A DNA stretch of 64,000 nt. Origin: an uncultured virus (IMG/VR IMGVR_UViG_3300050202_000023). Its lineage: Duplodnaviria > Heunggongvirae > Uroviricota > Caudoviricetes. Positions within the stretch are counted from its first letter, which is position 1; each line of letters opens with the position of its first letter. Under the pieces are notes generated by a model. That model saw nothing but the letters and a program-made list of their open reading frames with translations. It had not been told where the DNA came from and ran no database searches. This document shows, one piece after another, positions 1-64,000 of this stretch. Where the stretch lies: the IMG/VR virus record IMGVR_UViG_3300050202_000023; one strand, given 5' to 3'. The translations under genes and the position numbers were made by a program.

Positions 1-70
1 CGTACACAACGGACCTAAAGACTTTGAACCGCCATTTGGTGAAGTTTTACGTATTGAACTAGACAACTAA
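1..70 (+). CDS. 3' end of a gene, probably a DUF2201-like (VWA/metallopeptidase) protein, partial
   Basis: Frame 2 reads VHNGPKDFEPPFGEVLRIELDN*. A C-terminal PPFGEV motif is typical of DUF2201-like proteins, and a DUF3150-like gene lies nearby. Confidence 0.5.
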   Translation, partial: VHNGPKDFEPPFGEVLRIELDN

Positions 71-74
71 ATTT

Positions 75-395
75 ATGAATGGATTTGATGCGTCTCAAGC
101 TGAGCTAAACGATTATAGAGAACATGCAGTTGACTACATTTATAAGGTAGTTGTAGCTAAAGAAGACCAACAGTTAGTCTTTGAAACGCCCGGTACTTTA
201 AGTTATGACGATGAGATTTATGTTCAGAAACTACGAGTCACAATACCAGATGACATAGATGTTTTTGAAATTAACAAAGAAGAAGACTGTCGTGTATTTA
301 GTAGGGATCTTGCAAAAAGTCTTCCTTTTAACAAACTAAGTACAGATTCAATATTACAGATTGCTTCTTTAGTTTACAGACAAGTAAATAACTAA
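75..395 (+). CDS. hypothetical protein (106 aa)
   Basis: ORF track; tightly packed with its neighbours. Confidence 0.75.
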   Translation: MNGFDASQAELNDYREHAVDYIYKVVVAKEDQQLVFETPGTLSYDDEIYVQKLRVTIPDDIDVFEINKEEDCRVFSRDLAKSLPFNKLSTDSILQIASLVYRQVNN

Positions 396-399
396 TAAA

Positions 400-1289
400 A
401 TGGATTTAACACGAACACTTTCTGAAAAAGCATTACTGGTTAATTTGAGTATCAGTAATTGGGGTGGAACCCGTATTGACCGAACTCTTACCAATGAAGT
501 TGAGACTTCACACGATGTAAAGAATGCCGGACGTTACCAGAAGTACTTGGTTACTTCTGAAGAGCTTAAAGAAATTAGACAGTCTACATTAGCTGTACGG
601 GATCATCACAGAAAAAATACATTGGTCTGGGATGATAATGGTGGTAGACTTTTACCCACAGCTAATTACTTTGAGTATATGAAGAAGGCTTCAGGACTTA
701 AAGAAAAGTATGAAGCGGCNNNNNNNNNNTTCAGTTTATTGAAGACTACCCCAAAATTATTGATAATGCTCAGGAACGTCTAAATAGTATCTTTAATGCC
801 AAAGACTATCCGGCTGTATCAGAATTATGGGATAGGTTTGCTATCAAACTTGAATTACTGCCAGCACCGGCCAGTACATTTAGTGTAAACTTGGATGAAG
901 CATCATTAAGTACATTAAATACCCATGCTTCAGCCGTATTATCCCAGAAACTTGATGCTGCTCAGAAAGATGCTTGGAGTCGGGTTAGTGATGTACTTGT
1001 CCGGGCTAAAAATGCTTTATCTGATAATGAAGTTGTATCTCAGTCTAAAAGTGGTGAGTTGCATACCAGACAACGGCCAATTCACACTAGTTTGTTTGAA
1101 GACATTAATGAGCTTATACAGCTTATTCCCCGATTAAATATCAAGGAAGATCCGTTGTTAGACGAGCTTTGTACTAATTTGACAGTATTAAATATTAATC
1201 CTGTTGATCTTAGAAAAGATAAAGCTCTTAAAGAAAGTACAGCTACTGAAGTAGATAGACTAATATCAAAATTTAAAAACTACTTGTAA
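400..1289 (+). CDS. DUF3150-like phage protein, one gene split by the N gap at 720-729
   Basis: The N-terminus has LVNLSISNWGG...WDDNGGRLLP. After the gap, an open frame QFIEDYPKIIDNAQERLNSIFNAKDYP... runs into ORF 891-1289. Confidence 0.7.
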
Positions 1290-1291
1290 GT

Positions 1292-1465
1292 ATGAGTAAT
1301 CAAATTATTAGGATTAGTTTGTCAGGGGGAATTGCTGAGGTAGTTTCCCCTGTTCCTAAAGGTATTACAGTCATTATACAAGACTTTGATATTAATGAAA
1401 AAGACGAGTACACAAAGAATGACGGTAATGGTCCTTTTATGGAGTATATCTATGAACACGAATAA
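1292..1465 (+). CDS. small hypothetical protein (57 aa, below the ORF-track cutoff)
   Basis: ATG 2 nt after the previous stop; MSNQIIRISLSGGIAEVVSPVPKGITVIIQDFD...HE* fills the gap exactly. Confidence 0.7.
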   Translation: MSNQIIRISLSGGIAEVVSPVPKGITVIIQDFDINEKDEYTKNDGNGPFMEYIYEHE

Positions 1466-1480
1466 ATAAATAGTTACACT

Positions 1481-1720
1481 ATGAGCTTATCTCCCCGTAT
1501 CGAGTGGTATATTAAAAGTGCTACTGAAGATCTTAGTGAAGTTGAAGACACATTAAAACGTGTCGATACTAATATTAAGGTCTTTGTAAATGATGATAGC
1601 GTTTCTGACAACGAAAAAGAAGATTTAAAAAGTCTTGTTGATAATGTTGAAACCGCTATTAATGCAGTCAATGACAGTCAAAAAGACTTGGCTGATTATT
1701 TGGACTCTTTTAACAGCTAA
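1481..1720 (+). CDS. acidic helical hypothetical protein (79 aa)
   Basis: ORF track; co-directional; coiled-coil-like composition. Confidence 0.7.
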   Translation: MSLSPRIEWYIKSATEDLSEVEDTLKRVDTNIKVFVNDDSVSDNEKEDLKSLVDNVETAINAVNDSQKDLADYLDSFNS

Positions 1721-1799
1721 GTTAGTACTAGGAATAGATAAGAAGAAATGGCATAAAATTTGTTCTTTAATCTACTAAAAATCAGCTAGTTATTACTTT

Positions 1800-1870
1800 T
1801 TATTATTCCTCACTCTGAGGAAGACTATCCTCACTCTGAGGAAACTTCTCCTTGGAGTGAGGAATAATAA
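1800..1870. repeat. iteron/operator-like array: three units with a 21-bp period inside a 16-bp perfect inverted repeat
   Basis: TCCTCACTCTGAGGAA at 1807 and 1828, and the variant TCCTTGGAGTGAGGAA at 1849. TTATTATTCCTCACTC (1800-1815) is the reverse complement of 1855-1870. Confidence 0.85.
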
Positions 1871-1900
1871 CGGTTACTCCTCAATAAATATGAGCCCTAA

Positions 1901-1932
1901 CTTGACAAATGCTTATTTATTCCTTAAATTTG
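1901..1932 (+). promoter_or_regulatory. Bacteroidota-type primary sigma promoter for the RepL-like gene
   Basis: CTTG (1901-1904), N20, TAAATTTG (1925-1932); fits the -33 TTTG / -7 TAnnTTTG consensus. Confidence 0.7.
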
Positions 1933-1942
1933 AGGAAACAAA

Positions 1943-2392
1943 ATGAGTTATATAATGAAGCTTAAAAATGAGACGGTAGTTATAAGCGAAAATGGTGTAG
2001 AAGTAACTACAAGCAAAACTTATAGTGTTAAAGTAAAAACAGATGAGTTTTACATGACCTTTTTAGATTACGTAGGGCCATTTTTTGATTTAACTAAACC
2101 TACAGACAAAAATCTAATGATTGAACTTTGTACAATGGCAGAGTATAATACAGGTATTGTTCGGCTTACTGCACATGATAAGAAAGACATAGCAAATAAG
2201 TTTAATGTTGCTGTACATAGTATTGAAAATTCAGTAACTCGTCTAAAACAAAAAAACCTTATCACTGGAGATAAAGGTAGATATTTAGTTAACCCATTTA
2301 TATTTTGGAAGGGTACTACTGAAGAGCGTAACAAGCTAATTAAGCAAAGTAAAGTAAGCTTTGGTGTGTCATTTGAACATAACTTTGAGTAA
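1943..2392 (+). CDS. RepL-like winged-helix replication/maintenance protein
   Basis: HTH-like segment (KKDIANKFNVAVHSIENSVTRLKQKNLI) followed by YLVNPFIFWKG, as in RepL-family proteins. Confidence 0.7.
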   Translation: MSYIMKLKNETVVISENGVEVTTSKTYSVKVKTDEFYMTFLDYVGPFFDLTKPTDKNLMIELCTMAEYNTGIVRLTAHDKKDIANKFNVAVHSIENSVTRLKQKNLITGDKGRYLVNPFIFWKGTTEERNKLIKQSKVSFGVSFEHNFE

Positions 2393-2398
2393 TTATAT

Positions 2399-3157
2399 AT
2401 GGTACCAATAACCCCGGATGAAATAGATAACCGGTTTAGTGAGTTTTTACTTGGACAAAAGAAGTTGCTGAAGTCTGGCAAACAGAATAAGAAACTAAGT
2501 CAAAATACGACAGAAACCTTTATTCTTAATCTGTCTCCAGCTCAACAGAATAGTCAAGGTAAAAATCTATGTGCTTATGCTACACCCGGTTGTAAAGCTG
2601 GGTGTTTGCATAAAGCCGGTTTGGGTAGAATGCCCACTGTGATTCGATCAAGACAATTGACTACAGAGGTATTTTTAAAGTATCAGGAAGCTTTTTGTTG
2701 GATACTCTATCAAGAACTTAAAGGACTTAATGTTTTAGCTAAACTTCAAAATAGACAGATTGCTATTAGGCTAAATGGAACATCTGATCTTGACTGGTTT
2801 CAGCTACTTAAAGTTAAAATTGACAAAGAGCCTTTACTTGAATTTAGTAACTTGATTTTCTATAACTATACGAAAAGTTTTAAAATGTGGGAAAAGTATA
2901 AAAATACTTCCTATGATTTAACTTTTTCAAGGTCAGAAACTAACTGGTTACAGTGTCAATGGGTTCTTGGGCTGAATGGAAATGTAGCTGTAGTCTTTCA
3001 TAAAGAAATACCGACTCAGTATCAAGGTTATCCCGTATATAACGGTGACAGTAATGACATGCGTTGGATTGATCCGGCTGGTCATATTATTGGACTTACG
3101 TTTAAGAAAGTTGGAGGAGTTAATCCATTAACAAATAATTTTGTTGTAAAAATATGA
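2399..3157 (+). CDS. gp88-like (radical-SAM-related) phage protein
   Basis: NLC-x6-C-x3-CL, IRLNGTSD, FYNYTK, LTFSRSE, NVAVVF and GDxNDMR motifs. Confidence 0.7.
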   Translation: MVPITPDEIDNRFSEFLLGQKKLLKSGKQNKKLSQNTTETFILNLSPAQQNSQGKNLCAYATPGCKAGCLHKAGLGRMPTVIRSRQLTTEVFLKYQEAFCWILYQELKGLNVLAKLQNRQIAIRLNGTSDLDWFQLLKVKIDKEPLLEFSNLIFYNYTKSFKMWEKYKNTSYDLTFSRSETNWLQCQWVLGLNGNVAVVFHKEIPTQYQGYPVYNGDSNDMRWIDPAGHIIGLTFKKVGGVNPLTNNFVVKI

Positions 3158-3444
3158 AAAATTACAAAGTAGCTCGACTTCAAGCCGGTGAGACATTCAT
3201 TACCAGTGAAAAAGGTAATTCAATGGAACCTAAGCTTAAATCCGGTCAAGAACACAAGTTAGCTCCGGTTAAGTGGGAAGACTGTCAGGTTAACGATATA
3301 GTTTTCTGTAAAGTAAGGGGAAATCTCTATACACACTTAGTTAAAGCTAAAAATCCAGATAAGGGTTTACTTATTGGTAACAATAAAGGTAAAGATAATG
3401 GCTGGACTAAACTTGTATTTGGTAAAGTAATTGAAATACTATGA
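3154..3444 (+). CDS. peptidase S24/S26-like protein
   Basis: GNSMEPKL...DIVFCKVRG...HLVKA motifs. Confidence 0.6.
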   Translation: MKNYKVARLQAGETFITSEKGNSMEPKLKSGQEHKLAPVKWEDCQVNDIVFCKVRGNLYTHLVKAKNPDKGLLIGNNKGKDNGWTKLVFGKVIEIL

Positions 3445-3665
3445 CAGATATAATAAAAGCTCCGTTTACCGATGAACAGGTGATAAAGCTAAATGAGTAT
3501 CAACATGCTGGTAAATTCCATCCGTTTACAGGTATTCCTAAAGACATGGGTTCAAGAAGAGATTGTCCAGACGCAGAATGTTTGTTAAAAGCAACTAATG
3601 CCGGTTGGGTGTGCCCGTGTGGAGATTATACTCAAGATTGGGCATGGGAGTTTATGACTAAATAA
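3441..3665 (+). CDS. small Cys-containing hypothetical protein
   Basis: ORF track; HPFT...GWVCPCGDYTQDWA; ATGA coupling. Confidence 0.75.
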   Translation: MTDIIKAPFTDEQVIKLNEYQHAGKFHPFTGIPKDMGSRRDCPDAECLLKATNAGWVCPCGDYTQDWAWEFMTK

Positions 3666-3675
3666 ACTAAACATT

Positions 3676-3894
3676 ATGGAAAGAATATTAGAGTATAGTA
3701 GAAAAATTCCAATAGGGGCTATTGGTCGAAATGGATATATGAATATTCAAGGACTAAATCTGTTTAAAGCTGGTAGTGATCCTGATGTAGTTATTACTCC
3801 AATAAACAGTAAAGGGCTTGCTTCAAGCTATTATTCAATTCCAGTTGAAGATATACCGGCTTTCATTGAGGTACTTAAACAGTTTGTTCCATGA
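3676..3894 (+). CDS. hypothetical protein
   Basis: ORF track; operon packing. Confidence 0.7.
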   Translation: MERILEYSRKIPIGAIGRNGYMNIQGLNLFKAGSDPDVVITPINSKGLASSYYSIPVEDIPAFIEVLKQFVP

Positions 3895-4112
3895 CAAAAC
3901 TAAAAGAACTGTATAGACGTGTTGCTATATACATACCCCTTGTAGTATTTACCTTAGTGATGTTAGTAACACTTTGGTGGTGTGTTGTGCCAAATGGCAA
4001 CCCAAGATATACCTTAGAGACACGATCACTTATGTTTTGGTATACTATAATAAGTATTGGGATTCTAACAATTATTTTTTCTTTTATAACAAAATTTTTT
4101 AATGAAGAATGA
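3891..4112 (+). CDS. small membrane protein (2 TM segments)
   Basis: two hydrophobic stretches; ATGA overlaps at both ends. Confidence 0.7.
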   Translation: MTKLKELYRRVAIYIPLVVFTLVMLVTLWWCVVPNGNPRYTLETRSLMFWYTIISIGILTIIFSFITKFFNEE

Positions 4113-4342
4113 ACGGATATAAAATACCTTATATAGAAGAAACACATAATATTCTTCGTGTTTATGCTCCTAGTTTAAAAGAAGCAATTGATCTTTTTAA
4201 AGAACAAGGTCCAAGATGTGGGGTAGTAACCCAATTTGAACGAATTGAAGATAGTCAAACACTAGACTTGCCCGGAATAATGATTTATAATCACAAAGAG
4301 TATCCAGTAGAAGTAGACACTTTTGCTGCTAAAAAAGAATAA
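4109..4342 (+). CDS. hypothetical protein
   Basis: ORF track; ATGA coupling. Confidence 0.7.
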   Translation: MNGYKIPYIEETHNILRVYAPSLKEAIDLFKEQGPRCGVVTQFERIEDSQTLDLPGIMIYNHKEYPVEVDTFAAKKE

Positions 4343-4354
4343 ATTAACTTAAAA

Positions 4355-5299
4355 ATGACAACATTACAACCTGAACCGGTTGTACCAGAACCGCGTATTG
4401 ATTTAACTAAAGCATATTGCTTACACGTTGATTTTATCGACGGTCAATGGAGACGGATACCGGTAAATACAATAAAATACGTGCTTAGTTTGCACAAGTC
4501 AATTTTATTGACTGATTATACAACGAAACGAACTGAACTAATTCCTGAGTTTGTGCTTGAGTCTTATATTGACAATCTTGAAGATTCTGATTACAAGCTA
4601 ATAAATATTACAGGAGAAACTGAGCCAAACTGGTTATTGCCAGCTTATACAAGTGAGTTGCTAACCAAGTTTCATTATACATGGTTTAACCGACTTACTG
4701 AATACCTACACGCAGATGAGTTTAAGAATACTCTTAGAAAGGTTAAAGACATTCGAAGTCAACAGCTTGTATTTCCAGAAAAACAGAATATGTTTACCCC
4801 TTACCTGCAAAGCTATGACAATATTAAGTCTGTTTGGTTAACAACGGGTCCGTATAGACTTGTTAACCCCAAAGGATTGGTAGCTAATGGCTTTGCTTTT
4901 GCTACATACCAGAATGAAACTCCTTACCCTCTTGACGTGTTAAAAGATAGTATTCGGGATGAGCTTGGTCTAGGTATGGTATGGGATCTGGATAATAACC
5001 TGAAAACACTCATTGATCAAGGTGTTTTACTGCTTAACATAGGAGTTACTGCTACTTCTGACCGTATACATACTGTAGGCTGGAAAAACTGGACTCAGCG
5101 AATTGTTAAAGAACTTAACTTAAAACAGAATTTGAGCTGGGTTTTGTTTGGTGATGAAGCTCAAACCTATAAACCACTTATTAACAGCAGACACAGTATT
5201 TATGAAACATACGACCCAATGCAACTAAGTCCGATTGAATTGCCAGAAAAAACAAAAGTGTTTAAAAAGCTGGAAGATTTACACAACTTAATTTTTTAA
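4355..5299 (+). CDS. uracil-DNA glycosylase (family 1)-like protein with degenerate catalytic motifs
   Basis: VFPEKQNMF, ANGFAF, QGVLLLN, HTVGWKNWT and VLFGDEAQ follow the UNG layout. GQDPY appears as TTGPY and HPS as YDP. Confidence 0.65.
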   Translation: MTTLQPEPVVPEPRIDLTKAYCLHVDFIDGQWRRIPVNTIKYVLSLHKSILLTDYTTKRTELIPEFVLESYIDNLEDSDYKLINITGETEPNWLLPAYTSELLTKFHYTWFNRLTEYLHADEFKNTLRKVKDIRSQQLVFPEKQNMFTPYLQSYDNIKSVWLTTGPYRLVNPKGLVANGFAFATYQNETPYPLDVLKDSIRDELGLGMVWDLDNNLKTLIDQGVLLLNIGVTATSDRIHTVGWKNWTQRIVKELNLKQNLSWVLFGDEAQTYKPLINSRHSIYETYDPMQLSPIELPEKTKVFKKLEDLHNLIF

Positions 5300-5301
5300 C
5301 A

Positions 5302-6093
5302 ATGGATTTTTTACACCCATCAGTTTCAGTTACTACGTTTGAAGAAAAGTTACTTCCAATCTTGTTACGGGAGAAGATTAAGTACACGTACTTGTCTACA
5401 AACAAGCATTATAATCGAAAGACAAACTTCTTTACCATTTATGAACGGGAACTTAAGTCGGATATATTGTTTGCTGTGTTTAACAATCAAGTATATGAGC
5501 TGGCTGTACCTCGTCCAGTTACAGTATACACGGTAAATCCGGCTCATACTAAGAAACTGAGTCAAGAGCTAACTAATGCTAATTTTATACCTATAAACGT
5601 AGTTAACTTTAATCATAGGTTTAAAAACGGTATAGTTATTGCTTCCCCAGTTGCTGTTGTAGATTTACAACAAGACGCTATTAAACCAGAAGATTATGTT
5701 GTACAGGAAGATTATGGCTTTGACTTTTATGATGATTCAGACTACTTAGTAAAAGTACCTAAACCTATAGCTGATGAAGTTGTAAACTTAGCTGACCGGT
5801 ATAATGCTGGAAAGATTGACTGGACATTAGTAGACTGGAAATCATTGGAAGCAATGGTTAAAGTTTTAGAGTTCGGGCAACAAAAATATTCCCGGGACAA
5901 CTGGAAAAAGGGTCTCGCTACTAAAGACATACTTAGAAGTATTTTTAGACATGCAATGGCAATGAGTCGGGGTGAGTTACTTGATCCAGAATCAGGTTTA
6001 CCCCACTATGCTCACCTAGCCTGTAATGCCATGTTTATGGCTTATATGGTTGAGCAAAAACCAGAAATGGATAATCTTTTTACTAAAGACTAA
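5302..6093 (+). CDS. dATP/dGTP diphosphohydrolase (DUF5664-like) domain protein with an unknown N-terminal region
   Basis: RYNAGKIDWTLV, VLEFGQQKYSRDNWKKG, RH and DPESGLPHYAHLACN motifs. Confidence 0.8.
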   Translation: MDFLHPSVSVTTFEEKLLPILLREKIKYTYLSTNKHYNRKTNFFTIYERELKSDILFAVFNNQVYELAVPRPVTVYTVNPAHTKKLSQELTNANFIPINVVNFNHRFKNGIVIASPVAVVDLQQDAIKPEDYVVQEDYGFDFYDDSDYLVKVPKPIADEVVNLADRYNAGKIDWTLVDWKSLEAMVKVLEFGQQKYSRDNWKKGLATKDILRSIFRHAMAMSRGELLDPESGLPHYAHLACNAMFMAYMVEQKPEMDNLFTKD

Positions 6094-6351
6094 ATGACTG
6101 TATTCTTTTTTTTGATTTATGCATTCTCCACTATCTATTGTGTATTTTACTTATGGATGATGGAGAAACTTTTAGAAGAGTCTCTTTTTAACTACGTACA
6201 AAAACGAAGTCCTGAGTTTTCAGTAATGGCTATTGAAATCTCAATATTTTTTGTTCTGTTTGTTCCGGTTATTAACAGTATAACGCTTTTTATGTTTATG
6301 CAGGATACGATCAAAATAACGTATAACCTGTACTTTGAGGATGCTGACTAA
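6094..6351 (+). CDS. small membrane protein
   Basis: two hydrophobic segments; starts directly after the previous TAA. Confidence 0.65.
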   Translation: MTVFFFLIYAFSTIYCVFYLWMMEKLLEESLFNYVQKRSPEFSVMAIEISIFFVLFVPVINSITLFMFMQDTIKITYNLYFEDAD

Positions 6352-6421
6352 CTTTATACTGTTCGATANNNNNNNNNNATCGAACAGTTAATTAAATTGA
6401 ACACACTGACTAAACACAACT

Positions 6422-6625
6422 ATGGAAAATCAGGTTTTTTATAAAGTTAGTTACCGTACTAGGTCGGACAAACGTTGGGGTTATGCTGTATGTCCACTTA
6501 GTTGGGGATCATTAAAGCTGGCTCGGGAAATTTATGCTGATTCTGACATTATGATTGATGTACCAAGTGTTGAACAGGTATTTGAAGTAATAGCGGAAGA
6601 AGAACTTGACTTTAGCTATGACTGA
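6422..6625 (+). CDS. hypothetical protein
   Basis: ORF track; A-rich initiation region. Confidence 0.65.
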   Translation: MENQVFYKVSYRTRSDKRWGYAVCPLSWGSLKLAREIYADSDIMIDVPSVEQVFEVIAEEELDFSYD

Positions 6626-6812
6626 TAAACCTCAGTACGTTTGCTTTGACTGTGGTGCCCCATATCGTACACCAGAACAGCAAAAACGGGAAAGTGTAGT
6701 TACAGCACACATGGCAATTTGTCCTTTGTGTAATGAGTATAAGTCAGTGACTGCTATTCGTCACTTTAACTTTTTAGAAAAAAACTTTGAAAAACATTCA
6801 ATACTCAGATAA
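6618..6812 (+). CDS. small zinc-ribbon protein
   Basis: CFDC...H...CPLC; ATG at 6618 preferred over TTG at 6606. Confidence 0.65.
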   Translation: MTDKPQYVCFDCGAPYRTPEQQKRESVVTAHMAICPLCNEYKSVTAIRHFNFLEKNFEKHSILR

Positions 6813-7182
6813 AGTGGTTAGAGCTTATGGTTTAGCTCTAACCACTTCTTATTTGCTTGACACAATTGGATTTGTATTAAAGAAAGATTCAGAATTTTAT
6901 TCGTTTAAGAACAAAATGATTTTGAATCAACTTATACAGAACAATGCCCCAATTCTTAATCAAGCTGAAAAACTTCGGAGGCTGGTTCATCCGGGATTGG
7001 ATAGACTTAAAAAAGAAGTTACTGTACCTGTAACGGAAGAATCCTCAACAATTACTGAGGAACTTGATGTAAACTTTGGCTTGGTCCGGGATTTTACTGA
7101 GCTAATGTCAACGTTATCCCCCAAAGAACTAAGTTCATTTGGAAAGTATATGCAAACCAAACTTAACAAAGCCAAAAAATAA
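6787..7182 (+). CDS. hypothetical protein
   Basis: ORF track (TTG start); fills the gap between neighbours. Confidence 0.65.
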   Translation: MKNIQYSDKVVRAYGLALTTSYLLDTIGFVLKKDSEFYSFKNKMILNQLIQNNAPILNQAEKLRRLVHPGLDRLKKEVTVPVTEESSTITEELDVNFGLVRDFTELMSTLSPKELSSFGKYMQTKLNKAKK

Positions 7183-7733
7183 TGACACTTGCTGAATATC
7201 AATTAAACACAAAACGGACTAATGTTGATCTGGGATCAACGATGTTAAATAACATTCACATGGTTCTTGGGTTAACTTCGGAACTAAGTGAACTTTGTGA
7301 AGCACTAGTAAATGCCGATCAAGTAAATGTAGGGGAAGAACTAGCTGATCAAATGTGGTATGCTTCGGAATACTGTAATATTAACGGGTTTGATCTAGAA
7401 CTTCTACTTGCTATGCAACCAACAGTACGGGTTGATGCTGATGAAGATTATGATTATGCTCAGGAAAGTCTGGTAAACTCTATTTCAGAACTGGCTAACC
7501 TACATAAACGTGAGCTAGCTTATAAGAAAGCCCCAAGTTATGCAGTACAAAAACAGCTAATTTGTAACATTGTCTGGTGTATTACTGAAGTAATGGATCA
7601 TCAAACCATAGACTGTGATCGGGTACTACAAAATAACATTGACAAACTAAAAGCTAGATACCCAAACGCTTTTTCTGAATTTGACGCATTAAATCGAAAT
7701 TTAGCCCAAGAACGTATAGAACTTGAGAAGTAA
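7182..7733 (+). CDS. MazG-like nucleoside triphosphate pyrophosphohydrolase
   Basis: LGLTSELSEL...EELADQMWY...NIDKLKARYP motifs. Confidence 0.8.
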   Translation: MTLAEYQLNTKRTNVDLGSTMLNNIHMVLGLTSELSELCEALVNADQVNVGEELADQMWYASEYCNINGFDLELLLAMQPTVRVDADEDYDYAQESLVNSISELANLHKRELAYKKAPSYAVQKQLICNIVWCITEVMDHQTIDCDRVLQNNIDKLKARYPNAFSEFDALNRNLAQERIELEK

Positions 7734-8049
7734 ACCATTAGTAACTAAGCTAACTCAGGTTAAGTTTATATTCCACGAAAATGAAGCTATCTGTTTAGAT
7801 ATGTTTTTTATTGATGCACCATTACGTAACAAAGGGATTGGTAGTACTTTACTACTAAATCTTTGTGCGTATGCTGATAAACAAAATAAATGGATTTACT
7901 TAACTCCTGAAAAACTAATGGGTACAACTAGTCTAGGGCGGTTGTATAAGTTTTATAAAAGCTTTGGTTTTGTTCAAAATCAAGGTATAAATAAAGACTT
8001 TAGAACTACACACGCTATGTACCGTAAGCCAAGCAACTTTGAACCATGA
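7723..8049 (+). CDS. GNAT-family acetyltransferase
   Basis: acetyl-CoA motif RNKGIGS and LYKFYKSFGF. Confidence 0.75.
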   Translation: MRSKPLVTKLTQVKFIFHENEAICLDMFFIDAPLRNKGIGSTLLLNLCAYADKQNKWIYLTPEKLMGTTSLGRLYKFYKSFGFVQNQGINKDFRTTHAMYRKPSNFEP

Positions 8050-8444
8050 TCTATACTGAAGAGAAACTTAGTGATGAATTTACTAAACACCATATAGGGT
8101 TTAAAAACTTACCTGTCGTTATACATCAGTTTACAGATATAGACAAAGGGCCTCCCCATGACCATCCGGCAACGTTTAGAACTCACATTCTTAAAGGAAG
8201 TTATTTAGAGTTTATCTACAAAAAGACAAAGCATGGTTGGAAAAATGTATATAAATTACGAAAAACCGGTGATAGTTTTATTATACGGGCTAATCATATT
8301 CACCAAATTGTAGCGTTACCTCAAGGGGAATGTTGGACCGTTAGTATTGGGCCAAAACCTACACAAACTTGGGGGTTTTATGAATTTCGGGCAGATGGTG
8401 CTTATAAACGAGCACATGATCAAGAAACATGGACCAAATTATAA
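8046..8444 (+). CDS. cupin-fold protein
   Basis: PHDHP...ILKGSYLE...HIHQI...WGF motifs. Confidence 0.7.
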   Translation: MIYTEEKLSDEFTKHHIGFKNLPVVIHQFTDIDKGPPHDHPATFRTHILKGSYLEFIYKKTKHGWKNVYKLRKTGDSFIIRANHIHQIVALPQGECWTVSIGPKPTQTWGFYEFRADGAYKRAHDQETWTKL

Positions 8445-8473
8445 TCAGTAATAAATTTTAAACAAACCAAATA

Positions 8474-9103
8474 ATGGTACTTACAACTTTAATAATTCTT
8501 GCAATACTCTCAGGAATAGGATTAATTGCTGTTTATTTTATCGAAAAAGGGGAAAAGAAAAAGCCTCGTATAACTCCGATAGACCCTTCAGTTAAAACAT
8601 CCTTGACTAGTTACCCAGTTGATTATAAAGTACCGGAGCCTAAATCATCTAGCGTTTTGTCAAATCCTGACAATAAACCTTCAGTTAAACCAAGTCTAGG
8701 ACCGTCTTTACCCGCTTATAATCCTAAAAACAAGTACAAGGGGACTAAGAAAGATAAGTCAAAGAAAGCTGTAACTGATAAAGGTGTTAATCGGTTTCGT
8801 GATGATAATAGTGATGACTATTTTCCAATTAATACCTTTTCAACACCTTTAGAGCTTGACCGTACTAATGACTCTAACTGGATAAACAGTACAGATTCAA
8901 GTGATTTCAAGTTTGGGGGCGGTAATTTTGGGGGTTCAGGTGCTGGTAGTGATTATGATGTAGATAAATCAACTAGCTCATACAGTGATCATAGTAGTCA
9001 TAGTTCAAGTAGCTATGATTCGTCAAGTAGTTCAGACTTATCTTTGTCAGATTCAGGAAGTAGTGATTCAGGTAGTTCTGATGGTGGGAGTTCAAGTGAT
9101 TAA
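8474..9103 (+). CDS. membrane-anchored protein with a Gly/Ser-rich tail
   Basis: N-terminal TM segment, FGGGNFGGSGAG motif, Ser/Asp-rich C-terminus. Confidence 0.75.
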   Translation: MVLTTLIILAILSGIGLIAVYFIEKGEKKKPRITPIDPSVKTSLTSYPVDYKVPEPKSSSVLSNPDNKPSVKPSLGPSLPAYNPKNKYKGTKKDKSKKAVTDKGVNRFRDDNSDDYFPINTFSTPLELDRTNDSNWINSTDSSDFKFGGGNFGGSGAGSDYDVDKSTSSYSDHSSHSSSSYDSSSSSDLSLSDSGSSDSGSSDGGSSSD

Positions 9104-9121
9104 ACCTAAATTTAACTAATC

Positions 9122-9340
9122 ATGCAAAGCAAAGCTAAAAGCTTCGTTGAAGCTTTAGTCAATACACTTATTGGGTATTTTATAACCCTAGTGGTTTCTC
9201 CCTTTATTTATTGGCTCAATAACATTGAAATGAATTTCTTACAAATGAATGGTATTGTAGCTTGCTTTACTATTGTAAGTATTGCTAGACAATACATCAT
9301 TCGACGGTTTTTTAATAACAAAATTGACAATCAAAAATGA
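9122..9340 (+). CDS. small conserved phage membrane protein
   Basis: MQSKAKSFVEALVNT...SIARQYIIRRFFN pattern; 2 TM segments. Confidence 0.7.
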   Translation: MQSKAKSFVEALVNTLIGYFITLVVSPFIYWLNNIEMNFLQMNGIVACFTIVSIARQYIIRRFFNNKIDNQK

Positions 9341-10428
9341 CTTCAGTTAAGATTATAACCGACAGTACTAATAAATTTGGGCACCGTATAACTACTTTTG
9401 AGTTAGTTTTTCCAAGGTTTCTTTTGCCGGAGTTAGCTACGCACCGAGTATTTTCAAAAAATAGTTCGAGTTCTCGGGCAGTCCCTTTCGAAAAAATGGT
9501 TGAGTCTGTTGTAACCAATCCATTTCTGCCCCTAGCTTGGCAAAAAGCACATTCGGGTATGCAGGGTACCGAATACTTTACCGGTTGGAGAGCCAAAGTA
9601 CTTAACATGGCTTGGTTAGTCGCTTTAAACACAGCTGTATTTGCTGCTACTAAGTTGTACAAACTAGGTTTGACTAAGCAATTGGCTAATCGGTTGATCG
9701 AACCATTTAGTTACATTAAGGTATTGTTAACTGCTACTGAATATGACAACTTTTTTTCTCTACGTTGCTCTCAGTACGAAGTTGAAATTGAAGGTTTTGG
9801 TCTACAACGTTTTAAAAGTAAAAGAGATTTACTTAATGCTGTACACAAATCACAATTAGAAGATTTTGATAAATTCACAACAGTTGATTGGTTAAAGATT
9901 AATANNNNNNNNNNGATTAATAAAGGTATGGCTGAGATTCATCTTATGGATCTAGCTGAAAAGATGTGGGATGCATTAAAAAGCTCTGTTCCCGAATTTC
10001 TTGAAGAAGGTCAATACCATATTCCTTATAAAGAAAAGATTAGTGATGTGGATATACTTGCTTATGTAGATAACTATAACTCTGCTGAAAATCAAGACGG
10101 GCTTTTACTTAAAACTAAGCTACGTATATCTACTATGATGTGTGCCAGAACTAGTTATACGGTGCCTACTAAAGAACAAGCTGAGTGGACAATACCTAAG
10201 TATATTGCTAAGTTTCAGGAAATGGCTGGTAATGGGCACTGGTCACCAATGGAACACTGTAGTCAGAACATGACTAGTGAAGAATATGAGAATGACTTTA
10301 CTAGAGGTGATCAAGTTTTTGATGTTGATGGTAATCCAAATTACTCAAACACTTACGGGTGGTGTAATAATTTTCGGGGATTTAAACAGCTTCGTTGGAT
10401 GATGGAGCATAATAAAATATCACTATGA
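9337..10428 (+). CDS. thyX: FAD-dependent thymidylate synthase
   Basis: ELATHRVFSKNSSSSRA (ThyX signature), KQLANRLIEPF, CARTSY, GHWSPMEH; N gap at 9905-9914. Confidence 0.9.
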   Translation: MTSVKIITDSTNKFGHRITTFELVFPRFLLPELATHRVFSKNSSSSRAVPFEKMVESVVTNPFLPLAWQKAHSGMQGTEYFTGWRAKVLNMAWLVALNTAVFAATKLYKLGLTKQLANRLIEPFSYIKVLLTATEYDNFFSLRCSQYEVEIEGFGLQRFKSKRDLLNAVHKSQLEDFDKFTTVDWLKINXXXXINKGMAEIHLMDLAEKMWDALKSSVPEFLEEGQYHIPYKEKISDVDILAYVDNYNSAENQDGLLLKTKLRISTMMCARTSYTVPTKEQAEWTIPKYIAKFQEMAGNGHWSPMEHCSQNMTSEEYENDFTRGDQVFDVDGNPNYSNTYGWCNNFRGFKQLRWMMEHNKISL

Positions 10429-10655
10429 AAATAATTGATCTTTGGATGGAGGGTTTTCGTATTTCTGGTAATGATGGACATGCTCAGTTTTTAGGTACCT
10501 ATAAAGGAACAGACTTTGATGATGCTGTTTTAGCTTATAAACGAGCACATGGACTTAAAGAAGATGAAGGGCCTGTCAAACGTGGAGAATACTGGTATAA
10601 TTGGGGTTGTCAATTATTTGATAATGAGGTTGATGCACGTAAATCGTTTGGATAA
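10425..10655 (+). CDS. hypothetical phage protein
   Basis: LWMEGF...WGCQLFDNEVDARKSFG. Confidence 0.75.
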   Translation: MKIIDLWMEGFRISGNDGHAQFLGTYKGTDFDDAVLAYKRAHGLKEDEGPVKRGEYWYNWGCQLFDNEVDARKSFG

Positions 10656-10672
10656 GTAAAACTCTTTTTAAT

Positions 10673-11261
10673 ATGATTGTAGATAACTTTGATAAAATTG
10701 CTAGACTTTTATTGTTTGATAGTGAAGATGATTTTTATTTTCTTTAAATTATTAAACGTAAAAAAGAGAATCCAGAAATAGGTTCTAACTCTGTAGTAAT
10801 TTCTATTTACTATATTAAATCAGTTTCTCACTTGTTTAGTCTAAAAAAAGAGATTGCTGCTTTGTGTAAACTACATAATGCTAGAGCTGGTATTAATCTC
10901 AATAAGTGTAGTTTTGAAAAAAATTGCTTTTCACACACTTAGTAAGATTTCACAACAGATACTTAATAAAGATTATACCTCTGTTAAAAATGCTTACGCT
11001 TCTGTATCAGGTTTATATACCAGCGAGCTTAACAAAAAATGGATTATCGACATTGATGAAAAAGATAGACGTTTTGTTAATGAGGTTCTAAACTTTATTA
11101 ACAGAATTGAACAGCCTGTAGGGGAAAAGTTTGTAGATTTGCTAGAAACAAAAAATGGTTTTCATTTAATTACAAAGCCATTTAACTTACAAGAATTCAA
11201 ACAACAGTATCCAACAATTGATGTTCATAAAAATAACCCAACTTACTTATATAGTATTTAA
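10673..11261 (+). pseudogene. disrupted conserved phage gene (primase-like DxD / HL motifs) with one in-frame TAA and one frameshift
   Basis: ATG 10673 MIVDNFDK...DDFYFL* (TAA 10745) IIKRKKENP...; an A7 run at 10917-10923 shifts the frame into ORF 10854-11261 (KKWIIDID, TKNGFHLITKPFN). Confidence 0.65.
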
Positions 11262-11271
11262 ACTAAATCAA

Positions 11272-11553
11272 ATGGAAAACGAAAAAAAGTCTGTAGAAAT
11301 TGAAGACCGTAATATCAATATTAGTGGAGATTGTGAAACCGGTATTGGTATTCACAATAAAACTATAATTAATTTTGATCAAAGTACCGTCACATTTTTA
11401 AATAATCTAGCAAAAGCAGCCATAGCTAATGCTACAGCTATAAGTGATATAGCCAGATTATTTGAAATTAGGGGAGATGCAGGTACTACTATTAGTAACT
11501 GTACAATTACTGCAACAATGTGTACAGGTATTAGTATTGATTCAAAACCTTAA
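11272..11553 (+). CDS. hypothetical protein
   Basis: ATG 11272 after an A-rich spacer, in frame with track ORF 11218. Confidence 0.65.
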   Translation: MENEKKSVEIEDRNINISGDCETGIGIHNKTIINFDQSTVTFLNNLAKAAIANATAISDIARLFEIRGDAGTTISNCTITATMCTGISIDSKP

Positions 11554-11568
11554 TTATTGATTAGTAAT

Positions 11569-11832
11569 ATGAGAACATACAAAGAAATAGTTTTGGAACG
11601 GTATAATGCTAAAGTAGCCAGAAAAGAGTTTCCTATTATTACATGGGAAGACTACGATAGTGCTGTACTTGAGTTTGCTAAAGAGCTTCAGGAAGAACAG
11701 ATAAAAAACTGTGCTGAATCTGCTTTTATTAGTTATGAATACGGCAAAACTATACCTGAGTACAAAGGAACAATTGGTCCTCCCGAACCTATTGTTAAAG
11801 GAATTTTAACCTGTAAACGAGTAATAGAATGA
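11569..11832 (+). CDS. hypothetical protein
   Basis: ATG 11569 in frame with track ORF 11557. Confidence 0.65.
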   Translation: MRTYKEIVLERYNAKVARKEFPIITWEDYDSAVLEFAKELQEEQIKNCAESAFISYEYGKTIPEYKGTIGPPEPIVKGILTCKRVIE

Positions 11833-12113
11833 ACACAACAATAAATCTGCCAGTATAGATTAAAAAGATTACTCTTGAGTCAAATAACTCAGGTAATGCT
11901 TCAGTATTTTATGGAACTGTTGAAGGACTTATTGATCAGTCTGCTATTGGAATTTTAAACCGATATAACAGTACGGTTAGGTTTGAGTTTACAATGGACG
12001 CATTAAATGATTATCGGTTTCTAGAATACGTTAAAAGTCGTGTATTAACTGGAAAAGGTATTGACAAAAACATTGTAACTGGAGAAGAAATAGATAACGA
12101 AGAATTAACATAA
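11829..12113 (+). CDS. 94-codon hypothetical gene with an in-frame TAG at codon 10 (read-through candidate or pseudogene)
   Basis: ATGA coupling to the upstream gene; MNTTINLPV-TAG(11856)-IKKITLESNNSG...EELT-TAA; ends 7 nt before the next ATG. Confidence 0.6.
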
Positions 12114-12120
12114 ACCAAAC

Positions 12121-13146
12121 ATGGAACAATTAACAAACAGAGCACCAAACTGGAATTTTTCAGGGCTTATTAGAACCCTTAGAACCGACTTGAATGAAAA
12201 AGAGTATAAGATATACTCACTAGGCAAAGTATGTAAAGACTCAAACATCAATCCAGCTTTTGGCAGGTATCTCGTAGAGAAAAAACTTATTTTCTCTGAA
12301 TCCTTTGGTATAGGTACTCTTAAACGATATAAACTTGCTGATGCATTTAAACAGGTGACAGTAGATCGTTTGATTCGTATGTATTCTCAAATGTATAAAG
12401 ATGCAAGAGAAAAACTTACTAAGAATCAAAAACCTGAGCCGACTAAAGCTAAGCCTACAACAGTAAAAGAATCAAGTAAAGGGGCTAAAAAAGACTACTG
12501 GGGTTTTATCCATGAACTAAGACGGAGTTTAAATACAAACACCTTTACTACGTTTTCAGTAAGACAACTGGCAAAGCGGTATAAACTAAGACCTACATAC
12601 GCTAACTTGCTTGTAGATAAGGGTTATCTTGTACAACAACTAGATACAACTGGATTTACTCGTAGTTATCAATTTAAGCTAACTTCAAAAGCATTTGGTT
12701 TAATAGCAACGGATCTTCTTGCTATGGCTAGAGAAGCTGAGAATTATCGAGTTAAAGATCAGGTTAATGTAAAGCCTGAAAAAGACAATTATAGTATTTA
12801 TGATGTAAACATTAAACTAGGTCAAGAAGCAATGGAAGACTTTGTTGGTTTTTCTAAGCCTTTAGAAGATTTAACTGTAACAAAGTTTCCGGGACCAGAT
12901 GGTATACCTACACAAGGCTACTTTGAACCGGCTCCATTACCAGAAAGTGCTAAACAAAGTATTGAAGAGTTTTCTGCTCCTTTGTTTGAAGCACCAGCAT
13001 TAAAAGGACTTAATAAAAACTTTGAGTCTAGCTGGAACATTGATGGAGAAGCTTACTCAGTAAAGATTAGTGTATCTGGTCCTGTTAATGCTGATCTTAC
13101 TGATGTTTTAAATAAAGGGCTGGTGTTGGCTAATGTAACAATTTAA
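12121..13146 (+). CDS. putative DNA-binding protein with a duplicated (wHTH-like) domain
   Basis: FSGLIRTLRTDLNEKEYKIYSL...YLVEKKLI aligns with YWGFIHELRRSLNTNTFTTFSV...LLVDKGYL. Confidence 0.6.
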   Translation: MEQLTNRAPNWNFSGLIRTLRTDLNEKEYKIYSLGKVCKDSNINPAFGRYLVEKKLIFSESFGIGTLKRYKLADAFKQVTVDRLIRMYSQMYKDAREKLTKNQKPEPTKAKPTTVKESSKGAKKDYWGFIHELRRSLNTNTFTTFSVRQLAKRYKLRPTYANLLVDKGYLVQQLDTTGFTRSYQFKLTSKAFGLIATDLLAMAREAENYRVKDQVNVKPEKDNYSIYDVNIKLGQEAMEDFVGFSKPLEDLTVTKFPGPDGIPTQGYFEPAPLPESAKQSIEEFSAPLFEAPALKGLNKNFESSWNIDGEAYSVKISVSGPVNADLTDVLNKGLVLANVTI

Positions 13147-13147
13147 C

Positions 13148-13186
13148 AAAAAATAACCCCGTTAATTTAGCGATTAACGGGGTTTA
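13148..13186. terminator. intrinsic terminator hairpin, possibly bidirectional
   Basis: AACCCCGTTAAT-ttagcg-ATTAACGGGGTT flanked by A and T runs. Confidence 0.75.
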
Positions 13187-13196
13187 CTATGAACTT

Positions 13197-13511
13197 ATGT
13201 TTAATTACAGACGAGTTACTTGGACTGAAAGACTTGAGGGTACTGCCAAAAAAGTTGGTAAAGAGTTGTATCCTGACGGTGTTGTACGGCTATTTGGAGT
13301 TAAAGAAGTTTACTACAATGTAGACGGAAAACCTAGTAGCTATAGTGAAGCTAACATGTACTCAAATTGGGATAATCTTGACGAGCTAGCAAAGACTAAT
13401 GAAATGGTTCAGGAAGCTTTTGAAAAACCGGTTTTAGATATTGACTCAATGGACCGGACATTACCTATACAAAGTGGTGAACGGTTCTTTAAAGAGTATT
13501 TACCAGTATAA
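13197..13511 (+). CDS. hypothetical phage protein
   Basis: FNYRRV...VKEVYYNVDGKP...AFEKPVLD pattern. Confidence 0.75.
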   Translation: MFNYRRVTWTERLEGTAKKVGKELYPDGVVRLFGVKEVYYNVDGKPSSYSEANMYSNWDNLDELAKTNEMVQEAFEKPVLDIDSMDRTLPIQSGERFFKEYLPV

Positions 13512-13516
13512 CTAAA

Positions 13517-13549
13517 AGACAGGGCTAACTTGATTTGTTGGCCCTGTCT
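13517..13549. terminator. hairpin between the convergent early and late transcription units
   Basis: AGACAGGGCTAAC-ttgattt-GTTGGCCCTGTCT. Confidence 0.7.
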
Positions 13550-13555
13550 ACGGTT

Positions 13556-14263
13556 TTATTTTGGTAGAGTCTTAGCCAGTTCTTTAGTGAGGAGTACATT
13601 GGCTATTGAATCACCATAAGCAGCTACAGCACGTAGTTCTTTGAGTCTACGGTGTCTAAGTATAGGTACACCACCTTTAGCAAACTGACGGGCTTTATTT
13701 GCAGTCAATTGAACACCGTTAATACTTTGAGCTACCTGAAGTCTTGAATTATTATAGTCTTTAACCAATTCTTCATTTTGAATCTGAACTTGAGTAAGTC
13801 CATTTCTAGCTTCTACTAGTGCAGTCTTATTCCGTTCATTTTCATTAATTGTATTAAGAGTAGCTTCTACTACAGGCTCATCAGTTAACTGGGGATTTGA
13901 CTCAGCTACAGCCGGACTAATACTATAATTATCCTTGTACTTTTTAAGTATAGCATTCTTTTTTTGTTCTAAAGTAAGTAGCTTGGTTTTAGCCCGGTCT
14001 GACGAATCAAGTGATTCACTTCGTTGCTTATACCAGTTTGCTGTAACCAGTGTACGCATAGCTACAGCCTGAAATGAATCAATAACACCTAAATAAGAAC
14101 GGTTTAATGTTACCAGACTGTCATTTTCAGCTTTATACTTTTGATTTTTTGTACAGGATTTAGTAAAGAAAAAACTAAATACAAGTATAAGCAGTATAAA
14201 TATCCATACAGGTAGACCTGTAGACAAACTTAGTTTTCCGGCACTTGTTTTAAATATTGCCAT
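13556..14263 (-). CDS. membrane-anchored coiled-coil protein (spanin-like candidate)
   Basis: N-terminal TM segment followed by Cys and a long helical region; last gene of the late operon. Confidence 0.5.
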   Translation of the reverse strand: MAIFKTSAGKLSLSTGLPVWIFILLILVFSFFFTKSCTKNQKYKAENDSLVTLNRSYLGVIDSFQAVAMRTLVTANWYKQRSESLDSSDRAKTKLLTLEQKKNAILKKYKDNYSISPAVAESNPQLTDEPVVEATLNTINENERNKTALVEARNGLTQVQIQNEELVKDYNNSRLQVAQSINGVQLTANKARQFAKGGVPILRHRRLKELRAVAAYGDSIANVLLTKELAKTLPK

Positions 14264-14275
14264 AATTTTAGTGTA

Positions 14276-15319
14276 TTAAATTAATCCTTCAAGTACATCG
14301 TTATCTCCATCAGCAGCATAGTTAATAACATTTTGAGCTATAAATGTATGAGCTAGTGCTGTAGGGTGAACTTGATCTTGGAGGTTTGTTACGTTTGCTG
14401 TAAACGTTGTTCTAGGAATATATCGAACAAACCGGGTATCTAAAGACTCAACGTGTGCTTTTTGGAATGCAGCAATATTAGCTAGGTTTGTTTCATTTTG
14501 AGCAACCCCTAATGTTGACGGACCAAGTACAAACTTTTTCTGGTTTGGAAATAAATACCTTGATTGTTTAATTATACTTTGAAATGCATTTGTAGATGTA
14601 GTAAAAGCTGAGCCTGTTGTAGCAATTCCATTAGCTCCACCAGCATCATTAGTACCTAAACAAATAATTGTTAAACCCGGTTCACGATAGTTGTATCGCC
14701 CAGCTTTAAATGCGTTATCATGCTGTACCAGTGTTGACCCACTAACTGACCAGTTTCTAAGTCTTATATTAACTCCTTGACTTAAAAACCAGTTTCTAAC
14801 TTGAAATACCCACATTTCAGTGGCAAAACTCATACCAGATCCATCTCCAATACTATCACTAATTATATTTAGTATGAAAGGGGCATCAAAGTTAAAGTCA
14901 TCTGTAATTTGTTTACCCGTAACGTTTGAGTAAAACGTAAAAGGTATTGCTGTAGGTGCTGTTACTCCTGCTTTAGTTACACTAAGTACAGTTGGGTTTA
15001 GCCCAAGCATTCCTTGTTTTTGTGGATAATCAACGGGCATCACTAAAGGAACCCCGGCCTTTAAAGGTAATGTAAATAAACCCGTTGGGTAAGCTGGATA
15101 GAAAGCTCCGTTTCCAAACGCCATGAATGTTTGAAATACACAGTCTTCTGAACAGGCAAAACTAAGAGATTTTACAATTAATGCTCGTCCAGCTTGTACA
15201 TTAGAGCCAGCACCAAAAGGGACACTGGCGTTTGTATATGTACCTGTACTAACTCTACCCCCACCACCGGGAACTGTTCCTTCAAAATCAAGTAATTGTT
15301 TATATTCAAAATTTGTCAT
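14276..15319 (-). CDS. SGNH/GDSL hydrolase (esterase), probably tail-associated
   Basis: block motifs SDSIG, SVSG, GTND and DQVHP. Confidence 0.8.
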   Translation of the reverse strand: MTNFEYKQLLDFEGTVPGGGGRVSTGTYTNASVPFGAGSNVQAGRALIVKSLSFACSEDCVFQTFMAFGNGAFYPAYPTGLFTLPLKAGVPLVMPVDYPQKQGMLGLNPTVLSVTKAGVTAPTAIPFTFYSNVTGKQITDDFNFDAPFILNIISDSIGDGSGMSFATEMWVFQVRNWFLSQGVNIRLRNWSVSGSTLVQHDNAFKAGRYNYREPGLTIICLGTNDAGGANGIATTGSAFTTSTNAFQSIIKQSRYLFPNQKKFVLGPSTLGVAQNETNLANIAAFQKAHVESLDTRFVRYIPRTTFTANVTNLQDQVHPTALAHTFIAQNVINYAADGDNDVLEGLI

Positions 15320-15329
15320 ATTTTTTTAA

Positions 15330-17042
15330 TTATAAATTTGAAGATGCTACCCATGTACCTGATGCCCCACTTGTACCAGCTACAGTACAAGTATAATATT
15401 GTACTTGACCAACATTAGGTGATGGATTCCACGTTCTTAATCCTTTAACAAATCCTCCTGCATAAGCCGATGCTTCAGGAGGACCAAAATTAGTTACTGT
15501 TCCAGATACAGAAGCAGTAGCATCACCAATATACTGTCTATTAATACTAAAGGTTAAGTTACCTACAATTTTACTACCACTAAATAAACCTAAATAACCA
15601 GTATTTGTTGTTACATTACCAGTTAGTACAGAGTTGTTGTGTAGTTCCAATGCTCTATAATTAACATCAACATTACTATTAACTTTAGTATTATAACAAA
15701 TAGTTTTACCTTGTGACAATGCACCCCCATTTACAACACAATCTATCAAAACTATTATTGTATTTGTAGATGAAGAATTTAAAGTTGTTATTGTACAATT
15801 AATAAAAGTAATTGGAAAATTTTCATTTGCTGTAAAACCCGGATTAGCAGTATTTACTTGTACTCTTTCTAATACTAAATCATTAGTATTACCAGTTAAA
15901 TTTGCTATATATCCACCAGTAATAAATATTTTATTGTTGGCAGATCGAGCAAAATTAGGTATTAAACAATTATTAATATAAAGAAAACTACCATTACCTG
16001 CACTTTCTCCTGTTACTGGAATATTACCTTCTATTCTACCATCATTAAAATTAGTAGAAGCACCATACATATATACTCTGGCTAAAGCATCATTACTAGT
16101 ACCATCATTTGTAGCATTTAATCTAAAATTATTATATGTACTAGAAGCACCACCAAAGAACCAAGTATCTTTTATAGACCCTGTTACATAAGCTCTTTCA
16201 GAGTGAATATTATTTATAGTATAGTTAAGTGTGTCAGGAGAAACAGATATAGCTAGTTGTTTAGCCTGTTCAACTTGAAGTCTTTCAATAACACTCATGT
16301 TAGATGTATCACCTCCATTTGTTATTGAAAAAGCATACTGAGTTGCAGTACCACAATTTTCTATACTAATTGTTGTAAATATGTTATCATAGCTACGAGT
16401 AATTTCCATACCTTGACCAACACAGTTTTCAACTCGTATAAAGTCAAATTTACTAATAACTGCTCTATCTAATTTAATACCATTAAGAGTATTACCACCA
16501 CCATCTATATGTATAGAAAATCCATTAAAGGCTATATCTGTATTAGTAGTTACTGCCCAATATCCGCTGCCAGTAGGCTTGATAATCGCGTAATACGAAC
16601 TAATAAATGAACACTTAATAGTTAATCCAGAAGTAATTTTATAATTACCATCTTCAAGATAGAGAGTTTTACCTAGTGCAAAACAAGCATTTGCAGCAGC
16701 CTGTAAAAAAGTTGTAGTATCTGTTACACCAGTGTTATCAAGATTGTACCACTTTTTAGCATTAATAAAATTATTCTCTACTTGACCTATCCAACGACCC
16801 GAACCTTTTCCAGTAGCCCCTAATGTTATCCCATTGTCTATTGCAGCATTAGAACCAGATACATAAAGATACACTCTACCATCTTGTAACATTACTCTAG
16901 TTCTGAAACCAGAATAAGCTGTAAGAGCAGTAGTATCCTCTAGAATTCTATCTCTAAATCTATTTATTTCTGTAGCAATAGTAGTAGATAAGGCTAATAC
17001 CTTAACTCTAATATCTTCAACTAACTGGGGTAAAGTCATCAT
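15330..17042 (-). CDS. tailspike with a pectate-lyase-like parallel beta-helix
   Basis: GVTDTTTFLQAAAN...KTLYLEDGNY cap motif; N/I/G-rich repeats. Confidence 0.8.
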   Translation of the reverse strand: MMTLPQLVEDIRVKVLALSTTIATEINRFRDRILEDTTALTAYSGFRTRVMLQDGRVYLYVSGSNAAIDNGITLGATGKGSGRWIGQVENNFINAKKWYNLDNTGVTDTTTFLQAAANACFALGKTLYLEDGNYKITSGLTIKCSFISSYYAIIKPTGSGYWAVTTNTDIAFNGFSIHIDGGGNTLNGIKLDRAVISKFDFIRVENCVGQGMEITRSYDNIFTTISIENCGTATQYAFSITNGGDTSNMSVIERLQVEQAKQLAISVSPDTLNYTINNIHSERAYVTGSIKDTWFFGGASSTYNNFRLNATNDGTSNDALARVYMYGASTNFNDGRIEGNIPVTGESAGNGSFLYINNCLIPNFARSANNKIFITGGYIANLTGNTNDLVLERVQVNTANPGFTANENFPITFINCTITTLNSSSTNTIIVLIDCVVNGGALSQGKTICYNTKVNSNVDVNYRALELHNNSVLTGNVTTNTGYLGLFSGSKIVGNLTFSINRQYIGDATASVSGTVTNFGPPEASAYAGGFVKGLRTWNPSPNVGQVQYYTCTVAGTSGASGTWVASSNL

Positions 17043-17069
17043 TAACTAATTATAAAGTAAGTAAAAGTA

Positions 17070-17690
17070 TTATACTAAAGCTGTAGTGAAAGCTGTACTA
17101 AAAGCTGTATTAGGTGTGCCTATATCAGCAGTACTTAAAGCATCAGTAATACCATATCCAGCTAAAGTAGTAGGTTTACTAGTTATAGTTGTCCAGTCAG
17201 GAGTTACATCTGCTATAAATATATAGGAAGCCTCTACTATTTTACTACCTGTACCGGAGTATCTAAAGGCTCTACCAGTACTTGATTCAATAACTATACT
17301 ACCTACAGTAATAGCTGTTTGTTGAGGAGTAGTTAAAGCAGAGATAGTAGTAGCTACCTCACTATTAGTACCGGGCAGTACAGGTAAATTACTAAGTGAA
17401 ATAGTACCAGTAATTTGAGCAGCCGGTAAAGCAGCACCAGTACCAAGTTTACCTATTAACAGAGTATCTACTTTAGTACTTGAATACGTAGTAGTTGTAC
17501 TTGGTGTAGTATCATTAATACCTACAGCATTAGCTATACCTGCTTTGAGTTCATTAATAGCTCCTTTAATAGTTTGAGCTGTAGTAGTTAATGTAGCAGT
17601 ACCTAGTTGCGCTTTTAAATAAACGCCAATGTTAGTAGATAGTGCTAAAGTATCTACTCTAATTTGTTCAACTAATTGGGGAAGAGTCAT
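17070..17690 (-). CDS. tail fibre / extender protein
   Basis: TAQTIKGAINEL, TTYSSTKVD and KPTTLAGYGITDA fibre motifs; N-terminus paralogous to that of 15330-17042. Confidence 0.7.
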   Translation of the reverse strand: MTLPQLVEQIRVDTLALSTNIGVYLKAQLGTATLTTTAQTIKGAINELKAGIANAVGINDTTPSTTTTYSSTKVDTLLIGKLGTGAALPAAQITGTISLSNLPVLPGTNSEVATTISALTTPQQTAITVGSIVIESSTGRAFRYSGTGSKIVEASYIFIADVTPDWTTITSKPTTLAGYGITDALSTADIGTPNTAFSTAFTTALV

Positions 17691-17723
17691 TATAAAATGT
17701 ATTGATAAACATTAAAAATTAAA

Positions 17724-18017
17724 TTAAACAGTTGAAAGTAAAAATGTTTGGGTAAAGTTTGTTAAAGGGTTTCCTACATCAATAGTACCATTGGCTTCGG
17801 TACAGGCTCCTAATACAGCATTATCATAATTAGGAAGCTTAGCACCTTCTACACTATAAAATACAGCTCTACCAGTAGGAAAGGGGGGGCTAACTGTATA
17901 CTCTAAGAATCGTCTTACAGTGGTCCCGTTAACACATACTTTTTCCTCCTTCCAGTTTCTGTGGTAGTATTCAGACGTAGTATGTGTATTACAATCGCAA
18001 TCAGGTAAACAAGCCAT
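17724..18017 (-). CDS. small tail adaptor protein, paralogue of 22800-23102
   Basis: shared WKEExVCxNxxxVRRFxEY...PTGxxVxYS. Confidence 0.7.
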   Translation of the reverse strand: MACLPDCDCNTHTTSEYYHRNWKEEKVCVNGTTVRRFLEYTVSPPFPTGRAVFYSVEGAKLPNYDNAVLGACTEANGTIDVGNPLTNFTQTFLLSTV

Positions 18018-18034
18018 AATATATTAATTTAAGA

Positions 18035-19429
18035 TTAGTTGATACCTCTAATTTCTGCTGTATTTAATACAACACCAGTACCTGCTGTAGTAACATTAAA
18101 TCTAACAAATCTCCATTGTTCATTACTAACTTTAGCTTGTACTATGCCTAAAGCAGTTGTAATTGGAGTAGAGTTAAACCAGTTAGTACCATCAATAGAA
18201 AATTGAGGAGTTACAGTAGCCGCAGTAGTTTGTGCAGAACAGTTTATTGTAAAATTAAAGTTATTACATCCTTCAACATATAGTGTTTGACTTGTTGAGT
18301 TAAGTGTATTAGGTACAATAGTACGATCAATCAACTGTACTATTTGTTTTGCAGTATCATTGGTTTGTAATCTGTTAACTACTCTTGTAAAAGAAGGTGA
18401 AGTTCCGGTAACTGTTTGTACATATCTAATTCTGGCACCTCTTACAGTAATTTTTGGTGAACGATATATACCAGTTGCAGTAATTCTTGGGAAATCATAT
18501 ACTTTATACCAGTTAGTACCATTATCATCACTTTCTTCTATTGATAAATCCAATGTAGGTGTTGTACCACCTACAGCACTAACAACTATATTAGTAGAAT
18601 ATGAAGAACCAAAAGCTAAACTGATAGAACCTGATGTACTTGTTGTAGTAAGTGTACTTGATGTTATATCTACTGCAAGACTACTTGGTTGAAAGAAAAT
18701 CCCACCAATAGTATTAGTACCTGCCGGTAAAGTTGGTAAAGTCGTAATAGATGATACCGCAATAGTACCACTAACAGGTTGACTACTTAACCAAGGTGAA
18801 AAATCTTCATCAATTCTATTACAACTTACATTAGTAGTACCTGCTGTAGTAGCTGTATTAAGTCTTAAACGGAAATATCTGGCAATTACAGGAGTTACCC
18901 ATAAACCAGTATTCATAGTAGTACCTGTTAAACCAGTGGGTGCAAACATAGTAGCACCAATCCAGTTAGTATTATCATTGCTAAACTCTGGTGTTATTAC
19001 ACCACTTGTACCCATAGAAGTAATCTGAAAAGATACACTTCTGGCATTTAAGCAATCCAAAGACATTAGTATGGTGTTAATAGCAATTACTCCCGATTGG
19101 TTGTAATTAGTAGTTACCATACTTGAAGGAGTAGATAATACGTTTAATGGTGAAGCTCTTAATTGAGTATCAGTTAAACCTCTGTTTAAGTCTTCATAAA
19201 ATATTAAAAGAGCATCCGTATTATTCATTGCTGAGGTATCTCTATTTAATGTAAGTACATTAGTAGAGACACTACCACCCAATGTAGCATCTATTGGAGA
19301 ATATAGAATAGTATTATTAGTTGTGTTTATAACTGTTAATACTTGTGGTAGAGTAATACTTCCAAAATCATTAAATGTTATTTGCTTTGTTGTCTTGTTA
19401 AAGCTGTAATTATTTATAGCTATTTTCAT
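18035..19429 (-). CDS. tail fibre / receptor-binding protein with repeated beta-sandwich modules
   Basis: three repeats of S-x-D-(N/G)-T-N-W...(Y/F)xR; Thr-rich. Confidence 0.7.
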   Translation of the reverse strand: MKIAINNYSFNKTTKQITFNDFGSITLPQVLTVINTTNNTILYSPIDATLGGSVSTNVLTLNRDTSAMNNTDALLIFYEDLNRGLTDTQLRASPLNVLSTPSSMVTTNYNQSGVIAINTILMSLDCLNARSVSFQITSMGTSGVITPEFSNDNTNWIGATMFAPTGLTGTTMNTGLWVTPVIARYFRLRLNTATTAGTTNVSCNRIDEDFSPWLSSQPVSGTIAVSSITTLPTLPAGTNTIGGIFFQPSSLAVDITSSTLTTTSTSGSISLAFGSSYSTNIVVSAVGGTTPTLDLSIEESDDNGTNWYKVYDFPRITATGIYRSPKITVRGARIRYVQTVTGTSPSFTRVVNRLQTNDTAKQIVQLIDRTIVPNTLNSTSQTLYVEGCNNFNFTINCSAQTTAATVTPQFSIDGTNWFNSTPITTALGIVQAKVSNEQWRFVRFNVTTAGTGVVLNTAEIRGIN

Positions 19430-22230
19430 TTATGATAAAATTATGGCGTTTATAAAGGAGTTATTTGCTTGTTGGTTGTTCCACTGTGTTATTGTACCAG
19501 TATAACCTTGTTGAACGGCTATTTGATAAGCAGATAAACCAGTTGCCCCTGTGAGATTTATACCAGTAATATTAGTACCTGTTTCTAAAATAGAAGCACT
19601 GTAATTATAATCTGAAGTAATTAATGATTGTGCTGATTGTCCAGATATAGTTAAGTTTACAAAAGCAGCTCTATAAAATATACCTGTAAAACCATTTATT
19701 ATGCCACCAATTTTAGTAATTGTACCTGTTGCATCACTATAAGATGTTAATGGAATAGAAGAAGTAGCTACATTTATACCATTAATGTATAACTTCATTA
19801 TACCACCTTCTACAACTAACGCATATTGAATTAGTACATTATTAGTGTATGTGCTATTTGTTGTTATTTCATCTCCATTTGTGTTAGAATATAAAAAACC
19901 AGATACTTTACTACTATATCTATATGCTATACCATATTGAGTAGTATTATTTGTAGCATACATTCTTCCCATTAATCCAACATTATCTTGTCCTGATAAA
20001 GTAGGTTTAAACCAACCTATCATTAAAAAATTAGGACTACCTAAAGCTTTAAAATCACCTAAAGCACCTAAATCAAGATAATTCGCAGAATTACCATCAA
20101 AAGCTAATCCGGTTCCAGAATAAGTTAATCCATTTCCTTTTACTATAGCATCAGTACCACCACTAATTAAGTTTTTTAATACAGTATTATTAGCTAATGT
20201 CGTGTTAGTTCCTTTAGTAGCAGGATTAGTAATGTCAAACAGACCAATTGTTCCATTAANNNNNNNNNNGTACTTAAAACATCTGATTGTCTAAATATTT
20301 GATTTGTAGCATTAATCAATAATGGACTATACCCATTTGGAATTACTACAGCAGGAGTACCAGAACCAGAAGATGTAGAAGAGCCATCTACTTGAGTAAT
20401 TGCAGCAATAGTTGTTTGTACTCTTGCTTTAGCATCTACAGCAATAGATACTTCAATACCAGATATACCCTTTACTCTAACTTTAATGGTTTTGTCTGTT
20501 TTATTCTCTATAACAGTTTGTCTATTAACATTAGGTAAAGAAACAATACCATCTAAAGGAGCAGTTCCAGTAAATCTAACAAATTCATATTGAGCATCTA
20601 TCTCATTTATAGAAGCACTAACTGGTACAACATAGGGTAATGTAATTGTAACACTTTCACGTCTTACATTAATAAGTCTATTATTTTTACCAGCAGTATC
20701 ACCTACATGATTAGAGTTATACGGTGTAGTTATATTACCACCTGTAACGGTATTATTAGATGAATTAGTACCTAAAAACTGAACACCAGCATATAAGACT
20801 CCAGAAGTAGCACAATCAAATATATTATCTTCAAGTATATTATTGCTACATTCTAAATTAAGATTAGCTTCTAATAGTATACCATAAATACCTTTTGATT
20901 TTATAATATTGTTTTTGAAAACTGTTTCTCTGTTGTTTTGAAAAGTTATCCAACCTCCAGAATTTATGTCAACTACATCACCAGTTTCAAAATAGTTATC
21001 TTCAATACTACCTTTTAGTAGATTCTTGAATACAGCATGACCATTGGTATTACCAGATACTGATTTATTATTTCTAACTACAGGATTTACAGTAAGCAGT
21101 TCTAAATTATTAGGACCATTTTCAACACTTATATAAGATAAACTTCTGTTTTCTTCAACAGTTCTTCTTGTAAAATTATAGAAGCTATTATTTTCAATTA
21201 ATAGTTGCTGAACACCTCCTACAGCTTCTAATCCAATATTGTAGGCATTATCTACTATATTGTTTGTCATTCTAACAATATTACCCTCACCTGATACAGA
21301 TATAGCCATACCGTGATGATCTCCCGCATCCGCAGAATATATACCAGTATTTTTGAATTGGTTATTATCAAATATCAGATTTTTATAACAAAGTACCCCT
21401 AATGCTCTATTGTTGGTTATTTCAAAACCAATTCTACCAATATTTTCAAATATACAATCTGTAATATAAACATTTTCAACAAATTTGTTAACTGAATCTA
21501 TAGTAAATTTTAAACCGTTTGTATTACAAGTAGGTGCAGAAAAATAACATTTATCAAAATATATATCTTTTAAATTCTTCTCAGCACTTGTTATTAAGCC
21601 ATAATAGTTTCTTACAGAAGATGTACTTGTACTAACAAAACCGATATTACTAAATCTAATATTAGTAGCATTGTCAGCAAAATTAACCATTTCATTAGTA
21701 CTACAAGTAAGAATAGTTTTATCTAATCCATCACCTGCTATAGAAACATTGTTTGATGAAAAAATAAAACTACCTACTCTATATGTACCTGAAGAAATGT
21801 AGAGAGTTTTTTTCCAAAAAGAAGCAGCTTGTATAGCATTAGTCAAAGCTGTAGTATTATCTACTACACCACCATCAACTAAATTAAACCAGAGTTTAGC
21901 ATCTCCATCAAATTCACCTATCCATCTACCAGATCCTTTTCCAGTGGCTGATAGTACAATACTATTGTCTATTGTAGCTGTACTGGAAGATACATAGTTA
22001 TATACTCTACCGTCAGTTAAAATCAATCTGTTAATTGTACCAGAATAAGATGTTATATCTGAAGGGGTTTGAAATATATATGGTTGATTTATAGGATAAG
22101 ATATAATCTGTCCTGTACTATTAGTAACATATATATCAAAACCAGTACCAACACGTACAAAATAAATAGTATCTTTTATTAATGTGTTAGGTAAAGTTGC
22201 TACTACCTTTTCAACTCTAAACTCAGCCAT
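19430..22230 (-). CDS. tailspike: beta-helix plus C-terminal LamG-like domain, one gene split by the N gap at 20260-20269
   Basis: GVVDNTTALTNAI cap motif and beta-helix repeats. After the gap, an open frame (NGTIGLFDI...GLAFDGNSANYLDLG) joins ORF 19430-20023 (GWFKP, MKLYING, GLSAYQIAV). Confidence 0.75.
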
Positions 22231-22232
22231 AA

Positions 22233-22775
22233 TTACCAGTTAATAGTACTCCAGTTTTTTACTTCATCTCCATTATAATTAAGTACTCCATTAACAACAG
22301 ATAATAAATCTAATTGTGTTTTATTAGTGTGGGTATGACTATTAGTAACAGCTAAATCTATATTAGCAGGGCTGAAAGTAGGTTTACCAGTAATATTAGC
22401 CCAAGATAAAACCATATCAAGACTTTCAAACTCAGCTATCTTAGTCCAAGTACTAGTACCCGGATTAAAAACATAGGTAGCACCACCAGTAGAAACTGTA
22501 ACATCTCCTGTAGCATTAATAACATAAGCTAATGTGACTACAGAAGGAGCTAAAGCATTTCTAGCAGTAATATCATTTACTACTCTGGTAGTGTTTATAC
22601 TAGACAATTGGGCTGCTATGAGTGTATTAATCATAGCACTATTACCAATAGATCTGGCTACACCAGATGAAGAAGTTATATAACTTTCTGCATAAGTGTT
22701 ATTTTGAACAAAATAAACAGCATTAGGATCTAATGAACCGGGTAAAGAAGTTACTTTGTGAAACTTGAGTTCCAT
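22233..22775 (-). CDS. tail extender / adaptor protein
   Basis: N-terminus FHKVTSLPGSLDPNAVYFV is paralogous to the tailspike N-terminus; VNDITARNAL and WANITGKP motifs. Confidence 0.7.
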   Translation of the reverse strand: MELKFHKVTSLPGSLDPNAVYFVQNNTYAESYITSSSGVARSIGNSAMINTLIAAQLSSINTTRVVNDITARNALAPSVVTLAYVINATGDVTVSTGGATYVFNPGTSTWTKIAEFESLDMVLSWANITGKPTFSPANIDLAVTNSHTHTNKTQLDLLSVVNGVLNYNGDEVKNWSTINW

Positions 22776-22799
22776 TATATAATGTATTTAATTTAAAAT

Positions 22800-23102
22800 T
22801 TACCAATCAATTTGTACTAATGTATTATCATTATCTAAAGAGCCCGTACTAGATCCACAAAGACCCAGAGTGTAGGATGTAGGAGCACTAATAGCTATAC
22901 CAGTTTCACTATAATAAACAATGTTACCAGTCGGTAAACCAGTAGCAATAAAGTACTCTACAAATCTCCGTACAGGAATATTATTAGCACATACCCATTC
23001 TTCCTTCCATTTAGAAGTTTTAGGTTTTTCTAATAAATTACCGGATGGAGTATACTGTATTGGTTTGTTACAGCAAATCTCAGGAAGAACATCTATATAC
23101 AT
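22800..23102 (-). CDS. small tail adaptor protein, paralogue of 17724-18017
   Basis: WKEEWVCANNIPVRRFVEY. Confidence 0.7.
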   Translation of the reverse strand: MYIDVLPEICCNKPIQYTPSGNLLEKPKTSKWKEEWVCANNIPVRRFVEYFIATGLPTGNIVYYSETGIAISAPTSYTLGLCGSSTGSLDNDNTLVQIDW

Positions 23103-23165
23103 TAGTCAATAAAAGTAAGAAGTCAGTTTGCAGATACAATAATACTTTTTTTATTATAAAGCAAA

Positions 23166-26100
23166 TTATCTACTATTTCTTTGGGCCATGTTTTGATACT
23201 GAAGTACTTGACTAGGACTAAATAATTTTCCTAAATTATAGTATGGGCCAAAAACAGACTTTTCAAGTTTACTGGTTACTTTAAATTCCCCTTTTTCATA
23301 GCCGGGACCAGAACGAGAATACGTCTCAAACTCTAGGTTTGCTGCATCACTAAATAACTGACTAATTAAAGATACTGTATTATCATACGTTCTAACCTGA
23401 GCAATTGGAGACTTAACCAGTTGCCATGATTTATCATAGGTAGTAAAGGCTGTCTTTACACCATAAGCACCTACTAAAGGTAAATACATACCCAAGTCTC
23501 CCTGCATACGAACAGAAAACGCTTCAATATTCTGCATGACTACCCCGTTAGGATCGTCATCATCATCAAGTCCATGTATAGTAGCTGCTACTAAAGCAAA
23601 TAGTGTATACCATAATACATCAAAAGCTGTCTGGTGAGCTGCTTCATTTCTATTTTCAAAGTCATCACCATATAAATAACTAGCCGTAGCTTTACTATTT
23701 TTACTAATTGTACCTCCAACTAATTGATCAATAGCCCCAAGTGTTGGTCTAACGATAAACCCGTTACCAAGTATAGCAGCCCGTTTCCAGATTGATTGAG
23801 ACTCTTTAACTTCTTTTGATAACTGAGACCAGTATTTATTAAGAAAGCCCTGAGTTTCATCACCAGCTTCCCAGTCAAACCGTTCTCCACCAAACCGGTA
23901 CCGTAAACTTGAATAGATGTATTTTTTAAACATCATAACCATTTGACCAAGCCAGTGCCGTTGAAACATGGATTTATCAAATGATGCATAGTGTCCGTGT
24001 AATTGTTTGTTAACTGAGTGCAGTTGCTGCTGAAACTGTCTTAATTCATCAGAAGAAACATTATCAAAACTAATAGCTTGACCTTCTGTATACTGTACAG
24101 CATCCAGTAAAGATCGGCCATCAGCTAACTTAAACCCTCTAAGTTGAGCCGCCATACTTACTGTCTGAATTAAGTGTTCAGCTCCAGACTGTGTAAAGTA
24201 TAAAGCCCAATTCATCATTCGTTCAGTAGTACCGGTACGACTTATATTACCTTGATCATCAAGAATTTCTCCCTGAATAGCATCAAAGTATGTAGCTAAC
24301 TGAGTTAACATACTTCGTTTATCAGGATTAGTCTCTTGTAAGTCTTTAAAGAACTGTCCTTTTCTCATAGCAGTCCAGTAAAGCTCCTGACCTTTCCACC
24401 AGTCTTCGGGATGATAGTATTTACCTTTTACTGATTCAGAATAGTTTGCCAGAAAACCCACACCAATATTTCCAAACATACTGGACACGTTCAAAGCCAG
24501 ACTACCAAATGCAGTCATTCCAGATAAAACCTGACCAACTTTAGTCATATCAAGCTCTTTCCCCATTAACTTATATTGAGCTGCAAATACAGCATCTCCA
24601 TAAACAATGTCATCAAGAAATGAAACTAGCTTTTTATTAAGTCTGGCTGCTTTTTTAACACTTTGTCTAGGAATAATCTTATCTTTTAATTTCTGTTCCC
24701 ATCGTTCATCAATAGCTTGACGTTCCTCAATACTTAAAAAGGTATCACCCTGAATAAGTGTTTTCAAGTTTTGAATCTGTGGTTCAATATTACGCATAGC
24801 CCGGTACTGATTAGAAGCAGCTTTATACATTAATACCGATCTAAACAAATCTTCTTCAATATTTTCATCTTTAAGATAATGAGTAAACCGAGCTGGAATA
24901 CGTTTAATAGGCTGATTATTTAAGTACAACTCATTATACCTATGTTGGTTTGAGTCTTCCTGAGTTCCATTTATCCAGTGATAAGCATCCCGTATAGTTT
25001 TAGCAAATGTATGGTTAGCTAACCACTTCCATAACCGATCCCACCAACCATCATCACCAAAGTCGACGTTAGCCAGCTTTTCAACTTGAGGGATAATACC
25101 ATACTTTAAACCGACATACTTAAGGTTGTCATCATTAGCACTCTCATACATATCATAAAGCTCACGAGAATAATCCCACTTAGTCTGGTCAGCTTTTAGT
25201 GAGTTCCACTTAGCTTTAGTTTCTGCACCAAATCCATTATTATCAATATGATACTTTTGAGCTGGACGGGCTAACTTGTACTTGTTATAGTATAAGTGTG
25301 TTACACCAGTAAATGAATGAGCTTTATTTATATCAACCCATGAGTAATTAATGTTTCCAGAAGAATCACGAGCCCGGGCATAAACAAATGTGGTTTTGCC
25401 TATTGTATATGATACAAGATTTTCTAACGATTTTGGAAACTTAACTAGATTAGATCGTTTTTCTTCGGGGTCTTGTTGTACTCTGGCTTCACTACTGTTA
25501 GCTTTTATAAAACTGTTTATATGGGGCTTATCTAGTAAACGTCCATACTCATCCATAACCCCGTATTTCGCGTAATACTGAACTTTTCTTTCTTCACTAA
25601 TAGTACCATTATTTTCAGCAAAAAATGTACGAGTCACAGCCCGGTTCATCTTAGATCGAAGCCAAGCTATATTATCTATATCAACGTTAGGTACTTCGAG
25701 TACATATAGACCACTTTTTTTATCGATGTTAAATAACTCATCAAGAATTGCCTGAGCATAAATATTAGTTTTACCGTTTGCTTTTAAATAAGTAAGAAGT
25801 CCCTGTACATCAGGATTACCATTTGGCATACGTAAAGCTTTACCAGCAGCATCTCTTGGTACCTGTTCCATATACTGATCAATTTGACCAGTACGGGTTT
25901 TGAAAAAGTAATCGACATGACTGTCATATAAAGCATCATTAAACTCAGTCATAAAGGCTTTCTTGTATTGTCCTTTACGTTTGAATGTAACACCGGGCCA
26001 AACATCTATAACCAGTACGGGCCCATCCCAATCTTGATCAGCTTCATTATTTCCATCAGGATCATTATAAGGAATGATCACATTATGAGTCATAGCATCA

Positions 26101-27719
26101 TGGTATTGACCAATTTGAGCTGCCGTATATGACTTTTCCAGCTTTAGTAAATCCCGTACACCAGATAGATGACTAACATCTGCTCGGGTAATACCAAGTG
26201 CTTTATAGAGTTCATCTGATACAATGTTGGCTGTAATAGCCGTTACTGCATCTTTAGACTGTATTGGAGCATCTAAATTATACGTAAACCAATCTTCATC
26301 TTCCTGAGCACTTTTAAGAAGTGTAATAAAATCTTCTTCATTTAGTTTAAACTTACCATCATAAGTCTCTTGTTTAGCAGCAATCTTAGGCCATAACCAA
26401 TCTTTTACATTCTGGTAATGTTGCTCAGCTAGTTTAGACTTAAGTTTAAGACTGTACCCAACAGCTCTGGTTAGCAAAGCTTCAGCACTTTGTACCGGAT
26501 GATCTTCTCTAAGTTTTTTAATAAAGTCCTGTATTTGATCTTCTACAGCAAACGAACTTAAAGTTGGGCTCTGTTGAGACAAAACACTGGTTAGTACCGA
26601 CTGTAAACCCGGTACACTAAATAGACCACTTTTTAAAAACTCATCAACTCGTTGTCTAAGTCCGGGGGAAACTTCCCAACTATCCAGTTTGTCATTTATA
26701 TCACTAATAAACTTAGCTGAAAAGTCTACCTCTCCACCTTTAGTATCTTCAATTCCCTGTAAAGCTTTAATAGAGGTTAGTTCATCTCTAAACTTAACAA
26801 GGTCTTCAAATAAGTACAGGTAGTGCTTGGCTTTGTTTAATTCTATAGAAACCCACTTGATACGCTCATCTCGTTGTTCAGGGGTTAATAATTCATTAGT
26901 ACGAGTATCAATACCAGAATCAAGTTCAAGTTGTACACTACGAACTGACTTTTCATTCTCATAGTAGTTTTTGTAAATAGCTTCAAGCCAGCCAGAAGCC
27001 TGTACAATGTAAGCGGAAATACTTTCTACCGTAGCTAATGAATCGGTGTTATCAAGTTCTTTTAACAAACTTAGTAGCTTACCAATTCTAATATCTTTAT
27101 CAGGGGCATCAACTACTTTATCCTGTAGCTGAGTAATATATCGTTGTAGCTTAGCTTTAACACTATTAACTGTATTTACAAACAATTCTCGGTGTTCTTC
27201 AGACATATACTCATATTCTCCAGTTGGGTTCTGAGATAATGATAAATCCTTAAAGCTTTGAGCCAAGTCAGTCTGAGCCTCTACCTCAAGTTTGTTAATA
27301 CCAAAACCAGTTAAAAGGGAGTCATCAACTTCTTCTAACTCAGTCTGGTTTACATTTTGTAAATAAACAGGATTAATTAATGGCCGTACATCAATTCCAA
27401 CAATCTCAATATCTTTCTCGGCCTTTAGAGACTTGTCATATTCTTTAACTGTAGTACGAAATACTACAGGTCTGTTAGCAGTACCACCGCGTCTAAGATT
27501 TAATTCGTCAAGTTCTCTAAGTTGATCCTGATATGTAGCTGGTATAGCTGGATTAAGACGTAAGTACCCACTTCGTTGATAAAACAAAGGATCATCAACT
27601 GTACCAAGTGCTTTTATTTCATGAGCAATATCGTAATGATTGTCATTCAACCGATTCTTTTCAGTATCAGGAATAACACTTGGTAGTTTTTTAATATAAG
27701 CTAAGTCACAAGCAGCCAT
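23166..27719 (-). CDS. large virion ejection/cargo protein (1517 aa)
   Basis: directly downstream of the vRNAP; C-terminal region with LHGHY...GQMVMMFKKY and a hydrophobic segment, as in crAss-like cargo proteins. Confidence 0.65.
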   Translation of the reverse strand: MAACDLAYIKKLPSVIPDTEKNRLNDNHYDIAHEIKALGTVDDPLFYQRSGYLRLNPAIPATYQDQLRELDELNLRRGGTANRPVVFRTTVKEYDKSLKAEKDIEIVGIDVRPLINPVYLQNVNQTELEEVDDSLLTGFGINKLEVEAQTDLAQSFKDLSLSQNPTGEYEYMSEEHRELFVNTVNSVKAKLQRYITQLQDKVVDAPDKDIRIGKLLSLLKELDNTDSLATVESISAYIVQASGWLEAIYKNYYENEKSVRSVQLELDSGIDTRTNELLTPEQRDERIKWVSIELNKAKHYLYLFEDLVKFRDELTSIKALQGIEDTKGGEVDFSAKFISDINDKLDSWEVSPGLRQRVDEFLKSGLFSVPGLQSVLTSVLSQQSPTLSSFAVEDQIQDFIKKLREDHPVQSAEALLTRAVGYSLKLKSKLAEQHYQNVKDWLWPKIAAKQETYDGKFKLNEEDFITLLKSAQEDEDWFTYNLDAPIQSKDAVTAITANIVSDELYKALGITRADVSHLSGVRDLLKLEKSYTAAQIGQYHDAMTHNVIIPYNDPDGNNEADQDWDGPVLVIDVWPGVTFKRKGQYKKAFMTEFNDALYDSHVDYFFKTRTGQIDQYMEQVPRDAAGKALRMPNGNPDVQGLLTYLKANGKTNIYAQAILDELFNIDKKSGLYVLEVPNVDIDNIAWLRSKMNRAVTRTFFAENNGTISEERKVQYYAKYGVMDEYGRLLDKPHINSFIKANSSEARVQQDPEEKRSNLVKFPKSLENLVSYTIGKTTFVYARARDSSGNINYSWVDINKAHSFTGVTHLYYNKYKLARPAQKYHIDNNGFGAETKAKWNSLKADQTKWDYSRELYDMYESANDDNLKYVGLKYGIIPQVEKLANVDFGDDGWWDRLWKWLANHTFAKTIRDAYHWINGTQEDSNQHRYNELYLNNQPIKRIPARFTHYLKDENIEEDLFRSVLMYKAASNQYRAMRNIEPQIQNLKTLIQGDTFLSIEERQAIDERWEQKLKDKIIPRQSVKKAARLNKKLVSFLDDIVYGDAVFAAQYKLMGKELDMTKVGQVLSGMTAFGSLALNVSSMFGNIGVGFLANYSESVKGKYYHPEDWWKGQELYWTAMRKGQFFKDLQETNPDKRSMLTQLATYFDAIQGEILDDQGNISRTGTTERMMNWALYFTQSGAEHLIQTVSMAAQLRGFKLADGRSLLDAVQYTEGQAISFDNVSSDELRQFQQQLHSVNKQLHGHYASFDKSMFQRHWLGQMVMMFKKYIYSSLRYRFGGERFDWEAGDETQGFLNKYWSQLSKEVKESQSIWKRAAILGNGFIVRPTLGAIDQLVGGTISKNSKATASYLYGDDFENRNEAAHQTAFDVLWYTLFALVAATIHGLDDDDDPNGVVMQNIEAFSVRMQGDLGMYLPLVGAYGVKTAFTTYDKSWQLVKSPIAQVRTYDNTVSLISQLFSDAANLEFETYSRSGPGYEKGEFKVTSKLEKSVFGPYYNLGKLFSPSQVLQYQNMAQRNSR

Positions 27720-27721
27720 AA

Positions 27722-30700
27722 TTATGCACAGGGTTGGTCAAGTTTAAAGTCATCTGAGCTTTGATCCCCAAATAAATCTTCGGGAGATATTCCATTATTA
27801 CTAAGATCAGTGGGTATATACTCAGATTCAGGATCATACAAGTCGGTAAAAGTACGTCTAGGTGGTGGTGTATTCTGAGCATCTACTTCATTTACAAAGT
27901 GAATTGGGTTTGTTGAGTTAATATAAAGACTGTCCGATACCCGGCTTAATCCTACATAACTAAGTGATTGTTTTTCAGAACCAATTTGAATACCGTTTTG
28001 AATTAGCAGTGAGCTGTCTTCTCTTGGCAATGTATCAGTGTCAAAAAATACTTTAGGAATACTAGTACCTTGAGACTTGTGTATCGTAATAGCATGACCA
28101 AAATCAATTGACTTGCCAATAAACAAGTGTGAATTCTTCTCTTTTAAGTCTTTATGATACTTAAGAGTTTTAACAAAAGGTACAACCTTGTCTTGAGCAG
28201 GATCAAAAATGTAATCATTTCCTGTTAAAGCTCGTCTAAAAAAGTCTTGAACCGTTGTTTCTTTTGTATCATAGGTTTCCCAATAAATCTCTTTTCGAAT
28301 AGCTTTTTGCTTTGTTTCATGTAAATCTCTAAACACATTACTTAGCAATTGATTATTCTTATCAAAATCAGCTTGAGTTAACTCACTAAACGTAAAAGCA
28401 TCCTGTGTACTTAATTGATAATACGTTCCGTAACCTTTATTAGACTCCAGATTAATACCCAGTTCAATAAGTTTATCCAGCTTAGCCGAGGAAGTTACCA
28501 GTTTATAAAGACTTCCATCTTTAGTTACATTGTCAATTTTATACAGCATACTATTACCAATATCGTTTCGGTCTACTTGTTTTGAGTTGTAACCAGCATA
28601 TCCAACAACTATATCATCTTTTTTCAAGTCACCTTCCCGTTCAAACAAGTCACGAATTTTAATATTCCATGCTTTAGCTCCAGCATTTGTATAAGATAGC
28701 ATAACCGTGTTTAACGGATCTTCACTAAATACTCTGCCAATAGCTTTATCCCATTCTCTACCGGCAACATAATTTAACTTATCGTTGTGTTCAGCTAGTT
28801 TAAGAATACGAGAATCTACAACAGTTCTTAAACGTCCTAGTACAGTAAGAATATCTGTATTACTGGTACGTTTAACTTCAGTTAGTTTTAACTGGTTAGG
28901 CTCAGTAAAGGCTTTAGAAACTTCTTTTGTTACTGGGTTTTTAACATTTACTGCTGGAATCTGAACAGGGTCTCCCATAAACACAACCTTAATGTCCTTG
29001 GCTTTAACAACCTCTTTTAAGTTGTCGTATTCTGCCGGACTTAGCATAGACACTTCATCAATTACCAATATGTTATTAGAATTTTTTAGCCGTTCAGCCA
29101 TTTTCTTTCTAATCTGTACAGTAGACTTACCCGTTCTATTATCAAAACTAGCTCCCCAAGATGAAGTAGTTGTCAAAGGAAGTTTAGTGTTTCCCGTTTT
29201 AGCTGTAGCAAACGCTAATTCTACACTGGCTGCATGAGTAGGTGCTGAATAAACAAAGTTGTGTCTATTCAAATACTTCTCAAGGTATCCAATGAGAGCC
29301 GTTTTCCCGGAGCCTCCCGGTCCTTGTAAAGTAATAAAGTCTTCATTAGTATCCCCTAAAGCAAAATCAATTAATCCTTTAAGTGCTTGTTCTTGACCGG
29401 CAGTAAGCTGAAACGCTGTATCAATAGTTTTACCTTTGTGAGTAAATGTAAATCCAGTTTTAGATTCTATTAATTCCTCAGTAGGTTGTTCTAAAGGTTT
29501 AGTAGCAATCTGTGGGTTTAGTCCGCCATTATTATTATAGGCATCAAGTATTTTTTGTTTTCTTTCTTGATACTTTATATTGGTTTCTGAGGCAGACTGT
29601 TTAATATCTACATCAACAGCTAAGCCAGAATTGTCTAAAGTTACTTTAAGTATTTGACCGTAGTAATTATACTCTACTACAGTACTTATAGATTCTTGAA
29701 CAGGGTTTACCTCTGACTTAAATGTTTTTGTATAAACATCTCGAATAGCTTGTAATGATTTATCAATTACTTCTTGAGTACTTAATGTTCTACTTCCAAT
29801 ACCAGCAAAGTTTTTAGTTAATGCAGGTGTCGGCACTTTTATAAAGTCACGTCCACTCCAAGTAAACCAAGAATCTTTTGTTCCATCATATATATAAACA
29901 GGCTTATTCTCATTTATAGCCATTTGTACAGCATAGCCTGTACCACCTTTAACTTGATCAATTAATGCTTTTTTACCATGATCCATTATAGCTCCTTTGG
30001 GAATTATAGTACCTAAAGCATATACAGCATCTGCATACTTTACCTGAGCCCAGTTTCTAATCATATAATTACTTCGTACTTGATGATTAGATTCTATTCT
30101 ACCCATCTGTCTAGCAGCTATAGTAGCTTTAGGTTGACCTTCATCATAAATAGCTGTATCAAGTTCTGTAGCTTTAACTCCAGCCTTTCTTAGTTCCAAG
30201 CTATCAACTTCTGTAGTTCCGGGTTCTCTGTAGTGTTTGTGATTAACAACACCAAACTCTCTTCCAATAATATCCCAAGCTGCATCAGAAAGTTTAGCAC
30301 CCCCTGTATGGTTTGTATAGTCTTTTGGATTAGTACTAGTCTGAGTTGATTCTGTTGTATTTTCAGTAGTGTTCATACCACTAATGTACGAAACATCTAC
30401 CTGATTATCAACACTATACAGATCATTTTCTAACAAAGTGCTTTCTTCCTCATAATAGCTAATGTCTTCTACATCGGCTTCATAGGTTTGTTCAAATGGA
30501 TCAAATGAATCGTCAATACTAGTAGTAGGTACTACAGTTTCAATAGCTGAAACAGGGTTTGTCTTAGTCTGACTAAGCATTGTATAATATACTTTAGCCG
30601 CACCTGTACTAAGCTGTACATGCTTGTTCAACAAAGATTTATTGGCTTCTGTATAGTGGTCTCCCAGTGCATTAGCAGAAGAAACATTTTTGGTACCAGC

Positions 30701-33700
30701 ATGAACTACCTGTACATACCTAGCTCTGGTACCTTTATACGAAGTACTATTCTGTAAGTCTGATGGTGTATACTGTTGTCCATTAGGTGTTATTAGACTA
30801 GCTAGCTCATAGGTAAAGGGTTTTAACGTGTTTTCATCTGAGTCTTCATCATAGACCTCTTGTTCCATGACAATAAACTTTGGAAACGTACCTATATTTT
30901 TTTCAATCTTTATTCGAAGACCTGTTGCAACCCGGAAAGAATCCTCTTTATTTAAGACAGGAATAGTAATAACAACTTGATTACTTACTTTATCTTGTCT
31001 GACTCCTTGCAAGTTTTCGTAGTAAAGTACTTCATTATCTTCAAACAGACTATAAAGTTCTGATGTAGTTTTTGGAGGTTTAATCCGTTCAATTAATGGT
31101 TGGTACGTTATATCCCGACCAAGTGCATTAGCTAGTTTAGCTGCCCCACCATTAATGTCAAAACCAGAACCTTTAAAAATACTTGTTAACCGATTTGATA
31201 CAGACGTAAATATAGAAGGTCCAAATAGTTTACTAATTGATTTCATGGTAAACTGCCAACCATCTTTAACAATGTAATAGTTAACCAATTCATCAGCTAG
31301 TCCTTTACCAAGTAGGTAATATCCTTCAACCCCGTCAATAGTTGTTAATACCTGACGGGTGTATAAATCCTGAAAGCTATCCAGTAATTCTTCCTGTTGT
31401 TCAGGACGAAGTTTACCAATAGTATTTAAGTTAATGGCAGCAATCTCCTGCCTGTCTTCAGACTGAAGTAATGAAAATAATGAATTATCCGCAAATGGAC
31501 CTTTTTCAACTTCACCAGTAGTCTCGTTTATACGGGTATATGCATACTGAGCTTTAAAATTATTTAACTTCTCACTAATACGAGCTTCAGCACCATCTAC
31601 ATAAACACTATTTAATTCCAGTGGTGTAGATGTTGATTGTTCTTGATGCAGTGTAGTAAAGGTAAATGTCTCAATAGCTTTATCCAATAGCTCTTTTTTC
31701 TCAGCACCAAATGCTTTAAATACTACCGATAGTTTATCTTTAAAGAAATCAAAGAAAGGTGACCGTCTAAATAGTACTTCTCGTTGACGTTTATCACTTT
31801 GAGGAACAAGGTCGTTTATAAGCTGTAAATACTGTGCAGCTTTCTTTGGGTTACTATCTAGTTTTTCATAAATATCAATCGGAAACTCACCGTCTTTTCC
31901 AAACTGTAAGTTTTTAGAAGCTCGTACTAAACCATCAAATGCAGCAAGATCCTGACCAAATCCTTTTTTAAGTTTGATAAATTTAACCAGATTACCAGCA
32001 TAATCACTTACCCGAAGCATTCGAATGAAGTCAGCAAGTACAGCCTCATTAAGTGTTTTGGTATTAGGTGCTGCTGTAAAAGCAGTTTGTTGTTCTTTAG
32101 TAGCTTTACTATAAGCTAGAGCAACACGCAGTTCTTTAGTAGTATACTCCCGGGTTGATATAGAGTCATCAACACCTAGTTTAAGTATTTTCTTAGCAAT
32201 TTGGTCATCTGATAATGTACCAAGAATCTTTTCACTTGGTATAACAATACCTGTATTAGCCTTAACATTTTTAGCTTGTTGTCTAAGTTGAGTAAACTGT
32301 TGAACAACAGGTTGGTTAACAAATATCAGCGAGTCTTCAAGACTATAGCCTTGTCCAACCATGTGTATAACAACAGACTGAGCATCCCCATTAAGTTTAA
32401 AGAAAGCATTCTTTCCTTCTTTAGCTTCGTCTGTATTAGCTGTAGTAATAGTTGAGATAATATCAAATACACGTACAGGTAAACCACTAGCATCTAATAC
32501 AGGTGATCCGTCAGAATAATACTGCTTCTCTTTATATAGACCATCATGAAGCTTACCATCATTAAAAGCCATTCTAAATGATGGATCAACACTAAACTGA
32601 AACTTAACAGCATTGATCATAAACAGGTTAGCATTAACTGAAACGCCAATCAATGCTTTACCAATCTGATTCTTTTCATGAATCTGGCTGTGTACCATTG
32701 GCCACCATGAAGCTGCCCGGTTTGATGTATCACCAAACAGATTAACACCGTTTTCTTTTGAATCCTGAATGTTGTTATACTTATCAAGAGAAGCAGGTTG
32801 GTTGTACTGACCACCATTAGGATCAGTGTCATCAAGTGTTGTCGAGTTAGCCAACATAGACTGTTGTAAAGCCAACATCTTATTATGTGTAGCCCCAACA
32901 TTTAATGTATTCTGACTACGATAATTCAGTTTATTGAATTCGTCAAATGTAGCAGGAAAGCCAAAGAAACTTAGAGCACGACCAACAGCTTTTTGATACG
33001 ACTTGTTTAGATCCTGTTTACGTTGTTCTAGCGTACCACTTGTATACTCAGCCCAAGCCTCATCATCAGTTAAATCAGTAAGAGTCTGAGTTACTTTTTC
33101 AAGTTCAGCTTTTACATCTTTAAACTCAGGCTCAAGTAGTATTTTCTTTAATTCTTTTTTGATTGACGGATAATTAGCTAAAGCATACTTGGTAAACTCT
33201 TCCCATTTACCCATAGTAGTTTCGGCTGTGCCATACGGAGTAAATACATCACCAGTCCAGTAACCTTCTGTACGAGTCTGATAAAGTTTATCAATATCAA
33301 AGTCAGAACCTGATAGTTCAATAATTTCTTTGGTCAATACAATACTGCTACCCATATACTCAGGTAGTGTATCAACCCATTCTACGTTTACAGCAGAGTG
33401 TTTATCCTGAGACGGAATACGTACACCAAATGAGTACCGAAGACTTTTATCAATGTTAGATATACGTAAATCATGTACAGGCATTAAAGCCTCATCAAAG
33501 TAACCAGTCTCAACTAGTTGCTTATTAACAGTTTCCCAACGAGGTTTAGCATGTCTAAGTGAATCAAGTACATAGACAACAGGAGTCATTGTATTACTTA
33601 ATGACGTAGTACTCATGGTAGGACTACTAGCTAATAATGTCTTAGCCTGAGTAAACCAAGAATCAACTTTATTACCTTTAGAATCCAGATAGAATTCGGG

Positions 33701-36700
33701 CTCAACACGTTGTTTACTGTTATCGGTGTTTGTCTGATATTCGTGTTTATATCTAGCATCACGAAGGTTTGTCAGATTATCAAGAGCCCCCTGTCGTTTT
33801 AATGCTTTGTACTCATCAGAGCCAGTACGAATAGTATCCCACGTCAAATAACCAGCTTCGTTTCTGTATACTTTCTTAACCAGTGAATAGTCCAAACTGG
33901 ATACGTGAGCCAGTGAGTCACCGGCACGGCTATGACTTAACACACCTTTTGAAAAGTGGGTAAAGAAAAGACTTATAAACTTATCTCTGGTTAATGGTAA
34001 GTTTAAGTTATAGCCTGATGCAGGGTCAAATAATTGAGCTGTTTGTTTATCCGTACCAGTTTTAACAACTGTTTCAAACGCTTTTTGTAAATACCGTTTT
34101 AGATCAAGATTACCAGCAGCATCCTCAAAAAGCTTGTCAGCAACATTATAGTTAATCCGGTCACGACTAGTTAAGTATTCCTGCCAAAGAAGCTCAGTTT
34201 TGTTTTTATCCAAAAACTGATCTTTAAACCAGAACTGGGCATCTGGTCCAAGCTCATTAGCAATAATCTCAACCATTTGAGTCGGATCAACAATGTGTTC
34301 GTGACCAGATGGTGTTTCTGACTGAAGTCCGTAATAGTTTAAGTCAAACAGGTTTACATTTTTATCCTCAATAGAAGTCCAGTCAACTGTTTGTTTATCC
34401 GTTAATTTAGTATGTACGTTAGCATTAAGTGTTTTACTGGCTGTTAATGGAGTTACCAGATCAATACGAGCATCAACACTGTCAAATACCCAGTTACCAT
34501 CTACATACTTAAAGCCCTCCATACGAAGACGTTTAGCATGAAGATTTTCCCGACCAATAATAGGTACCCACCTGTAATAATTACCACCATACGTACTTAC
34601 CTCAATACCATCCTTTTTAAGTTTGATACGGTTGTACTTATCTATAGTAGCATTTCTATAAAATTCTTCCTCTGAAATTAATTCAGGTTCTGACGTTACT
34701 TCTTTCGTTAAAACAGATACAGACAGTTTTTTATACTGTTGTCCATCATCCCCAACAGTTTTTTCCGAGTTAAGCATAACTCCGGCAGCATTAAGATTAT
34801 CAATGTCTGCTTTAGTTCTGGGCTCACCCTTATCAATCTTGTCTAGTATATTAGATACCTGAGTAGTCAGCTTACCTTGAGCATATAAACTTATTCGTCT
34901 TGAATGAATTGTATCATGTCCCTGAGCATCAGCAATGTCAACAGAATTACCGGTAACGTCAGAATTTGCTGTTGGTTCAGCAGTAGTTACTATATTAAAA
35001 TACTGTGGGGCTTTATCAATACTCAGTTCGGGTGCTGCAAAAGGTACAGCAAAGCTTTGAATGGCAGCATTAAATCCCTTAGCCCGTTTGGCATTATCAA
35101 TACCGTCATTTTTATAAAGTAAAGCAGCATCTCCGTATTCAATTTGACCAATAGCTACACCATTAAGAAAGTCAGAAACCAGCTTAGTTTCTAATAATTC
35201 TTTGGTCATTTTTCGATCAAGTACTTTAGTAGGCTCGTCTCTGGTAAGATTCCATAGACCATGTTTAGCATATCTGGCTTTGTGCTGATAAATAATATCT
35301 GATACACTTTTTTGCAATACATCTTTATGAGCTTCATAGTCAAACTCAATATCAAGAGCAGCTTGTACAACTAGGTTTTCAATACCCGTATTAAGACCCG
35401 GTATAGCTTGAGTATTACCCAGTAGCCCAATAAGTGTATCAGAAAATTGTAGCCCACGATAATCTTTACTATTAGTAGGTACATATATTTCTACCGATAC
35501 ACCTTTATAATCTACCGTTTTCTTTAGTAAAGCTTTACCAGTATTATAGTTTGTTAGTACATCTGTACTATCAAAAGTTGGTGTTGTTTTGCCATAGGTA
35601 ATACCTTTATCTACAAAGTCAGTAATTATTAAACTTTTATATACATTTCTTATACGATCATACTCCTTTTTAATTTCGTCCAAAAATAAAGTAGAACCAG
35701 CATCTGTAAGTTTACCTTCTTTAATAACGTTTTCCAGTACTGGTACATTTAAATACTCACCAGTTTTAGAAGCCTCACGGTTTCCAAGAAATACCGGGGC
35801 AATCCGTTTACCCTTTACAATAGTAGCTGTAGGACCAACAAATGAGTTTAAATTAAACAGGTCAAACTCTCTTGGAGATAGATCACCAAAGGTTGTACCG
35901 GTTAAAGCAGTTGCTCCAGCTTTAGATGTAGTTACATCTTTCTCATTTCTGGTTAAATGAGTTTGTTGTAAACCATCTACTGAAAATGCAGTAAACAAGT
36001 GCTTGTTTTCCTGATAAAATGAATCAGAAAATAGTTTTTTTAGTAAATGGTTTTCCTGTAAAGCCCAAGCATCTTCTTTAAGATAGATAGCTTCACCGTT
36101 ATTATATCGAAGTAATGTACGTTGTCCGGTTTTATATAGATTACTTAGTTTACTTAGTGAACTGTCTGTAAACCAAGTAAACATATCAAGACTGTATGTT
36201 TTCTTCTGGAACGAATAAATTACTTTGTCATTAGCATTAACATAACTTGATTCAGTGGCTGTTTCGTCAAACAAGGCATTACCCTCAGCAATATTTTTAA
36301 TACTGCTTAGCATACCACTTAACCGGCCAAGTTTAAGAGCCTCTTTATTATCAGTTATAGCAAACGGGGAATACTGAGCCTGTCCATTATATTCTTTAAT
36401 AAGCTTTACATCGACTGAAGTAAATTGATATTGTTTTGGTATGTCAAACATACCAATCAATTTACCAGAAGGTGTAGCTTCAATTGTAGGAGCCCACTGA
36501 GGATACTGTCTAACTGCTTCTGTGGTTAAGACATACTGAACGTAGGCATCCGACAGTTTAATACCAGCCTGACTAAATAAGGCTTTAAACTTTTTGGATT
36601 CTGCTTGTACAGCTTGGGTAAACTGCTGTTTCTTTTCTAAATCATCCAGACTGTTAAAAGCATCCTGTTCAGCCGTAAGTTTAGTTGAGTTTGTTTTTGG

Positions 36701-38731
36701 TAAGAAAAAATCATTCAACCAAGCATCTGGTATTTCTGTATTAGCTTTATTAGAAAGTCCGTTATAGTTAGCTTTCCACTTTTCAAGTAAGTCTTTTCCA
36801 GCCCGGTTTGTATTGGCATTACTACTTACAGACAAACCACGTACCGGGTCAATCCGCATGTTAATGTTTTCCCGTTTCCAGAGATCAAACCCTTTTAATG
36901 TTCGAACCAGTAACTGTTTACTAGCTGAAGATAAGTATGTACCTAGTGAATTATTATCAATGTGATAAAATAATTCTTCTTTAATTCTCCCTGTATTGGT
37001 TTCTTGAAGTTTTGTAAAATAAGTTTTAGCTTCTTTATAAGCTTCTTTTTTAGCTAACTCGGGATTAGCTGCCTGTAAAGCAAAAGCAAGCTGTAACGGA
37101 CTTTCTGGAGTCTCAGTTAATCCCAGTTCTTTAATTAATGAATCTAGTTCTGGCTTAGCCTTATACGTAATAGGAGCCATGTCTTTTAACAACTGGTCAG
37201 CAAAAGCTCCTGTAGCATCTGTATCATCAAAGCTGGTATAAATTAACAGCTTCTTTAACCGTTCATTTAAGTCAACTGTGTTACTGACAGCCCGTACCAA
37301 TCCGTAGTAAACCTGATTTGTGTTTACAATATCAATAATAGGTAGCTCAAACTCAACACCGCCAGTCTTGATTTTATGATATTGTAGCACACCATCAATT
37401 TGCCGGTGTTTACCAGTTAACGCAATGTATTGTTTAATACTGGCAGAAAGTCCGTTGTATCCACCAAGCTCGTTAGCTTCTTTTCCGTATCCAGAAAATT
37501 CCTGCATTCTGGCTCCAAACTCATCTTCATCAAGTTCATCCTGAAGATTAGTCACAACCTGTGAGTTAACTAAATATTCTTTAACATCAGCCGTTATAGC
37601 AGAATACTCCGGGTTATCTTCAAGTACTTTAAAGTCCTGAGCATTTCTCCGGGTTGGGGATAAAGCACCAGCAATTAACCGATACTGTTTAGCCAGTACG
37701 GTACCATTAACAGAAGTACCCTTATACTTTTCTTTAATAGCTACAGCCTGATCAAGATACTGTTTAGAAAAAGCTTCAATAGCTATCTGTATACGTTGTT
37801 GTTCAGATAAATCTGAAGTTTCATCTCGGTTTTTAAGTTGTAAAGCAAGACCAGATATATTCCTGATTAGCTGTTCACTTTCCCGTTGGTGTACTTTAGT
37901 ATCATCAGCCAGTGTAATAAGTCTGGTAGAAGGTGCAGCAGTCTGTGGATTTGAGTCTACAATCCGGGCAGTTTTATACTCACCTTGATTTATTTTGTTA
38001 TAAAAAGTTGTAGCATAAAACTCGTTTGCTTTGTACAAAGACCTAAGCTTGTCCAGTCCTTTATATAAGGTATCAATAAGTTGCTGTACAAACCGGGCTA
38101 CTTTTTGTCCAAGAAATGGTTTTAGTCTAGACTCTAAATCCAACCGTGCCTGTTTAGGTGTACCATATACGGTGTGCCGTACATAGTCCTGAGCCAAAGC
38201 TTCTTCATACAACCGATTGTATCCGTCCTGTTCAGATAGTATACTATAAGTTTCCGGCAATGTCTTTAACTGGTATTGGTAGTATTCTTTAATGCTGGAG
38301 AACCCAAGGGCCTTTAGCTGAGACTTTAATAACGCTTGTCCAGTCTTATACAGAGCTTCCTGCTCGTTGAGTGGGATAAGTCGTTGGAATACAGCGTGAA
38401 AAACTTCTTCAGATAAAGCCCCTCGGGTTATGTCCTTGCCAAAATAAAATACATCTTTCCAGAAAGCAGCTTCTGTAGTCTGTGGAACAAGTGCTGGAAT
38501 AGACTCAATTGAATCCATCTTAAACAAGTCCAGATTAACTAACGTGTTCAGTAATTGATATGCTTGTTCCGTTGGTAGTACATCAGATTCTTTTTGATTT
38601 TGATAACTATCAAATGAGGGCATCCAGAAATTATGTTGAGCATAAATCTGGTAGGTCTTTGCTAGACCATAGGTTTCAATAAAACGTCTGTTGTTAGGTT
38701 CTGACTTGTTCAGACAAAGCAATTGTTTCAT
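27722..38731 (-). CDS. virion-packaged RNA polymerase polyprotein (3669 aa) with a SLOG-like insert and a C-terminal SF1B helicase
   Basis: GVRIPSQDKHS and catalytic GSDFDIDK (about 33287-33310); helicase motifs GPGGSGKT, IDEVSM, GDPVQIP, TIHKSQG and YVGLSR. Confidence 0.85.
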   Translation of the reverse strand: MKQLLCLNKSEPNNRRFIETYGLAKTYQIYAQHNFWMPSFDSYQNQKESDVLPTEQAYQLLNTLVNLDLFKMDSIESIPALVPQTTEAAFWKDVFYFGKDITRGALSEEVFHAVFQRLIPLNEQEALYKTGQALLKSQLKALGFSSIKEYYQYQLKTLPETYSILSEQDGYNRLYEEALAQDYVRHTVYGTPKQARLDLESRLKPFLGQKVARFVQQLIDTLYKGLDKLRSLYKANEFYATTFYNKINQGEYKTARIVDSNPQTAAPSTRLITLADDTKVHQRESEQLIRNISGLALQLKNRDETSDLSEQQRIQIAIEAFSKQYLDQAVAIKEKYKGTSVNGTVLAKQYRLIAGALSPTRRNAQDFKVLEDNPEYSAITADVKEYLVNSQVVTNLQDELDEDEFGARMQEFSGYGKEANELGGYNGLSASIKQYIALTGKHRQIDGVLQYHKIKTGGVEFELPIIDIVNTNQVYYGLVRAVSNTVDLNERLKKLLIYTSFDDTDATGAFADQLLKDMAPITYKAKPELDSLIKELGLTETPESPLQLAFALQAANPELAKKEAYKEAKTYFTKLQETNTGRIKEELFYHIDNNSLGTYLSSASKQLLVRTLKGFDLWKRENINMRIDPVRGLSVSSNANTNRAGKDLLEKWKANYNGLSNKANTEIPDAWLNDFFLPKTNSTKLTAEQDAFNSLDDLEKKQQFTQAVQAESKKFKALFSQAGIKLSDAYVQYVLTTEAVRQYPQWAPTIEATPSGKLIGMFDIPKQYQFTSVDVKLIKEYNGQAQYSPFAITDNKEALKLGRLSGMLSSIKNIAEGNALFDETATESSYVNANDKVIYSFQKKTYSLDMFTWFTDSSLSKLSNLYKTGQRTLLRYNNGEAIYLKEDAWALQENHLLKKLFSDSFYQENKHLFTAFSVDGLQQTHLTRNEKDVTTSKAGATALTGTTFGDLSPREFDLFNLNSFVGPTATIVKGKRIAPVFLGNREASKTGEYLNVPVLENVIKEGKLTDAGSTLFLDEIKKEYDRIRNVYKSLIITDFVDKGITYGKTTPTFDSTDVLTNYNTGKALLKKTVDYKGVSVEIYVPTNSKDYRGLQFSDTLIGLLGNTQAIPGLNTGIENLVVQAALDIEFDYEAHKDVLQKSVSDIIYQHKARYAKHGLWNLTRDEPTKVLDRKMTKELLETKLVSDFLNGVAIGQIEYGDAALLYKNDGIDNAKRAKGFNAAIQSFAVPFAAPELSIDKAPQYFNIVTTAEPTANSDVTGNSVDIADAQGHDTIHSRRISLYAQGKLTTQVSNILDKIDKGEPRTKADIDNLNAAGVMLNSEKTVGDDGQQYKKLSVSVLTKEVTSEPELISEEEFYRNATIDKYNRIKLKKDGIEVSTYGGNYYRWVPIIGRENLHAKRLRMEGFKYVDGNWVFDSVDARIDLVTPLTASKTLNANVHTKLTDKQTVDWTSIEDKNVNLFDLNYYGLQSETPSGHEHIVDPTQMVEIIANELGPDAQFWFKDQFLDKNKTELLWQEYLTSRDRINYNVADKLFEDAAGNLDLKRYLQKAFETVVKTGTDKQTAQLFDPASGYNLNLPLTRDKFISLFFTHFSKGVLSHSRAGDSLAHVSSLDYSLVKKVYRNEAGYLTWDTIRTGSDEYKALKRQGALDNLTNLRDARYKHEYQTNTDNSKQRVEPEFYLDSKGNKVDSWFTQAKTLLASSPTMSTTSLSNTMTPVVYVLDSLRHAKPRWETVNKQLVETGYFDEALMPVHDLRISNIDKSLRYSFGVRIPSQDKHSAVNVEWVDTLPEYMGSSIVLTKEIIELSGSDFDIDKLYQTRTEGYWTGDVFTPYGTAETTMGKWEEFTKYALANYPSIKKELKKILLEPEFKDVKAELEKVTQTLTDLTDDEAWAEYTSGTLEQRKQDLNKSYQKAVGRALSFFGFPATFDEFNKLNYRSQNTLNVGATHNKMLALQQSMLANSTTLDDTDPNGGQYNQPASLDKYNNIQDSKENGVNLFGDTSNRAASWWPMVHSQIHEKNQIGKALIGVSVNANLFMINAVKFQFSVDPSFRMAFNDGKLHDGLYKEKQYYSDGSPVLDASGLPVRVFDIISTITTANTDEAKEGKNAFFKLNGDAQSVVIHMVGQGYSLEDSLIFVNQPVVQQFTQLRQQAKNVKANTGIVIPSEKILGTLSDDQIAKKILKLGVDDSISTREYTTKELRVALAYSKATKEQQTAFTAAPNTKTLNEAVLADFIRMLRVSDYAGNLVKFIKLKKGFGQDLAAFDGLVRASKNLQFGKDGEFPIDIYEKLDSNPKKAAQYLQLINDLVPQSDKRQREVLFRRSPFFDFFKDKLSVVFKAFGAEKKELLDKAIETFTFTTLHQEQSTSTPLELNSVYVDGAEARISEKLNNFKAQYAYTRINETTGEVEKGPFADNSLFSLLQSEDRQEIAAINLNTIGKLRPEQQEELLDSFQDLYTRQVLTTIDGVEGYYLLGKGLADELVNYYIVKDGWQFTMKSISKLFGPSIFTSVSNRLTSIFKGSGFDINGGAAKLANALGRDITYQPLIERIKPPKTTSELYSLFEDNEVLYYENLQGVRQDKVSNQVVITIPVLNKEDSFRVATGLRIKIEKNIGTFPKFIVMEQEVYDEDSDENTLKPFTYELASLITPNGQQYTPSDLQNSTSYKGTRARYVQVVHAGTKNVSSANALGDHYTEANKSLLNKHVQLSTGAAKVYYTMLSQTKTNPVSAIETVVPTTSIDDSFDPFEQTYEADVEDISYYEEESTLLENDLYSVDNQVDVSYISGMNTTENTTESTQTSTNPKDYTNHTGGAKLSDAAWDIIGREFGVVNHKHYREPGTTEVDSLELRKAGVKATELDTAIYDEGQPKATIAARQMGRIESNHQVRSNYMIRNWAQVKYADAVYALGTIIPKGAIMDHGKKALIDQVKGGTGYAVQMAINENKPVYIYDGTKDSWFTWSGRDFIKVPTPALTKNFAGIGSRTLSTQEVIDKSLQAIRDVYTKTFKSEVNPVQESISTVVEYNYYGQILKVTLDNSGLAVDVDIKQSASETNIKYQERKQKILDAYNNNGGLNPQIATKPLEQPTEELIESKTGFTFTHKGKTIDTAFQLTAGQEQALKGLIDFALGDTNEDFITLQGPGGSGKTALIGYLEKYLNRHNFVYSAPTHAASVELAFATAKTGNTKLPLTTTSSWGASFDNRTGKSTVQIRKKMAERLKNSNNILVIDEVSMLSPAEYDNLKEVVKAKDIKVVFMGDPVQIPAVNVKNPVTKEVSKAFTEPNQLKLTEVKRTSNTDILTVLGRLRTVVDSRILKLAEHNDKLNYVAGREWDKAIGRVFSEDPLNTVMLSYTNAGAKAWNIKIRDLFEREGDLKKDDIVVGYAGYNSKQVDRNDIGNSMLYKIDNVTKDGSLYKLVTSSAKLDKLIELGINLESNKGYGTYYQLSTQDAFTFSELTQADFDKNNQLLSNVFRDLHETKQKAIRKEIYWETYDTKETTVQDFFRRALTGNDYIFDPAQDKVVPFVKTLKYHKDLKEKNSHLFIGKSIDFGHAITIHKSQGTSIPKVFFDTDTLPREDSSLLIQNGIQIGSEKQSLSYVGLSRVSDSLYINSTNPIHFVNEVDAQNTPPPRRTFTDLYDPESEYIPTDLSNNGISPEDLFGDQSSDDFKLDQPCA

Positions 38732-38810
38732 AACTATAAAGGTACGTGATGCTTTAAAAGTAACAAAGTTTTCTTTTTGATTTAGAAAGATGAAAATAAT
38801 TGTAAAATTA

Positions 38811-38842
38811 TTTGGAATTCAAAAAAGTGTATCATATCTTTG
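38811..38842 (+). promoter_or_regulatory. Bacteroidota-type promoter driving the tRNA island
   Basis: TTTG (38811-38814), N20, TATCTTTG (38835-38842); full consensus match. Confidence 0.8.
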
Positions 38843-38890
38843 TGGGACTAAAACGGTATTGGGTTGTTGCAAATCTTCTAAACACGTTAG

Positions 38891-38938
38891 TACAGGATTT
38901 ATAGCTGCTACTAGTACTGTATAAAAAACTAAGCAGCT
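38891..38938 (+). ncRNA. H-type pseudoknot in the leader of the tRNA island
   Basis: TACAG/CTGTA stem crossed by an AGCTGCT/AGCAGCT stem, with an A-rich connector. Confidence 0.4.
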
Positions 38939-38942
38939 TCAA

Positions 38943-38994
38943 GCAAGAGTAGCTCAATCTGTAGAGACGGGTTCGAATCCCGTACCAAGTACCA
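38943..38994 (+). pseudogene. chimeric tRNA remnant without an anticodon arm
   Basis: GCAAGAG-TA-GCTC..GAG joined directly to T-arm ACGGG-TTCGAAT-CCCGT and ACCAAGT-A-CCA; the acceptor strands do not pair. Confidence 0.65.
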
Positions 38995-39096
38995 TGACTA
39001 TAAATAATATCTATAAAAGCTTTACCGTGATTTGCTCTGATTGGGCAAACGGGGAAGTTTATGTAGGTACGTAGATTAAAAGTCTACACATAAACT

Positions 39097-39134
39097 AAAC
39101 CCCGTCTAAGTAAAATTAGTCGGGGTTTTTCTTT
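39097..39134 (+). terminator. intrinsic terminator upstream of the first intact tRNA
   Basis: AAACCCCG-tctaa-gtaaaa-ttagt-CGGGGTTT followed by TTCTTT. Confidence 0.7.
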
Positions 39135-39167
39135 GGGAGGTTAGCATAGTTAATAAAGTAAATAAAT

Positions 39168-39239
39168 TGGTCAGTAGCTTAACGGTAAAGTGATCGGCTG
39201 TTAACCGATTTGATCTTAGTTCGAATCTAAGCTGACCAG
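39168..39239 (+). tRNA. trnN: tRNA-Asn(GTT)
   Basis: TGGTCAG/CTGACCA acceptor; ATCGG-CTGTTAA-CCGAT; TTCGAAT T-loop. Confidence 0.9.
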
Positions 39240-39253
39240 CTAAATTAACATAC

Positions 39254-39325
39254 GGTACTATGGTCTAATGGCTATGATCTTCGGTTGTCTCCCGAATAGT
39301 TTGAGTTCGATTCTCAATAGTACCG
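39254..39325 (+). tRNA. trnD: tRNA-Asp(GTC)
   Basis: GGTACTA/TAGTACC; TTCGG-TTGTCTC-CCGAA; TTGAG-TTCGATT-CTCAA. Confidence 0.85.
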
Positions 39326-39346
39326 CTAAAATTTTTTAATATTAAC

Positions 39347-39847
39347 TTGAAAAAAGATACAAACTCTAGAAAAACAGTACAGTTAGGGGCTCCTATTGGG
39401 ACTACCTCTAATAGACTTAAAAAGTCTATAATGCATTCTTTGTTAAAAAGACTTTCACTTAACTTTTGTTATAGATGTGCAGCAGAAATACTTACACCTG
39501 AAGAATTATCTATAGATCATAAAATAGATTGGTTAGACTCAAAAAATCCTACTGAATTATTTTATAATATTGATAATATTGCTTTTTCACATCACAGTTG
39601 TAATTGTGCTGCTGCTAAAAAGACAAATCAAAAATGTACAATAAGAAGCTCAGCCTCAAAGTTAAAAGGTGTTAGAAAACCAGATAGTAGAAAAATACAT
39701 TTTAGTATGGTTTTTAGACTCGATGGAAAGACTTTAATTTTTGGTGGGTATAAAACAGCTCTAGAAGCAGCTTTAGCTTATGATAAAAAAGCTATCGAGA
39801 TTTACGGAGACAAAGCAGTTACAAATAAAAATTTAGGGTTATTGTAA
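39347..39847 (+). CDS. HNH-AP2 homing endonuclease
   Basis: CYRC, SIDHK...NIAFSHHSCN (HNH) and ALEAALAYDKKAIEIYG (AP2). Confidence 0.8.
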   Translation: MKKDTNSRKTVQLGAPIGTTSNRLKKSIMHSLLKRLSLNFCYRCAAEILTPEELSIDHKIDWLDSKNPTELFYNIDNIAFSHHSCNCAAAKKTNQKCTIRSSASKLKGVRKPDSRKIHFSMVFRLDGKTLIFGGYKTALEAALAYDKKAIEIYGDKAVTNKNLGLL

Positions 39848-39853
39848 TCACAT

Positions 39854-39936
39854 GGGAACAATGCTAAACTGGATAAGCGCAAGTCTGTAAAACTTGTAAC
39901 CTGCATAGGTAAGTGGTTCGAGCCCACTTGGTCCCA
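39854..39936 (+). tRNA. trnY: tRNA-Tyr(GTA)
   Basis: CAAGT-CTGTAAA-ACTTG; long variable arm; AGTGG-TTCGAGC-CCACT. Confidence 0.85.
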
Positions 39937-39941
39937 CTTAT

Positions 39942-39967
39942 AGTCATCTAGTTCATCTGGTTAGAAC
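39942..39967 (+). pseudogene. tRNA 5' stub (acceptor strand and D-arm only)
   Basis: AGTCATC-TA-GTTC-ATCTGGTTA-GAAC, then unrelated sequence. Confidence 0.55.
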
Positions 39968-39972
39968 TAAAC

Positions 39973-40048
39973 ATTCAGGTAGCTCAATTGGTGGAGCATT
40001 TCTCTGATACAGAAAAGGTTGGGGGTTCGATTCCCTCTCTGAATACCA
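39973..40048 (+). tRNA. trnI: tRNA-Ile(GAT)
   Basis: ATTCAGG/TCTGAAT; TTTCT-CTGATAC-AGAAA; encoded CCA. Confidence 0.9.
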
Positions 40049-40065
40049 ACAGAGTTATTATTTTA

Positions 40066-40097
40066 CTTGCTTTAACCTTTATTTATTACTAATTTTG
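40066..40097 (+). promoter_or_regulatory. Bacteroidota-type promoter for HNH 40118
   Basis: CTTG, N20, TAATTTTG. Confidence 0.6.
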
Positions 40098-40117
40098 TTA
40101 ATAAATTAAAAAGCAGG

Positions 40118-40597
40118 ATGAAGATAGAAACAAAATTTCCATATAATGACTATGTTGGTTACATTGTTAATAATCCTAAAGATCGTAAAAAATTATGTCT
40201 AGTTCATAAACAAACAAAGCAACGAACTACAGTTTCCTATGCTCGTTATTTAATGGCAGTAAAAGAAAAAAGACTACTAAACTCGAATGAGCAGGTTGAT
40301 CACATCGACGAAAATCGACATAACGATGTTATTGAAAACCTTCAAATATTAACAGGTTTTGAAAATAGTAAAAAAAATAGGATTGCCAGAAAGCTATCAA
40401 GAAAATGGCTTTTACTTGAATGTCCGGGTTGTAAAATTGTATTTGAAAAATTACATAATCAATCTTTTATAACAAAAAAAGGATTATTCAATGCTTGTTC
40501 AAATACATGTAAGTATAATGTGCTAAAAAAGGGCCTTAGCATTGAGGAACTTAAGCTAGTAGGTGAAAGACAAATACTAAAAGAATTTAGAGTATAA
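40118..40597 (+). CDS. HNH homing endonuclease with a C-terminal zinc ribbon
   Basis: QVDHIDENRHNDVIENLQIL; CPGC...CSNTC. Confidence 0.85.
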   Translation: MKIETKFPYNDYVGYIVNNPKDRKKLCLVHKQTKQRTTVSYARYLMAVKEKRLLNSNEQVDHIDENRHNDVIENLQILTGFENSKKNRIARKLSRKWLLLECPGCKIVFEKLHNQSFITKKGLFNACSNTCKYNVLKKGLSIEELKLVGERQILKEFRV

Positions 40598-40600
40598 AAT

Positions 40601-40674
40601 GGATCTGTAACTCAGTTTGGTAGAGTGTTTGTTTTACATACAAAAAGCCCTAGGTTCAAATCCTAGCAGATTCA
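40601..40674 (+). tRNA. trnV: tRNA-Val(TAC)
   Basis: GGATCTG/CAGATTC; TTTGT-TTTACAT-ACAAA; CTAGG-TTCAAAT-CCTAG. Confidence 0.85.
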
Positions 40675-40679
40675 CAAAT

Positions 40680-40707
40680 GGACTTGTAGCTCAACTGGTA
40701 AAAGCAA
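40680..40707 (+). pseudogene. tRNA 5' stub abutting the stop codon of an antisense HNH gene
   Basis: GGACTTG-TA-GCTC-AACTGGTA-AAAGC-AA, then the HNH stop at 40708. Confidence 0.65.
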
Positions 40708-41232
40708 TTATTTCCAATTATTATTTTGTGGATAATGATGTTCTGCATGACAGTTAGCACATAAAACTAGACAGTGTTTAATTTCTTGTTCAATTTTTAT
40801 AATACTTGTGTTACTAAAAGTTCGCATATCAAGACTAAAGTTTTTAATCCCTATATTATGATGAAAATGCAACGCTGACTGATTTTTATCGTAGCCACAT
40901 TTAGAACAAGCCCCTCCTAAAAGTTTTAGATAATGAGCTTTTCTTTTGTTTCCACGTTTATATTGACAATAAGTAGTATTACTATTATCTTGTTTGTGTT
41001 TTTTGTAATGAGCTTTTTGTCTACAGTTAGCAGAACAATATTTAACTTGAGTAGAGGTTAAGTCAGTACTACATATAAAGCATTTACTATCGCCTATATT
41101 AGTGTTAGTTGTATGGAGACCGTGCTTTTTAATCCAGTACCGAATAGTAGTTTGACTTACTTTTAATTCATCTGCTATTTTGTAAGTTGATTTACCTAAA
41201 ACGATTAATTGTTGTAAATTAGTTTTTTCCAT
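40708..41232 (-). CDS. HTH-zinc finger-HNH endonuclease, antisense to the tRNAs
   Basis: STYKIADELKVSQTTIRYWIKK (HTH), CFIC/YCSANC, CSKCGY...LHFHH...LCANCHAEHH. Confidence 0.85.
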   Translation of the reverse strand: MEKTNLQQLIVLGKSTYKIADELKVSQTTIRYWIKKHGLHTTNTNIGDSKCFICSTDLTSTQVKYCSANCRQKAHYKKHKQDNSNTTYCQYKRGNKRKAHYLKLLGGACSKCGYDKNQSALHFHHNIGIKNFSLDMRTFSNTSIIKIEQEIKHCLVLCANCHAEHHYPQNNNWK

Positions 41233-41317
41233 AGCTTACTTGTTTATAATTTTTATAAATATAACTAATGAGCTAGAAGAATACTAGTTAAAGTTAAAGT
41301 TTTTTACATTATTATAA

Positions 41318-41397
41318 CCAGAGTTACCAGTGGATGCTTATACCATCTATACCTGTAGCGGTTGTTGAAAACGGGAGTTCAAATCTCTCACTCTGGA
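41318..41397 (+). ncRNA. non-canonical tRNA-Ile(TAT)-like RNA with no D-arm and a long variable region
   Basis: CCAGAGT/ACTCTGG acceptor; GTGGATG-CTTATAC-CATCTAT; 22-nt insert; GGGAG-TTCAAAT-CTCTC. Confidence 0.65.
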
Positions 41398-41439
41398 CTC
41401 ATACCTAGACAGTCACAAGTTCGAATCTTGTCGGTCCCA
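41398..41439 (+). pseudogene. 3' half of a tRNA(CAT) gene
   Basis: CT-CAT-AC-CTAGA-CAGTC-ACAAG-TTCGAAT-CTTGT-CGGTCCC-A, with no matching 5' half found. Confidence 0.6.
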
Positions 41440-41503
41440 CTAAACTAATTTTTAATTTCTAAACACCATGTATTATGGAAAGTGACAAGAGTGACAAACT
41501 AAT

Positions 41504-41578
41504 GTACTCGTAGCAAAATGTGGCTTTGCATCTCACTTTTAATGAGAAATAAAATGGGTTCGACTCCCATCGGGTACA
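41504..41578 (+). tRNA. trnK: tRNA-Lys(TTT)
   Basis: GTACTCG/CGGGTAC; TCTCA-CTTTTAA-TGAGA; ATGGG-TTCGACT-CCCAT. Confidence 0.85.
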
Positions 41579-41579
41579 C

Positions 41580-41655
41580 TATTAGATACCTAATATTGGT
41601 AGTGGGAATAATCTGCAAAATTATTGAAGTCAGGGTTCGATTCCCTGTCTAATCT
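41580..41655 (+). tRNA. trnC: tRNA-Cys(GCA), first acceptor pair mismatched
   Basis: ATTAGA/TCTAAT; ATAAT-CTGCAAA-ATTAT; CAGGG-TTCGATT-CCCTG; U73. Confidence 0.75.
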
Positions 41656-41661
41656 CAACAT

Positions 41662-41734
41662 GGTGCTGTTACCAAGATGGTCAAGGTACCAGACTGAAAA
41701 TCTGGCTATGTAGGTTCGAGTCCTACCAGTACCA
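41662..41734 (+). tRNA. trnF: tRNA-Phe(GAA)
   Basis: GGTGCTG/CAGTACC; CCAGA-CTGAAAA-TCTGG. Confidence 0.9.
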
Positions 41735-41806
41735 CAAAATAATAATTGGTTAATACTAATTGTTATTGTAATTTAGCAGTGTTATTCACCTTAAACATTT
41801 ACAACT

Positions 41807-41842
41807 ATGCTGTAGATAACTATTCGAGGACCGTGTTCATAA
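41807..41842 (+). promoter_or_regulatory. putative leader ORF M-L-(TAG)-I-T-I-R-G-P-C-S-stop
   Basis: ATG CTG TAG ATA ACT ATT CGA GGA CCG TGT TCA TAA after an A-rich initiation region; 49 nt upstream of the operon containing Pth2. Confidence 0.55.
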
Positions 41843-41891
41843 ATGTTTGCTGGAATTTGAAATAATCAGTTTTAAATTTAACAATCATATT

Positions 41892-42197
41892 ATGAATGCT
41901 TTAAAAGAGTTAATCAAAGAAAAAGCTGCTTTGCAGCCAGTTTACAAGAATCAACGAAAAACAGTAAACCTTGTCGGTGAACGTACAATAGCACCTGATA
42001 CAGCTACTGCTGAGCACAAGTATAACCGAGAAGACTTAAAAGAATTGTATATAGCTTATACAATCCTTAGAGAAAAAGACCCTTTACTGGCTTGTGCTGG
42101 ATATAAGGACTTTTCAACTTGGGAATTAAACCGGATTCAAACAATTATAGATCGTTTCCAGAGCGAGTTTATCCGTGAAGTTGTACATACTAGTTGA
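41892..42197 (+). CDS. hypothetical helical protein overlapping the Pth2-like gene
   Basis: ATG 41892, in frame with track ORF 41847; NQRKTV...ELYIAYTILR. Confidence 0.75.
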   Translation: MNALKELIKEKAALQPVYKNQRKTVNLVGERTIAPDTATAEHKYNREDLKELYIAYTILREKDPLLACAGYKDFSTWELNRIQTIIDRFQSEFIREVVHTS

Positions 42198-42459
42198 TTC
42201 TAGTTTACCATTAGCTTACCGAAGTGTGCAGGGTGGTCATGCTGTAGCCCAGTGGTTACTCGATCATCCTGCACAAAGCTGGAATAATCACATACTAGTA
42301 TACTTAGATTGTCCTGATCTGGAACTGTGGCAAACTAAATTACAACGGTACCGGTTAGACTATAGTGTATTTATTGAACCTGATCTTGGTAATCAATTAA
42401 CTGCACTGGCCGTATACACGGATAAGAAAGTTTTATCCCGGCTAAATTTAATGAATTAA
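42175..42459 (+). CDS. peptidyl-tRNA hydrolase type 2 (Pth2)-like protein
   Basis: KLYILVDSSL, VQGGHAVA and FIEPDLGNQLTALA match the Pth2-fold motifs. Confidence 0.8.
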   Translation: MKLYILVDSSLPLAYRSVQGGHAVAQWLLDHPAQSWNNHILVYLDCPDLELWQTKLQRYRLDYSVFIEPDLGNQLTALAVYTDKKVLSRLNLMN

Positions 42460-42466
42460 CAACGTT

Positions 42467-42538
42467 GTTTGCTTAGCATTAGGGTAATGCACCAGCTTCT
42501 AAACCTGACTTAAAGGGGTTCGATCCCCCTAGCAAACA
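42467..42538 (+). tRNA. putative amber-suppressor tRNA (anticodon CTA) with a weak anticodon stem
   Basis: GTTTGCT/AGCAAAC; GCAT/ATGC D-stem; CCAGC-TT-CTA-AA-CCTGA (only 3 central pairs); AGGGG-TTCGATC-CCCCT. An Arg(TCT) register pairs worse. Confidence 0.6.
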
Positions 42539-42544
42539 CTAAAT

Positions 42545-42616
42545 GGCTTTATGGTGTAATGGATAGCATGATTCATTTCGGCTGAATTGGTGAGAGTTCG
42601 AATCTTTCTAAAGCTA
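42545..42616 (+). tRNA. trnR: tRNA-Arg(TCG)
   Basis: GGCTTTA/TAAAGCT; ATTCA-TTTCGGC-TGAAT. Confidence 0.8.
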
Positions 42617-42621
42617 CAAAT

Positions 42622-42703
42622 GCTTCTGTGGTGGAACTGGTATACACGTTTGACTTAAAATCAAATGCTCTAGGGATTGGGGGTTCAAATCCCCCCAGAA
42701 GTA
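42622..42703 (+). tRNA. trnL: tRNA-Leu(TAA)
   Basis: GCTTCTG/CAGAAGT; TTTGA-CTTAAAA-TCAAA; long variable arm. Confidence 0.9.
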
Positions 42704-42713
42704 CTATTTATAT

Positions 42714-42737
42714 TGCCCTATAGCTCAATTTGTAAGA
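42714..42737 (+). pseudogene. tRNA 5' stub upstream of an HNH promoter
   Basis: TGCCCTA-TA-GCTCAATTTGTAAG, then an AT-rich promoter region. Confidence 0.5.
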
Positions 42738-42760
42738 TTTAAAAATAATAAAAAGTAACA

Positions 42761-42792
42761 CTTGACAAAGACTTTGAGCTATTGTATCTTTG
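42761..42792 (+). promoter_or_regulatory. Bacteroidota-type promoter for HNH 42796 (near-leaderless transcript)
   Basis: CTTG, N20, TATCTTTG, with ATG 3 nt downstream. Confidence 0.7.
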
Positions 42793-42795
42793 AGT

Positions 42796-43383
42796 ATGGG
42801 AAAAGAAGTACTAGAAAGTTACTTAGCATTAGGATATTCAACACGTCGGATTGTTGAAGAATCAGGTTTAGCACAAACAACAGTAAGATACTGGTTAAAA
42901 AAATACAATCTTAAAGCTGTTGGCACTGGTTTTACTAAAAAATGGACTGATAATGAATTAATAGATGCTGTTAAAACAAATAGTTGTGCAGCAGATATTA
43001 TGAGAGCTTTAGGTTTGAAAACTACAGGAACTGGTAATTATGAAACATTAGACAGACATGCTAAACGTTTAAACTTAATTATACCTAGAGGATATAAAAT
43101 CCCTGTTAATACTAAAAACAGAACGGCCTCTGATAAAATGTTTTATTCAAATAGCTCTATAAGTAGATCTACTATTAAAAGACAATTATTATCTGAAGGT
43201 TTAGGAACCACTTGTAATATATGCAAACAATCTAATACGTGGCTTAATAAGCCCTTAGTATTAATATTAGACCATATTAATGGGATTAATAACGACAATC
43301 GAAGAGAAAACTTACAATTTGTTTGTCCAAATTGTAATTCACAACTAAGTACACATTGTAAAAAAAATAAAACTGGGGTATAG
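42796..43383 (+). CDS. HTH-HNH homing endonuclease
   Basis: STRRIVEESGLAQTTVRYWLKK; CNIC; LILDHINGINNDNRRENLQFVCPNC. Confidence 0.85.
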   Translation: MGKEVLESYLALGYSTRRIVEESGLAQTTVRYWLKKYNLKAVGTGFTKKWTDNELIDAVKTNSCAADIMRALGLKTTGTGNYETLDRHAKRLNLIIPRGYKIPVNTKNRTASDKMFYSNSSISRSTIKRQLLSEGLGTTCNICKQSNTWLNKPLVLILDHINGINNDNRRENLQFVCPNCNSQLSTHCKKNKTGV

Positions 43384-43447
43384 TATAATGGCAGTACAAA
43401 AGTTTTTGGAGCTTTTTGTGATAGTTCGAATCTATCTGCCCCATCCA
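43374..43447 (+). tRNA. trnQ: tRNA-Gln(TTG)
   Basis: TGGGGTA/TGCCCCA; AAAGT-TTTTGGA-GCTTT; encoded CCA; overlaps the HNH stop codon. Confidence 0.85.
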
Positions 43448-43517
43448 AGCAAGTATCTTAATGGCAAAGTCCCGGATTGTGTCTCCGGTTATCAGGGTTC
43501 GACTCCCTGCTTGCTGA
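43448..43517 (+). tRNA. trnH: tRNA-His(GTG), shortened acceptor 5' end
   Basis: AGCAAG/CTTGCT; CCGGA-TTGTGTC-TCCGG; CAGGG-TTCGACT-CCCTG. Confidence 0.7.
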
Positions 43518-43523
43518 CTTTAC

Positions 43524-43564
43524 AAAAAAACCCTGCTTAGTTTATCTAGGCAGGGTTTCTTGTT
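43524..43564. terminator. bidirectional intrinsic terminator
   Basis: A7-CCCTGCTTAG-tttat-CTAGGCAGGG-TTTCTT between convergent units. Confidence 0.8.
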
Positions 43565-46500
43565 TTATTCACATTGTCTCATTAATTCTTTAACTATATC
43601 AGAAACATCTGGGTTTGGATTAATTTGCTGACGAGTAGTAGGAACACCCTTAACTACTGGTTTTTCCAATAAAGCAGCTACTGAATAAATGATAGAATCA
43701 TCTCCACTTTCATAAATTTCATTTATGTCATCAGGATTAATTGAAGCTACATTAGAATCATCAATTGGTAAACCTGTAAGTTCATCATTAATTAGTGAGG
43801 CAACTTCAGAATCAAGTCCTAAATCAACTAATGTTACTAGTGCTTTATTTAGATTGGTAGTAACTACATCATGCGGTACTTCAGCAACTTCAGGTTCAGG
43901 TAAAGCATTCTCTAACTGAGTTGGTAACGTTGTTGGGGCTAATACTTCAATTTCATCACCAGTAATGGGCTGAACCGGTAGTAAATTCCAATTCATATCA
44001 ATCCGTTTAAATACGGCTTTAGATGTAACAGCTACAAGACGTTCATACTGGTTATTTGAACCCTGCTGAATATCAATTGTTACTGGAGGATTTTGTAAAG
44101 GTTCTTTAGTATTTTGTTTCTTAAACGTAGATAAAACTTTTTCAAGTTCTTTTTGAAGTACGGCTTCGTCTCCTTGTTGAACTACATTAATTGGAATACT
44201 GTCAGAATAATAACTTCCCTCACTGGTAGTAACCATTAAATTTAGTTTTGAGTCTGATCCACCAAGTCTGTTACCAACAATTTCTCCTTGCATAACTAGA
44301 CCTCCTTTATCCCGGTACACGATAAAGAATCCTTCTTTACCACTCTGGAAAGGTTTATTTTCTTTAATCAAACCAAGTAAGTTACTAATACCGGTATCAT
44401 TTACTACTCTAAATGGAAAATAAGTACTAGTACCTCCTCTAAGTGTTTCAGCATCAGTTCCTTGAACCAGTAAATACATACCGGGGGTTTTAGTCTTCCA
44501 TGTATCAGGAGCTGTTAACTTAGCTAACATAGCACTACCCGGAGCAAACAGTTGATTATACTGTTGTTCAGTAACAATTGTTGTGTCTGCTTGGTCACCG
44601 GGAACATGGGTTATAATTGGCTTACCAGTGTTTTTCTCAAACTCAAGTCTGACAATAAGTTTAGTATCACCTTGAAATCCAGAAGTTACTAATTTACTAA
44701 TTGGAAGTTTATTTCTTGCAAAGAAAGGTTTACTTTTAAGTGTATTTAATGATAGGTTATTAAGTAACTGTACTGTTGTTGGAGTTATCTGTCCATCATT
44801 AAATGTGTTTACTATAGTATCAACTATTTCCCGGTATCTCATAGCCGAATCCATAAACTCATCATACTTGGTAAACGTGTTAATCCAGCCCTGTTTTTGT
44901 AAAAACTCGTAAAGGGTTGGTCCACCAAGACTAAGTACATCTGTTAATGCTGGTGTTTGTAGTGTGTCATGAACAGGTAAAAGTCGAAGTTTTCTTTTTT
45001 GATCAAGTGTTAGTACGTCAGCTTTGTGCAATTCTGCTAAAAGTAGTTTAGTAATAAATAAACTTTCGTCTATTGTAATAACTAAAAAAGGTTTATTATC
45101 AGGATTACCTTTTCTGGTACCAACTAAATACATAGGTGTAGTAACCCGGTGTAAACCCGGATCTTGTAGTAAAGGCTTTGCTTTACTAACTTTTGCTTTT
45201 ACAGCATCTTCATCAGGTTCAAGAAGTGACCAGTCAACGTGATCAGACAACTTTTGATTAGCTGGTAAGTTTGTTATAAACTCACGGTCTTCCGCTAACT
45301 GTTCCCAAATAATTCTATTTGCTGTATTCTTTTCCCGTTGCTCATCGGATAGTTTTATATCATCCTCAAGTTCATCTTGATTAAACCATATTGGAAAATC
45401 ATCAATAACAGTCATTGCTGTATTAAAAAACTTTCCAGCTAAATCTCCAAGATCACTAATTTTAGTAAACACCCTATTTTGAATAGGTACGTACTTTTTT
45501 GCTGGAGGACGTACTACTGGATTTACTACAGGTTTAGTAGCTACGGGTACAGGGGGTGTTGGTGGTGCTGGAGGTTCTTCTCCAAATAAATCATCACCTG
45601 TTATTGGAGATAATCCAGCAACTTGTTCAGGAGTTTCTAAAGGAATTTCAACCTCATCCGGGTCAATTGGCTTTTCTACTACAGGCTTGGCTGGATACAG
45701 TAAAGCATAGTCCCGTATAATCTCTTCAATTAGATCTGTAGGTAACACTCCGGGATTATCCAGTACCTTCTTTTCGATTAACTCTTTTAACTTTTTGCCA
45801 TCACTATCTAGTTTATCCTGTCTTATACGAATCGTTTCATCGTCTTCTTCAGCTAATTCTAAAACAGCCTGTACAGTATCGTCGTAAGCCTGTTTCTTAG
45901 CTTTTTCTGTGGTAAGCTTTTCTGTAATTTCCGTAGTTAACGTATCCAGTGTTACAACTGGGTCATTCATAAACTGAGCTATATTCTGATCAATGTATTG
46001 ATCCAGTGGACCTAGATAAAACTCAGCATCTTTTAAGTTTGGAAACAGCTTTAGAATACCGGCTTTAAGTTTTGATTTGGCCTGAATTTCTACAGCATCA
46101 TTTTGAGACTTTTGAAAAGCAAGATACTTTTCTGATTTTTTAACCCACGTATCAAATGCATTTTGACTGGTAAGACCGTTAAAAAGATCACTAAGTTTTA
46201 CAATAGAATCTTTTAAACTGTTAGCGTCAAAACTTGCCTGAAGTAATTCTTTTAGTTCTTCGTCAGTAGTTGTCCGACTAATTTTATTATCAGTTAATAA
46301 ATCCTCTTTAATAGCTTTAAGTACATCCTCATAATTACCAAAGCCATTACTTTGTAACTGAACAATAGTCATTAACCGTTTGGTTAACTGATCACGTTCT
46401 TTTTGCTGAGAAGCCTGTACGTCTTTTTCAAGTTTATCAAGACCATCTGTAGCATTTTCATTTTCACCTAAAGCACGAGACAGATGTTCACGCTTAGCTA

Positions 46501-48838
46501 AAGCCATTTCCTGATCAAGCTGGGTTAATCTGTCTTTAGTTAATTGAGCATGACGTTTCCAACCTTCTTCTGATGTATATGGTACATCGTCCCCAAGAAT
46601 ACTTGACTGACTATTTAGAACACCAACACGTTTACCGTACTGTTTTCGTAGAAAATCATTGTGAAGTATATCTTCATAGTAGTCATTCCATAAAAATTGT
46701 TTTTGAAGTAATTCATTAGGAACAGCTTTACCGTCTTTTTCCAGTTTTTTAATTTCTTTACTATACGGGTTTGGAAAACGACCTTTAAAGATTTCATTAC
46801 TTTTTTCAAGGTCTCCAAGCTTTACTTCAAGCTCATTAACAGCCTTAAATAAATCATCTTTTTTAACAGTTGATTCTAAACCAAACCCTTCAGCAAAGGC
46901 TTTAGCATCTTTTTCAATATCACTTCTAAATGTACCAAACTGTTCCCGAAGAATATCTCCGGCACCTTGGTTCACAAATGATTGAAGAAAAGCAAATTGA
47001 CCTGTATTTTTTTGATTCTGAAACTGTAACTGATCCCCTTGCTGAGCAGCTTGAGCCATACCTGCTGAAACCTGTAATTGACCGTTAGCCTGAGCAGCTT
47101 TAGCTACTAGGTTATTGTTAAGAACAGATGTATTAATCTGGTTAATTACAGCACTTTGTAAAGCTGGTACCGACATATTCATTTGTCTGGCATAAGCTTC
47201 AAACTGAGCTTTGATAGCTGGTTTTTTTATATAGTCAGTAATTCCCTGAATACCACCACCAAATAAGCCACCAATAACCAGACCTCCGACAAACTCAGTC
47301 CATCCTTCTTCAGTACCAAAAGCTTGTCCTAACCCGTATCCTATAGCTTTACTTAAATCAGCTTTACCATTATGGTTATACTTATAATCAAAGTAAGACT
47401 GGGTACCATCAGATACGGCTTTTTGAAGTGACTCTTCGATACCTTCAGACGTAGCCAGTAGTCCTTTAGTTGATACAGCTCGACCAGCAGTAGCTACTTT
47501 AGCAAAAGCTTTTTGATACCACTTATCCATAGTACCAAATGTAATCGGGCTTGACGTGTTTTTAACCGCTTCAAATACACCCGTACCGGCTTTACGTTCT
47601 ACTCTAAATAAGTCATCAGATAAATTACTAAATAGAGACTTGGCCCCAGTAAAGTTTTTAAGAATACTGTCAACCTGAAACTTATTTGTAACAGCTAATA
47701 AACCTTGGTTTAGTAAAAATGTACTATTACCCGCTTCAGCAGCTATTTGCTTGATACGGATAGTTTCTTTTTCATCGGGGTCTTCACCATTAACCTTACG
47801 GTACTCGTCAGTTAACCGGGCAATCGTATCTTTCTCCGTATGAAATCCTTCAAGACTGGCTTCACCATTACTTAGTAGAAATCCGTGAATAAGTGACCGG
47901 GTTGATAATGAACCTAGAGGAGTATCTATGCCAGTCCAGATTTTACCAACTGTATTCAATGCTTTAATACCTTTATAAGCTTGTTCAGCTTTACGTTCCA
48001 GTTGGACAGCGTCATTAATAATATCAAGTGATTTACCGATTGTAGCCAGTGATTTAAAAGTACGGGATAACTTGGCTACCAGATCAGCCCCTACTAAAGC
48101 TAGTGAAACACCACCAGTTAACGGAGCAACTAGTGTACCTAAAGCAGTTTCAGCTAAACCTGTTACAACCCCACCAACTAGAAAACCACTGGAACGGGCT
48201 AGACTACCAAAGTCAGAACCACCTTCTCCACCATAAAAAGGGAGCATGTTTTTCCATTTATTTTCTTTGGCCCATTCTGAACTATAGTTTATAGCCCGTT
48301 CATTAACCCCGTCTTGCCACTGATTAATATCATTTAATGTAGAACCTTCTTCCCCTCTAAGATAAGTTAAAGCTCCGTCTAAACCTTCTCCTTGAAAAAG
48401 ACTGGTAACAGCTTTAAACATTTGAGGAAATACAAATGGAGCTGATAAAACAGATCCAAGAGCGTTAGCTCCAAACCCTTCTAAATCATTACTAATCTTT
48501 TCCCAAGTACCCTGATTAGCAGCAGCAACGGCTTCATTATTTCTACCTCTTAAATATGTAGCACCAGTACTTAAATACCGGTTAGCTTCAACCGTTTCTG
48601 ACGGACTTAAGTATTCGGTCTTTTGACTATTTTTAAGATAGTTAATACGGGTATTTGCCTTTGCATCAGAAGCGGCTAAATCAGCTCCCATTCTGTTTAC
48701 AAAGTCAGCAAGATCATCCTCAGTTAAAGGCTTTGGTTTAGGTACTGGACCCGGACCATTTGTACCCGGATTATTTCGTACTGTACCGGGAGCCGGTGTA
48801 TACGGATCTTCTGGTAAAATAATATCAGTTGGCTCCAT
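43565..48838 (-). CDS. large virion ejection/cargo protein (1757 aa) with Gly/Ala-rich membrane-inserting segments
   Basis: GEASLEG and SEGIEESLQ motifs; hydrophobic Gly-rich helices; lies upstream of the vRNAP gene. Confidence 0.7.
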   Translation of the reverse strand: MEPTDIILPEDPYTPAPGTVRNNPGTNGPGPVPKPKPLTEDDLADFVNRMGADLAASDAKANTRINYLKNSQKTEYLSPSETVEANRYLSTGATYLRGRNNEAVAAANQGTWEKISNDLEGFGANALGSVLSAPFVFPQMFKAVTSLFQGEGLDGALTYLRGEEGSTLNDINQWQDGVNERAINYSSEWAKENKWKNMLPFYGGEGGSDFGSLARSSGFLVGGVVTGLAETALGTLVAPLTGGVSLALVGADLVAKLSRTFKSLATIGKSLDIINDAVQLERKAEQAYKGIKALNTVGKIWTGIDTPLGSLSTRSLIHGFLLSNGEASLEGFHTEKDTIARLTDEYRKVNGEDPDEKETIRIKQIAAEAGNSTFLLNQGLLAVTNKFQVDSILKNFTGAKSLFSNLSDDLFRVERKAGTGVFEAVKNTSSPITFGTMDKWYQKAFAKVATAGRAVSTKGLLATSEGIEESLQKAVSDGTQSYFDYKYNHNGKADLSKAIGYGLGQAFGTEEGWTEFVGGLVIGGLFGGGIQGITDYIKKPAIKAQFEAYARQMNMSVPALQSAVINQINTSVLNNNLVAKAAQANGQLQVSAGMAQAAQQGDQLQFQNQKNTGQFAFLQSFVNQGAGDILREQFGTFRSDIEKDAKAFAEGFGLESTVKKDDLFKAVNELEVKLGDLEKSNEIFKGRFPNPYSKEIKKLEKDGKAVPNELLQKQFLWNDYYEDILHNDFLRKQYGKRVGVLNSQSSILGDDVPYTSEEGWKRHAQLTKDRLTQLDQEMALAKREHLSRALGENENATDGLDKLEKDVQASQQKERDQLTKRLMTIVQLQSNGFGNYEDVLKAIKEDLLTDNKISRTTTDEELKELLQASFDANSLKDSIVKLSDLFNGLTSQNAFDTWVKKSEKYLAFQKSQNDAVEIQAKSKLKAGILKLFPNLKDAEFYLGPLDQYIDQNIAQFMNDPVVTLDTLTTEITEKLTTEKAKKQAYDDTVQAVLELAEEDDETIRIRQDKLDSDGKKLKELIEKKVLDNPGVLPTDLIEEIIRDYALLYPAKPVVEKPIDPDEVEIPLETPEQVAGLSPITGDDLFGEEPPAPPTPPVPVATKPVVNPVVRPPAKKYVPIQNRVFTKISDLGDLAGKFFNTAMTVIDDFPIWFNQDELEDDIKLSDEQREKNTANRIIWEQLAEDREFITNLPANQKLSDHVDWSLLEPDEDAVKAKVSKAKPLLQDPGLHRVTTPMYLVGTRKGNPDNKPFLVITIDESLFITKLLLAELHKADVLTLDQKRKLRLLPVHDTLQTPALTDVLSLGGPTLYEFLQKQGWINTFTKYDEFMDSAMRYREIVDTIVNTFNDGQITPTTVQLLNNLSLNTLKSKPFFARNKLPISKLVTSGFQGDTKLIVRLEFEKNTGKPIITHVPGDQADTTIVTEQQYNQLFAPGSAMLAKLTAPDTWKTKTPGMYLLVQGTDAETLRGGTSTYFPFRVVNDTGISNLLGLIKENKPFQSGKEGFFIVYRDKGGLVMQGEIVGNRLGGSDSKLNLMVTTSEGSYYSDSIPINVVQQGDEAVLQKELEKVLSTFKKQNTKEPLQNPPVTIDIQQGSNNQYERLVAVTSKAVFKRIDMNWNLLPVQPITGDEIEVLAPTTLPTQLENALPEPEVAEVPHDVVTTNLNKALVTLVDLGLDSEVASLINDELTGLPIDDSNVASINPDDINEIYESGDDSIIYSVAALLEKPVVKGVPTTRQQINPNPDVSDIVKELMRQCE

Positions 48839-51456
48839 TAGTAATTTCTTTGTATAAAGCGATGGAAATCCTGAATTGTAGGTTTAAATCCAGATAATGG
48901 TTTGTTTGGGTTTTCAAGCTCATACTGTCTTTTTAGGATTGGAATAACATGAGTGTCTACCCAACTATCTAGTTGTGTCTTTGACCATTGTACTGGATTT
49001 TGACTAAAAGCATTTGGCAAAAACGGTGTATTGTTTGACAATCTTAACGGTAAACGGTGTTGTTGGTTATCATACAAGTATCCTACTTCATACTCTTGGG
49101 TATTCAAATCTTTGTACAAGGTAATTCCCAAATTAAGTTTAGACTTATTTGTATGAAACTGAAGTGATGTGTCTTTAGCCCGTTCAATTTTACCTTTAGT
49201 ATCAAGCTGTTTTTGTAGTTCCCGATAACCAGCAACGTGTTCAGCCTGTAATTGCTGATCTAAAACACCTTTCCATTCTTCAGTACCAGCAAAGTCTAAT
49301 GTGTATTCTTTAACAAGTGGATTACCCTTATCACCATCTTTTCTTTCGCCCCGAACAATTAGTTGTTGAGTATCTGGTATAATACGAACACCCGTAATTT
49401 TAGCTACATTAAGTTCAGCTAGTTCACTTCTAAGCTGAGCATTTGTAGCACCGGGTAAACTTAGAGCCTGTTGAGCTATACGTCCCTTTATAATAGCTTG
49501 TAATTGACCATCTTCTTTTAAAGCATCACCAAATACCGTATATCCTTTTCGGTATTCAGCAAGTTGATTAATTTTAGCTTTTACTGGTTCTATAGCTTTT
49601 TCATACTTACTGTTAAGTTTAGCAAGTAAACGTTGTTCTTCAGATTCTATATAACCCCCACCGTAACCTACTTGTCCTGTGAATTTATCAGGATTAGTTT
49701 TTTGTAAAGCAGCTAAACGATTACGTTCTTTTAACTCTTGTGGGGTCATACCAGAAGCTTTAACGGCTGTATCTATAATACCATTAAGCTCGTTAGCTTT
49801 AACTCCCATTAGAGCCATGTTATAACTCATCTGTCCAATAGACTCTTTAGTTTTAGAATCAAGTTGTCGGGCTACAGATTCTTCAAGAGGTTCACCATTT
49901 AATAAGCGTTGGTGATTTTTAACCATAAAAGAAACTGCTTCTGCCATTTTTGGAGCTAAAGAATTACCAGCTAATGTAGGGTGATTGATCTTAATCATTT
50001 TACCATTAGCATCAAACTCAGGTTTAAACTTACCCTTAATTAATGCTCGTACTTTGGCTGCTGTATCAAGATTACCCGCAGCCATAAAGTTAACAGCTAC
50101 ATCTTCAACCAGTTTAACCTGAGCTTCTTTAAGTGTGTTATAGCTTGCTTGGTAATCCTCTAATCCTTCAGTAGGTAATCCCATTGCTCCAATAGTAGTA
50201 GTAACTAGATTATTTGGATCAGTAGCATAACCACCATAGGCTTGCTTTTTAAGACCAGTAGTTTTAGCAACATCCATTTCTTTTAATTTAAGTTGCTGCT
50301 CAAACTCTAGCTTATTCATTTGTAAATCCCGAGTAAACTGTATATCACTTTCTTCCCGTTTAAAAGCAAGTGCAGCTTCTCTATCTTTGTGCATTAAGTC
50401 ATAATTATAGATTGGGTCAGCTTTTAATTCTCTGCTTTGAAACTGGTATTTACTTTGAAGTCCGGCTAATACATGTTCTTTATGAAGTGCCTGAATTTGT
50501 TGTTCTCTGGACAATGTACCAGCAGCTTGAATTTGTTGATCGTAGTTATCTCTAGTTTGTTTAATAAAAGCTAGCTGTTCTCTGGCTTTAGCTTTTTTAG
50601 CCTCAATCTCCTGTCTGGTACCGTGAAGCATATCAAGCATGTTAGCATCATTTTGAGCACTAGCCTGTTTATCAAATACTTCTTTGGCCCCCATTAACTG
50701 TTGAACTCTATATTGTTGAAATTCTGATGTAGTTTCAGGAGTACCCCGATACTTATACCAAGCATCAATACTTACTTGTTGAGAAATTTGAGGATCAGAC
50801 TCTAAACGATTCTGAGCTATTTTTCTAATCTCAATAGCTGATAACCCATTCTCAGTACGAATGTATTTTCCGTCTGTAGTAGTATACCCTTTAGTCTTTA
50901 TAATTTGATCCTGAACACTTTTAATTTCTTTTCCAAGAATATCATTGTAGTCGTAAAAAGGAATAGCAGCACCATTAAATTTAGCTGTTGGTGTTTTATC
51001 ATTTATATATGAACCAATACTATTTTTTAGAAACTCTTCATTTTGAATACTATACATACCCTTGTACTTTTTAGGGTCTGTTTTCCAAAGTTCAATAGTA
51101 GCCTGAGCTTTTCTAATTTTAGTAGTGTCATCAATAGCTGACTGTATACGAATATCTTTTGTTACCCGTTGACTAAGACCGCCAATAGTTTGCATAGTAG
51201 TCCTATCAGAAAAATCACTATCTCCTAATTCATTAATTGAATCAGTGAGTTGATTTAGCTTTTCTTGATAATAAGCATTATGTTCAGGATTTAAAATACG
51301 TTGTTCATCCAGTGTTTTAAGTAACTGGTCAGTTTGCTGCACACCCTGATTAAAGTTCTGCTGCTTATGCAACATACTTTTAAACAGTATATCCTGATTA
51401 ATATTTGATATATAGGGGTTGTTGGTAAGAGCTTTACTAACAAATGATACGGCCAT
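48838..51456 (-). CDS. virion cargo/ejection protein (872 aa)
   Basis: N-terminus NPYIS...KQQNFNQG; helical; TAATG coupling to the next gene. Confidence 0.65.
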   Translation of the reverse strand: MAVSFVSKALTNNPYISNINQDILFKSMLHKQQNFNQGVQQTDQLLKTLDEQRILNPEHNAYYQEKLNQLTDSINELGDSDFSDRTTMQTIGGLSQRVTKDIRIQSAIDDTTKIRKAQATIELWKTDPKKYKGMYSIQNEEFLKNSIGSYINDKTPTAKFNGAAIPFYDYNDILGKEIKSVQDQIIKTKGYTTTDGKYIRTENGLSAIEIRKIAQNRLESDPQISQQVSIDAWYKYRGTPETTSEFQQYRVQQLMGAKEVFDKQASAQNDANMLDMLHGTRQEIEAKKAKAREQLAFIKQTRDNYDQQIQAAGTLSREQQIQALHKEHVLAGLQSKYQFQSRELKADPIYNYDLMHKDREAALAFKREESDIQFTRDLQMNKLEFEQQLKLKEMDVAKTTGLKKQAYGGYATDPNNLVTTTIGAMGLPTEGLEDYQASYNTLKEAQVKLVEDVAVNFMAAGNLDTAAKVRALIKGKFKPEFDANGKMIKINHPTLAGNSLAPKMAEAVSFMVKNHQRLLNGEPLEESVARQLDSKTKESIGQMSYNMALMGVKANELNGIIDTAVKASGMTPQELKERNRLAALQKTNPDKFTGQVGYGGGYIESEEQRLLAKLNSKYEKAIEPVKAKINQLAEYRKGYTVFGDALKEDGQLQAIIKGRIAQQALSLPGATNAQLRSELAELNVAKITGVRIIPDTQQLIVRGERKDGDKGNPLVKEYTLDFAGTEEWKGVLDQQLQAEHVAGYRELQKQLDTKGKIERAKDTSLQFHTNKSKLNLGITLYKDLNTQEYEVGYLYDNQQHRLPLRLSNNTPFLPNAFSQNPVQWSKTQLDSWVDTHVIPILKRQYELENPNKPLSGFKPTIQDFHRFIQRNY

Positions 51457-51485
51457 AACTAAAGCATAAATAATAACTTACTAAT

Positions 51486-51520
51486 AAAAAAAGCTGGTAT
51501 ATCGGTAAAGATACACCAGC
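51486..51520 (-). terminator. intrinsic terminator on the minus strand
   Basis: minus strand reads GCTGGTGTATC-tttacc-GATATACCAGC followed by T7. Confidence 0.7.
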
Positions 51521-51561
51521 AAGTACGGGGTATTAATTTTCTTTTTGGTATATAAAGAAAT

Positions 51562-54081
51562 TTACTGATCGAGTGCCCATTTGTTTGAGTTTCTACTTCG
51601 TCCCATATAAGAACGATATGGGGGTGTAGCTAATGCTGGTCGAGCTGTCGTTGTTTGTGTAGTACCAACCAGCTCATTATTAGGTCCGTATTTCTGTTGA
51701 GTCTTTACTTGATTTGTTGGATCAGGCATTGGTTGTCCACCCCGTATATATCGTACAACTTTAGTTGGGTCATTTGTAATAAACCCGTTTTCATCAACTC
51801 CCATATTTGGTGTAAATGCAGATTGAAACGCATCATAATTAGCTTGTTCCTGATCAGTCTGTAGACTTTTAGCAGAAATACTTCGTAATGCTGAACCAAT
51901 CTGTTCACGTTGAGCATCACGAGCTTGTAAATCACGTACATAGAATTGATCATTTAATCCAATATTTACTTGATCCGCCTGACGTTGCTGAGCATTATTA
52001 TACTGAGATTCTTGATTTGCAATCTGAGTATTCTGTCCATCATACTGCCCATTTAATGTATTTAAAGCATTCATAAAGTTGGTATACTGTTGAACCTGAA
52101 CACCACGTCCAACCTGACTATGTGGATCTTGAATACCGGCTAAAGCTCCATTATAAGCCCCGGTTAAATTAGCTCTGGCCTGAGTAGAGTTCATCCGTTC
52201 AAGTTCAAGATTATCTGTTTCCAGTTGTTGCAAGTAACCGGGTTCTCTACGTTGAGCATCAATCAAGTTATAAATTTCTCCTGAAATTTGTCCGGGTTTT
52301 AATTTAAACAGATTTTTATTTAATGTAGATACTTTACTTGGTCTCGTTGAACTTGGAGCTGTATTAACACTTTCAGGTGTAGTACCCCACAAATCACTTT
52401 GTTCTAAAGCAACATCACTAATAGGTCTTGGTGCTTGGTTAGGCATTAATACTTCGGCATCAGACCCTTCTGTTGGAAACAGACTACCAGTAGATATAGT
52501 CTTATAAGGTGCTGACTTCTTAGCTTTATCAACAGACGTAGTTTGTTTACCATCTTTAGCTTTAAACCGAAACTTACCGGGTACAGATATGCCGCCAGAA
52601 TTAACGGGTTTAGACGGGGCTGCTAGTTTATGAAATGAGTTAGGGGTTTTACCCTTTACCCATTCATTATCCTGATCATCATAGAACTTACCATTTGCTG
52701 CTTCATTAATTCCATACTGTTTTCCAGAAGGGCCTTTGACTAAGTAACTGTACTTTTTATCTGGTATTTGTGAATGAGTAGTATAAGAATCATCAACTCT
52801 TGGCTCAGAACTATTTATTATTCTAGAAGGCTTTCTATTTGCACGAACTTCGTCTACCGTATTAGCCCATTCTTCATCAGGATAATATCCAGAAGGATTT
52901 AGACCCTGATCATAGTGCTGTTCTTGTCTTTTCTTGGCATCCAGTACATCTCCTAGTACACTTGAGTAGGCAGCTACAGGTCCAGCCATTCGACCTAAAG
53001 ACCCAGAAATACCACGTAGTCTATCTAAGATAGAAGGTGCCCGTACAGGTGCAGATGTACTTGGAACTCTAACTAAAGCTGTATTATTTGTTATATCTAC
53101 TTTTTGAGGGTCTGGACCGTTTCTGGTTTGAGGTAAATACTGACCATAGTTTCCTTCATAGACTCCTGTATTAGGATTTCTACCAAGATCCCCTGACCGG
53201 TCTACAGGACTTTCGGGATAAACTAATCTAAATCTAGGGCCTTCCCCCGGAGGTATTACTACATTTTGTCCGCTTTGAGTTCTTGGACCAGTATAAGGAG
53301 CCAGTTCATTTTGTCTCATGGGCAGATTCTGTGACCCCTGAACCCATTGACCTTTATGATTTTTATACCAGTTATTACCAGAATAGTTTTCTGGATATAC
53401 AGCCGTTTCTCGAACCCTTGAACCTGTATTATTACCTGAAGCTGAATTCTCTACATTATACCGGTTTAATCTTGCCGAGTTTTCCTGTCTTTGAATATCA
53501 GCACTTTCCCGTTGTAGTCTGGCAGCTTCCTGAGCTTTTTTAGTTGTAAATACTCTACTCCTAGGATTATCAGAATAAGGATCTTGACCTGATTCTATAA
53601 TTCGTTTAGAAGCCTGTCTATTTATTTGATCATCTTTTAAAGCTCTTTTTTTCTCATAAGCTTTCTTAGCTGCTCCACGTAGTCTCTTACCTTGTTGAGC
53701 AATAGGTAATTCCATTACATACTTACTATTTGGTAAATAATAATCTTCTCCCGGTTTTGCATAGACTACTTCTCCACCATCTCCATATAACATAAGAGGT
53801 TCATCTACATCTTCCATCGTTATGAAATTACTAGGTATGTAATTTATCGGGTTATACCGATCAGGGGAATCATTTTTATATCCAGTGGTACTCCAGTTAA
53901 TACCGCCAGATTTCATTTGTTGAGACTCACTACCAGACATTTTAGGCTGAGCCTGTGCTAGAAATGCTTGCTGTTCTTCAAGACTAGATTCAGAAAACTC
54001 CTGAATAAACTGCATAGTCTGTTCTTCAGACATTCCTTTAGCCTGAGCAAACTGTATTAAAAATTGTTGAATGTCTTCCAT
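51562..54081 (-). CDS. virion cargo protein (839 aa), low-complexity and modular
   Basis: GYKNDSPD...IPSNFITM...KPGEDY...VMELP module; Gln/Asn-rich C-terminus. Confidence 0.65.
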   Translation of the reverse strand: MEDIQQFLIQFAQAKGMSEEQTMQFIQEFSESSLEEQQAFLAQAQPKMSGSESQQMKSGGINWSTTGYKNDSPDRYNPINYIPSNFITMEDVDEPLMLYGDGGEVVYAKPGEDYYLPNSKYVMELPIAQQGKRLRGAAKKAYEKKRALKDDQINRQASKRIIESGQDPYSDNPRSRVFTTKKAQEAARLQRESADIQRQENSARLNRYNVENSASGNNTGSRVRETAVYPENYSGNNWYKNHKGQWVQGSQNLPMRQNELAPYTGPRTQSGQNVVIPPGEGPRFRLVYPESPVDRSGDLGRNPNTGVYEGNYGQYLPQTRNGPDPQKVDITNNTALVRVPSTSAPVRAPSILDRLRGISGSLGRMAGPVAAYSSVLGDVLDAKKRQEQHYDQGLNPSGYYPDEEWANTVDEVRANRKPSRIINSSEPRVDDSYTTHSQIPDKKYSYLVKGPSGKQYGINEAANGKFYDDQDNEWVKGKTPNSFHKLAAPSKPVNSGGISVPGKFRFKAKDGKQTTSVDKAKKSAPYKTISTGSLFPTEGSDAEVLMPNQAPRPISDVALEQSDLWGTTPESVNTAPSSTRPSKVSTLNKNLFKLKPGQISGEIYNLIDAQRREPGYLQQLETDNLELERMNSTQARANLTGAYNGALAGIQDPHSQVGRGVQVQQYTNFMNALNTLNGQYDGQNTQIANQESQYNNAQQRQADQVNIGLNDQFYVRDLQARDAQREQIGSALRSISAKSLQTDQEQANYDAFQSAFTPNMGVDENGFITNDPTKVVRYIRGGQPMPDPTNQVKTQQKYGPNNELVGTTQTTTARPALATPPYRSYMGRSRNSNKWALDQ

Positions 54082-55790
54082 TATAAATACTTATCTAGTT
54101 TACTGGTAGATCCCCCTGATTGAAATGTATTAGTCCGTTGATCCTTTTTAATTTTAAGACCTAATTTAACCATATCCATTTTAGATATATTGGACGGGGT
54201 TTTCATAGTTAGAAGTTGCATAGGGTTTCTTATACCTGAAAGATTGTGTACAAATTCTACAGCTTCATCGGGATTAGTGTCTAGTAGCTGTCGTTGATAT
54301 ATCTGGTAATCCTTATCAAATACTGGAAACTTTCTAGAATATTCATCTCCATTAAAATCTTCAGGATAAACATCACCATATTGTTCTCTATATCTTTCTA
54401 AACTCTTTAAAGTTTTAGTATCAGAGGGATATTTTTTTCTATACTTATCTTCTACTATTTTATATTTAGTACTTAGTTCAGGACTAAAAAACTGCTTTTG
54501 TCTGGCTAATTGTTCAGATTTATTATATCCACCTTGTTGCTTAGAATTAATCTTTCTTTCCTGAGCTAACATTTCTTTAGTTGGAGCTTTACCAGAACCT
54601 TTTTTAGCTCTAATATTATTCCATAAAGAATTCTTAACTCCAAGTTTATTCAAACCACCATGTTGCATATTTTGATCAGGTAGTTCTTCAAAGTCTGGAA
54701 TAGCTTGTTTAGCTTGTTCCTGTTGCTCAAATAAAATGTCATACAAGTCACTGTCATTTGGCAGTTGACTTTGTTGAAGTGTATTTATTTCTTGAGACTT
54801 AGCAAAAGGTTTACCAATACTCTTTTTGTGAGCAGGATCAATTGTATACTTTTTAGCCTGTTTATCTCTGGCTGTCTGTAGTACTTTAAAGAGTTTGGTT
54901 GGTGATACAGATTGTGCAACATTAATAGTTAAACCAAGTTGCTCGGCAAGCATTTTGGCTTCACTAGGACGAATCTTAATTATGTCATCTTTAACATTAT
55001 TAGCCCGTTCGCCAGAGTTAATCTGAGTCTGACTATCCGATAATACAGATTCAAGGTTTGATGCTATAACTCCACCCTTTCCCGGTGTAGCTTTTTGCAT
55101 ACCGGTTTCATGGACTAAATACGGGTCATCATGAGAAGGTGCTTTTGAGTCTACAGATATGATATTACCATCCATATCTTTTCCAAGTTCACCCTTTTCA
55201 ATAATAACTTGATTACCCATACCTCCTTGTTGTCTATAATTAACAGCACCATTAATATCAGATCCTGTATTAACTCCGTTGACTATTCGTGAGCCAGAGT
55301 TCACGTTATACTTTTTAGTAGTGTTACTAATATTATCTAATAAATTACCAGTAAATTGAGATACTTGTTTACTGGCAGGTGTTATATCGTCAAGAACATC
55401 TAAGTACTTTAATAAAGGATTTGCAAGTTTTTCAACATGTTCAATTTTACTAAACCCTTTTAGTAGTTTAATCCCTTTACCAACTTTACCAATAATAGGT
55501 AGAGCCCCGGCTAGTTCTAACGTTGTACCGGCACTTGCTCCTGATTTATCATATTCTCGTTTAACGTCATCATAGCTACTAATTCCTATTGGATCAAATA
55601 TTTCTAACACATTTGTTAAAGCAGAATCTTCGTCAAGAAACTTAGAATTAGGATTTGGTAAAACCTTGTTATCAATTAAATTTTGACGAACAGAAGTTTT
55701 ATCTCTTTTAACACTGCTAGAAGGTTTTAACGGTTTTAATAAACCACCCTGCTGCTTTACCTTATACTTACTCTTCATTATATAGGTCAT
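54081..55790 (-). CDS. virion cargo protein (569 aa) with repeated QxGG motifs
   Basis: IEKGE...APSH...GGV...VLSD module; five QQGG/QHGG/QSGG motifs. Confidence 0.65.
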   Translation of the reverse strand: MTYIMKSKYKVKQQGGLLKPLKPSSSVKRDKTSVRQNLIDNKVLPNPNSKFLDEDSALTNVLEIFDPIGISSYDDVKREYDKSGASAGTTLELAGALPIIGKVGKGIKLLKGFSKIEHVEKLANPLLKYLDVLDDITPASKQVSQFTGNLLDNISNTTKKYNVNSGSRIVNGVNTGSDINGAVNYRQQGGMGNQVIIEKGELGKDMDGNIISVDSKAPSHDDPYLVHETGMQKATPGKGGVIASNLESVLSDSQTQINSGERANNVKDDIIKIRPSEAKMLAEQLGLTINVAQSVSPTKLFKVLQTARDKQAKKYTIDPAHKKSIGKPFAKSQEINTLQQSQLPNDSDLYDILFEQQEQAKQAIPDFEELPDQNMQHGGLNKLGVKNSLWNNIRAKKGSGKAPTKEMLAQERKINSKQQGGYNKSEQLARQKQFFSPELSTKYKIVEDKYRKKYPSDTKTLKSLERYREQYGDVYPEDFNGDEYSRKFPVFDKDYQIYQRQLLDTNPDEAVEFVHNLSGIRNPMQLLTMKTPSNISKMDMVKLGLKIKKDQRTNTFQSGGSTSKLDKYL

Positions 55791-57195
55791 CTAGGTAGTG
55801 AAAGCCATATTTAGCATAAGCAGGTTGACCCTGCCCAGTAATCTGTTTAGCAGTTTTTAAATTCTGGTACGGTTGATTACGAAGCTTTTCCCATTCACTA
55901 TTTCTAATTTGACGGGCTTCATTTTGTCCAGCTAATCCTGCCATTACCTGTGTAGCTAAATCAATTGTACCCGGGTTGAATAAACTACTCATCCAGTCTT
56001 TAGGAGTTTGTAAACCCGGTGTTACCGTTTGAGCTGTAGTACTTGCTGGATTCATAGCTGCTTTAAACGGGGCATTATTAGTATAAGCTTGACTAGTTAC
56101 GTTATTTCCCTGTTCTTTCATATAATTACTAATACCATCCCGGTATAATGAATCAGGTTGAAAGTCAAAATTATACTTACTTGCCTGATTCTGTTTATAT
56201 CCGGTAGCGGTACCAGCAGTTAATGTGCCAAACCCCGACGTTGCTGGTTTAAAAGCACGAAGATCATTAAAGCTTGATCCACCTTGTTGAGCATATTGTA
56301 CAGTCTGTTCTTCAAGTTCTTTCTGTTTAGCTAAAGCTAATTCAGCATCATCCTGTTGACCTTGTTGACCTTGTAAGTTTAAAAAGTTTTGAGCTGCTCC
56401 CTGATACTTGGCATCAGGATTAAATATACTTTCAAGGGCTGTATTAACTAGCTGTCCACCAATCTGTGTAGCTATCTGTGCTCCAAATTGAGCATTAGGT
56501 GTCTGTAGTACCTGTCTGGCATTACTGGCTCTACCAGCTTCATTAGCCTGAGCCCGGTTATACCGTTCATAGGTTCTACCAAAAGTCTGTGCAGCCTGTT
56601 CAGGAGTTCTAGTCTGTTTAACCCGGTCAAGCATTTGCTTGGATTCTCCGGGTTCATTTAGAATATAATCCAGTTGAAAGTAAGGATCATGTGGATTCTT
56701 ACCTTGTTTTTTAGCTGAGTTAACTAATCCTGACCAACGTTCATTGTGCCACTGGGCTAAACCAAAGCTGGTACCAGAATCACCTACAGCTTTAGAATCA
56801 AGATTAGATTCTACCTGAAGGTTACCAATAATTCCAGCCGCAACGTGCTCAGGTAAACCATGTTGCTGTACATAGTATGCATAAGCTTCATCAGCACTAA
56901 TTGAATTCTTTCCCCCAGTTCTTGAAATGGCTTTGTATACGGGTCGTTTATAACCACCAGTAACAAGCTGCTCATAAAAATCTGAGTCATCATCTGGATC
57001 AAAATCCTCATTATCAGGTTCTTCATAGTCAATAGGTTCTTCTTCAACTTCTTCATCCAACTCTTCTTCATTTTCGTCTAGTTCTTCTACAGGATTCTGT
57101 ATAGACTCACGAAAGGGTGTCGGTAAATCATAGAATACCTCATCTGGTTCAGAAGCTTGGTTTACTATCTCAGGATTTTCAAAAAAGTACTTCAT
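55768..57195 (-). CDS. cargo protein with a phage-tail-lysozyme-like domain
   Basis: AAGIIGNLQVES...GDSGTSFGLAQWHNER...QLDYI...YER; acidic N-terminus. Confidence 0.75.
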   Translation of the reverse strand: MKYFFENPEIVNQASEPDEVFYDLPTPFRESIQNPVEELDENEEELDEEVEEEPIDYEEPDNEDFDPDDDSDFYEQLVTGGYKRPVYKAISRTGGKNSISADEAYAYYVQQHGLPEHVAAGIIGNLQVESNLDSKAVGDSGTSFGLAQWHNERWSGLVNSAKKQGKNPHDPYFQLDYILNEPGESKQMLDRVKQTRTPEQAAQTFGRTYERYNRAQANEAGRASNARQVLQTPNAQFGAQIATQIGGQLVNTALESIFNPDAKYQGAAQNFLNLQGQQGQQDDAELALAKQKELEEQTVQYAQQGGSSFNDLRAFKPATSGFGTLTAGTATGYKQNQASKYNFDFQPDSLYRDGISNYMKEQGNNVTSQAYTNNAPFKAAMNPASTTAQTVTPGLQTPKDWMSSLFNPGTIDLATQVMAGLAGQNEARQIRNSEWEKLRNQPYQNLKTAKQITGQGQPAYAKYGFHYLDDLYNEE

Positions 57196-57315
57196 GAACA
57201 AAGTATGATTAAGTTGTATTATTTTTAGATATTTGTTAGTTTGAAACTTATTTTGAACTTTTTACGTAATAGAATGAAATTCTATTTATTTAATACTATT
57301 CGAAAACTGTCTAGA

Positions 57316-60300
57316 CTAAGCGGGTTTAAGAACAGGACTCACAAACTGATGTAGGTATTGATCCTGTTTATTTGTTTCTTTTTTAAAGTGAATAGTAAAT
57401 CCCGTACCTCGTAGTAAGCTGGAAGTCATCATTCCATTACTGGTACGAAGAGCTTCATTATTAACAAACTTTTTTACCCGGGTTGAATCAGTAATCCATA
57501 AAGGTAAAACATTGTTTGAAGCTGTTTTATCAACAATCCCATTTACTGACCAGTTTCCCCCAATCGTCTGATATACACGAGGTCTGTTTAAAAGTAACTC
57601 TCGTGGATTTTGACCAGTACCCGGAATCAGATCAACAACACCCGATGTTTGTCGATCCGATGATACTACTAGTTTATCGTATGTCTTTGTATCAAGTACC
57701 GTAAACTGGTCTCCTTGGTGATACCGTCTAACTTCACAACCAAACTCTACTGATTCAAGTTGTACAGCTTGACCAGTATAGCCAGTCCAGACACTAAGTT
57801 CAAATGGTACTTGTTGACCAAAGAAATGCTGATACTGTAACCGACTATTTCTATGTACCCATCCACTACCCTTTTGTCTACTAGTGGGAGAATTAATTAA
57901 ACTTAAAAATCCTTTTGGCCAGCTAACTAAGTAGTCTGGATTAAAACTATAGAAAGCCCATTGTTTTGTAGGAAAGTGATAACCTATTGTAAATGAGCAG
58001 TCTACAAAGTGTTGAGGATTTCCAAGTAAAACCTGTTCACCATTATTTGTTAAAAATACACCGTCTTTTCCTGAATAAATTAAATCTTTTCTTTTTGCAG
58101 AGTAATCCCGTTTGGTTATAAGAATTCTGTGACTAGTAGGATCATAGATCATTTGGATTGGTAATGAACCTAAAGCAATGCTTGGATACTGTCGTTTAAT
58201 AAAACTCGGTAGATTATCCTGAAGCCAGTGTTCAATAGGTGTATTAGCATGAAGAGGTTCTGGATTTCCACCCGGAGCCATTAAATAAATCCCACCCCGT
58301 ATCTGGTCAACCCATACGTTACCAAATGGAGTTGAACAAAAAGATCTATCCTGAGACCCGATAGCTCCACCGTCTACCTGAGCAAACTGCTGTGGACGTT
58401 GAGCAAACATACCCCCACTATCAATTTGGACAAGCTCTTCTCCAACTGGTAATGTACTATATGCATTAAACAAAGCTGCTCCATGTTCAAAACGAGCTAA
58501 TACTCTATTACCCTGTAATCCATTTAGTCCAGTTAGCAGTCCATGTAGTCTATCAAAGTCATAATAATTTAGGGCTTTATAATGTCTCCAGTTATTAATT
58601 TGACTATAGATTACCCGGTTAGGATGATATTGATCTCGTAACTGATTATAAAGCTGTGAATCTAAAAACGGTAAAAGTTTGTTTTCTCTAATTGGTCGAG
58701 AATAACTTCGGTCATACCGGTATACGTTATCTTTATTAATAGATACGTTATTTTCCTGTGTCCACGTCTTTGTATCAACTAACGGGTAAAAAGCTTCATC
58801 GGTTAGGTTTCCAGCTTCTCTCATATCAAGATTAACACTTGACTCACAGAAAAAATATGGAATCCCGTAACTATATAAAAACATTGACCCGTCAGCTTGT
58901 AAAGGATTGTTAACACCTTTATCAAGTCTATGAGGGACTTGTTGATTAGCAATAGTTAACAGCCTACCAACAAGACTAGGAAAAACTCCATCAAAAATTT
59001 TATCCGTAAATTCCGTATCAAAAAAGTAATTTGGATAGGCTACGTTTGCTAAATCACTATAAATAACACTTGACTTATCTGGTAAGTTAAATCGAGTTTG
59101 GGTGAAAAAACTATGTTTTCTTTTTAGGCTAAATCGGTTAATATAGGTATCCCCACCAAAGACCTGAATGACTTCTTCAAATGTATCAAGCTTAAACCGA
59201 TTTCCCGTTTCAAGATAAGATACTCCACTAATTCGGCCATACTGAGTTGGATTATATCGTACCAAACTTCCATACCAAGCTGAAATAGAACGTGTTTCAT
59301 TCTTATCAAGCTCAGTTTCTGAAAGTAAGAATCGGCTTCGGTCAGTTACTCGTGGGCTAGGTAATCGTTGTTTTCCAGCTTGATTAAGTTGAAGATACGT
59401 AGATTTTTCTCTAAACCGGTTATTAACAATAACATTATTTACCTGTTGAATATCTGGCTCTAGTACAACTTGCTGGTTAATTGACCGAATACGGAATCCG
59501 GGTTGTGGGGCATTATTCCATTGATTATACCAACCAACAGCCTGATAGTAAACACCTAAGTTTTTAAAAGGTAGTAAAGATTCAAATAGTTGTTTAAAAG
59601 TTACACTTTTACCTAGACCATCAACTAATAATAGTAAAGGATCACTACCCCCAATACTAATTGTAGGTAGAGCTTCATTATAGCCTAAAGTATAGGCAGC
59701 TCCTAATATATCAGAAGATGTTAATTTTTGCTTAGCCTGATCTTTAGCTTCTTGAAAACTACCTTCAGATTGACCATACTCTTCCGTTTCCAGTTTTACA
59801 TAGTCAGCCCGTCCTTGTGGACTAAAGTGAGTATCTGGAGAATGAAATGTATAATTCCCCGTCTTAGTAAAAGGTAATCGTAAAGCAGGTAGTCTATAGT
59901 TTTTATATGTATCTTCAGTTGGGGACAGAAATGGATCAGGTCTTAAATCATTAAATGGATAATTTGAAAACTCAACTGTTTGACCTTTTCTTTGATAAGA
60001 GTTTACATCATATAGTAAACCTCTGGCCAGAATACTGGCTTGTCCAGTCCGGTCTCCCCGTACAATACGGTATCCAGAAACTACTCCGGGTTGAAGTATC
60101 CCATCTCTTTCTGCTAAAGCAATGGCATCTTTTATATGTAATGAGCTGATTAAAAAACCAATTGGATAAATATATCCTTTCTTTTTAGTTAACGGAATTA
60201 ATTCACCCGTAGCAGAATACCCATCGTGAATATGTGTTAAATTATTACTTGGAAACTTATGGTGTCGAATAGGTTTATTACAAAGGTCTCCCCATACATC

Positions 60301-61767
60301 AGGTCTGTTTGGGTATACTAGTGTACTTTCATGATACCCCATTAAGCCCAGTTCCCATATACCCGGCTCATCAGCAGACTTATACGCCATGTGTGGTCGA
60401 GATACAACAGATCCTGTATCCTGAACCTCCCAAGCTAAAACAGGCTTTGTATTTTTTTTAACTTCTTGTAAAGCTACACTATCATCAGATACTATTTCAG
60501 TTAATTCTGTAGAAAAAGCTGTTCGACCCGGTATTGAGAATACACCTGATTCATCTCCATCAAAGTACTCCAGTACTAAACCTAATGGTACTACTTCTCC
60601 CCGCATAAACGAAACAAACTTTCCAGCTATTATACCATCTTTATAAGCACCCTCTTCTAGCTGAATAGTTTGCCAGTTAACAGGTATTTCCAGTAAATAC
60701 TTTTGAAAGTTTGGTATTTGTTTTTCAGTTAAACCCCATCTAAGAAGTCGTTGTTCAGTGGTAGTAAGGCCAGCAGAACTTGTATAGTGTGTTCTAGTCT
60801 CAAGTAATTCACCTAAGCTTAAAGGTAAACGAGTTTCATTTCCCTGTAAAACAATTGTTTTTGACTTAACTGAATACGGAGGTAATGTAAATGTCTGTAC
60901 CTGACTTCCAATAATTTGAATGATGCCAAGTTGAATATAAGTATAGGTTGACGATGTTGAATTTACATCAATTGTAATTGCTTGGTTTGTTGTCACTCCG
61001 GCCCGAGTAGATAACGGAGTCTCCCATAGTTTAATAGGAGTGGTCTGTGTTAGAAATTCAGTTAGACGTTCTCCTGTTGCTGTACAATAAGCTGCCCTAA
61101 CTTGAACAGTACCGGCTTCCCATGAACCCCCCGTATTAATACTGGCAGCAGTAATGGTTAAATCTCCACCAAGAGCATCAAGTCTTGACCGATTACAATC
61201 TAGTTCGTTTCGATAAATTGGAGCGTTACAGTCATCATATCCATCAATAACTTTACTATCCGGGTGTAAAACAAGTTGGTTATTAATTAGCTCAAACCGT
61301 ATAATACGGTCTGCGTTTTTATTATCAACCAAATATAAGTAAAAGTCAGTTTGCTCAAATTGATACTTGGCCTCCAGTACCTGATGAATAGAAAAGTTAA
61401 GACATGGAGCTACTAGTAGTGTACTATATGTACCTACTGGTTCTTGATTTGCCTCAATTGGACCTACATCAGAATTAGTATAAGGCTCAGGTTTTAAGTC
61501 ATGGGAAACAATACCAATTTCTGATACAGACCCCGCTAAAAACAGTAATGTTAGCCGTAACTCTGTAATACGAAGTGTGTGAACAACCTGTTTACCACCG
61601 GGTAAAATAAAAGCCAACTCATTGGCTGGCTCATTACTCCAAAGATAACTTCCTTCAGCTCCAGCTTCCGGTCTTCCATTCAATACGTAGGTAACACCGG
61701 GTTTTTGTAAGGTTACGTTTAAGTCTGCTTGTAGTCCTTGAGATGATGTAGTACTAACTGGTTCCAT
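57316..61767 (-). CDS. tail muzzle / stabilisation protein (1483 aa)
   Basis: SFMRGEVVPLG, IRHHKFP, FHSPDTHF, FGGDTYI and YSFNPD motifs recognised from crAss-like tail proteins. Confidence 0.75.
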   Translation of the reverse strand: MEPVSTTSSQGLQADLNVTLQKPGVTYVLNGRPEAGAEGSYLWSNEPANELAFILPGGKQVVHTLRITELRLTLLFLAGSVSEIGIVSHDLKPEPYTNSDVGPIEANQEPVGTYSTLLVAPCLNFSIHQVLEAKYQFEQTDFYLYLVDNKNADRIIRFELINNQLVLHPDSKVIDGYDDCNAPIYRNELDCNRSRLDALGGDLTITAASINTGGSWEAGTVQVRAAYCTATGERLTEFLTQTTPIKLWETPLSTRAGVTTNQAITIDVNSTSSTYTYIQLGIIQIIGSQVQTFTLPPYSVKSKTIVLQGNETRLPLSLGELLETRTHYTSSAGLTTTEQRLLRWGLTEKQIPNFQKYLLEIPVNWQTIQLEEGAYKDGIIAGKFVSFMRGEVVPLGLVLEYFDGDESGVFSIPGRTAFSTELTEIVSDDSVALQEVKKNTKPVLAWEVQDTGSVVSRPHMAYKSADEPGIWELGLMGYHESTLVYPNRPDVWGDLCNKPIRHHKFPSNNLTHIHDGYSATGELIPLTKKKGYIYPIGFLISSLHIKDAIALAERDGILQPGVVSGYRIVRGDRTGQASILARGLLYDVNSYQRKGQTVEFSNYPFNDLRPDPFLSPTEDTYKNYRLPALRLPFTKTGNYTFHSPDTHFSPQGRADYVKLETEEYGQSEGSFQEAKDQAKQKLTSSDILGAAYTLGYNEALPTISIGGSDPLLLLVDGLGKSVTFKQLFESLLPFKNLGVYYQAVGWYNQWNNAPQPGFRIRSINQQVVLEPDIQQVNNVIVNNRFREKSTYLQLNQAGKQRLPSPRVTDRSRFLLSETELDKNETRSISAWYGSLVRYNPTQYGRISGVSYLETGNRFKLDTFEEVIQVFGGDTYINRFSLKRKHSFFTQTRFNLPDKSSVIYSDLANVAYPNYFFDTEFTDKIFDGVFPSLVGRLLTIANQQVPHRLDKGVNNPLQADGSMFLYSYGIPYFFCESSVNLDMREAGNLTDEAFYPLVDTKTWTQENNVSINKDNVYRYDRSYSRPIRENKLLPFLDSQLYNQLRDQYHPNRVIYSQINNWRHYKALNYYDFDRLHGLLTGLNGLQGNRVLARFEHGAALFNAYSTLPVGEELVQIDSGGMFAQRPQQFAQVDGGAIGSQDRSFCSTPFGNVWVDQIRGGIYLMAPGGNPEPLHANTPIEHWLQDNLPSFIKRQYPSIALGSLPIQMIYDPTSHRILITKRDYSAKRKDLIYSGKDGVFLTNNGEQVLLGNPQHFVDCSFTIGYHFPTKQWAFYSFNPDYLVSWPKGFLSLINSPTSRQKGSGWVHRNSRLQYQHFFGQQVPFELSVWTGYTGQAVQLESVEFGCEVRRYHQGDQFTVLDTKTYDKLVVSSDRQTSGVVDLIPGTGQNPRELLLNRPRVYQTIGGNWSVNGIVDKTASNNVLPLWITDSTRVKKFVNNEALRTSNGMMTSSLLRGTGFTIHFKKETNKQDQYLHQFVSPVLKPA

Positions 61768-61774
61768 AGTTTAC

Positions 61775-62389
61775 TTATTTAAACGGAAGCATTGAGCGTG
61801 GTCGTTGTGTTTTATAATTATACAGATCTTTAAAACTTGGTGTTTGCTCCTGTTTATAGGCATTATCATGAGCCATTAGTAACTCTTGAGAAGCAAACTG
61901 AATTTGTTGTTGAATATTAGCAACTTCGTTATTATAAAACCAGTCTTTTAATTGTTCATAAACAATCTTTTTTACCAAGTAATCCTGTATAACAAGATCG
62001 GTGGGTACGTTTGGTAATTCATTACCCGGACGACTTCCCCGGTAAACCAGTCTAAGATTTGTTACAGAAGAATCAACTTGAAGTACGTTATTCTTTTGTA
62101 TATAATAGTACCTGCCTTTGCTAGATTGATTAAGTGGGTAAACAGGTTCATTACCAAACCAAGCTTCTTCAATATCGACTAATCCATCAGGAAGACGAGC
62201 TTTACCCCCAACTACTAAGAGGACCGTTTCAAGATTTGATTCCCCTTGTTTAATGCCAATGTCTTGTAAACCTTTTTGTATCTGGTCACTGGCTAATGAT
62301 AAGTCTAAAATACCCGCTTCATAAAAAGATCGTAGACGTTTAATTACTTGTTTAGTAATAACTGAACCGTCTATATATGTATGTTCCAT
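61775..62389 (-). CDS. tail ring / tubular protein
   Basis: GKARLPDGL, LVYRG...LPNVP; position in the tail module. Confidence 0.6.
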   Translation of the reverse strand: MEHTYIDGSVITKQVIKRLRSFYEAGILDLSLASDQIQKGLQDIGIKQGESNLETVLLVVGGKARLPDGLVDIEEAWFGNEPVYPLNQSSKGRYYYIQKNNVLQVDSSVTNLRLVYRGSRPGNELPNVPTDLVIQDYLVKKIVYEQLKDWFYNNEVANIQQQIQFASQELLMAHDNAYKQEQTPSFKDLYNYKTQRPRSMLPFK

Positions 62390-62393
62390 TAAG

Positions 62394-62858
62394 TTATCGG
62401 TTAATTCGTCCAGTATTATCTAACGTAAAATAAGTTTGTCCAGAGAATATATGTTTAGCTAAAGCTCGATTAACAGCTCGACATGCCTTAAATGTCCAGA
62501 CAGTTTTAAAAGGTAGGTTTGTTGATTGTAAATGCACCCACTTAATTCTAAAAAAATGACCAAATGTATGTAAGTTTAGTTGTTTCTTTGTTTCTCCTGT
62601 CTTGGAAAAATGAATTAGATCCCGGTAAACTTTGGTAGAGGGTAACTTACTTTTTACCACAACCAGCATACCTAACTGTTTGGGTAGCATAAATCCAAGT
62701 GGATTTGTCAGCACTTCCTCTACAATTAACTCAACCATACGTTTCATTAACTGTGTCCAGACAGGTAAAGGTAAAGTAGCTTCAAGTTGTTTATGAAACA
62801 CTTTACCAAATTTAGGACCACCCCGGACTAATTTAGTTTTAGTTTGCTGCACGGTCAA
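62394..62858 (-). CDS. IHF/HU-like protein (crAss-like)
   Basis: GFMLPKQLGML...NLHTFGHFFRIKW...FKACR. Confidence 0.65.
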   Translation of the reverse strand: MTVQQTKTKLVRGGPKFGKVFHKQLEATLPLPVWTQLMKRMVELIVEEVLTNPLGFMLPKQLGMLVVVKSKLPSTKVYRDLIHFSKTGETKKQLNLHTFGHFFRIKWVHLQSTNLPFKTVWTFKACRAVNRALAKHIFSGQTYFTLDNTGRINR

Positions 62859-63429
62859 GGGGTAATTGATTTGTATTTGTATCCTGTGGGATACTTACTG
62901 GGGCTACTCCTAATTGTTGTACAACTGTATTTTGTAGATCCTCTTCAAGATGATCAGGTACCGGAAACCGAACATCAAGTTCTGACTGACACTCACTTTC
63001 TTTCTGTGGCTGTTTCCAGTATCGAATAGTAACGGATTCTCCCGGGTCTTGAGTTAGTATAAGTTTATTATTATCAATCCAGAAATAAGTACCTGTAGAA
63101 TCCTGCTGTTGCTTTGGTGTTGAATTAATGTAGTTTGTCCCATCATCAGTTAATACCTGTAAAAATGGCCCATTTTGATGATAAAATAATGAAGGTAACA
63201 AGGCTACACTTTCATACCGGTTTTTATCAACTTGTCGTACTTCAAGTATTTCTGAAGAAAACAGGTTTGTTTGTTTCCACACTCTTCGACTGTCTGAGTC
63301 ACGTCGTACTAATAAATTTAAAAGAGTTTCAAGCTTATTAGCAATCATTCGATTATTAATACGTAAATCAGGATCATTAGCCCGAAGTCGTTGTCTAATC
63401 TGGTAAATCCACTCCCGACGTGTTTTCAT
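62839..63429 (-). CDS. tail ring protein
   Basis: YFWIDNNKL...C..LD..FPVPDHL...PQD pattern. Confidence 0.6.
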   Translation of the reverse strand: MKTRREWIYQIRQRLRANDPDLRINNRMIANKLETLLNLLVRRDSDSRRVWKQTNLFSSEILEVRQVDKNRYESVALLPSLFYHQNGPFLQVLTDDGTNYINSTPKQQQDSTGTYFWIDNNKLILTQDPGESVTIRYWKQPQKESECQSELDVRFPVPDHLEEDLQNTVVQQLGVAPVSIPQDTNTNQLPLDRAAN

Positions 63430-63430
63430 A

Positions 63431-63661
63431 CTAATATATATAAACAGTGTGTCCTTCTGGACCCTTTGTACACTTTTGTAAACTAAACGTACCTAACTCA
63501 AAGTCTTTTATAGCTGCACTATAAGCTTCACTATAGTTATAGTAACTGGCCAGTACTTTTTGATCTTTAATTAATAAAACCCGGTCAGGATACTTTTTAA
63601 ACAGCTCTTGCTGATTTGCTAAATAATAGTCAAGATTTTCTGACAAGGCTTTGTGCTCCAT
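63431..63661 (-). CDS. small DUF5678-like protein
   Basis: ATG 63661; YYLANQQELFKKYPDRVLLIKDQKVLASY...FSLQKC. Confidence 0.6.
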   Translation of the reverse strand: MEHKALSENLDYYLANQQELFKKYPDRVLLIKDQKVLASYYNYSEAYSAAIKDFELGTFSLQKCTKGPEGHTVYIY

Positions 63662-63662
63662 A

Positions 63663-64000
63663 CTAAAGTTTATAGTTTCGTTTAATGTCAAGATATACTT
63701 TGTCAACCTGTTTAAAACCTTTGATTGGGTTTAATATTGGCATAGTTCCTGACATAGTTATTGTAAAACCAAGAATGTCTTTAAGGTACGTACATAATTC
63801 TTTGTAAGCAACTCTGGAACTACCAATTGCACTCTTTGAGGTTGATTTCCCCGGAGCCAAACAACCTAGTAGTTCTTCAGCGTTATTGGCTGGATGAATT
63901 AAAATACCATCATAGCCTTTTACAGACTCAATACGGGGTATGTACATATCCCGTCCAAACTTAGCTGTAAATCGAGGACTTTTAGCTAATACAACTTCAT
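63663..64000 (-). CDS. DUF5675-like (L,D-peptidase-type) protein, 5' truncated by the window edge
   Basis: frame open to 64000 (EVVLAKSPRF...); GILIHPANNAEELLGCLAPG. Confidence 0.7.
   Translation of the reverse strand, partial: EVVLAKSPRFTAKFGRDMYIPRIESVKGYDGILIHPANNAEELLGCLAPGKSTSKSAIGSSRVAYKELCTYLKDILGFTITMSGTMPILNPIKGFKQVDKVYLDIKRNYKL

Follow-up and report, generated by a model that had tools for sequence, protein, structure and literature searches.

Matched gene ends of three kinds point to probable plug-and-socket joints in two fibre cassettes of an uncultured phage

How might separately encoded fibre proteins of a phage be joined in a defined order, each to its own partner? The question is raised by a locus of an uncultured virus (IMG/VR IMGVR_UViG_3300050202_000023), from which a stretch of 64,000 nucleotides, the window, was analysed. 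A sequence-only reading had described two parallel tail cassettes of anchor, extender and tip, with C-terminal peptides (plugs) on anchors and extenders and N-terminal domains (sockets) on extenders and tips; its six ORFs, all on the minus strand, were borne out in their coordinates and quoted termini (Table 1). We consider it probable that these are two fibre cassettes whose matched termini, of three kinds, form plug-and-socket joints in virion fibres with predicted sugar-degrading or sugar-binding tips; docking, virion presence and depolymerase activity are what we infer from the sequence. The phage appears crAss-like from its genes, with a CrAss_Ring_2 match just above the cut-off at 62839-63429 (Pfam) and PHROG matches to virion proteins; for its presumed capsid and portal genes, Pfam was uninformative. 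As in MaMV-DC, a long distance separates the cassette from the main head and tail genes.

Table 1. Parts of the two cassettes and their neighbour, with positions in the window or, where stated, in the protein.
Feature	Position	Strand	Description
Anchor A	22800..23102	-	100 aa; Cys-rich start; plug A LVQIDW at end (about 22800-22820)
Extender A	22233..22775	-	180 aa; socket A residues 1-46 (22638-22775); plug A WSTINW at end
Extender A, small beta domain	residues 62-116	-	
Spike A, N-terminal part	20270..22230	-	socket A residues 1-49 (22084-22230), then predicted pectate-lyase-like beta-helix
10-N scaffold gap	20260..20269		within spike A or immediately behind it; true length may differ from 10
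Post-gap open frame	19430..20257	-	275 codons; LamG lectin domain PF13385 E 8e-8; plug C NNSFINAIILS at end
464-aa gene	18035..19429	-	socket C at residues 1-82 (19184-19429); matches F5/8-type-C and DUF6385 weakly
Anchor B	17724..18017	-	97 aa; Cys-rich start; plug B DVGNPLTNFTQTFLLSTV at end
Extender B	17070..17690	-	206 aa; helical socket B at N-terminus; fibre repeat at residues 160-190; plug B DIGTPNTAFSTAFTTALV at end
Spike B	15330..17042	-	570 aa; socket B at start; predicted beta-helix
GDSL/SGNH esterase gene, cassette neighbour	14276..15319	-	PF13472 E 2e-8; phrog_5240 tail fibre E 4e-5

Within the window, extender A and spike A share 37% identity over 38 aa at their N-termini. Extender B and spike B have 17 of 21 N-terminal residues in common, and the 5' ends of these two genes are alike in DNA as well. 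Because a terminal W is rare (4 of the 167 ORFs of the genome, with [DN]W in three, anchor A and extender A among them), and because the plug B pair outscores all 159 background termini and the socket B pair all 162, a chance match of the termini is unlikely. The plug of anchor A carries the terminal W only; a W at position -6 is found in 34 of 35 related anchor plugs. The anchors, which had been said to share a core, are paralogues (40% over 67 aa, E 8e-17), and the module ascribed to both spikes was recovered at residues 52-154 of spike A and 33-138 of spike B (50%, E 1e-25). Spacing between cassette genes is tight (0-33 nt). No plug was recognised at the C-terminal end of spike B, nor any plug or socket in the neighbouring esterase gene.

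The claim that spikes carry only the N-terminal domain did not hold for spike A, since its listed end (20194) is spurious, the reading having run across a 10-N gap. The open frame after this gap ends in a hydrophobic peptide with zero gap to the ATG of the 464-aa gene, and these ends form a third plug/socket pair, a code which the sequence-only reading had missed. The frame, with its LamG domain, is likely the C-terminal part of spike A and otherwise a separate gene; public contigs did not bridge the gap, and two stop at it. As the frame ends in plug C just before a socket-C gene, cassette A likely has a fourth piece, the 464-aa protein, which matches phrog_5838 (virion structural protein, E 1e-4). 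The three sockets are a 50-residue beta domain (A), a helix (B) and an 80-residue domain (C).

Both spikes are predicted to be pectate-lyase-like right-handed beta-helices of the tailspike depolymerase type. For spike A this comes from PF12708 (E 3e-8) and PF13229 (E 1e-6), both above cut-off; for spike B, which had no Pfam match, it comes from ESM Atlas features and structure together with homology to spike A. Sequence searches of the PDB returned nothing for sockets or spikes, the sole PDB match of the B profile being an internal repeat of the collar fibre 9d93, and no Pfam family was found for the alignments of either extender. The AF2 model of extender A (pLDDT 69) had no Foldseek match, and comparison by VIA brought out no clear fold for either this model or the AF2 model of socket A (best Z 4.5-4.7, within background); socket A came closest, weakly, to the collagen XVIII/XV trimerisation domains (Z 4.7 and 3.8).

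The proposed gene order was surveyed in other phages, and the rule holds across unrelated phages for codes A and B. Code-A loci (n=62) were fetched with the tip socket alone; as with the other samples, they are redundant and share ancestry, locus counts overstate independence, and all family sizes are lower bounds. Among loci with an upstream ORF, a W-ending gene precedes the tip socket in 53 of 56 cases and the extender socket in 53 of 54, against 10 W-ending genes among 301 in the background, and none of the 50 complete tips ends in W. Compared without their plugs, the 54 anchors form 12 unlinked groups, one of which holds 40 of them. Full-length relatives of extender A, 45-58% identical, occur in many phages (phrog_7946, E 1e-63), and the terminal W is invariant across 40 aligned extenders from very different hosts. 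On spike A, phrog_7980 covers residues 1-50 and the socket profile gives E 7e-26. The sockets of extenders and those of tips are two conserved subtypes, whose plugs differ slightly. The distance from plug gene to next gene varies (about -7 to +25 nt), and the cargo downstream of the sockets varies freely between loci.

Code B triplets occur in seven named phages. Extender and tip share the N-terminal helix above all background termini in 7/7 examined; the anchor-extender plug match reaches 3/159 background or better in 5/7, the pair score failing in 2/7, and the anchors are unrelated. A profile built without window sequences matches extender B at E 9e-12; direct extender B searches mostly matched the internal fibre repeat, and the B N-terminus as a query yielded matches only after profiles had been built. 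In a large lambdoid prophage family, extender B and tip lie between terminase and head-joining genes, and at 158 of the 158 loci with an upstream ORF it is terminase, and no anchor, that precedes extender B; no other plug-B gene was found within 55 kb and 36 kb around two such loci. Head genes often surround code-B relatives, and the label of tail cassette is therefore not established. An identification of code-B extenders with the phiCbK head filament was dropped: the cited paper proposes gp76 instead (PMC3556154), and phiCbK was not among the matches listed (40 of 124 and 60 of 796 records). As for code C, the socket found nothing as a single-sequence query until a profile was built. In 35 loci picked by the socket, a hydrophobic end of the IAxAIAL(G) type lies upstream in 34, and in the remaining one the socket is inside a longer ORF.

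In keeping with the suggested orthogonal codes, no true cross-pairing was seen across the examined loci: upstream of an A socket, a plug of code B or C stands in 0/110 cases, and upstream of a B tip, one of code A or C in 0/158. Six code-C loci matching a loose plug-A pattern were rejected as plug A, as they merely end in GW. Short adapter genes switch codes at three loci (L170, L209, L231), extender and tip are read as a single ORF at another (L404), and at two (L206, L211) a methylase gene stands between plug and socket, both of which are still kept. Neither anchor has relatives in the fetched loci outside its own genome; anchor A had no Pfam or PHROG match, and anchor B no relatives in GenBank phages.

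Several spikes usually attach in parallel through shared N-terminal anchoring domains, and here, too, the proteins with such domains could attach independently at a shared site, the C-terminal peptide serving a separate purpose such as trimer closure or chaperone binding, without any chain. This would suit the large prophage family with extender B and tip but no adjacent anchor, as well as the weak resemblance of the socket A model to collagen trimerisation domains. However, it leaves unexplained why the plug sits specifically on the gene upstream of a socket, even in 12 unlinked anchor groups, and it accounts neither for plug absence from terminal tips nor for plug type tracking socket type in three codes; we regard it as unlikely. 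The termini might also form no protein interface at all, being relics of gene duplication that serve as recombination junctions for module swaps or that aid translational coupling. The similar 5' DNA of extender B and spike B, the tight spacing in the window and the freely varying cargo speak for this, which we nevertheless find very improbable given the invariant W of the 40 aligned extenders in very different hosts, the variable distance to the next gene in relatives and the persistence of plug and socket around an intervening methylase gene. Finally, a genuine chain could be a secreted or cytoplasmic polymer or a tail-assembly scaffold rather than a particle fibre. Although the distance of the cassette from the main head and tail genes, here and in MaMV-DC, would agree with this, as would a search that turned up no virion proteomics of any relative, the cargoes are tailspike-type beta-helices and lectins, relatives carry fibre annotations and have head or tail genes around them, and the neck-fibre genes of A-1(L), according to the available part of the report, are also far from other structural genes (PMC10966104); we give this version hardly any credence.

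In the plug-and-socket reading, separately made, probably trimeric proteins would be linked end to end. Both paralogous anchors would bind the same kind of particle site through their shared core and Cys-rich starts, an attachment role which we purely infer, and each would recruit only its own chain because their plugs differ. Plug A (W-x4-W) would lead to extender A, spike A, plug C and the 464-aa protein, and plug B to extender B and spike B. Extenders would act as spacers, and we see about an even chance that at least one of them polymerises. This is likelier for extender B, of which several copies may follow one another, as with gp81 in A-1(L), than for extender A, which is more likely present once; its polymerisation is disfavoured because the socket subtypes fit a fixed order as well. 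A more far-reaching version, which we entertain tentatively and hold to be somewhat doubtful, is a portable kit of orthogonal plugs and sockets used across phages. Here it would comprise three codes, two independent fibres and duplicated anchors differing functionally only by a swapped C-terminal plug; at least one extender would polymerise head to tail and finally be capped by an enzyme tip that has no plug, short adapters would convert codes, and the architecture could be read and rewired from 6-18 terminal residues.

In chaperone-usher pili the donor strand is N-terminal, completes an Ig fold and needs a chaperone and an usher. The cassettes are similar in that a gene-encoded order of anchor, repeating unit and tip would be set by terminal peptides. 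On the other hand, no chaperone or usher gene was seen in the window, Pfam and PHROG scans found no pilin, chaperone or usher families among 30 window proteins, and the sockets are a beta domain, a helix and an 80-residue domain; the suggested analogy to donor-strand assembly gained no support from any test run.

The closest precedent, as far as the available part of the report goes, is the bead-chain neck fibre of the Anabaena myophage A-1(L), made of gp82, about 14 gp81 trimers and gp80, with genes in that order, so that extender polymerisation has precedent in gp81 (PMC10966104). Shared features are three adjacent genes in anchor-extender-tip order (found here in the window and relatives), head-to-tail joining (here proposed), a carbohydrate-related tip module and genes away from the main structural operons. 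In A-1(L), however, gp81 uses its N-terminal beta-hairpin to bind a globular C-terminal domain, where the window sequence suggests a short C-terminal peptide and an N-terminal domain; that anchor and extender share only 6-18 terminal residues suggests a polarity opposite to A-1(L). The published account presents one fibre type there, against two parallel cassettes and three codes here. BLAST of window proteins against gp80, gp81 and gp82 gave no match at E 0.05. Homology of socket A to gp81 was rejected, as the sole profile match to A-1(L) is short and internal (gp81 residues 119-146, 28 residues).

Other systems share single features. The T4 long tail fibre also joins separately encoded segments C-terminus to N-terminus in gene order and with fixed stoichiometry (gp34-gp35-gp36-gp37), but, from what the source at hand describes, its segments cannot repeat because none has the same end at both joints (PMC3004832). 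The branched receptor-binding systems of Klebsiella phages KP32, K11 and KP34, shown by phage engineering, likewise attach a second depolymerase by a short conserved peptide and a partner domain (PMC13352976). There the added spike carries the peptide at its N-terminus and the first spike contains the domain internally, giving a branch, whereas a C-terminal peptide and a linear chain are proposed here; Pfam and PHROG scans of both spikes found no family of a T4 gp10-like branching domain or KP32-type conserved peptide. The chain-like fibres of GP4, VP1 and A1002 are also built from many small subunits, dimers threaded on a rope protein by beta-sheet augmentation, and the available part of that report describes no terminal plug (PMC13730344). 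In CcrBL9, a homologue of GP4 gp80 is found immediately before the code-B anchor.

The gain would therefore be new joints and a direct test of them, and not a new principle, because the general anchor-extender-tip design is already published for A-1(L). What is new are three codes for which neither Pfam nor the PDB gave a sequence match, and a pair of paralogous anchors in which the plug is swapped; a general-term literature search, covering mainly openly available papers, returned no description of the three motifs. If the joints are real, they would give a function to three 'hypothetical' gene families in Pseudomonas, Microcystis, Caulobacter, Sinorhizobium, Gordonia and marine phages, and gene ends would allow one to predict how multi-protein fibres are ordered. 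Paralogous anchors with different plugs would amount to a natural swap experiment on specificity, and small orthogonal peptide-domain pairs would be useful protein connectors. Cultured relatives include the Pseudomonas F10 and LES phages, MaMV-DC, phiM12, CcrBL9 and Burley.

On comparative-genomic grounds, we consider the fibre cassettes of this phage, in which the C-terminal peptide of one protein (plug) is matched to the N-terminal domain of the next (socket), to be a real feature, with one joint beyond those that the sequence-only reading had described. Its observations on the window hold well: the six genes are all present with the termini quoted for them, the two anchors are alike and, by sequence comparison, paralogues, the spikes carry a common module behind differing starts, and the N-terminal likeness of extender and spike within each cassette is real by alignment. 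In the whole genome, 4/167 ORFs end in W, and both the plug pair and the socket pair of cassette B score above every background terminus. The end assigned to spike A had to be given up: the gene runs into a 10-N scaffold gap (20260-20269), which makes the end listed for it artefactual. Past the gap lie 275 open codons with a LamG domain and the C-terminus NNSFINAIILS, and the next gene starts at the base directly after this frame. Because public contigs end on either side of the gap, spike A and the LamG frame are called only likely to be one gene.

Cassette genes and other features (window coordinates unless a locus is named; L, fetched loci of other phages or contigs, except L443 and L444 from this genome; G000, this genome's record)
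Feature	Position	Strand	Remark
Anchor A	22800-23102	-	plug
Extender A	22233-22775	-	socket and plug
Spike A	20270-22230	-	socket and cargo
Post-gap frame	19430-20257	-
464-aa gene	18035-19429	-
Anchor B	17724-18017	-	plug
Extender B	17070-17690	-	socket and plug
Spike B	15330-17042	-	socket and cargo
Code A cassette, another crAss-like contig	L174:1163-3540		behind Cys-rich genes; anchor unrelated to the window's
GH20 gene after extender A	L198:1702-3372
Adapter genes, 70-75 aa	L231:2980-3200; L209:2885-3433; L170:7558-8113		socket A start, different plug at end
GP4 gp80-type fibre dimer gene, Caulobacter phage CcrBL9	L431:5112-5986		directly upstream of code B anchor
GDSL esterase genes, two in genome	14276-15319; L443:5724-7232		among fibre-like genes
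3669-aa protein	27722-38731	virion strand	Dda-like helicase domain close to C-terminus
HNH endonuclease genes, four	39347-43383	both	breaking up the structural gene block
1821-aa gene, presumed terminase	L444:3057-8522 (G000 87057-92522)		several intein and LAGLIDADG domains inside

The additional joint, code C, involves the first 82 residues of the 464-aa product, which have relatives in cyanophage B23 and viral contigs. Among 35 loci chosen by this socket domain, the upstream gene has a hydrophobic IAxAIAL(G)-type end in 34, and the one remaining locus carries the domain internally; one such plug, NNSIAFAIALG (L237), resembles the window's NNSFINAIILS.

In code A, proteins related to extender A over its full length (45-58% identity) come from Pseudomonas prophages, Microcystis phages, Deinococcus, Meiothermus and metagenomes. 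We surveyed 62 loci (44 + 18) fetched by the tip socket alone, thereby avoiding selection on the plug, and recovered that socket in 59/62. The proposed gene order, a plug before each socket, was borne out: a gene ending in W precedes 53/56 tip sockets with an upstream ORF (52 with W-x4/5-W) and 53 of the 54 extender sockets, out of 56, that have one. W is the last residue in 0/50 complete tips, 51/53 complete extenders and 10/301 other ORFs. As for the exceptions, a methylase gene separates the extender from the tip in L206 and L211, L213 is a fragment, and in L194 the extender is broken. Redundancy and relatedness among the loci mean that the counts do not represent independent events; the stronger evidence lies in how diverse the anchors are, as the 54 of them, once the plug is removed, fall into 12 unlinked groups (the largest of 40). 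In L198 and L199, extender A is followed by a gene for a GH20 glycoside hydrolase, behind which a tip-type socket lies in the same frame; either cargo can sit N-terminal to the socket or a stop is missing between two genes.

For code B, a two-sequence profile retrieved proteins bearing the N-helix and plug B together, and a profile built from those proteins alone matches extender B of the window (E 9e-12). Such relatives occur in 124 GenBank phage records, from 40 of which we picked seven diverse phages (CcrBL9, phiM12, Burley, phiK7A1, Pumpernickel, Finch and RHph_N46). In 7/7 the N-helix is common to the extender and the gene after it, scoring over all 162 background termini; the end of the upstream gene resembles that of the extender in 5/7 (3/159 or better against background), the pair score failing in phiK7A1 and Pumpernickel. 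The anchors of the seven are mutually unrelated; that of CcrBL9 may be a rope protein. In a lambdoid prophage family (160 loci, L271-L430), extender B and a 130-aa tip are placed between terminase and head-joining gene, and no anchor is close by. The gene that follows this extender opens with socket B in 158/159 (157 by pattern, one by eye), and in L404 extender and tip read as a single ORF. Code B does not require an adjacent anchor, because the terminase is directly upstream in 158/158 loci with an upstream ORF and the surroundings of two examples, searched over 55 kb and 36 kb, contained no further plug-B gene.

No true mixing of the codes was seen. Counted with plug patterns composed after the data were seen, the ends upstream of A sockets (n=110) are A in 106, B in 0 and C in 0; those upstream of B tips (n=158) are B in 157, A in 0 and C in 0; and those upstream of C sockets (n=34) are C in 32 by a stricter pattern and B in 0, six also matching the loose A pattern on account of a terminal GW. 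Elsewhere, some of the 'tips' are in fact short adapters with another plug (L170, L209, L231 and several Pseudomonas loci); in the three named, this plug fits the start of the next gene, which we read as code switching. Further socket-A genes of 91-111 aa (L007-L080, L184, L193, L202, L218, L229, L232) end in a V-x-x-NG/HG/YG-type strand and are followed by genes whose conserved opening motif is 'R-P-L ... L-x-EF ... GDT', a candidate further pair.

Whether an extender could repeat may differ between codes. Extender-type and tip-type A sockets form separate subfamilies, the nearest neighbour having the same role in 84/84 non-redundant sockets, a split attributable to shared descent. In 26/35 anchor plugs the final W is preceded by E or D, and extender plugs have T at -4 in 28/39 and N at -2 in 29/39, a division that the window follows (LVQIDW in anchor A, WSTINW in extender A). 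That unrelated anchors keep the acidic residue hints, suggestively at most, that code A may comprise two sub-codes with a fixed order. The two B sockets of the window are identical at 17/21 residues, so nothing visible in their sequences would stop extender B from docking on itself.

The comparisons document the motifs, the way these pair with gene order in different phages and, by similarity, the cargo folds: a domain scan gave pectate-lyase-like and beta-helix hits in spike A, and spike B is similar by Atlas features and structure. Mechanistically, the plug would bind the socket, the cassette proteins would be trimeric fibre parts, and each anchor would recruit its own chain. Anchors might be fixed to the particle, perhaps via Cys-rich starts resembling those of other genes of this genome and of the disulphide-linked fibre hubs of crAss001 (PMC10172136). 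Code B relatives adjoin capsid or terminase genes, one being annotated as a head fibre, so several sites on the virion are conceivable. In the AF2 model of extender A (pLDDT 69), the socket is confidently predicted as four strands and the region of the plug is disordered; socket A alone reached pLDDT 77. Neither model had a clear counterpart in fold searches: the best-scoring entries for socket A, the trimerisation domains of collagen XVIII (Z 4.7, rmsd 2.7, 52 aligned) and XV (Z 3.8), are within background. No Pfam or PDB sequence family was found to cover the sockets.

The anchor-extender-tip design itself is already published: the A-1(L) neck fibre, according to the accessible part of PMC10966104, combines gp82, about 14 gp81 trimers and gp80, as established by co-expression, SEC-MALS and EM. 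It shares the design of the window's cassettes, but its joint is unlike theirs, and sequence and profile searches detected no homology between the proteins. From the portions available, T4 gp34-37 (PMC3004832), KP32-type branching (PMC13352976) and rope-based chain fibres (PMC13730344) are looser relatives, and those of PMC3556154 and 10.64898/2026.05.12.724579 contain no description of the code A, B or C motifs. General search terms, applied to main texts without supplements, returned no paper on the three codes.

The source record is linear, 124 kb long and an estimated 84% complete, the window covering its first 64 kb. A single public run, a plant metagenome, contains this DNA and may be where it came from. 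In Pfam, nothing informative matched the genes presumed to encode capsid and portal; a CrAss_Ring_2 match barely over the cut-off, together with PHROG virion-protein matches, suggests a crAss-like phage. The helicase domain of the 3669-aa protein is odd for a presumed ejected cargo protein.

Follow-up and report, generated by a model that had tools for sequence, protein, structure and literature searches.

A conserved phage module of gated leader, hairpin, two small proteins and suppressor tRNA that probably senses stop-codon suppression

How might a phage that brings its own suppressor tRNA into a cell gauge how well that tRNA competes with the release factor of the host? The question is raised by a locus in the window analyzed here, a 64,000-nucleotide (64-kb) stretch of DNA from an uncultured Caudoviricetes virus. 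The phage follows the standard code (87.8% of the window lies in ORFs of 100 aa or longer, and 3 of these 46 ORFs end in TAG), and the locus, which sits within a tRNA cluster, begins with a 12-codon frame interrupted by TAG (41807-41842), followed by a gene for a 101-aa protein, a gene for a Pth2-like (peptidyl-tRNA hydrolase 2-like) protein and a tRNA with anticodon CUA. All four lie where a first-pass annotation had placed them. Our reading, which we hold to be likely, is that the window carries a complete copy of a conserved phage module of five ordered parts that works as a sensor of stop-codon suppression. In order, these are a gated leader with a stall-type tail, a hairpin, a helical protein, a Pth2-fold ester hydrolase, and a suppressor tRNA that reads the gate. 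The module is present in many large phages, where it probably gauges the phage's own tRNA overriding a stop codon.

The leader (41807..41842, + strand), read directly from the sequence, comprises ATG (41807), CTG, TAG (41813-41815), ATA ACT ATT, CGA GGA CCG, TGT TCA, and a terminal TAA (41840-41842), and its translation would be M-L-[TAG]-I-T-I-R-G-P-C-S-stop. Here the TAG at 41813-41815 is the gate codon, and R-G-P at 41825-41833 is the putative arrest core. The leader ends 49 nt before the start of the 101-aa gene (41892), on the same strand. Its upstream neighbor is a tRNA-Phe(GAA) (41662..41735, + strand), and no promoter-like site was found between that tRNA and the leader. When the entire window was searched in six frames with a leader regular expression, only two matches were returned, this leader and a frame at 8074-8157. 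A near-identity DNA search of 41000-44000 against phage records found no match.

A collection of viral contigs yielded relatives of the Pth2-like gene at 80 loci, with 63 distinct 700-nt upstream regions. These regions were searched with a leader pattern that begins with M and 1-12 residues, continues with TAG, and ends with R[GSA]x?P or PP-stop. The pattern is present, in the same layout as in the window, in 53 of the 63 regions. Over 100 dinucleotide shuffles, the mean was 0.52 and the maximum 2 of 63; the reverse complement gave 1 of 63, and stretches elsewhere in the loci gave 3 of 59 and 2 of 61. Because examples had been seen before the pattern was composed, these controls gauge its specificity and are no substitute for a blind test. 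Judged by this recurrence among related sequences, the leader in the window is more than a chance occurrence, and the frame of ATG, a few codons, TAG, and RGP that the first-pass annotation had set beforehand as its check is indeed conserved upstream of homologs. Further, a DNA pattern for one leader subtype has 27 matches across all viral contigs; 11 of these are true leaders, every one of them with a gene of the 101-aa family next (11/11), and the remaining 16 are chance matches without a leader frame. After clustering at 80% identity or more, the pattern is absent from 6 of 34 clusters, one of which has a leader further upstream (L050), two of which have variant leaders recognized by eye (L062 and L064), and three of which have none (L043, L057, and L070). 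No leader was found at the Mycobacterium phage copy of the hydrolase and tRNA.

Among 42 distinct leaders, which are 9-25 residues long and have one or (in 16 of the 42) two gate codons, the tail motif is the sole common part. The tails fall into the classes RGP (10 leaders), RGSP (5), RGTP (2), RGDP (1), RSP (6), KGP (2), and PP-stop (13); a further RAP/RAPP class (3 of 42 leaders) looks spurious. The tail Arg is encoded by AGA (8), CGT (13), CGC (2), AGG (1), and CGA (3), and this use of synonymous codons points to selection on the tail at the peptide level. According to the sections available to us, tails of the RAPP/RGPP/RAGP type are established arrest cores that tolerate a varied N-terminal context (PMC12992588), and tested arrest cores RGPP, RAPP, and RAGP appear also in PMC10951233, PMC10951299, PMC10987492, and PMC7897499. 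The relatives' tails, mostly RGPD, RGSP, or RSP, include none of the tested RGPP, RAPP, or RAGP, and the window leader, with its R-G-P-C tail, contains none of RAPP, RGPP, RAPG, and RAGP. RGPP was spotted by eye in one place, the long variant leader of L062.

The identity of the gate varies together with that of the tRNA. Counted by cluster, a TAG gate accompanies a CUA anticodon in 23 cases and a TGA gate a UCA anticodon in three, with no mismatched pair, and in the Lak megaphage records Lak-A2 and Lak-B4 the gate is TAA and a tRNA(UUA) lies directly upstream of the leader. Across these sequences, the gate codon tracks the anticodon of the linked suppressor tRNA, a match that rests on few independent switches because the loci are related, the three opal loci forming one clade and the Lak records another. 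Hydrolase gene and suppressor are also linked: the first + strand tRNA after the Pth2-like gene is a suppressor in 72 of the 80 viral loci (69 CUA and 3 UCA), and an adjacent suppressor is found in 30 of 34 clusters (at least 80% identity) and lacking in four. On the same strand, 7 nt separate the genes from the tRNA in the window, and many loci have a gap of 0-50 nt. The same linkage of Pth2-like gene and suppressor tRNA occurs on a contig binned with a Bacillota MAG, and in the cultured Mycobacterium phage ScoobyDoobyDoo gene 79, named “peptidyl tRNA hydrolase,” is followed by gene 80, a tRNA(cta).

The window tRNA (42467-42538, + strand), of amber suppressor type, begins 7 nt beyond the 94-aa ORF and matches Rfam RF00005 with 47.0 bits, where the gathering score is 29. 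In the cmscan alignment, the 7-nt anticodon loop UUCUAAA places CUA at 34-36. A regular 5-bp anticodon stem is lacking: there are three central Watson-Crick pairs, as the first-pass annotation had cautioned, and positions 27-43 (C/A) and 31-39 (C/C) are non-standard. ARAGORN makes no call for 42467-42538, and in view of this rejection and the two non-standard pairs the tRNA may be weak. A 31-39 mismatch was also read by eye in the tRNAs of L002, L023, L057, and L058. Among the distinct tRNAs compared, from the loci and the window, the four nearest to the window tRNA are the CUA suppressors of L073, L055, L042, and L030. A decayed Arg(UCU) tRNA, the identity that was to have counted against the original idea, is rejected, given these CUA neighbors, the CUA at 34-36, and a UCU register shift that leaves no stem pair.

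Between the leader and the first downstream gene, the + strand is predicted to fold into a masking hairpin (41833..41899). Its 5′ arm (41833-41845) extends from the last base of the Pro codon to just beyond the leader stop, its 3′ arm (41886-41899) encloses the ATG at 41892, and an inner stem-loop occupies 41847-41884. The predicted MFE is -23 kcal/mol (z = -2.27), and cross-arm pairing amounts to 19.0 expected pairs versus 5.4 in shuffled sequence, with 1 of 50 shuffles as high. In 41 loci, pairing of the post-motif stretch with the start region has a median of 18.6 expected pairs versus 3.9 in shuffles; in 36 of them at most two of 50 shuffles reach the observed value, the other five being L023, L028, L031, L032, and L059. 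Each sequence was folded and shuffled separately because MAFFT alignments put the arms out of register, so that column-wise covariation cannot be counted, and RNAalifold on two leader-to-start subfamily alignments gave 0 predicted pairs and no consensus structure. At the level of sequence, these shuffle comparisons demonstrate arm-to-arm complementarity, and in the predicted conserved hairpin the 3′ arm includes or abuts the start codon.

The position of a ribosome on the leader would matter for this structure. The modeled probability that the window ATG is unpaired is 0.00 both for free RNA and for a ribosome positioned at the TAG, and becomes 0.33 once the footprint is at R-G-P. Across the loci, when a footprint at the motif is masked, the start region becomes more accessible in the model, the median going from 0.29 to 0.65, and 34 of 41 loci gain at least 0.2. 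In silico, the downstream start is hidden by a structure that a stalled ribosome would open. The arrangement differs from that of a trpL-type attenuator, with terminator hairpin, U-run, and antiterminator, in that the + strand of 41400-42900 gave no terminator-like site; instead, the 3′ arm of the hairpin holds the start codon.

The gene that would be regulated first (41892..42197, + strand) belongs to a family of small all-helical proteins. Relatives of the 101-aa protein were found by tblastn directly upstream of the Pth2-like gene in 27 loci (E < 1e-5). The profile of alignment A2 collects 222 proteins, whose names are uninformative throughout, although two are listed under PF24954/DUF7763; Pfam on alignment A2 gives scattered weak matches, with DUF7763 in 3 of 31 (E = 0.0011), and PHROGs none (0/31). 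The AF2 model (pLDDT 87) has four helices, three of them long, and fold searches with it return generic helical hairpins alone (Foldseek best E = 1.8; VIA-align best Z = 6.1). A search of the ESM Atlas gave no usable match to this protein, and Pfam assigned no family to either the 101-aa or the 94-aa protein of the window.

The second gene (42175..42459, + strand, GTG start) overlaps the first by 23 nt and encodes a 94-aa protein. By its predicted structure (AF2, pLDDT 93.7), this protein has the Pth2 alpha/beta fold: the best 15 Foldseek matches comprise 14 Pth2-family chains, from 2zv3, 3erj, 1q7s, 1wn2, 1xty, 1rlk, and 1rzw, and 2gax_A, a protein of unknown function at rank 12. E-values go down to 1.7e-5, and TM scores are 0.54-0.76 over the best 15 and 0.63-0.76 over the best 14. 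The structural model agrees with the Pth2-like assignment of the first-pass annotation, with matches to archaeal and eukaryotic Pth2 structures (PF01981; 2zv3, 3erj, 1q7s, and 1xty) at TM 0.63-0.76. The phage protein is shorter than Pth2 (94 aa versus about 115), and the one residue-level alignment that was obtained places non-Lys residues opposite the GKGK stretch of the Pth2 chain 2zv3; Pth2 catalytic residues are not given in the accessible part of PMC4929431. At the sequence level, all 24 of 24 family members match phrog_3668 (“hydrolase”), and two of the 24 match Pfam PTH2 (PF01981) at E = 2.7e-5. The window protein is below the gathering threshold and has no match in Pfam and NCBIfam at E up to 10. 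In sequence searches of the PDB, the A1 profile gets to 2zv3 at just E = 0.32, and a search with P0024 by itself gives no match. Outside phages the family is almost absent, with a single locus in the genomes of 185,579 species.

These parts suggest the following sequence of events. A ribosome would start on the leader, and if the release factor wins at the gate, it would be gone before reaching the hairpin, which would remain closed, and the two proteins would not be made. If a charged suppressor tRNA wins, the ribosome would continue and stall at R-G-P with Pro in the A site, or, in relatives with the other tail, at Pro-Pro-stop. The footprint of the stalled ribosome would then cover the 5′ arm, the start region would open, and the helical protein and hydrolase would be translated. 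In this way the module would report the efficiency of the phage's own suppressor tRNA at that stop codon, and the two proteins would be made solely when suppression succeeds. The contest at its center, between release-factor termination and read-through to R-G-P, had been proposed in the first-pass annotation, and it gains support from the conserved frame, from a gate codon that switches with the anticodon, and from a tRNA whose nearest relatives are CUA suppressors. Translation of the leader, arrest at the motif, the ON sign, and the jobs of both proteins are what we infer from this layout. As to those jobs, our guess is that the proteins clear or limit peptidyl- or aminoacyl-tRNA arising from suppression, and that they may also release the complex stalled on the leader.

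The same sensor might have a different output, controlling transcription (as in tnaC, by way of Rho access or termination) or the decay of the mRNA, possibly with a negative sign, in which case the operon and its tRNA would be shut at high suppression. We consider this unlikely, with a small chance of being correct. The tRNA does lie just behind the genes on the same strand, at the short distances given above, and engineered switches with UAG in a leader work through a rut site (PMC6412442, accessible sections); moreover, the results are compatible with either sign. However, in the conserved hairpin it is the 3′ arm that carries or adjoins the start codon, a scan of the + strand over 41400-42900 gave no terminator-like site, and the Lak tRNA, lying upstream of the leader, cannot be gated by it. 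A gate that turns TGA or TAA where the tRNA is UCA or UUA is, in turn, hard to reconcile with a leader that is just another small coding gene of a TAG-recoded phage, where TAG would stand for an amino acid and nothing would be sensed. Many relatives are from recoded phages, and an in-frame stop occurs inside the Pth2-like gene itself in 8 of 34 clusters; yet the window phage keeps its TAG despite the standard code, leaders of 9-25 codons have one or two gate codons versus none or one in the approximately 200 codons of the two downstream genes, and conservation is limited to the tail motif, all of which makes an ordinary gene very improbable.

Agreement between gate and anticodon would be predicted too if an untranslated leader RNA paired with the anticodon of the tRNA, in the manner of a T-box riboswitch. 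We give this even less credence, as the gate codon is always in frame after an ATG, synonymous codons preserve the amino-acid sequence of the tail, a T-box is far larger than these leaders, and 41736-41891 matches no Rfam family at E up to 1. An ATG with a nearby stop is common at 35% G+C, and the leader could be imagined as a chance ORF in an AT-rich spacer, its genes and tRNA mere neighbors in a tRNA cluster; a pattern present in 53 of the 63 distinct regions, where shuffles average 0.52, and a suppressor that comes first downstream in 72 of 80 loci yet accounts for 76 of the 511 tRNAs of these loci, leave almost no probability for this.

Returning to the module as a sensor of suppression, a wider interpretation is possible, which we advance tentatively and hold to be doubtful: a natural “code-switch gauge,” in which the leader weighs the phage's own suppressor tRNA against the host release factor and the hydrolase with its helical partner acts back, making the whole a homeostat for genetic-code change. 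Two gate codons would then give a steeper threshold, the hydrolase would cut the ester bond of suppressor aminoacyl- or peptidyl-tRNA or free the stalled leader complex, and suppression would be kept at a set point, making the system a decoding counterpart of SecM-SecA.

If the sensor reading is true, this would be the first natural element found whose regulatory input is stop-codon suppression itself, and it would extend arrest-peptide sensing from protein export to decoding. The module ties a phage-restricted Pth2-fold enzyme and a helical protein to suppressor tRNAs in Prevotella (Lak) and Mycobacterium phages and on a Bacillota-MAG contig. Being compact, it could offer a ready natural part for genetic-code-expansion circuits, for which similar switches were engineered. 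It also bears on the timing and control of the change from host code to phage code in recoded phages, the trigger of which is described as poorly understood in the available portion of PMC10879173, a theta-ribozyme paper whose same portion contains none of the words “hydrolase,” “leader,” “arrest,” and “pth.”

In a literature search, we found no published description of a module of leader, Pth2, and suppressor tRNA, and several known systems share some of its features. A natural precedent for expression set by release factor versus alternative decoding at an in-frame stop is the autoregulation of prfB, which encodes RF2. There, release factor RF2 is what is sensed, and it competes with a +1 frameshift within the gene under control, whereas in the proposed module a suppressor tRNA provides the alternative, sensing falls to a separate leader, and the output would pass through a stall and a hairpin. 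Minigenes of the lambda bar type are two-codon ORFs that cause peptidyl-tRNA drop-off. The window leader, read up to its TAG, has this form (ATG CTG TAG), and a dipeptide minigene was part of the first-pass annotation; the form is not conserved, however, and does not hold in general, the distance from ATG to gate being 1-10 codons in relatives and a single codon in just 5 of 42 distinct leaders.

ApdA, ApdP, ApcA, and SecM have in common with the module a short upstream ORF on the same strand with a tail of the Arg-(Ala/Gly)-Pro type near its end, and in these systems a stall, putative in the module, is thought to remodel the mRNA such that the next gene is translated. They differ in input, which is protein export or membrane insertion, with release by pulling force, in the known systems and in-frame stop read-through, as proposed, in the module. 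Unlike RAPP-like and SecM arrest peptides, the module peptides are too short to exit the ribosome tunnel, their tails are RGPC, RGPD, RGSP, RSP, or PP-stop in place of RGPP, and the genes downstream encode a Pth2-fold and a helical protein. The word “phage” has no occurrence in the accessible text of PMC12992588. The “code change module” of recoded phages, with its suppressor tRNA, tRNA synthetase, and release factor, is likewise a phage cluster around a suppressor tRNA encoded in the standard code; in the part of its description available to us, “hydrolase” and “leader” do not occur, and neither a Pth2-like gene nor a sensing ORF is named (bioRxiv 10.1101/2021.08.26.457843). Finally, the logic proposed here resembles that of the switches of Liu, Qi, Yanofsky and Arkin (2011), in which, as presented in the accessible sections, TAG is placed in a leader peptide and downstream expression needs read-through by a suppressor tRNA (PMC6412442). 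Those switches are synthetic, use tna and trp leaders, and control transcription via a rut site, whereas the phage module is natural, is widespread in phages, and appears to act on a hairpin at the start region.

The first-pass annotation had proposed an amber-sensing module made up of a short leader, an unknown gene, a Pth2 gene and a tRNA(CUA), and each of these components was found in place. The leader begins with ATG at 41807 and runs through CTG, a TAG at 41813-41815 (the gate codon) and ATA ACT ATT CGA GGA CCG TGT TCA to a TAA at 41840-41842, and would read as ML[TAG]ITIRGPCS. A 101-aa ORF (41892-42197) lies 49 nt 3' of the leader and overlaps by 23 nt a 94-aa ORF (42175-42459), which is followed after 7 nt by the tRNA (42467-42538; Rfam 47 bits vs. 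a gathering score of 29). The loop of this tRNA in the Rfam alignment is UUCUAAA, and the anticodon is therefore CUA, as first read. It is absent from the ARAGORN calls, which give 12 other tRNAs in the window; cmscan marks pairs 27-43 and 31-39 in its anticodon stem as non-standard, and the four nearest to it among the distinct tRNAs compared are CUA tRNAs of related loci. The surrounding region (39.1-43.5 kb) is a tRNA cluster interspersed with four HNH-type endonuclease genes (39347-39847, 40118-40597, 40708-41232 on the minus strand, and 42790-43383), the last of which stops at TAG. Within the cluster, tRNA-Lys and tRNA-Cys adjoin with zero spacer (41579/41580), and tRNA-Gln and tRNA-His overlap by one base at 43447 (ARAGORN coordinates). 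In a 7-bp hairpin at 41797-41817, the loop contains the leader ATG and the 3' arm contains the TAG; a similar fold occurs in L042, a related viral locus whose leader likewise starts M-L-[TAG], and given the self-complementarity of CTA...TAG this small hairpin could be due to chance.

Pfam returned zero matches for the 94-aa window protein. An alignment of 24 family members yielded a confident model (pLDDT 93.7), and its best 15 Foldseek matches are all Pth2-family structures, including MJ0051, AF2095, Bit1, PH1539 and Sulfolobus Pth2, except 2gax_A, a protein of unknown function at rank 12 (TM 0.54-0.76, or 0.63-0.76 in the top 14; E down to 1.7e-5). All 24 members matched phrog_3668 "hydrolase," and two of the 24 matched Pfam PTH2. 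The 101-aa family is diverse: an alignment of 31 members retrieved 222 proteins in a profile search, none with an informative name. Its model (pLDDT 87) consists of four helices, of which three are long, and structure searches with it matched nothing informative. In relatives, as in the window, the two genes adjoin or overlap.

Searching viral contigs with the Pth2-like alignment gave 272 confirmed relatives, and the analysis continued with the best 80 (locus numbers carry the prefix L). The first plus-strand tRNA 3' of the Pth2-like gene is a suppressor in 72 of these 80 loci (69 CUA and 3 UCA), or in 30 of the 34 clusters into which they fall; suppressors make up only 76 of the 511 tRNAs in the same loci. 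A downstream tRNA is missing in five of the 80, two of which are cut by contig ends, and in three a non-suppressor tRNA comes first, with a CUA tRNA second in one of these (L046). The linked suppressors comprise 44 different sequences, some of which have a long variable arm, and thus the link is to suppression rather than to one tRNA lineage. Those of L039, L045, L046, L049, L056 and L059 are CUA tRNAs of type II shape (86-92 nt), other linked CUA tRNAs resemble tRNA-Trp, and lineages probably differ in the amino acid put in at the gate codon. Among genomes of 185,579 species, the sole match was a MAG contig labelled Bacillota, on which the Pth2-like gene is again paired with a suppressor tRNA. 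The gene is also present in 15 Lak megaphage records. ScoobyDoobyDoo, a cultured Mycobacterium phage, has a gene 79 annotated "peptidyl tRNA hydrolase," with tRNA(cta) as gene 80 ~180 nt after it (L081:2477-3087); this locus has neither the 101-aa gene nor a leader of the module type. A GC-rich hairpin lies between its gene 79 and the tRNA.

In the 160 nt upstream of homologues of the 101-aa gene, the same kind of frame was found repeatedly, as in MNK[TAG]IQTRGDP, MKKT[TAG]IFFARGSP, MTH[TAG]VLNPP-stop, MRY[TAG]VLWPP-stop and the two-gate MKKNSFW[TAG]VSDQFW[TAG]LKLIRGPD. A pattern drawn up after these examples had been seen (M, 1-12 residues, TAG, at most 28 residues, then R[GSA]x?P or PP-stop) occurs in 53 of 63 distinct 700-nt upstream regions, which bears out the proposed conservation of an upstream TAG...RGP-type frame. 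It occurs in 1/63 on the reverse complement, in 3/59 and 2/61 elsewhere in the same loci, in a mean of 0.52/63 (maximum 2/63) over 100 dinucleotide shuffles, and at two places in all six frames of the whole window. The FW[TAG]L..IRGP subtype, searched as a DNA pattern, gave 27 matches in the entire viral collection; 11 are true leaders, and a gene of the 101-aa family comes after all 11.

At the peptide level we counted 42 distinct leaders, with tails RGP (10), RGSP (5), RGTP (2), RGDP (1), RSP (6), KGP (2) and PP-stop (13); the remaining three end in RAP/RAPP and appear spurious. Both arginine codon families are used in the tails (AGA 8, AGG 1, CGT 13, CGC 2, CGA 3), which points to selection on the peptide. 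Two gate codons are present in 16 of the 42. The gate is directly followed by a purine in 39 and by Val or Ile in 31; a purine after UAG is favourable to suppression, and Pro-Pro-stop is a site of slow termination. The two-codon minigene that the first-pass annotation saw in the window leader is not general, because the distance from ATG to gate ranges from 1 to 10 codons. The arrest cores RGPP, RAPP and RAGP work with varied upstream sequence in the tests described in the available text of PMC12992588, but none of the phage tails matches these cores exactly. In L045, L046, L053 and L068 the leader (from ~2528) continues in frame, with no stop after R-G-P-D, into the gene ATG at ~2675, an arrangement that would be understandable if few ribosomes get beyond R-G-P-D. 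Two variant leaders were also seen: L062 (~2170-2420) has a ~60-codon ORF with two TAGs and then V-N-V-R-G-P-P-D, and L064 (~2660-2700) reads M-K-K-V-F-L-[TAG]-I-F-N-[TGA]-G-S-P-stop, its second in-frame stop being of a different type from the first.

The gate codon follows the anticodon. All three loci with a linked UCA tRNA have a TGA gate, for example MKRI[TGA]TRNRGPDNV, with TAA ending the leader; by cluster, the pairings are TAG/CUA 23, TGA/UCA 3 and mismatched 0. The Lak megaphages differ from the other loci in that an ochre-type tRNA(UUA) immediately precedes the leader instead of following the genes (L082:1734-2010 in Prevotella phage Lak-A2; L083:1841-2000 in Lak-B4), and their gate is TAA (MKLQHW[TAA]VTLSRGSP and MKLQHW[TAA]VTCDRGP, respectively). 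In Lak-B4, TAA also closes the frame behind R-G-P. Because the opal loci form a single clade and the Lak phages a second, these amount to few independent switches, and all point in the same direction.

In single-sequence folds, a stretch that begins within the motif or immediately 3' of it base-pairs with the region around the start codon of the following gene. We examined 41 loci of the 63 distinct regions, choosing those in which a leader matches the pattern and the start downstream is unambiguous, and leaving out near-identical copies and L013, L030, L046, L053 and L068. The median number of expected pairs between the two stretches is 18.6, vs. 3.9 in shuffles, and in 36 of the 41 at most two of 50 shuffles reach the observed pairing; L023, L028, L031, L032 and L059 did not pass. 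When a ribosome footprint is masked at the motif, the median accessibility modelled for positions -15 to +5 is 0.65, compared with 0.29 before masking, and 34 of the 41 loci gain 0.2 or more. The window ATG is modelled as fully paired whether the RNA is free or has a ribosome at the TAG; with the footprint at R-G-P, its probability of being unpaired is 0.33, or 0.40 under slightly different settings. Hairpin sequences vary from lineage to lineage, and alignment-based covariation (RNAalifold, two subfamily alignments) gave no consensus structure, the arms being out of register.

The contig is phage-like, encoding giant virion proteins and helicase-domain proteins. In a 3669-aa ORF (27722-38731, minus strand), residues 3102-3612, close to the C-terminus, make up a Dda-like helicase region (phrog_325), and neighbouring this ORF are others of 1517, 1757 and 1483 aa, the last of which matches a family of virion structural proteins. 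Under code 11, 87.8% of the window is covered by ORFs of 100 aa or more, which stop at TAA 38, TGA 5 and TAG 3 times. Over the 64 kb seen, this phage uses the standard code, and it thus appears to combine that code with a full copy of the module, a state that the available text of a recoding preprint discusses as a possible step towards recoding (10.1101/2021.08.26.457843).

We propose that the stall site would be reached only when the cognate suppressor tRNA, not release factor, reads the gate codon, and that the stalled ribosome would then open the 5' hairpin arm and expose the start of the next gene. The leader would therefore be a sensor of suppression, and the genes for the helical and Pth2-fold proteins would be suppression-induced. 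Possible roles of the two proteins include clearing peptidyl-tRNA and stalled complexes that arise from read-through, limiting the charged pool of the suppressor, and releasing the stalled leader complex itself. Four loci have a phage-encoded tmRNA gene no more than a few kb away from the module (L031:1434-1775, L041:99-462, L058:971-1341 and L062:5054-5404), which fits a ribosome-rescue theme.

Titles and abstracts of the papers returned by full-text searches gave no description of the leader or of the link between Pth2 and suppressor tRNAs, and a full-text search found no paper that combines Pth2, suppressor tRNA and bacteriophage. "Hydrolase" and "leader" are absent from the available text of the recoding preprint, as are "hydrolase," "leader," "arrest" and "pth" from the theta-ribozyme paper (PMC10879173), although the supplements could list the hydrolase. 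The closest counterpart is synthetic, with TAG put into tna/trp leaders, as far as the available part of PMC6412442 describes it. The phage module has the same layout as ermC, secM and mifM-type control, in which ribosome stalling opens the 5' arm of a hairpin that otherwise masks the following start, but it differs from these in having an extra gate, a stop codon placed before the putative stall site.
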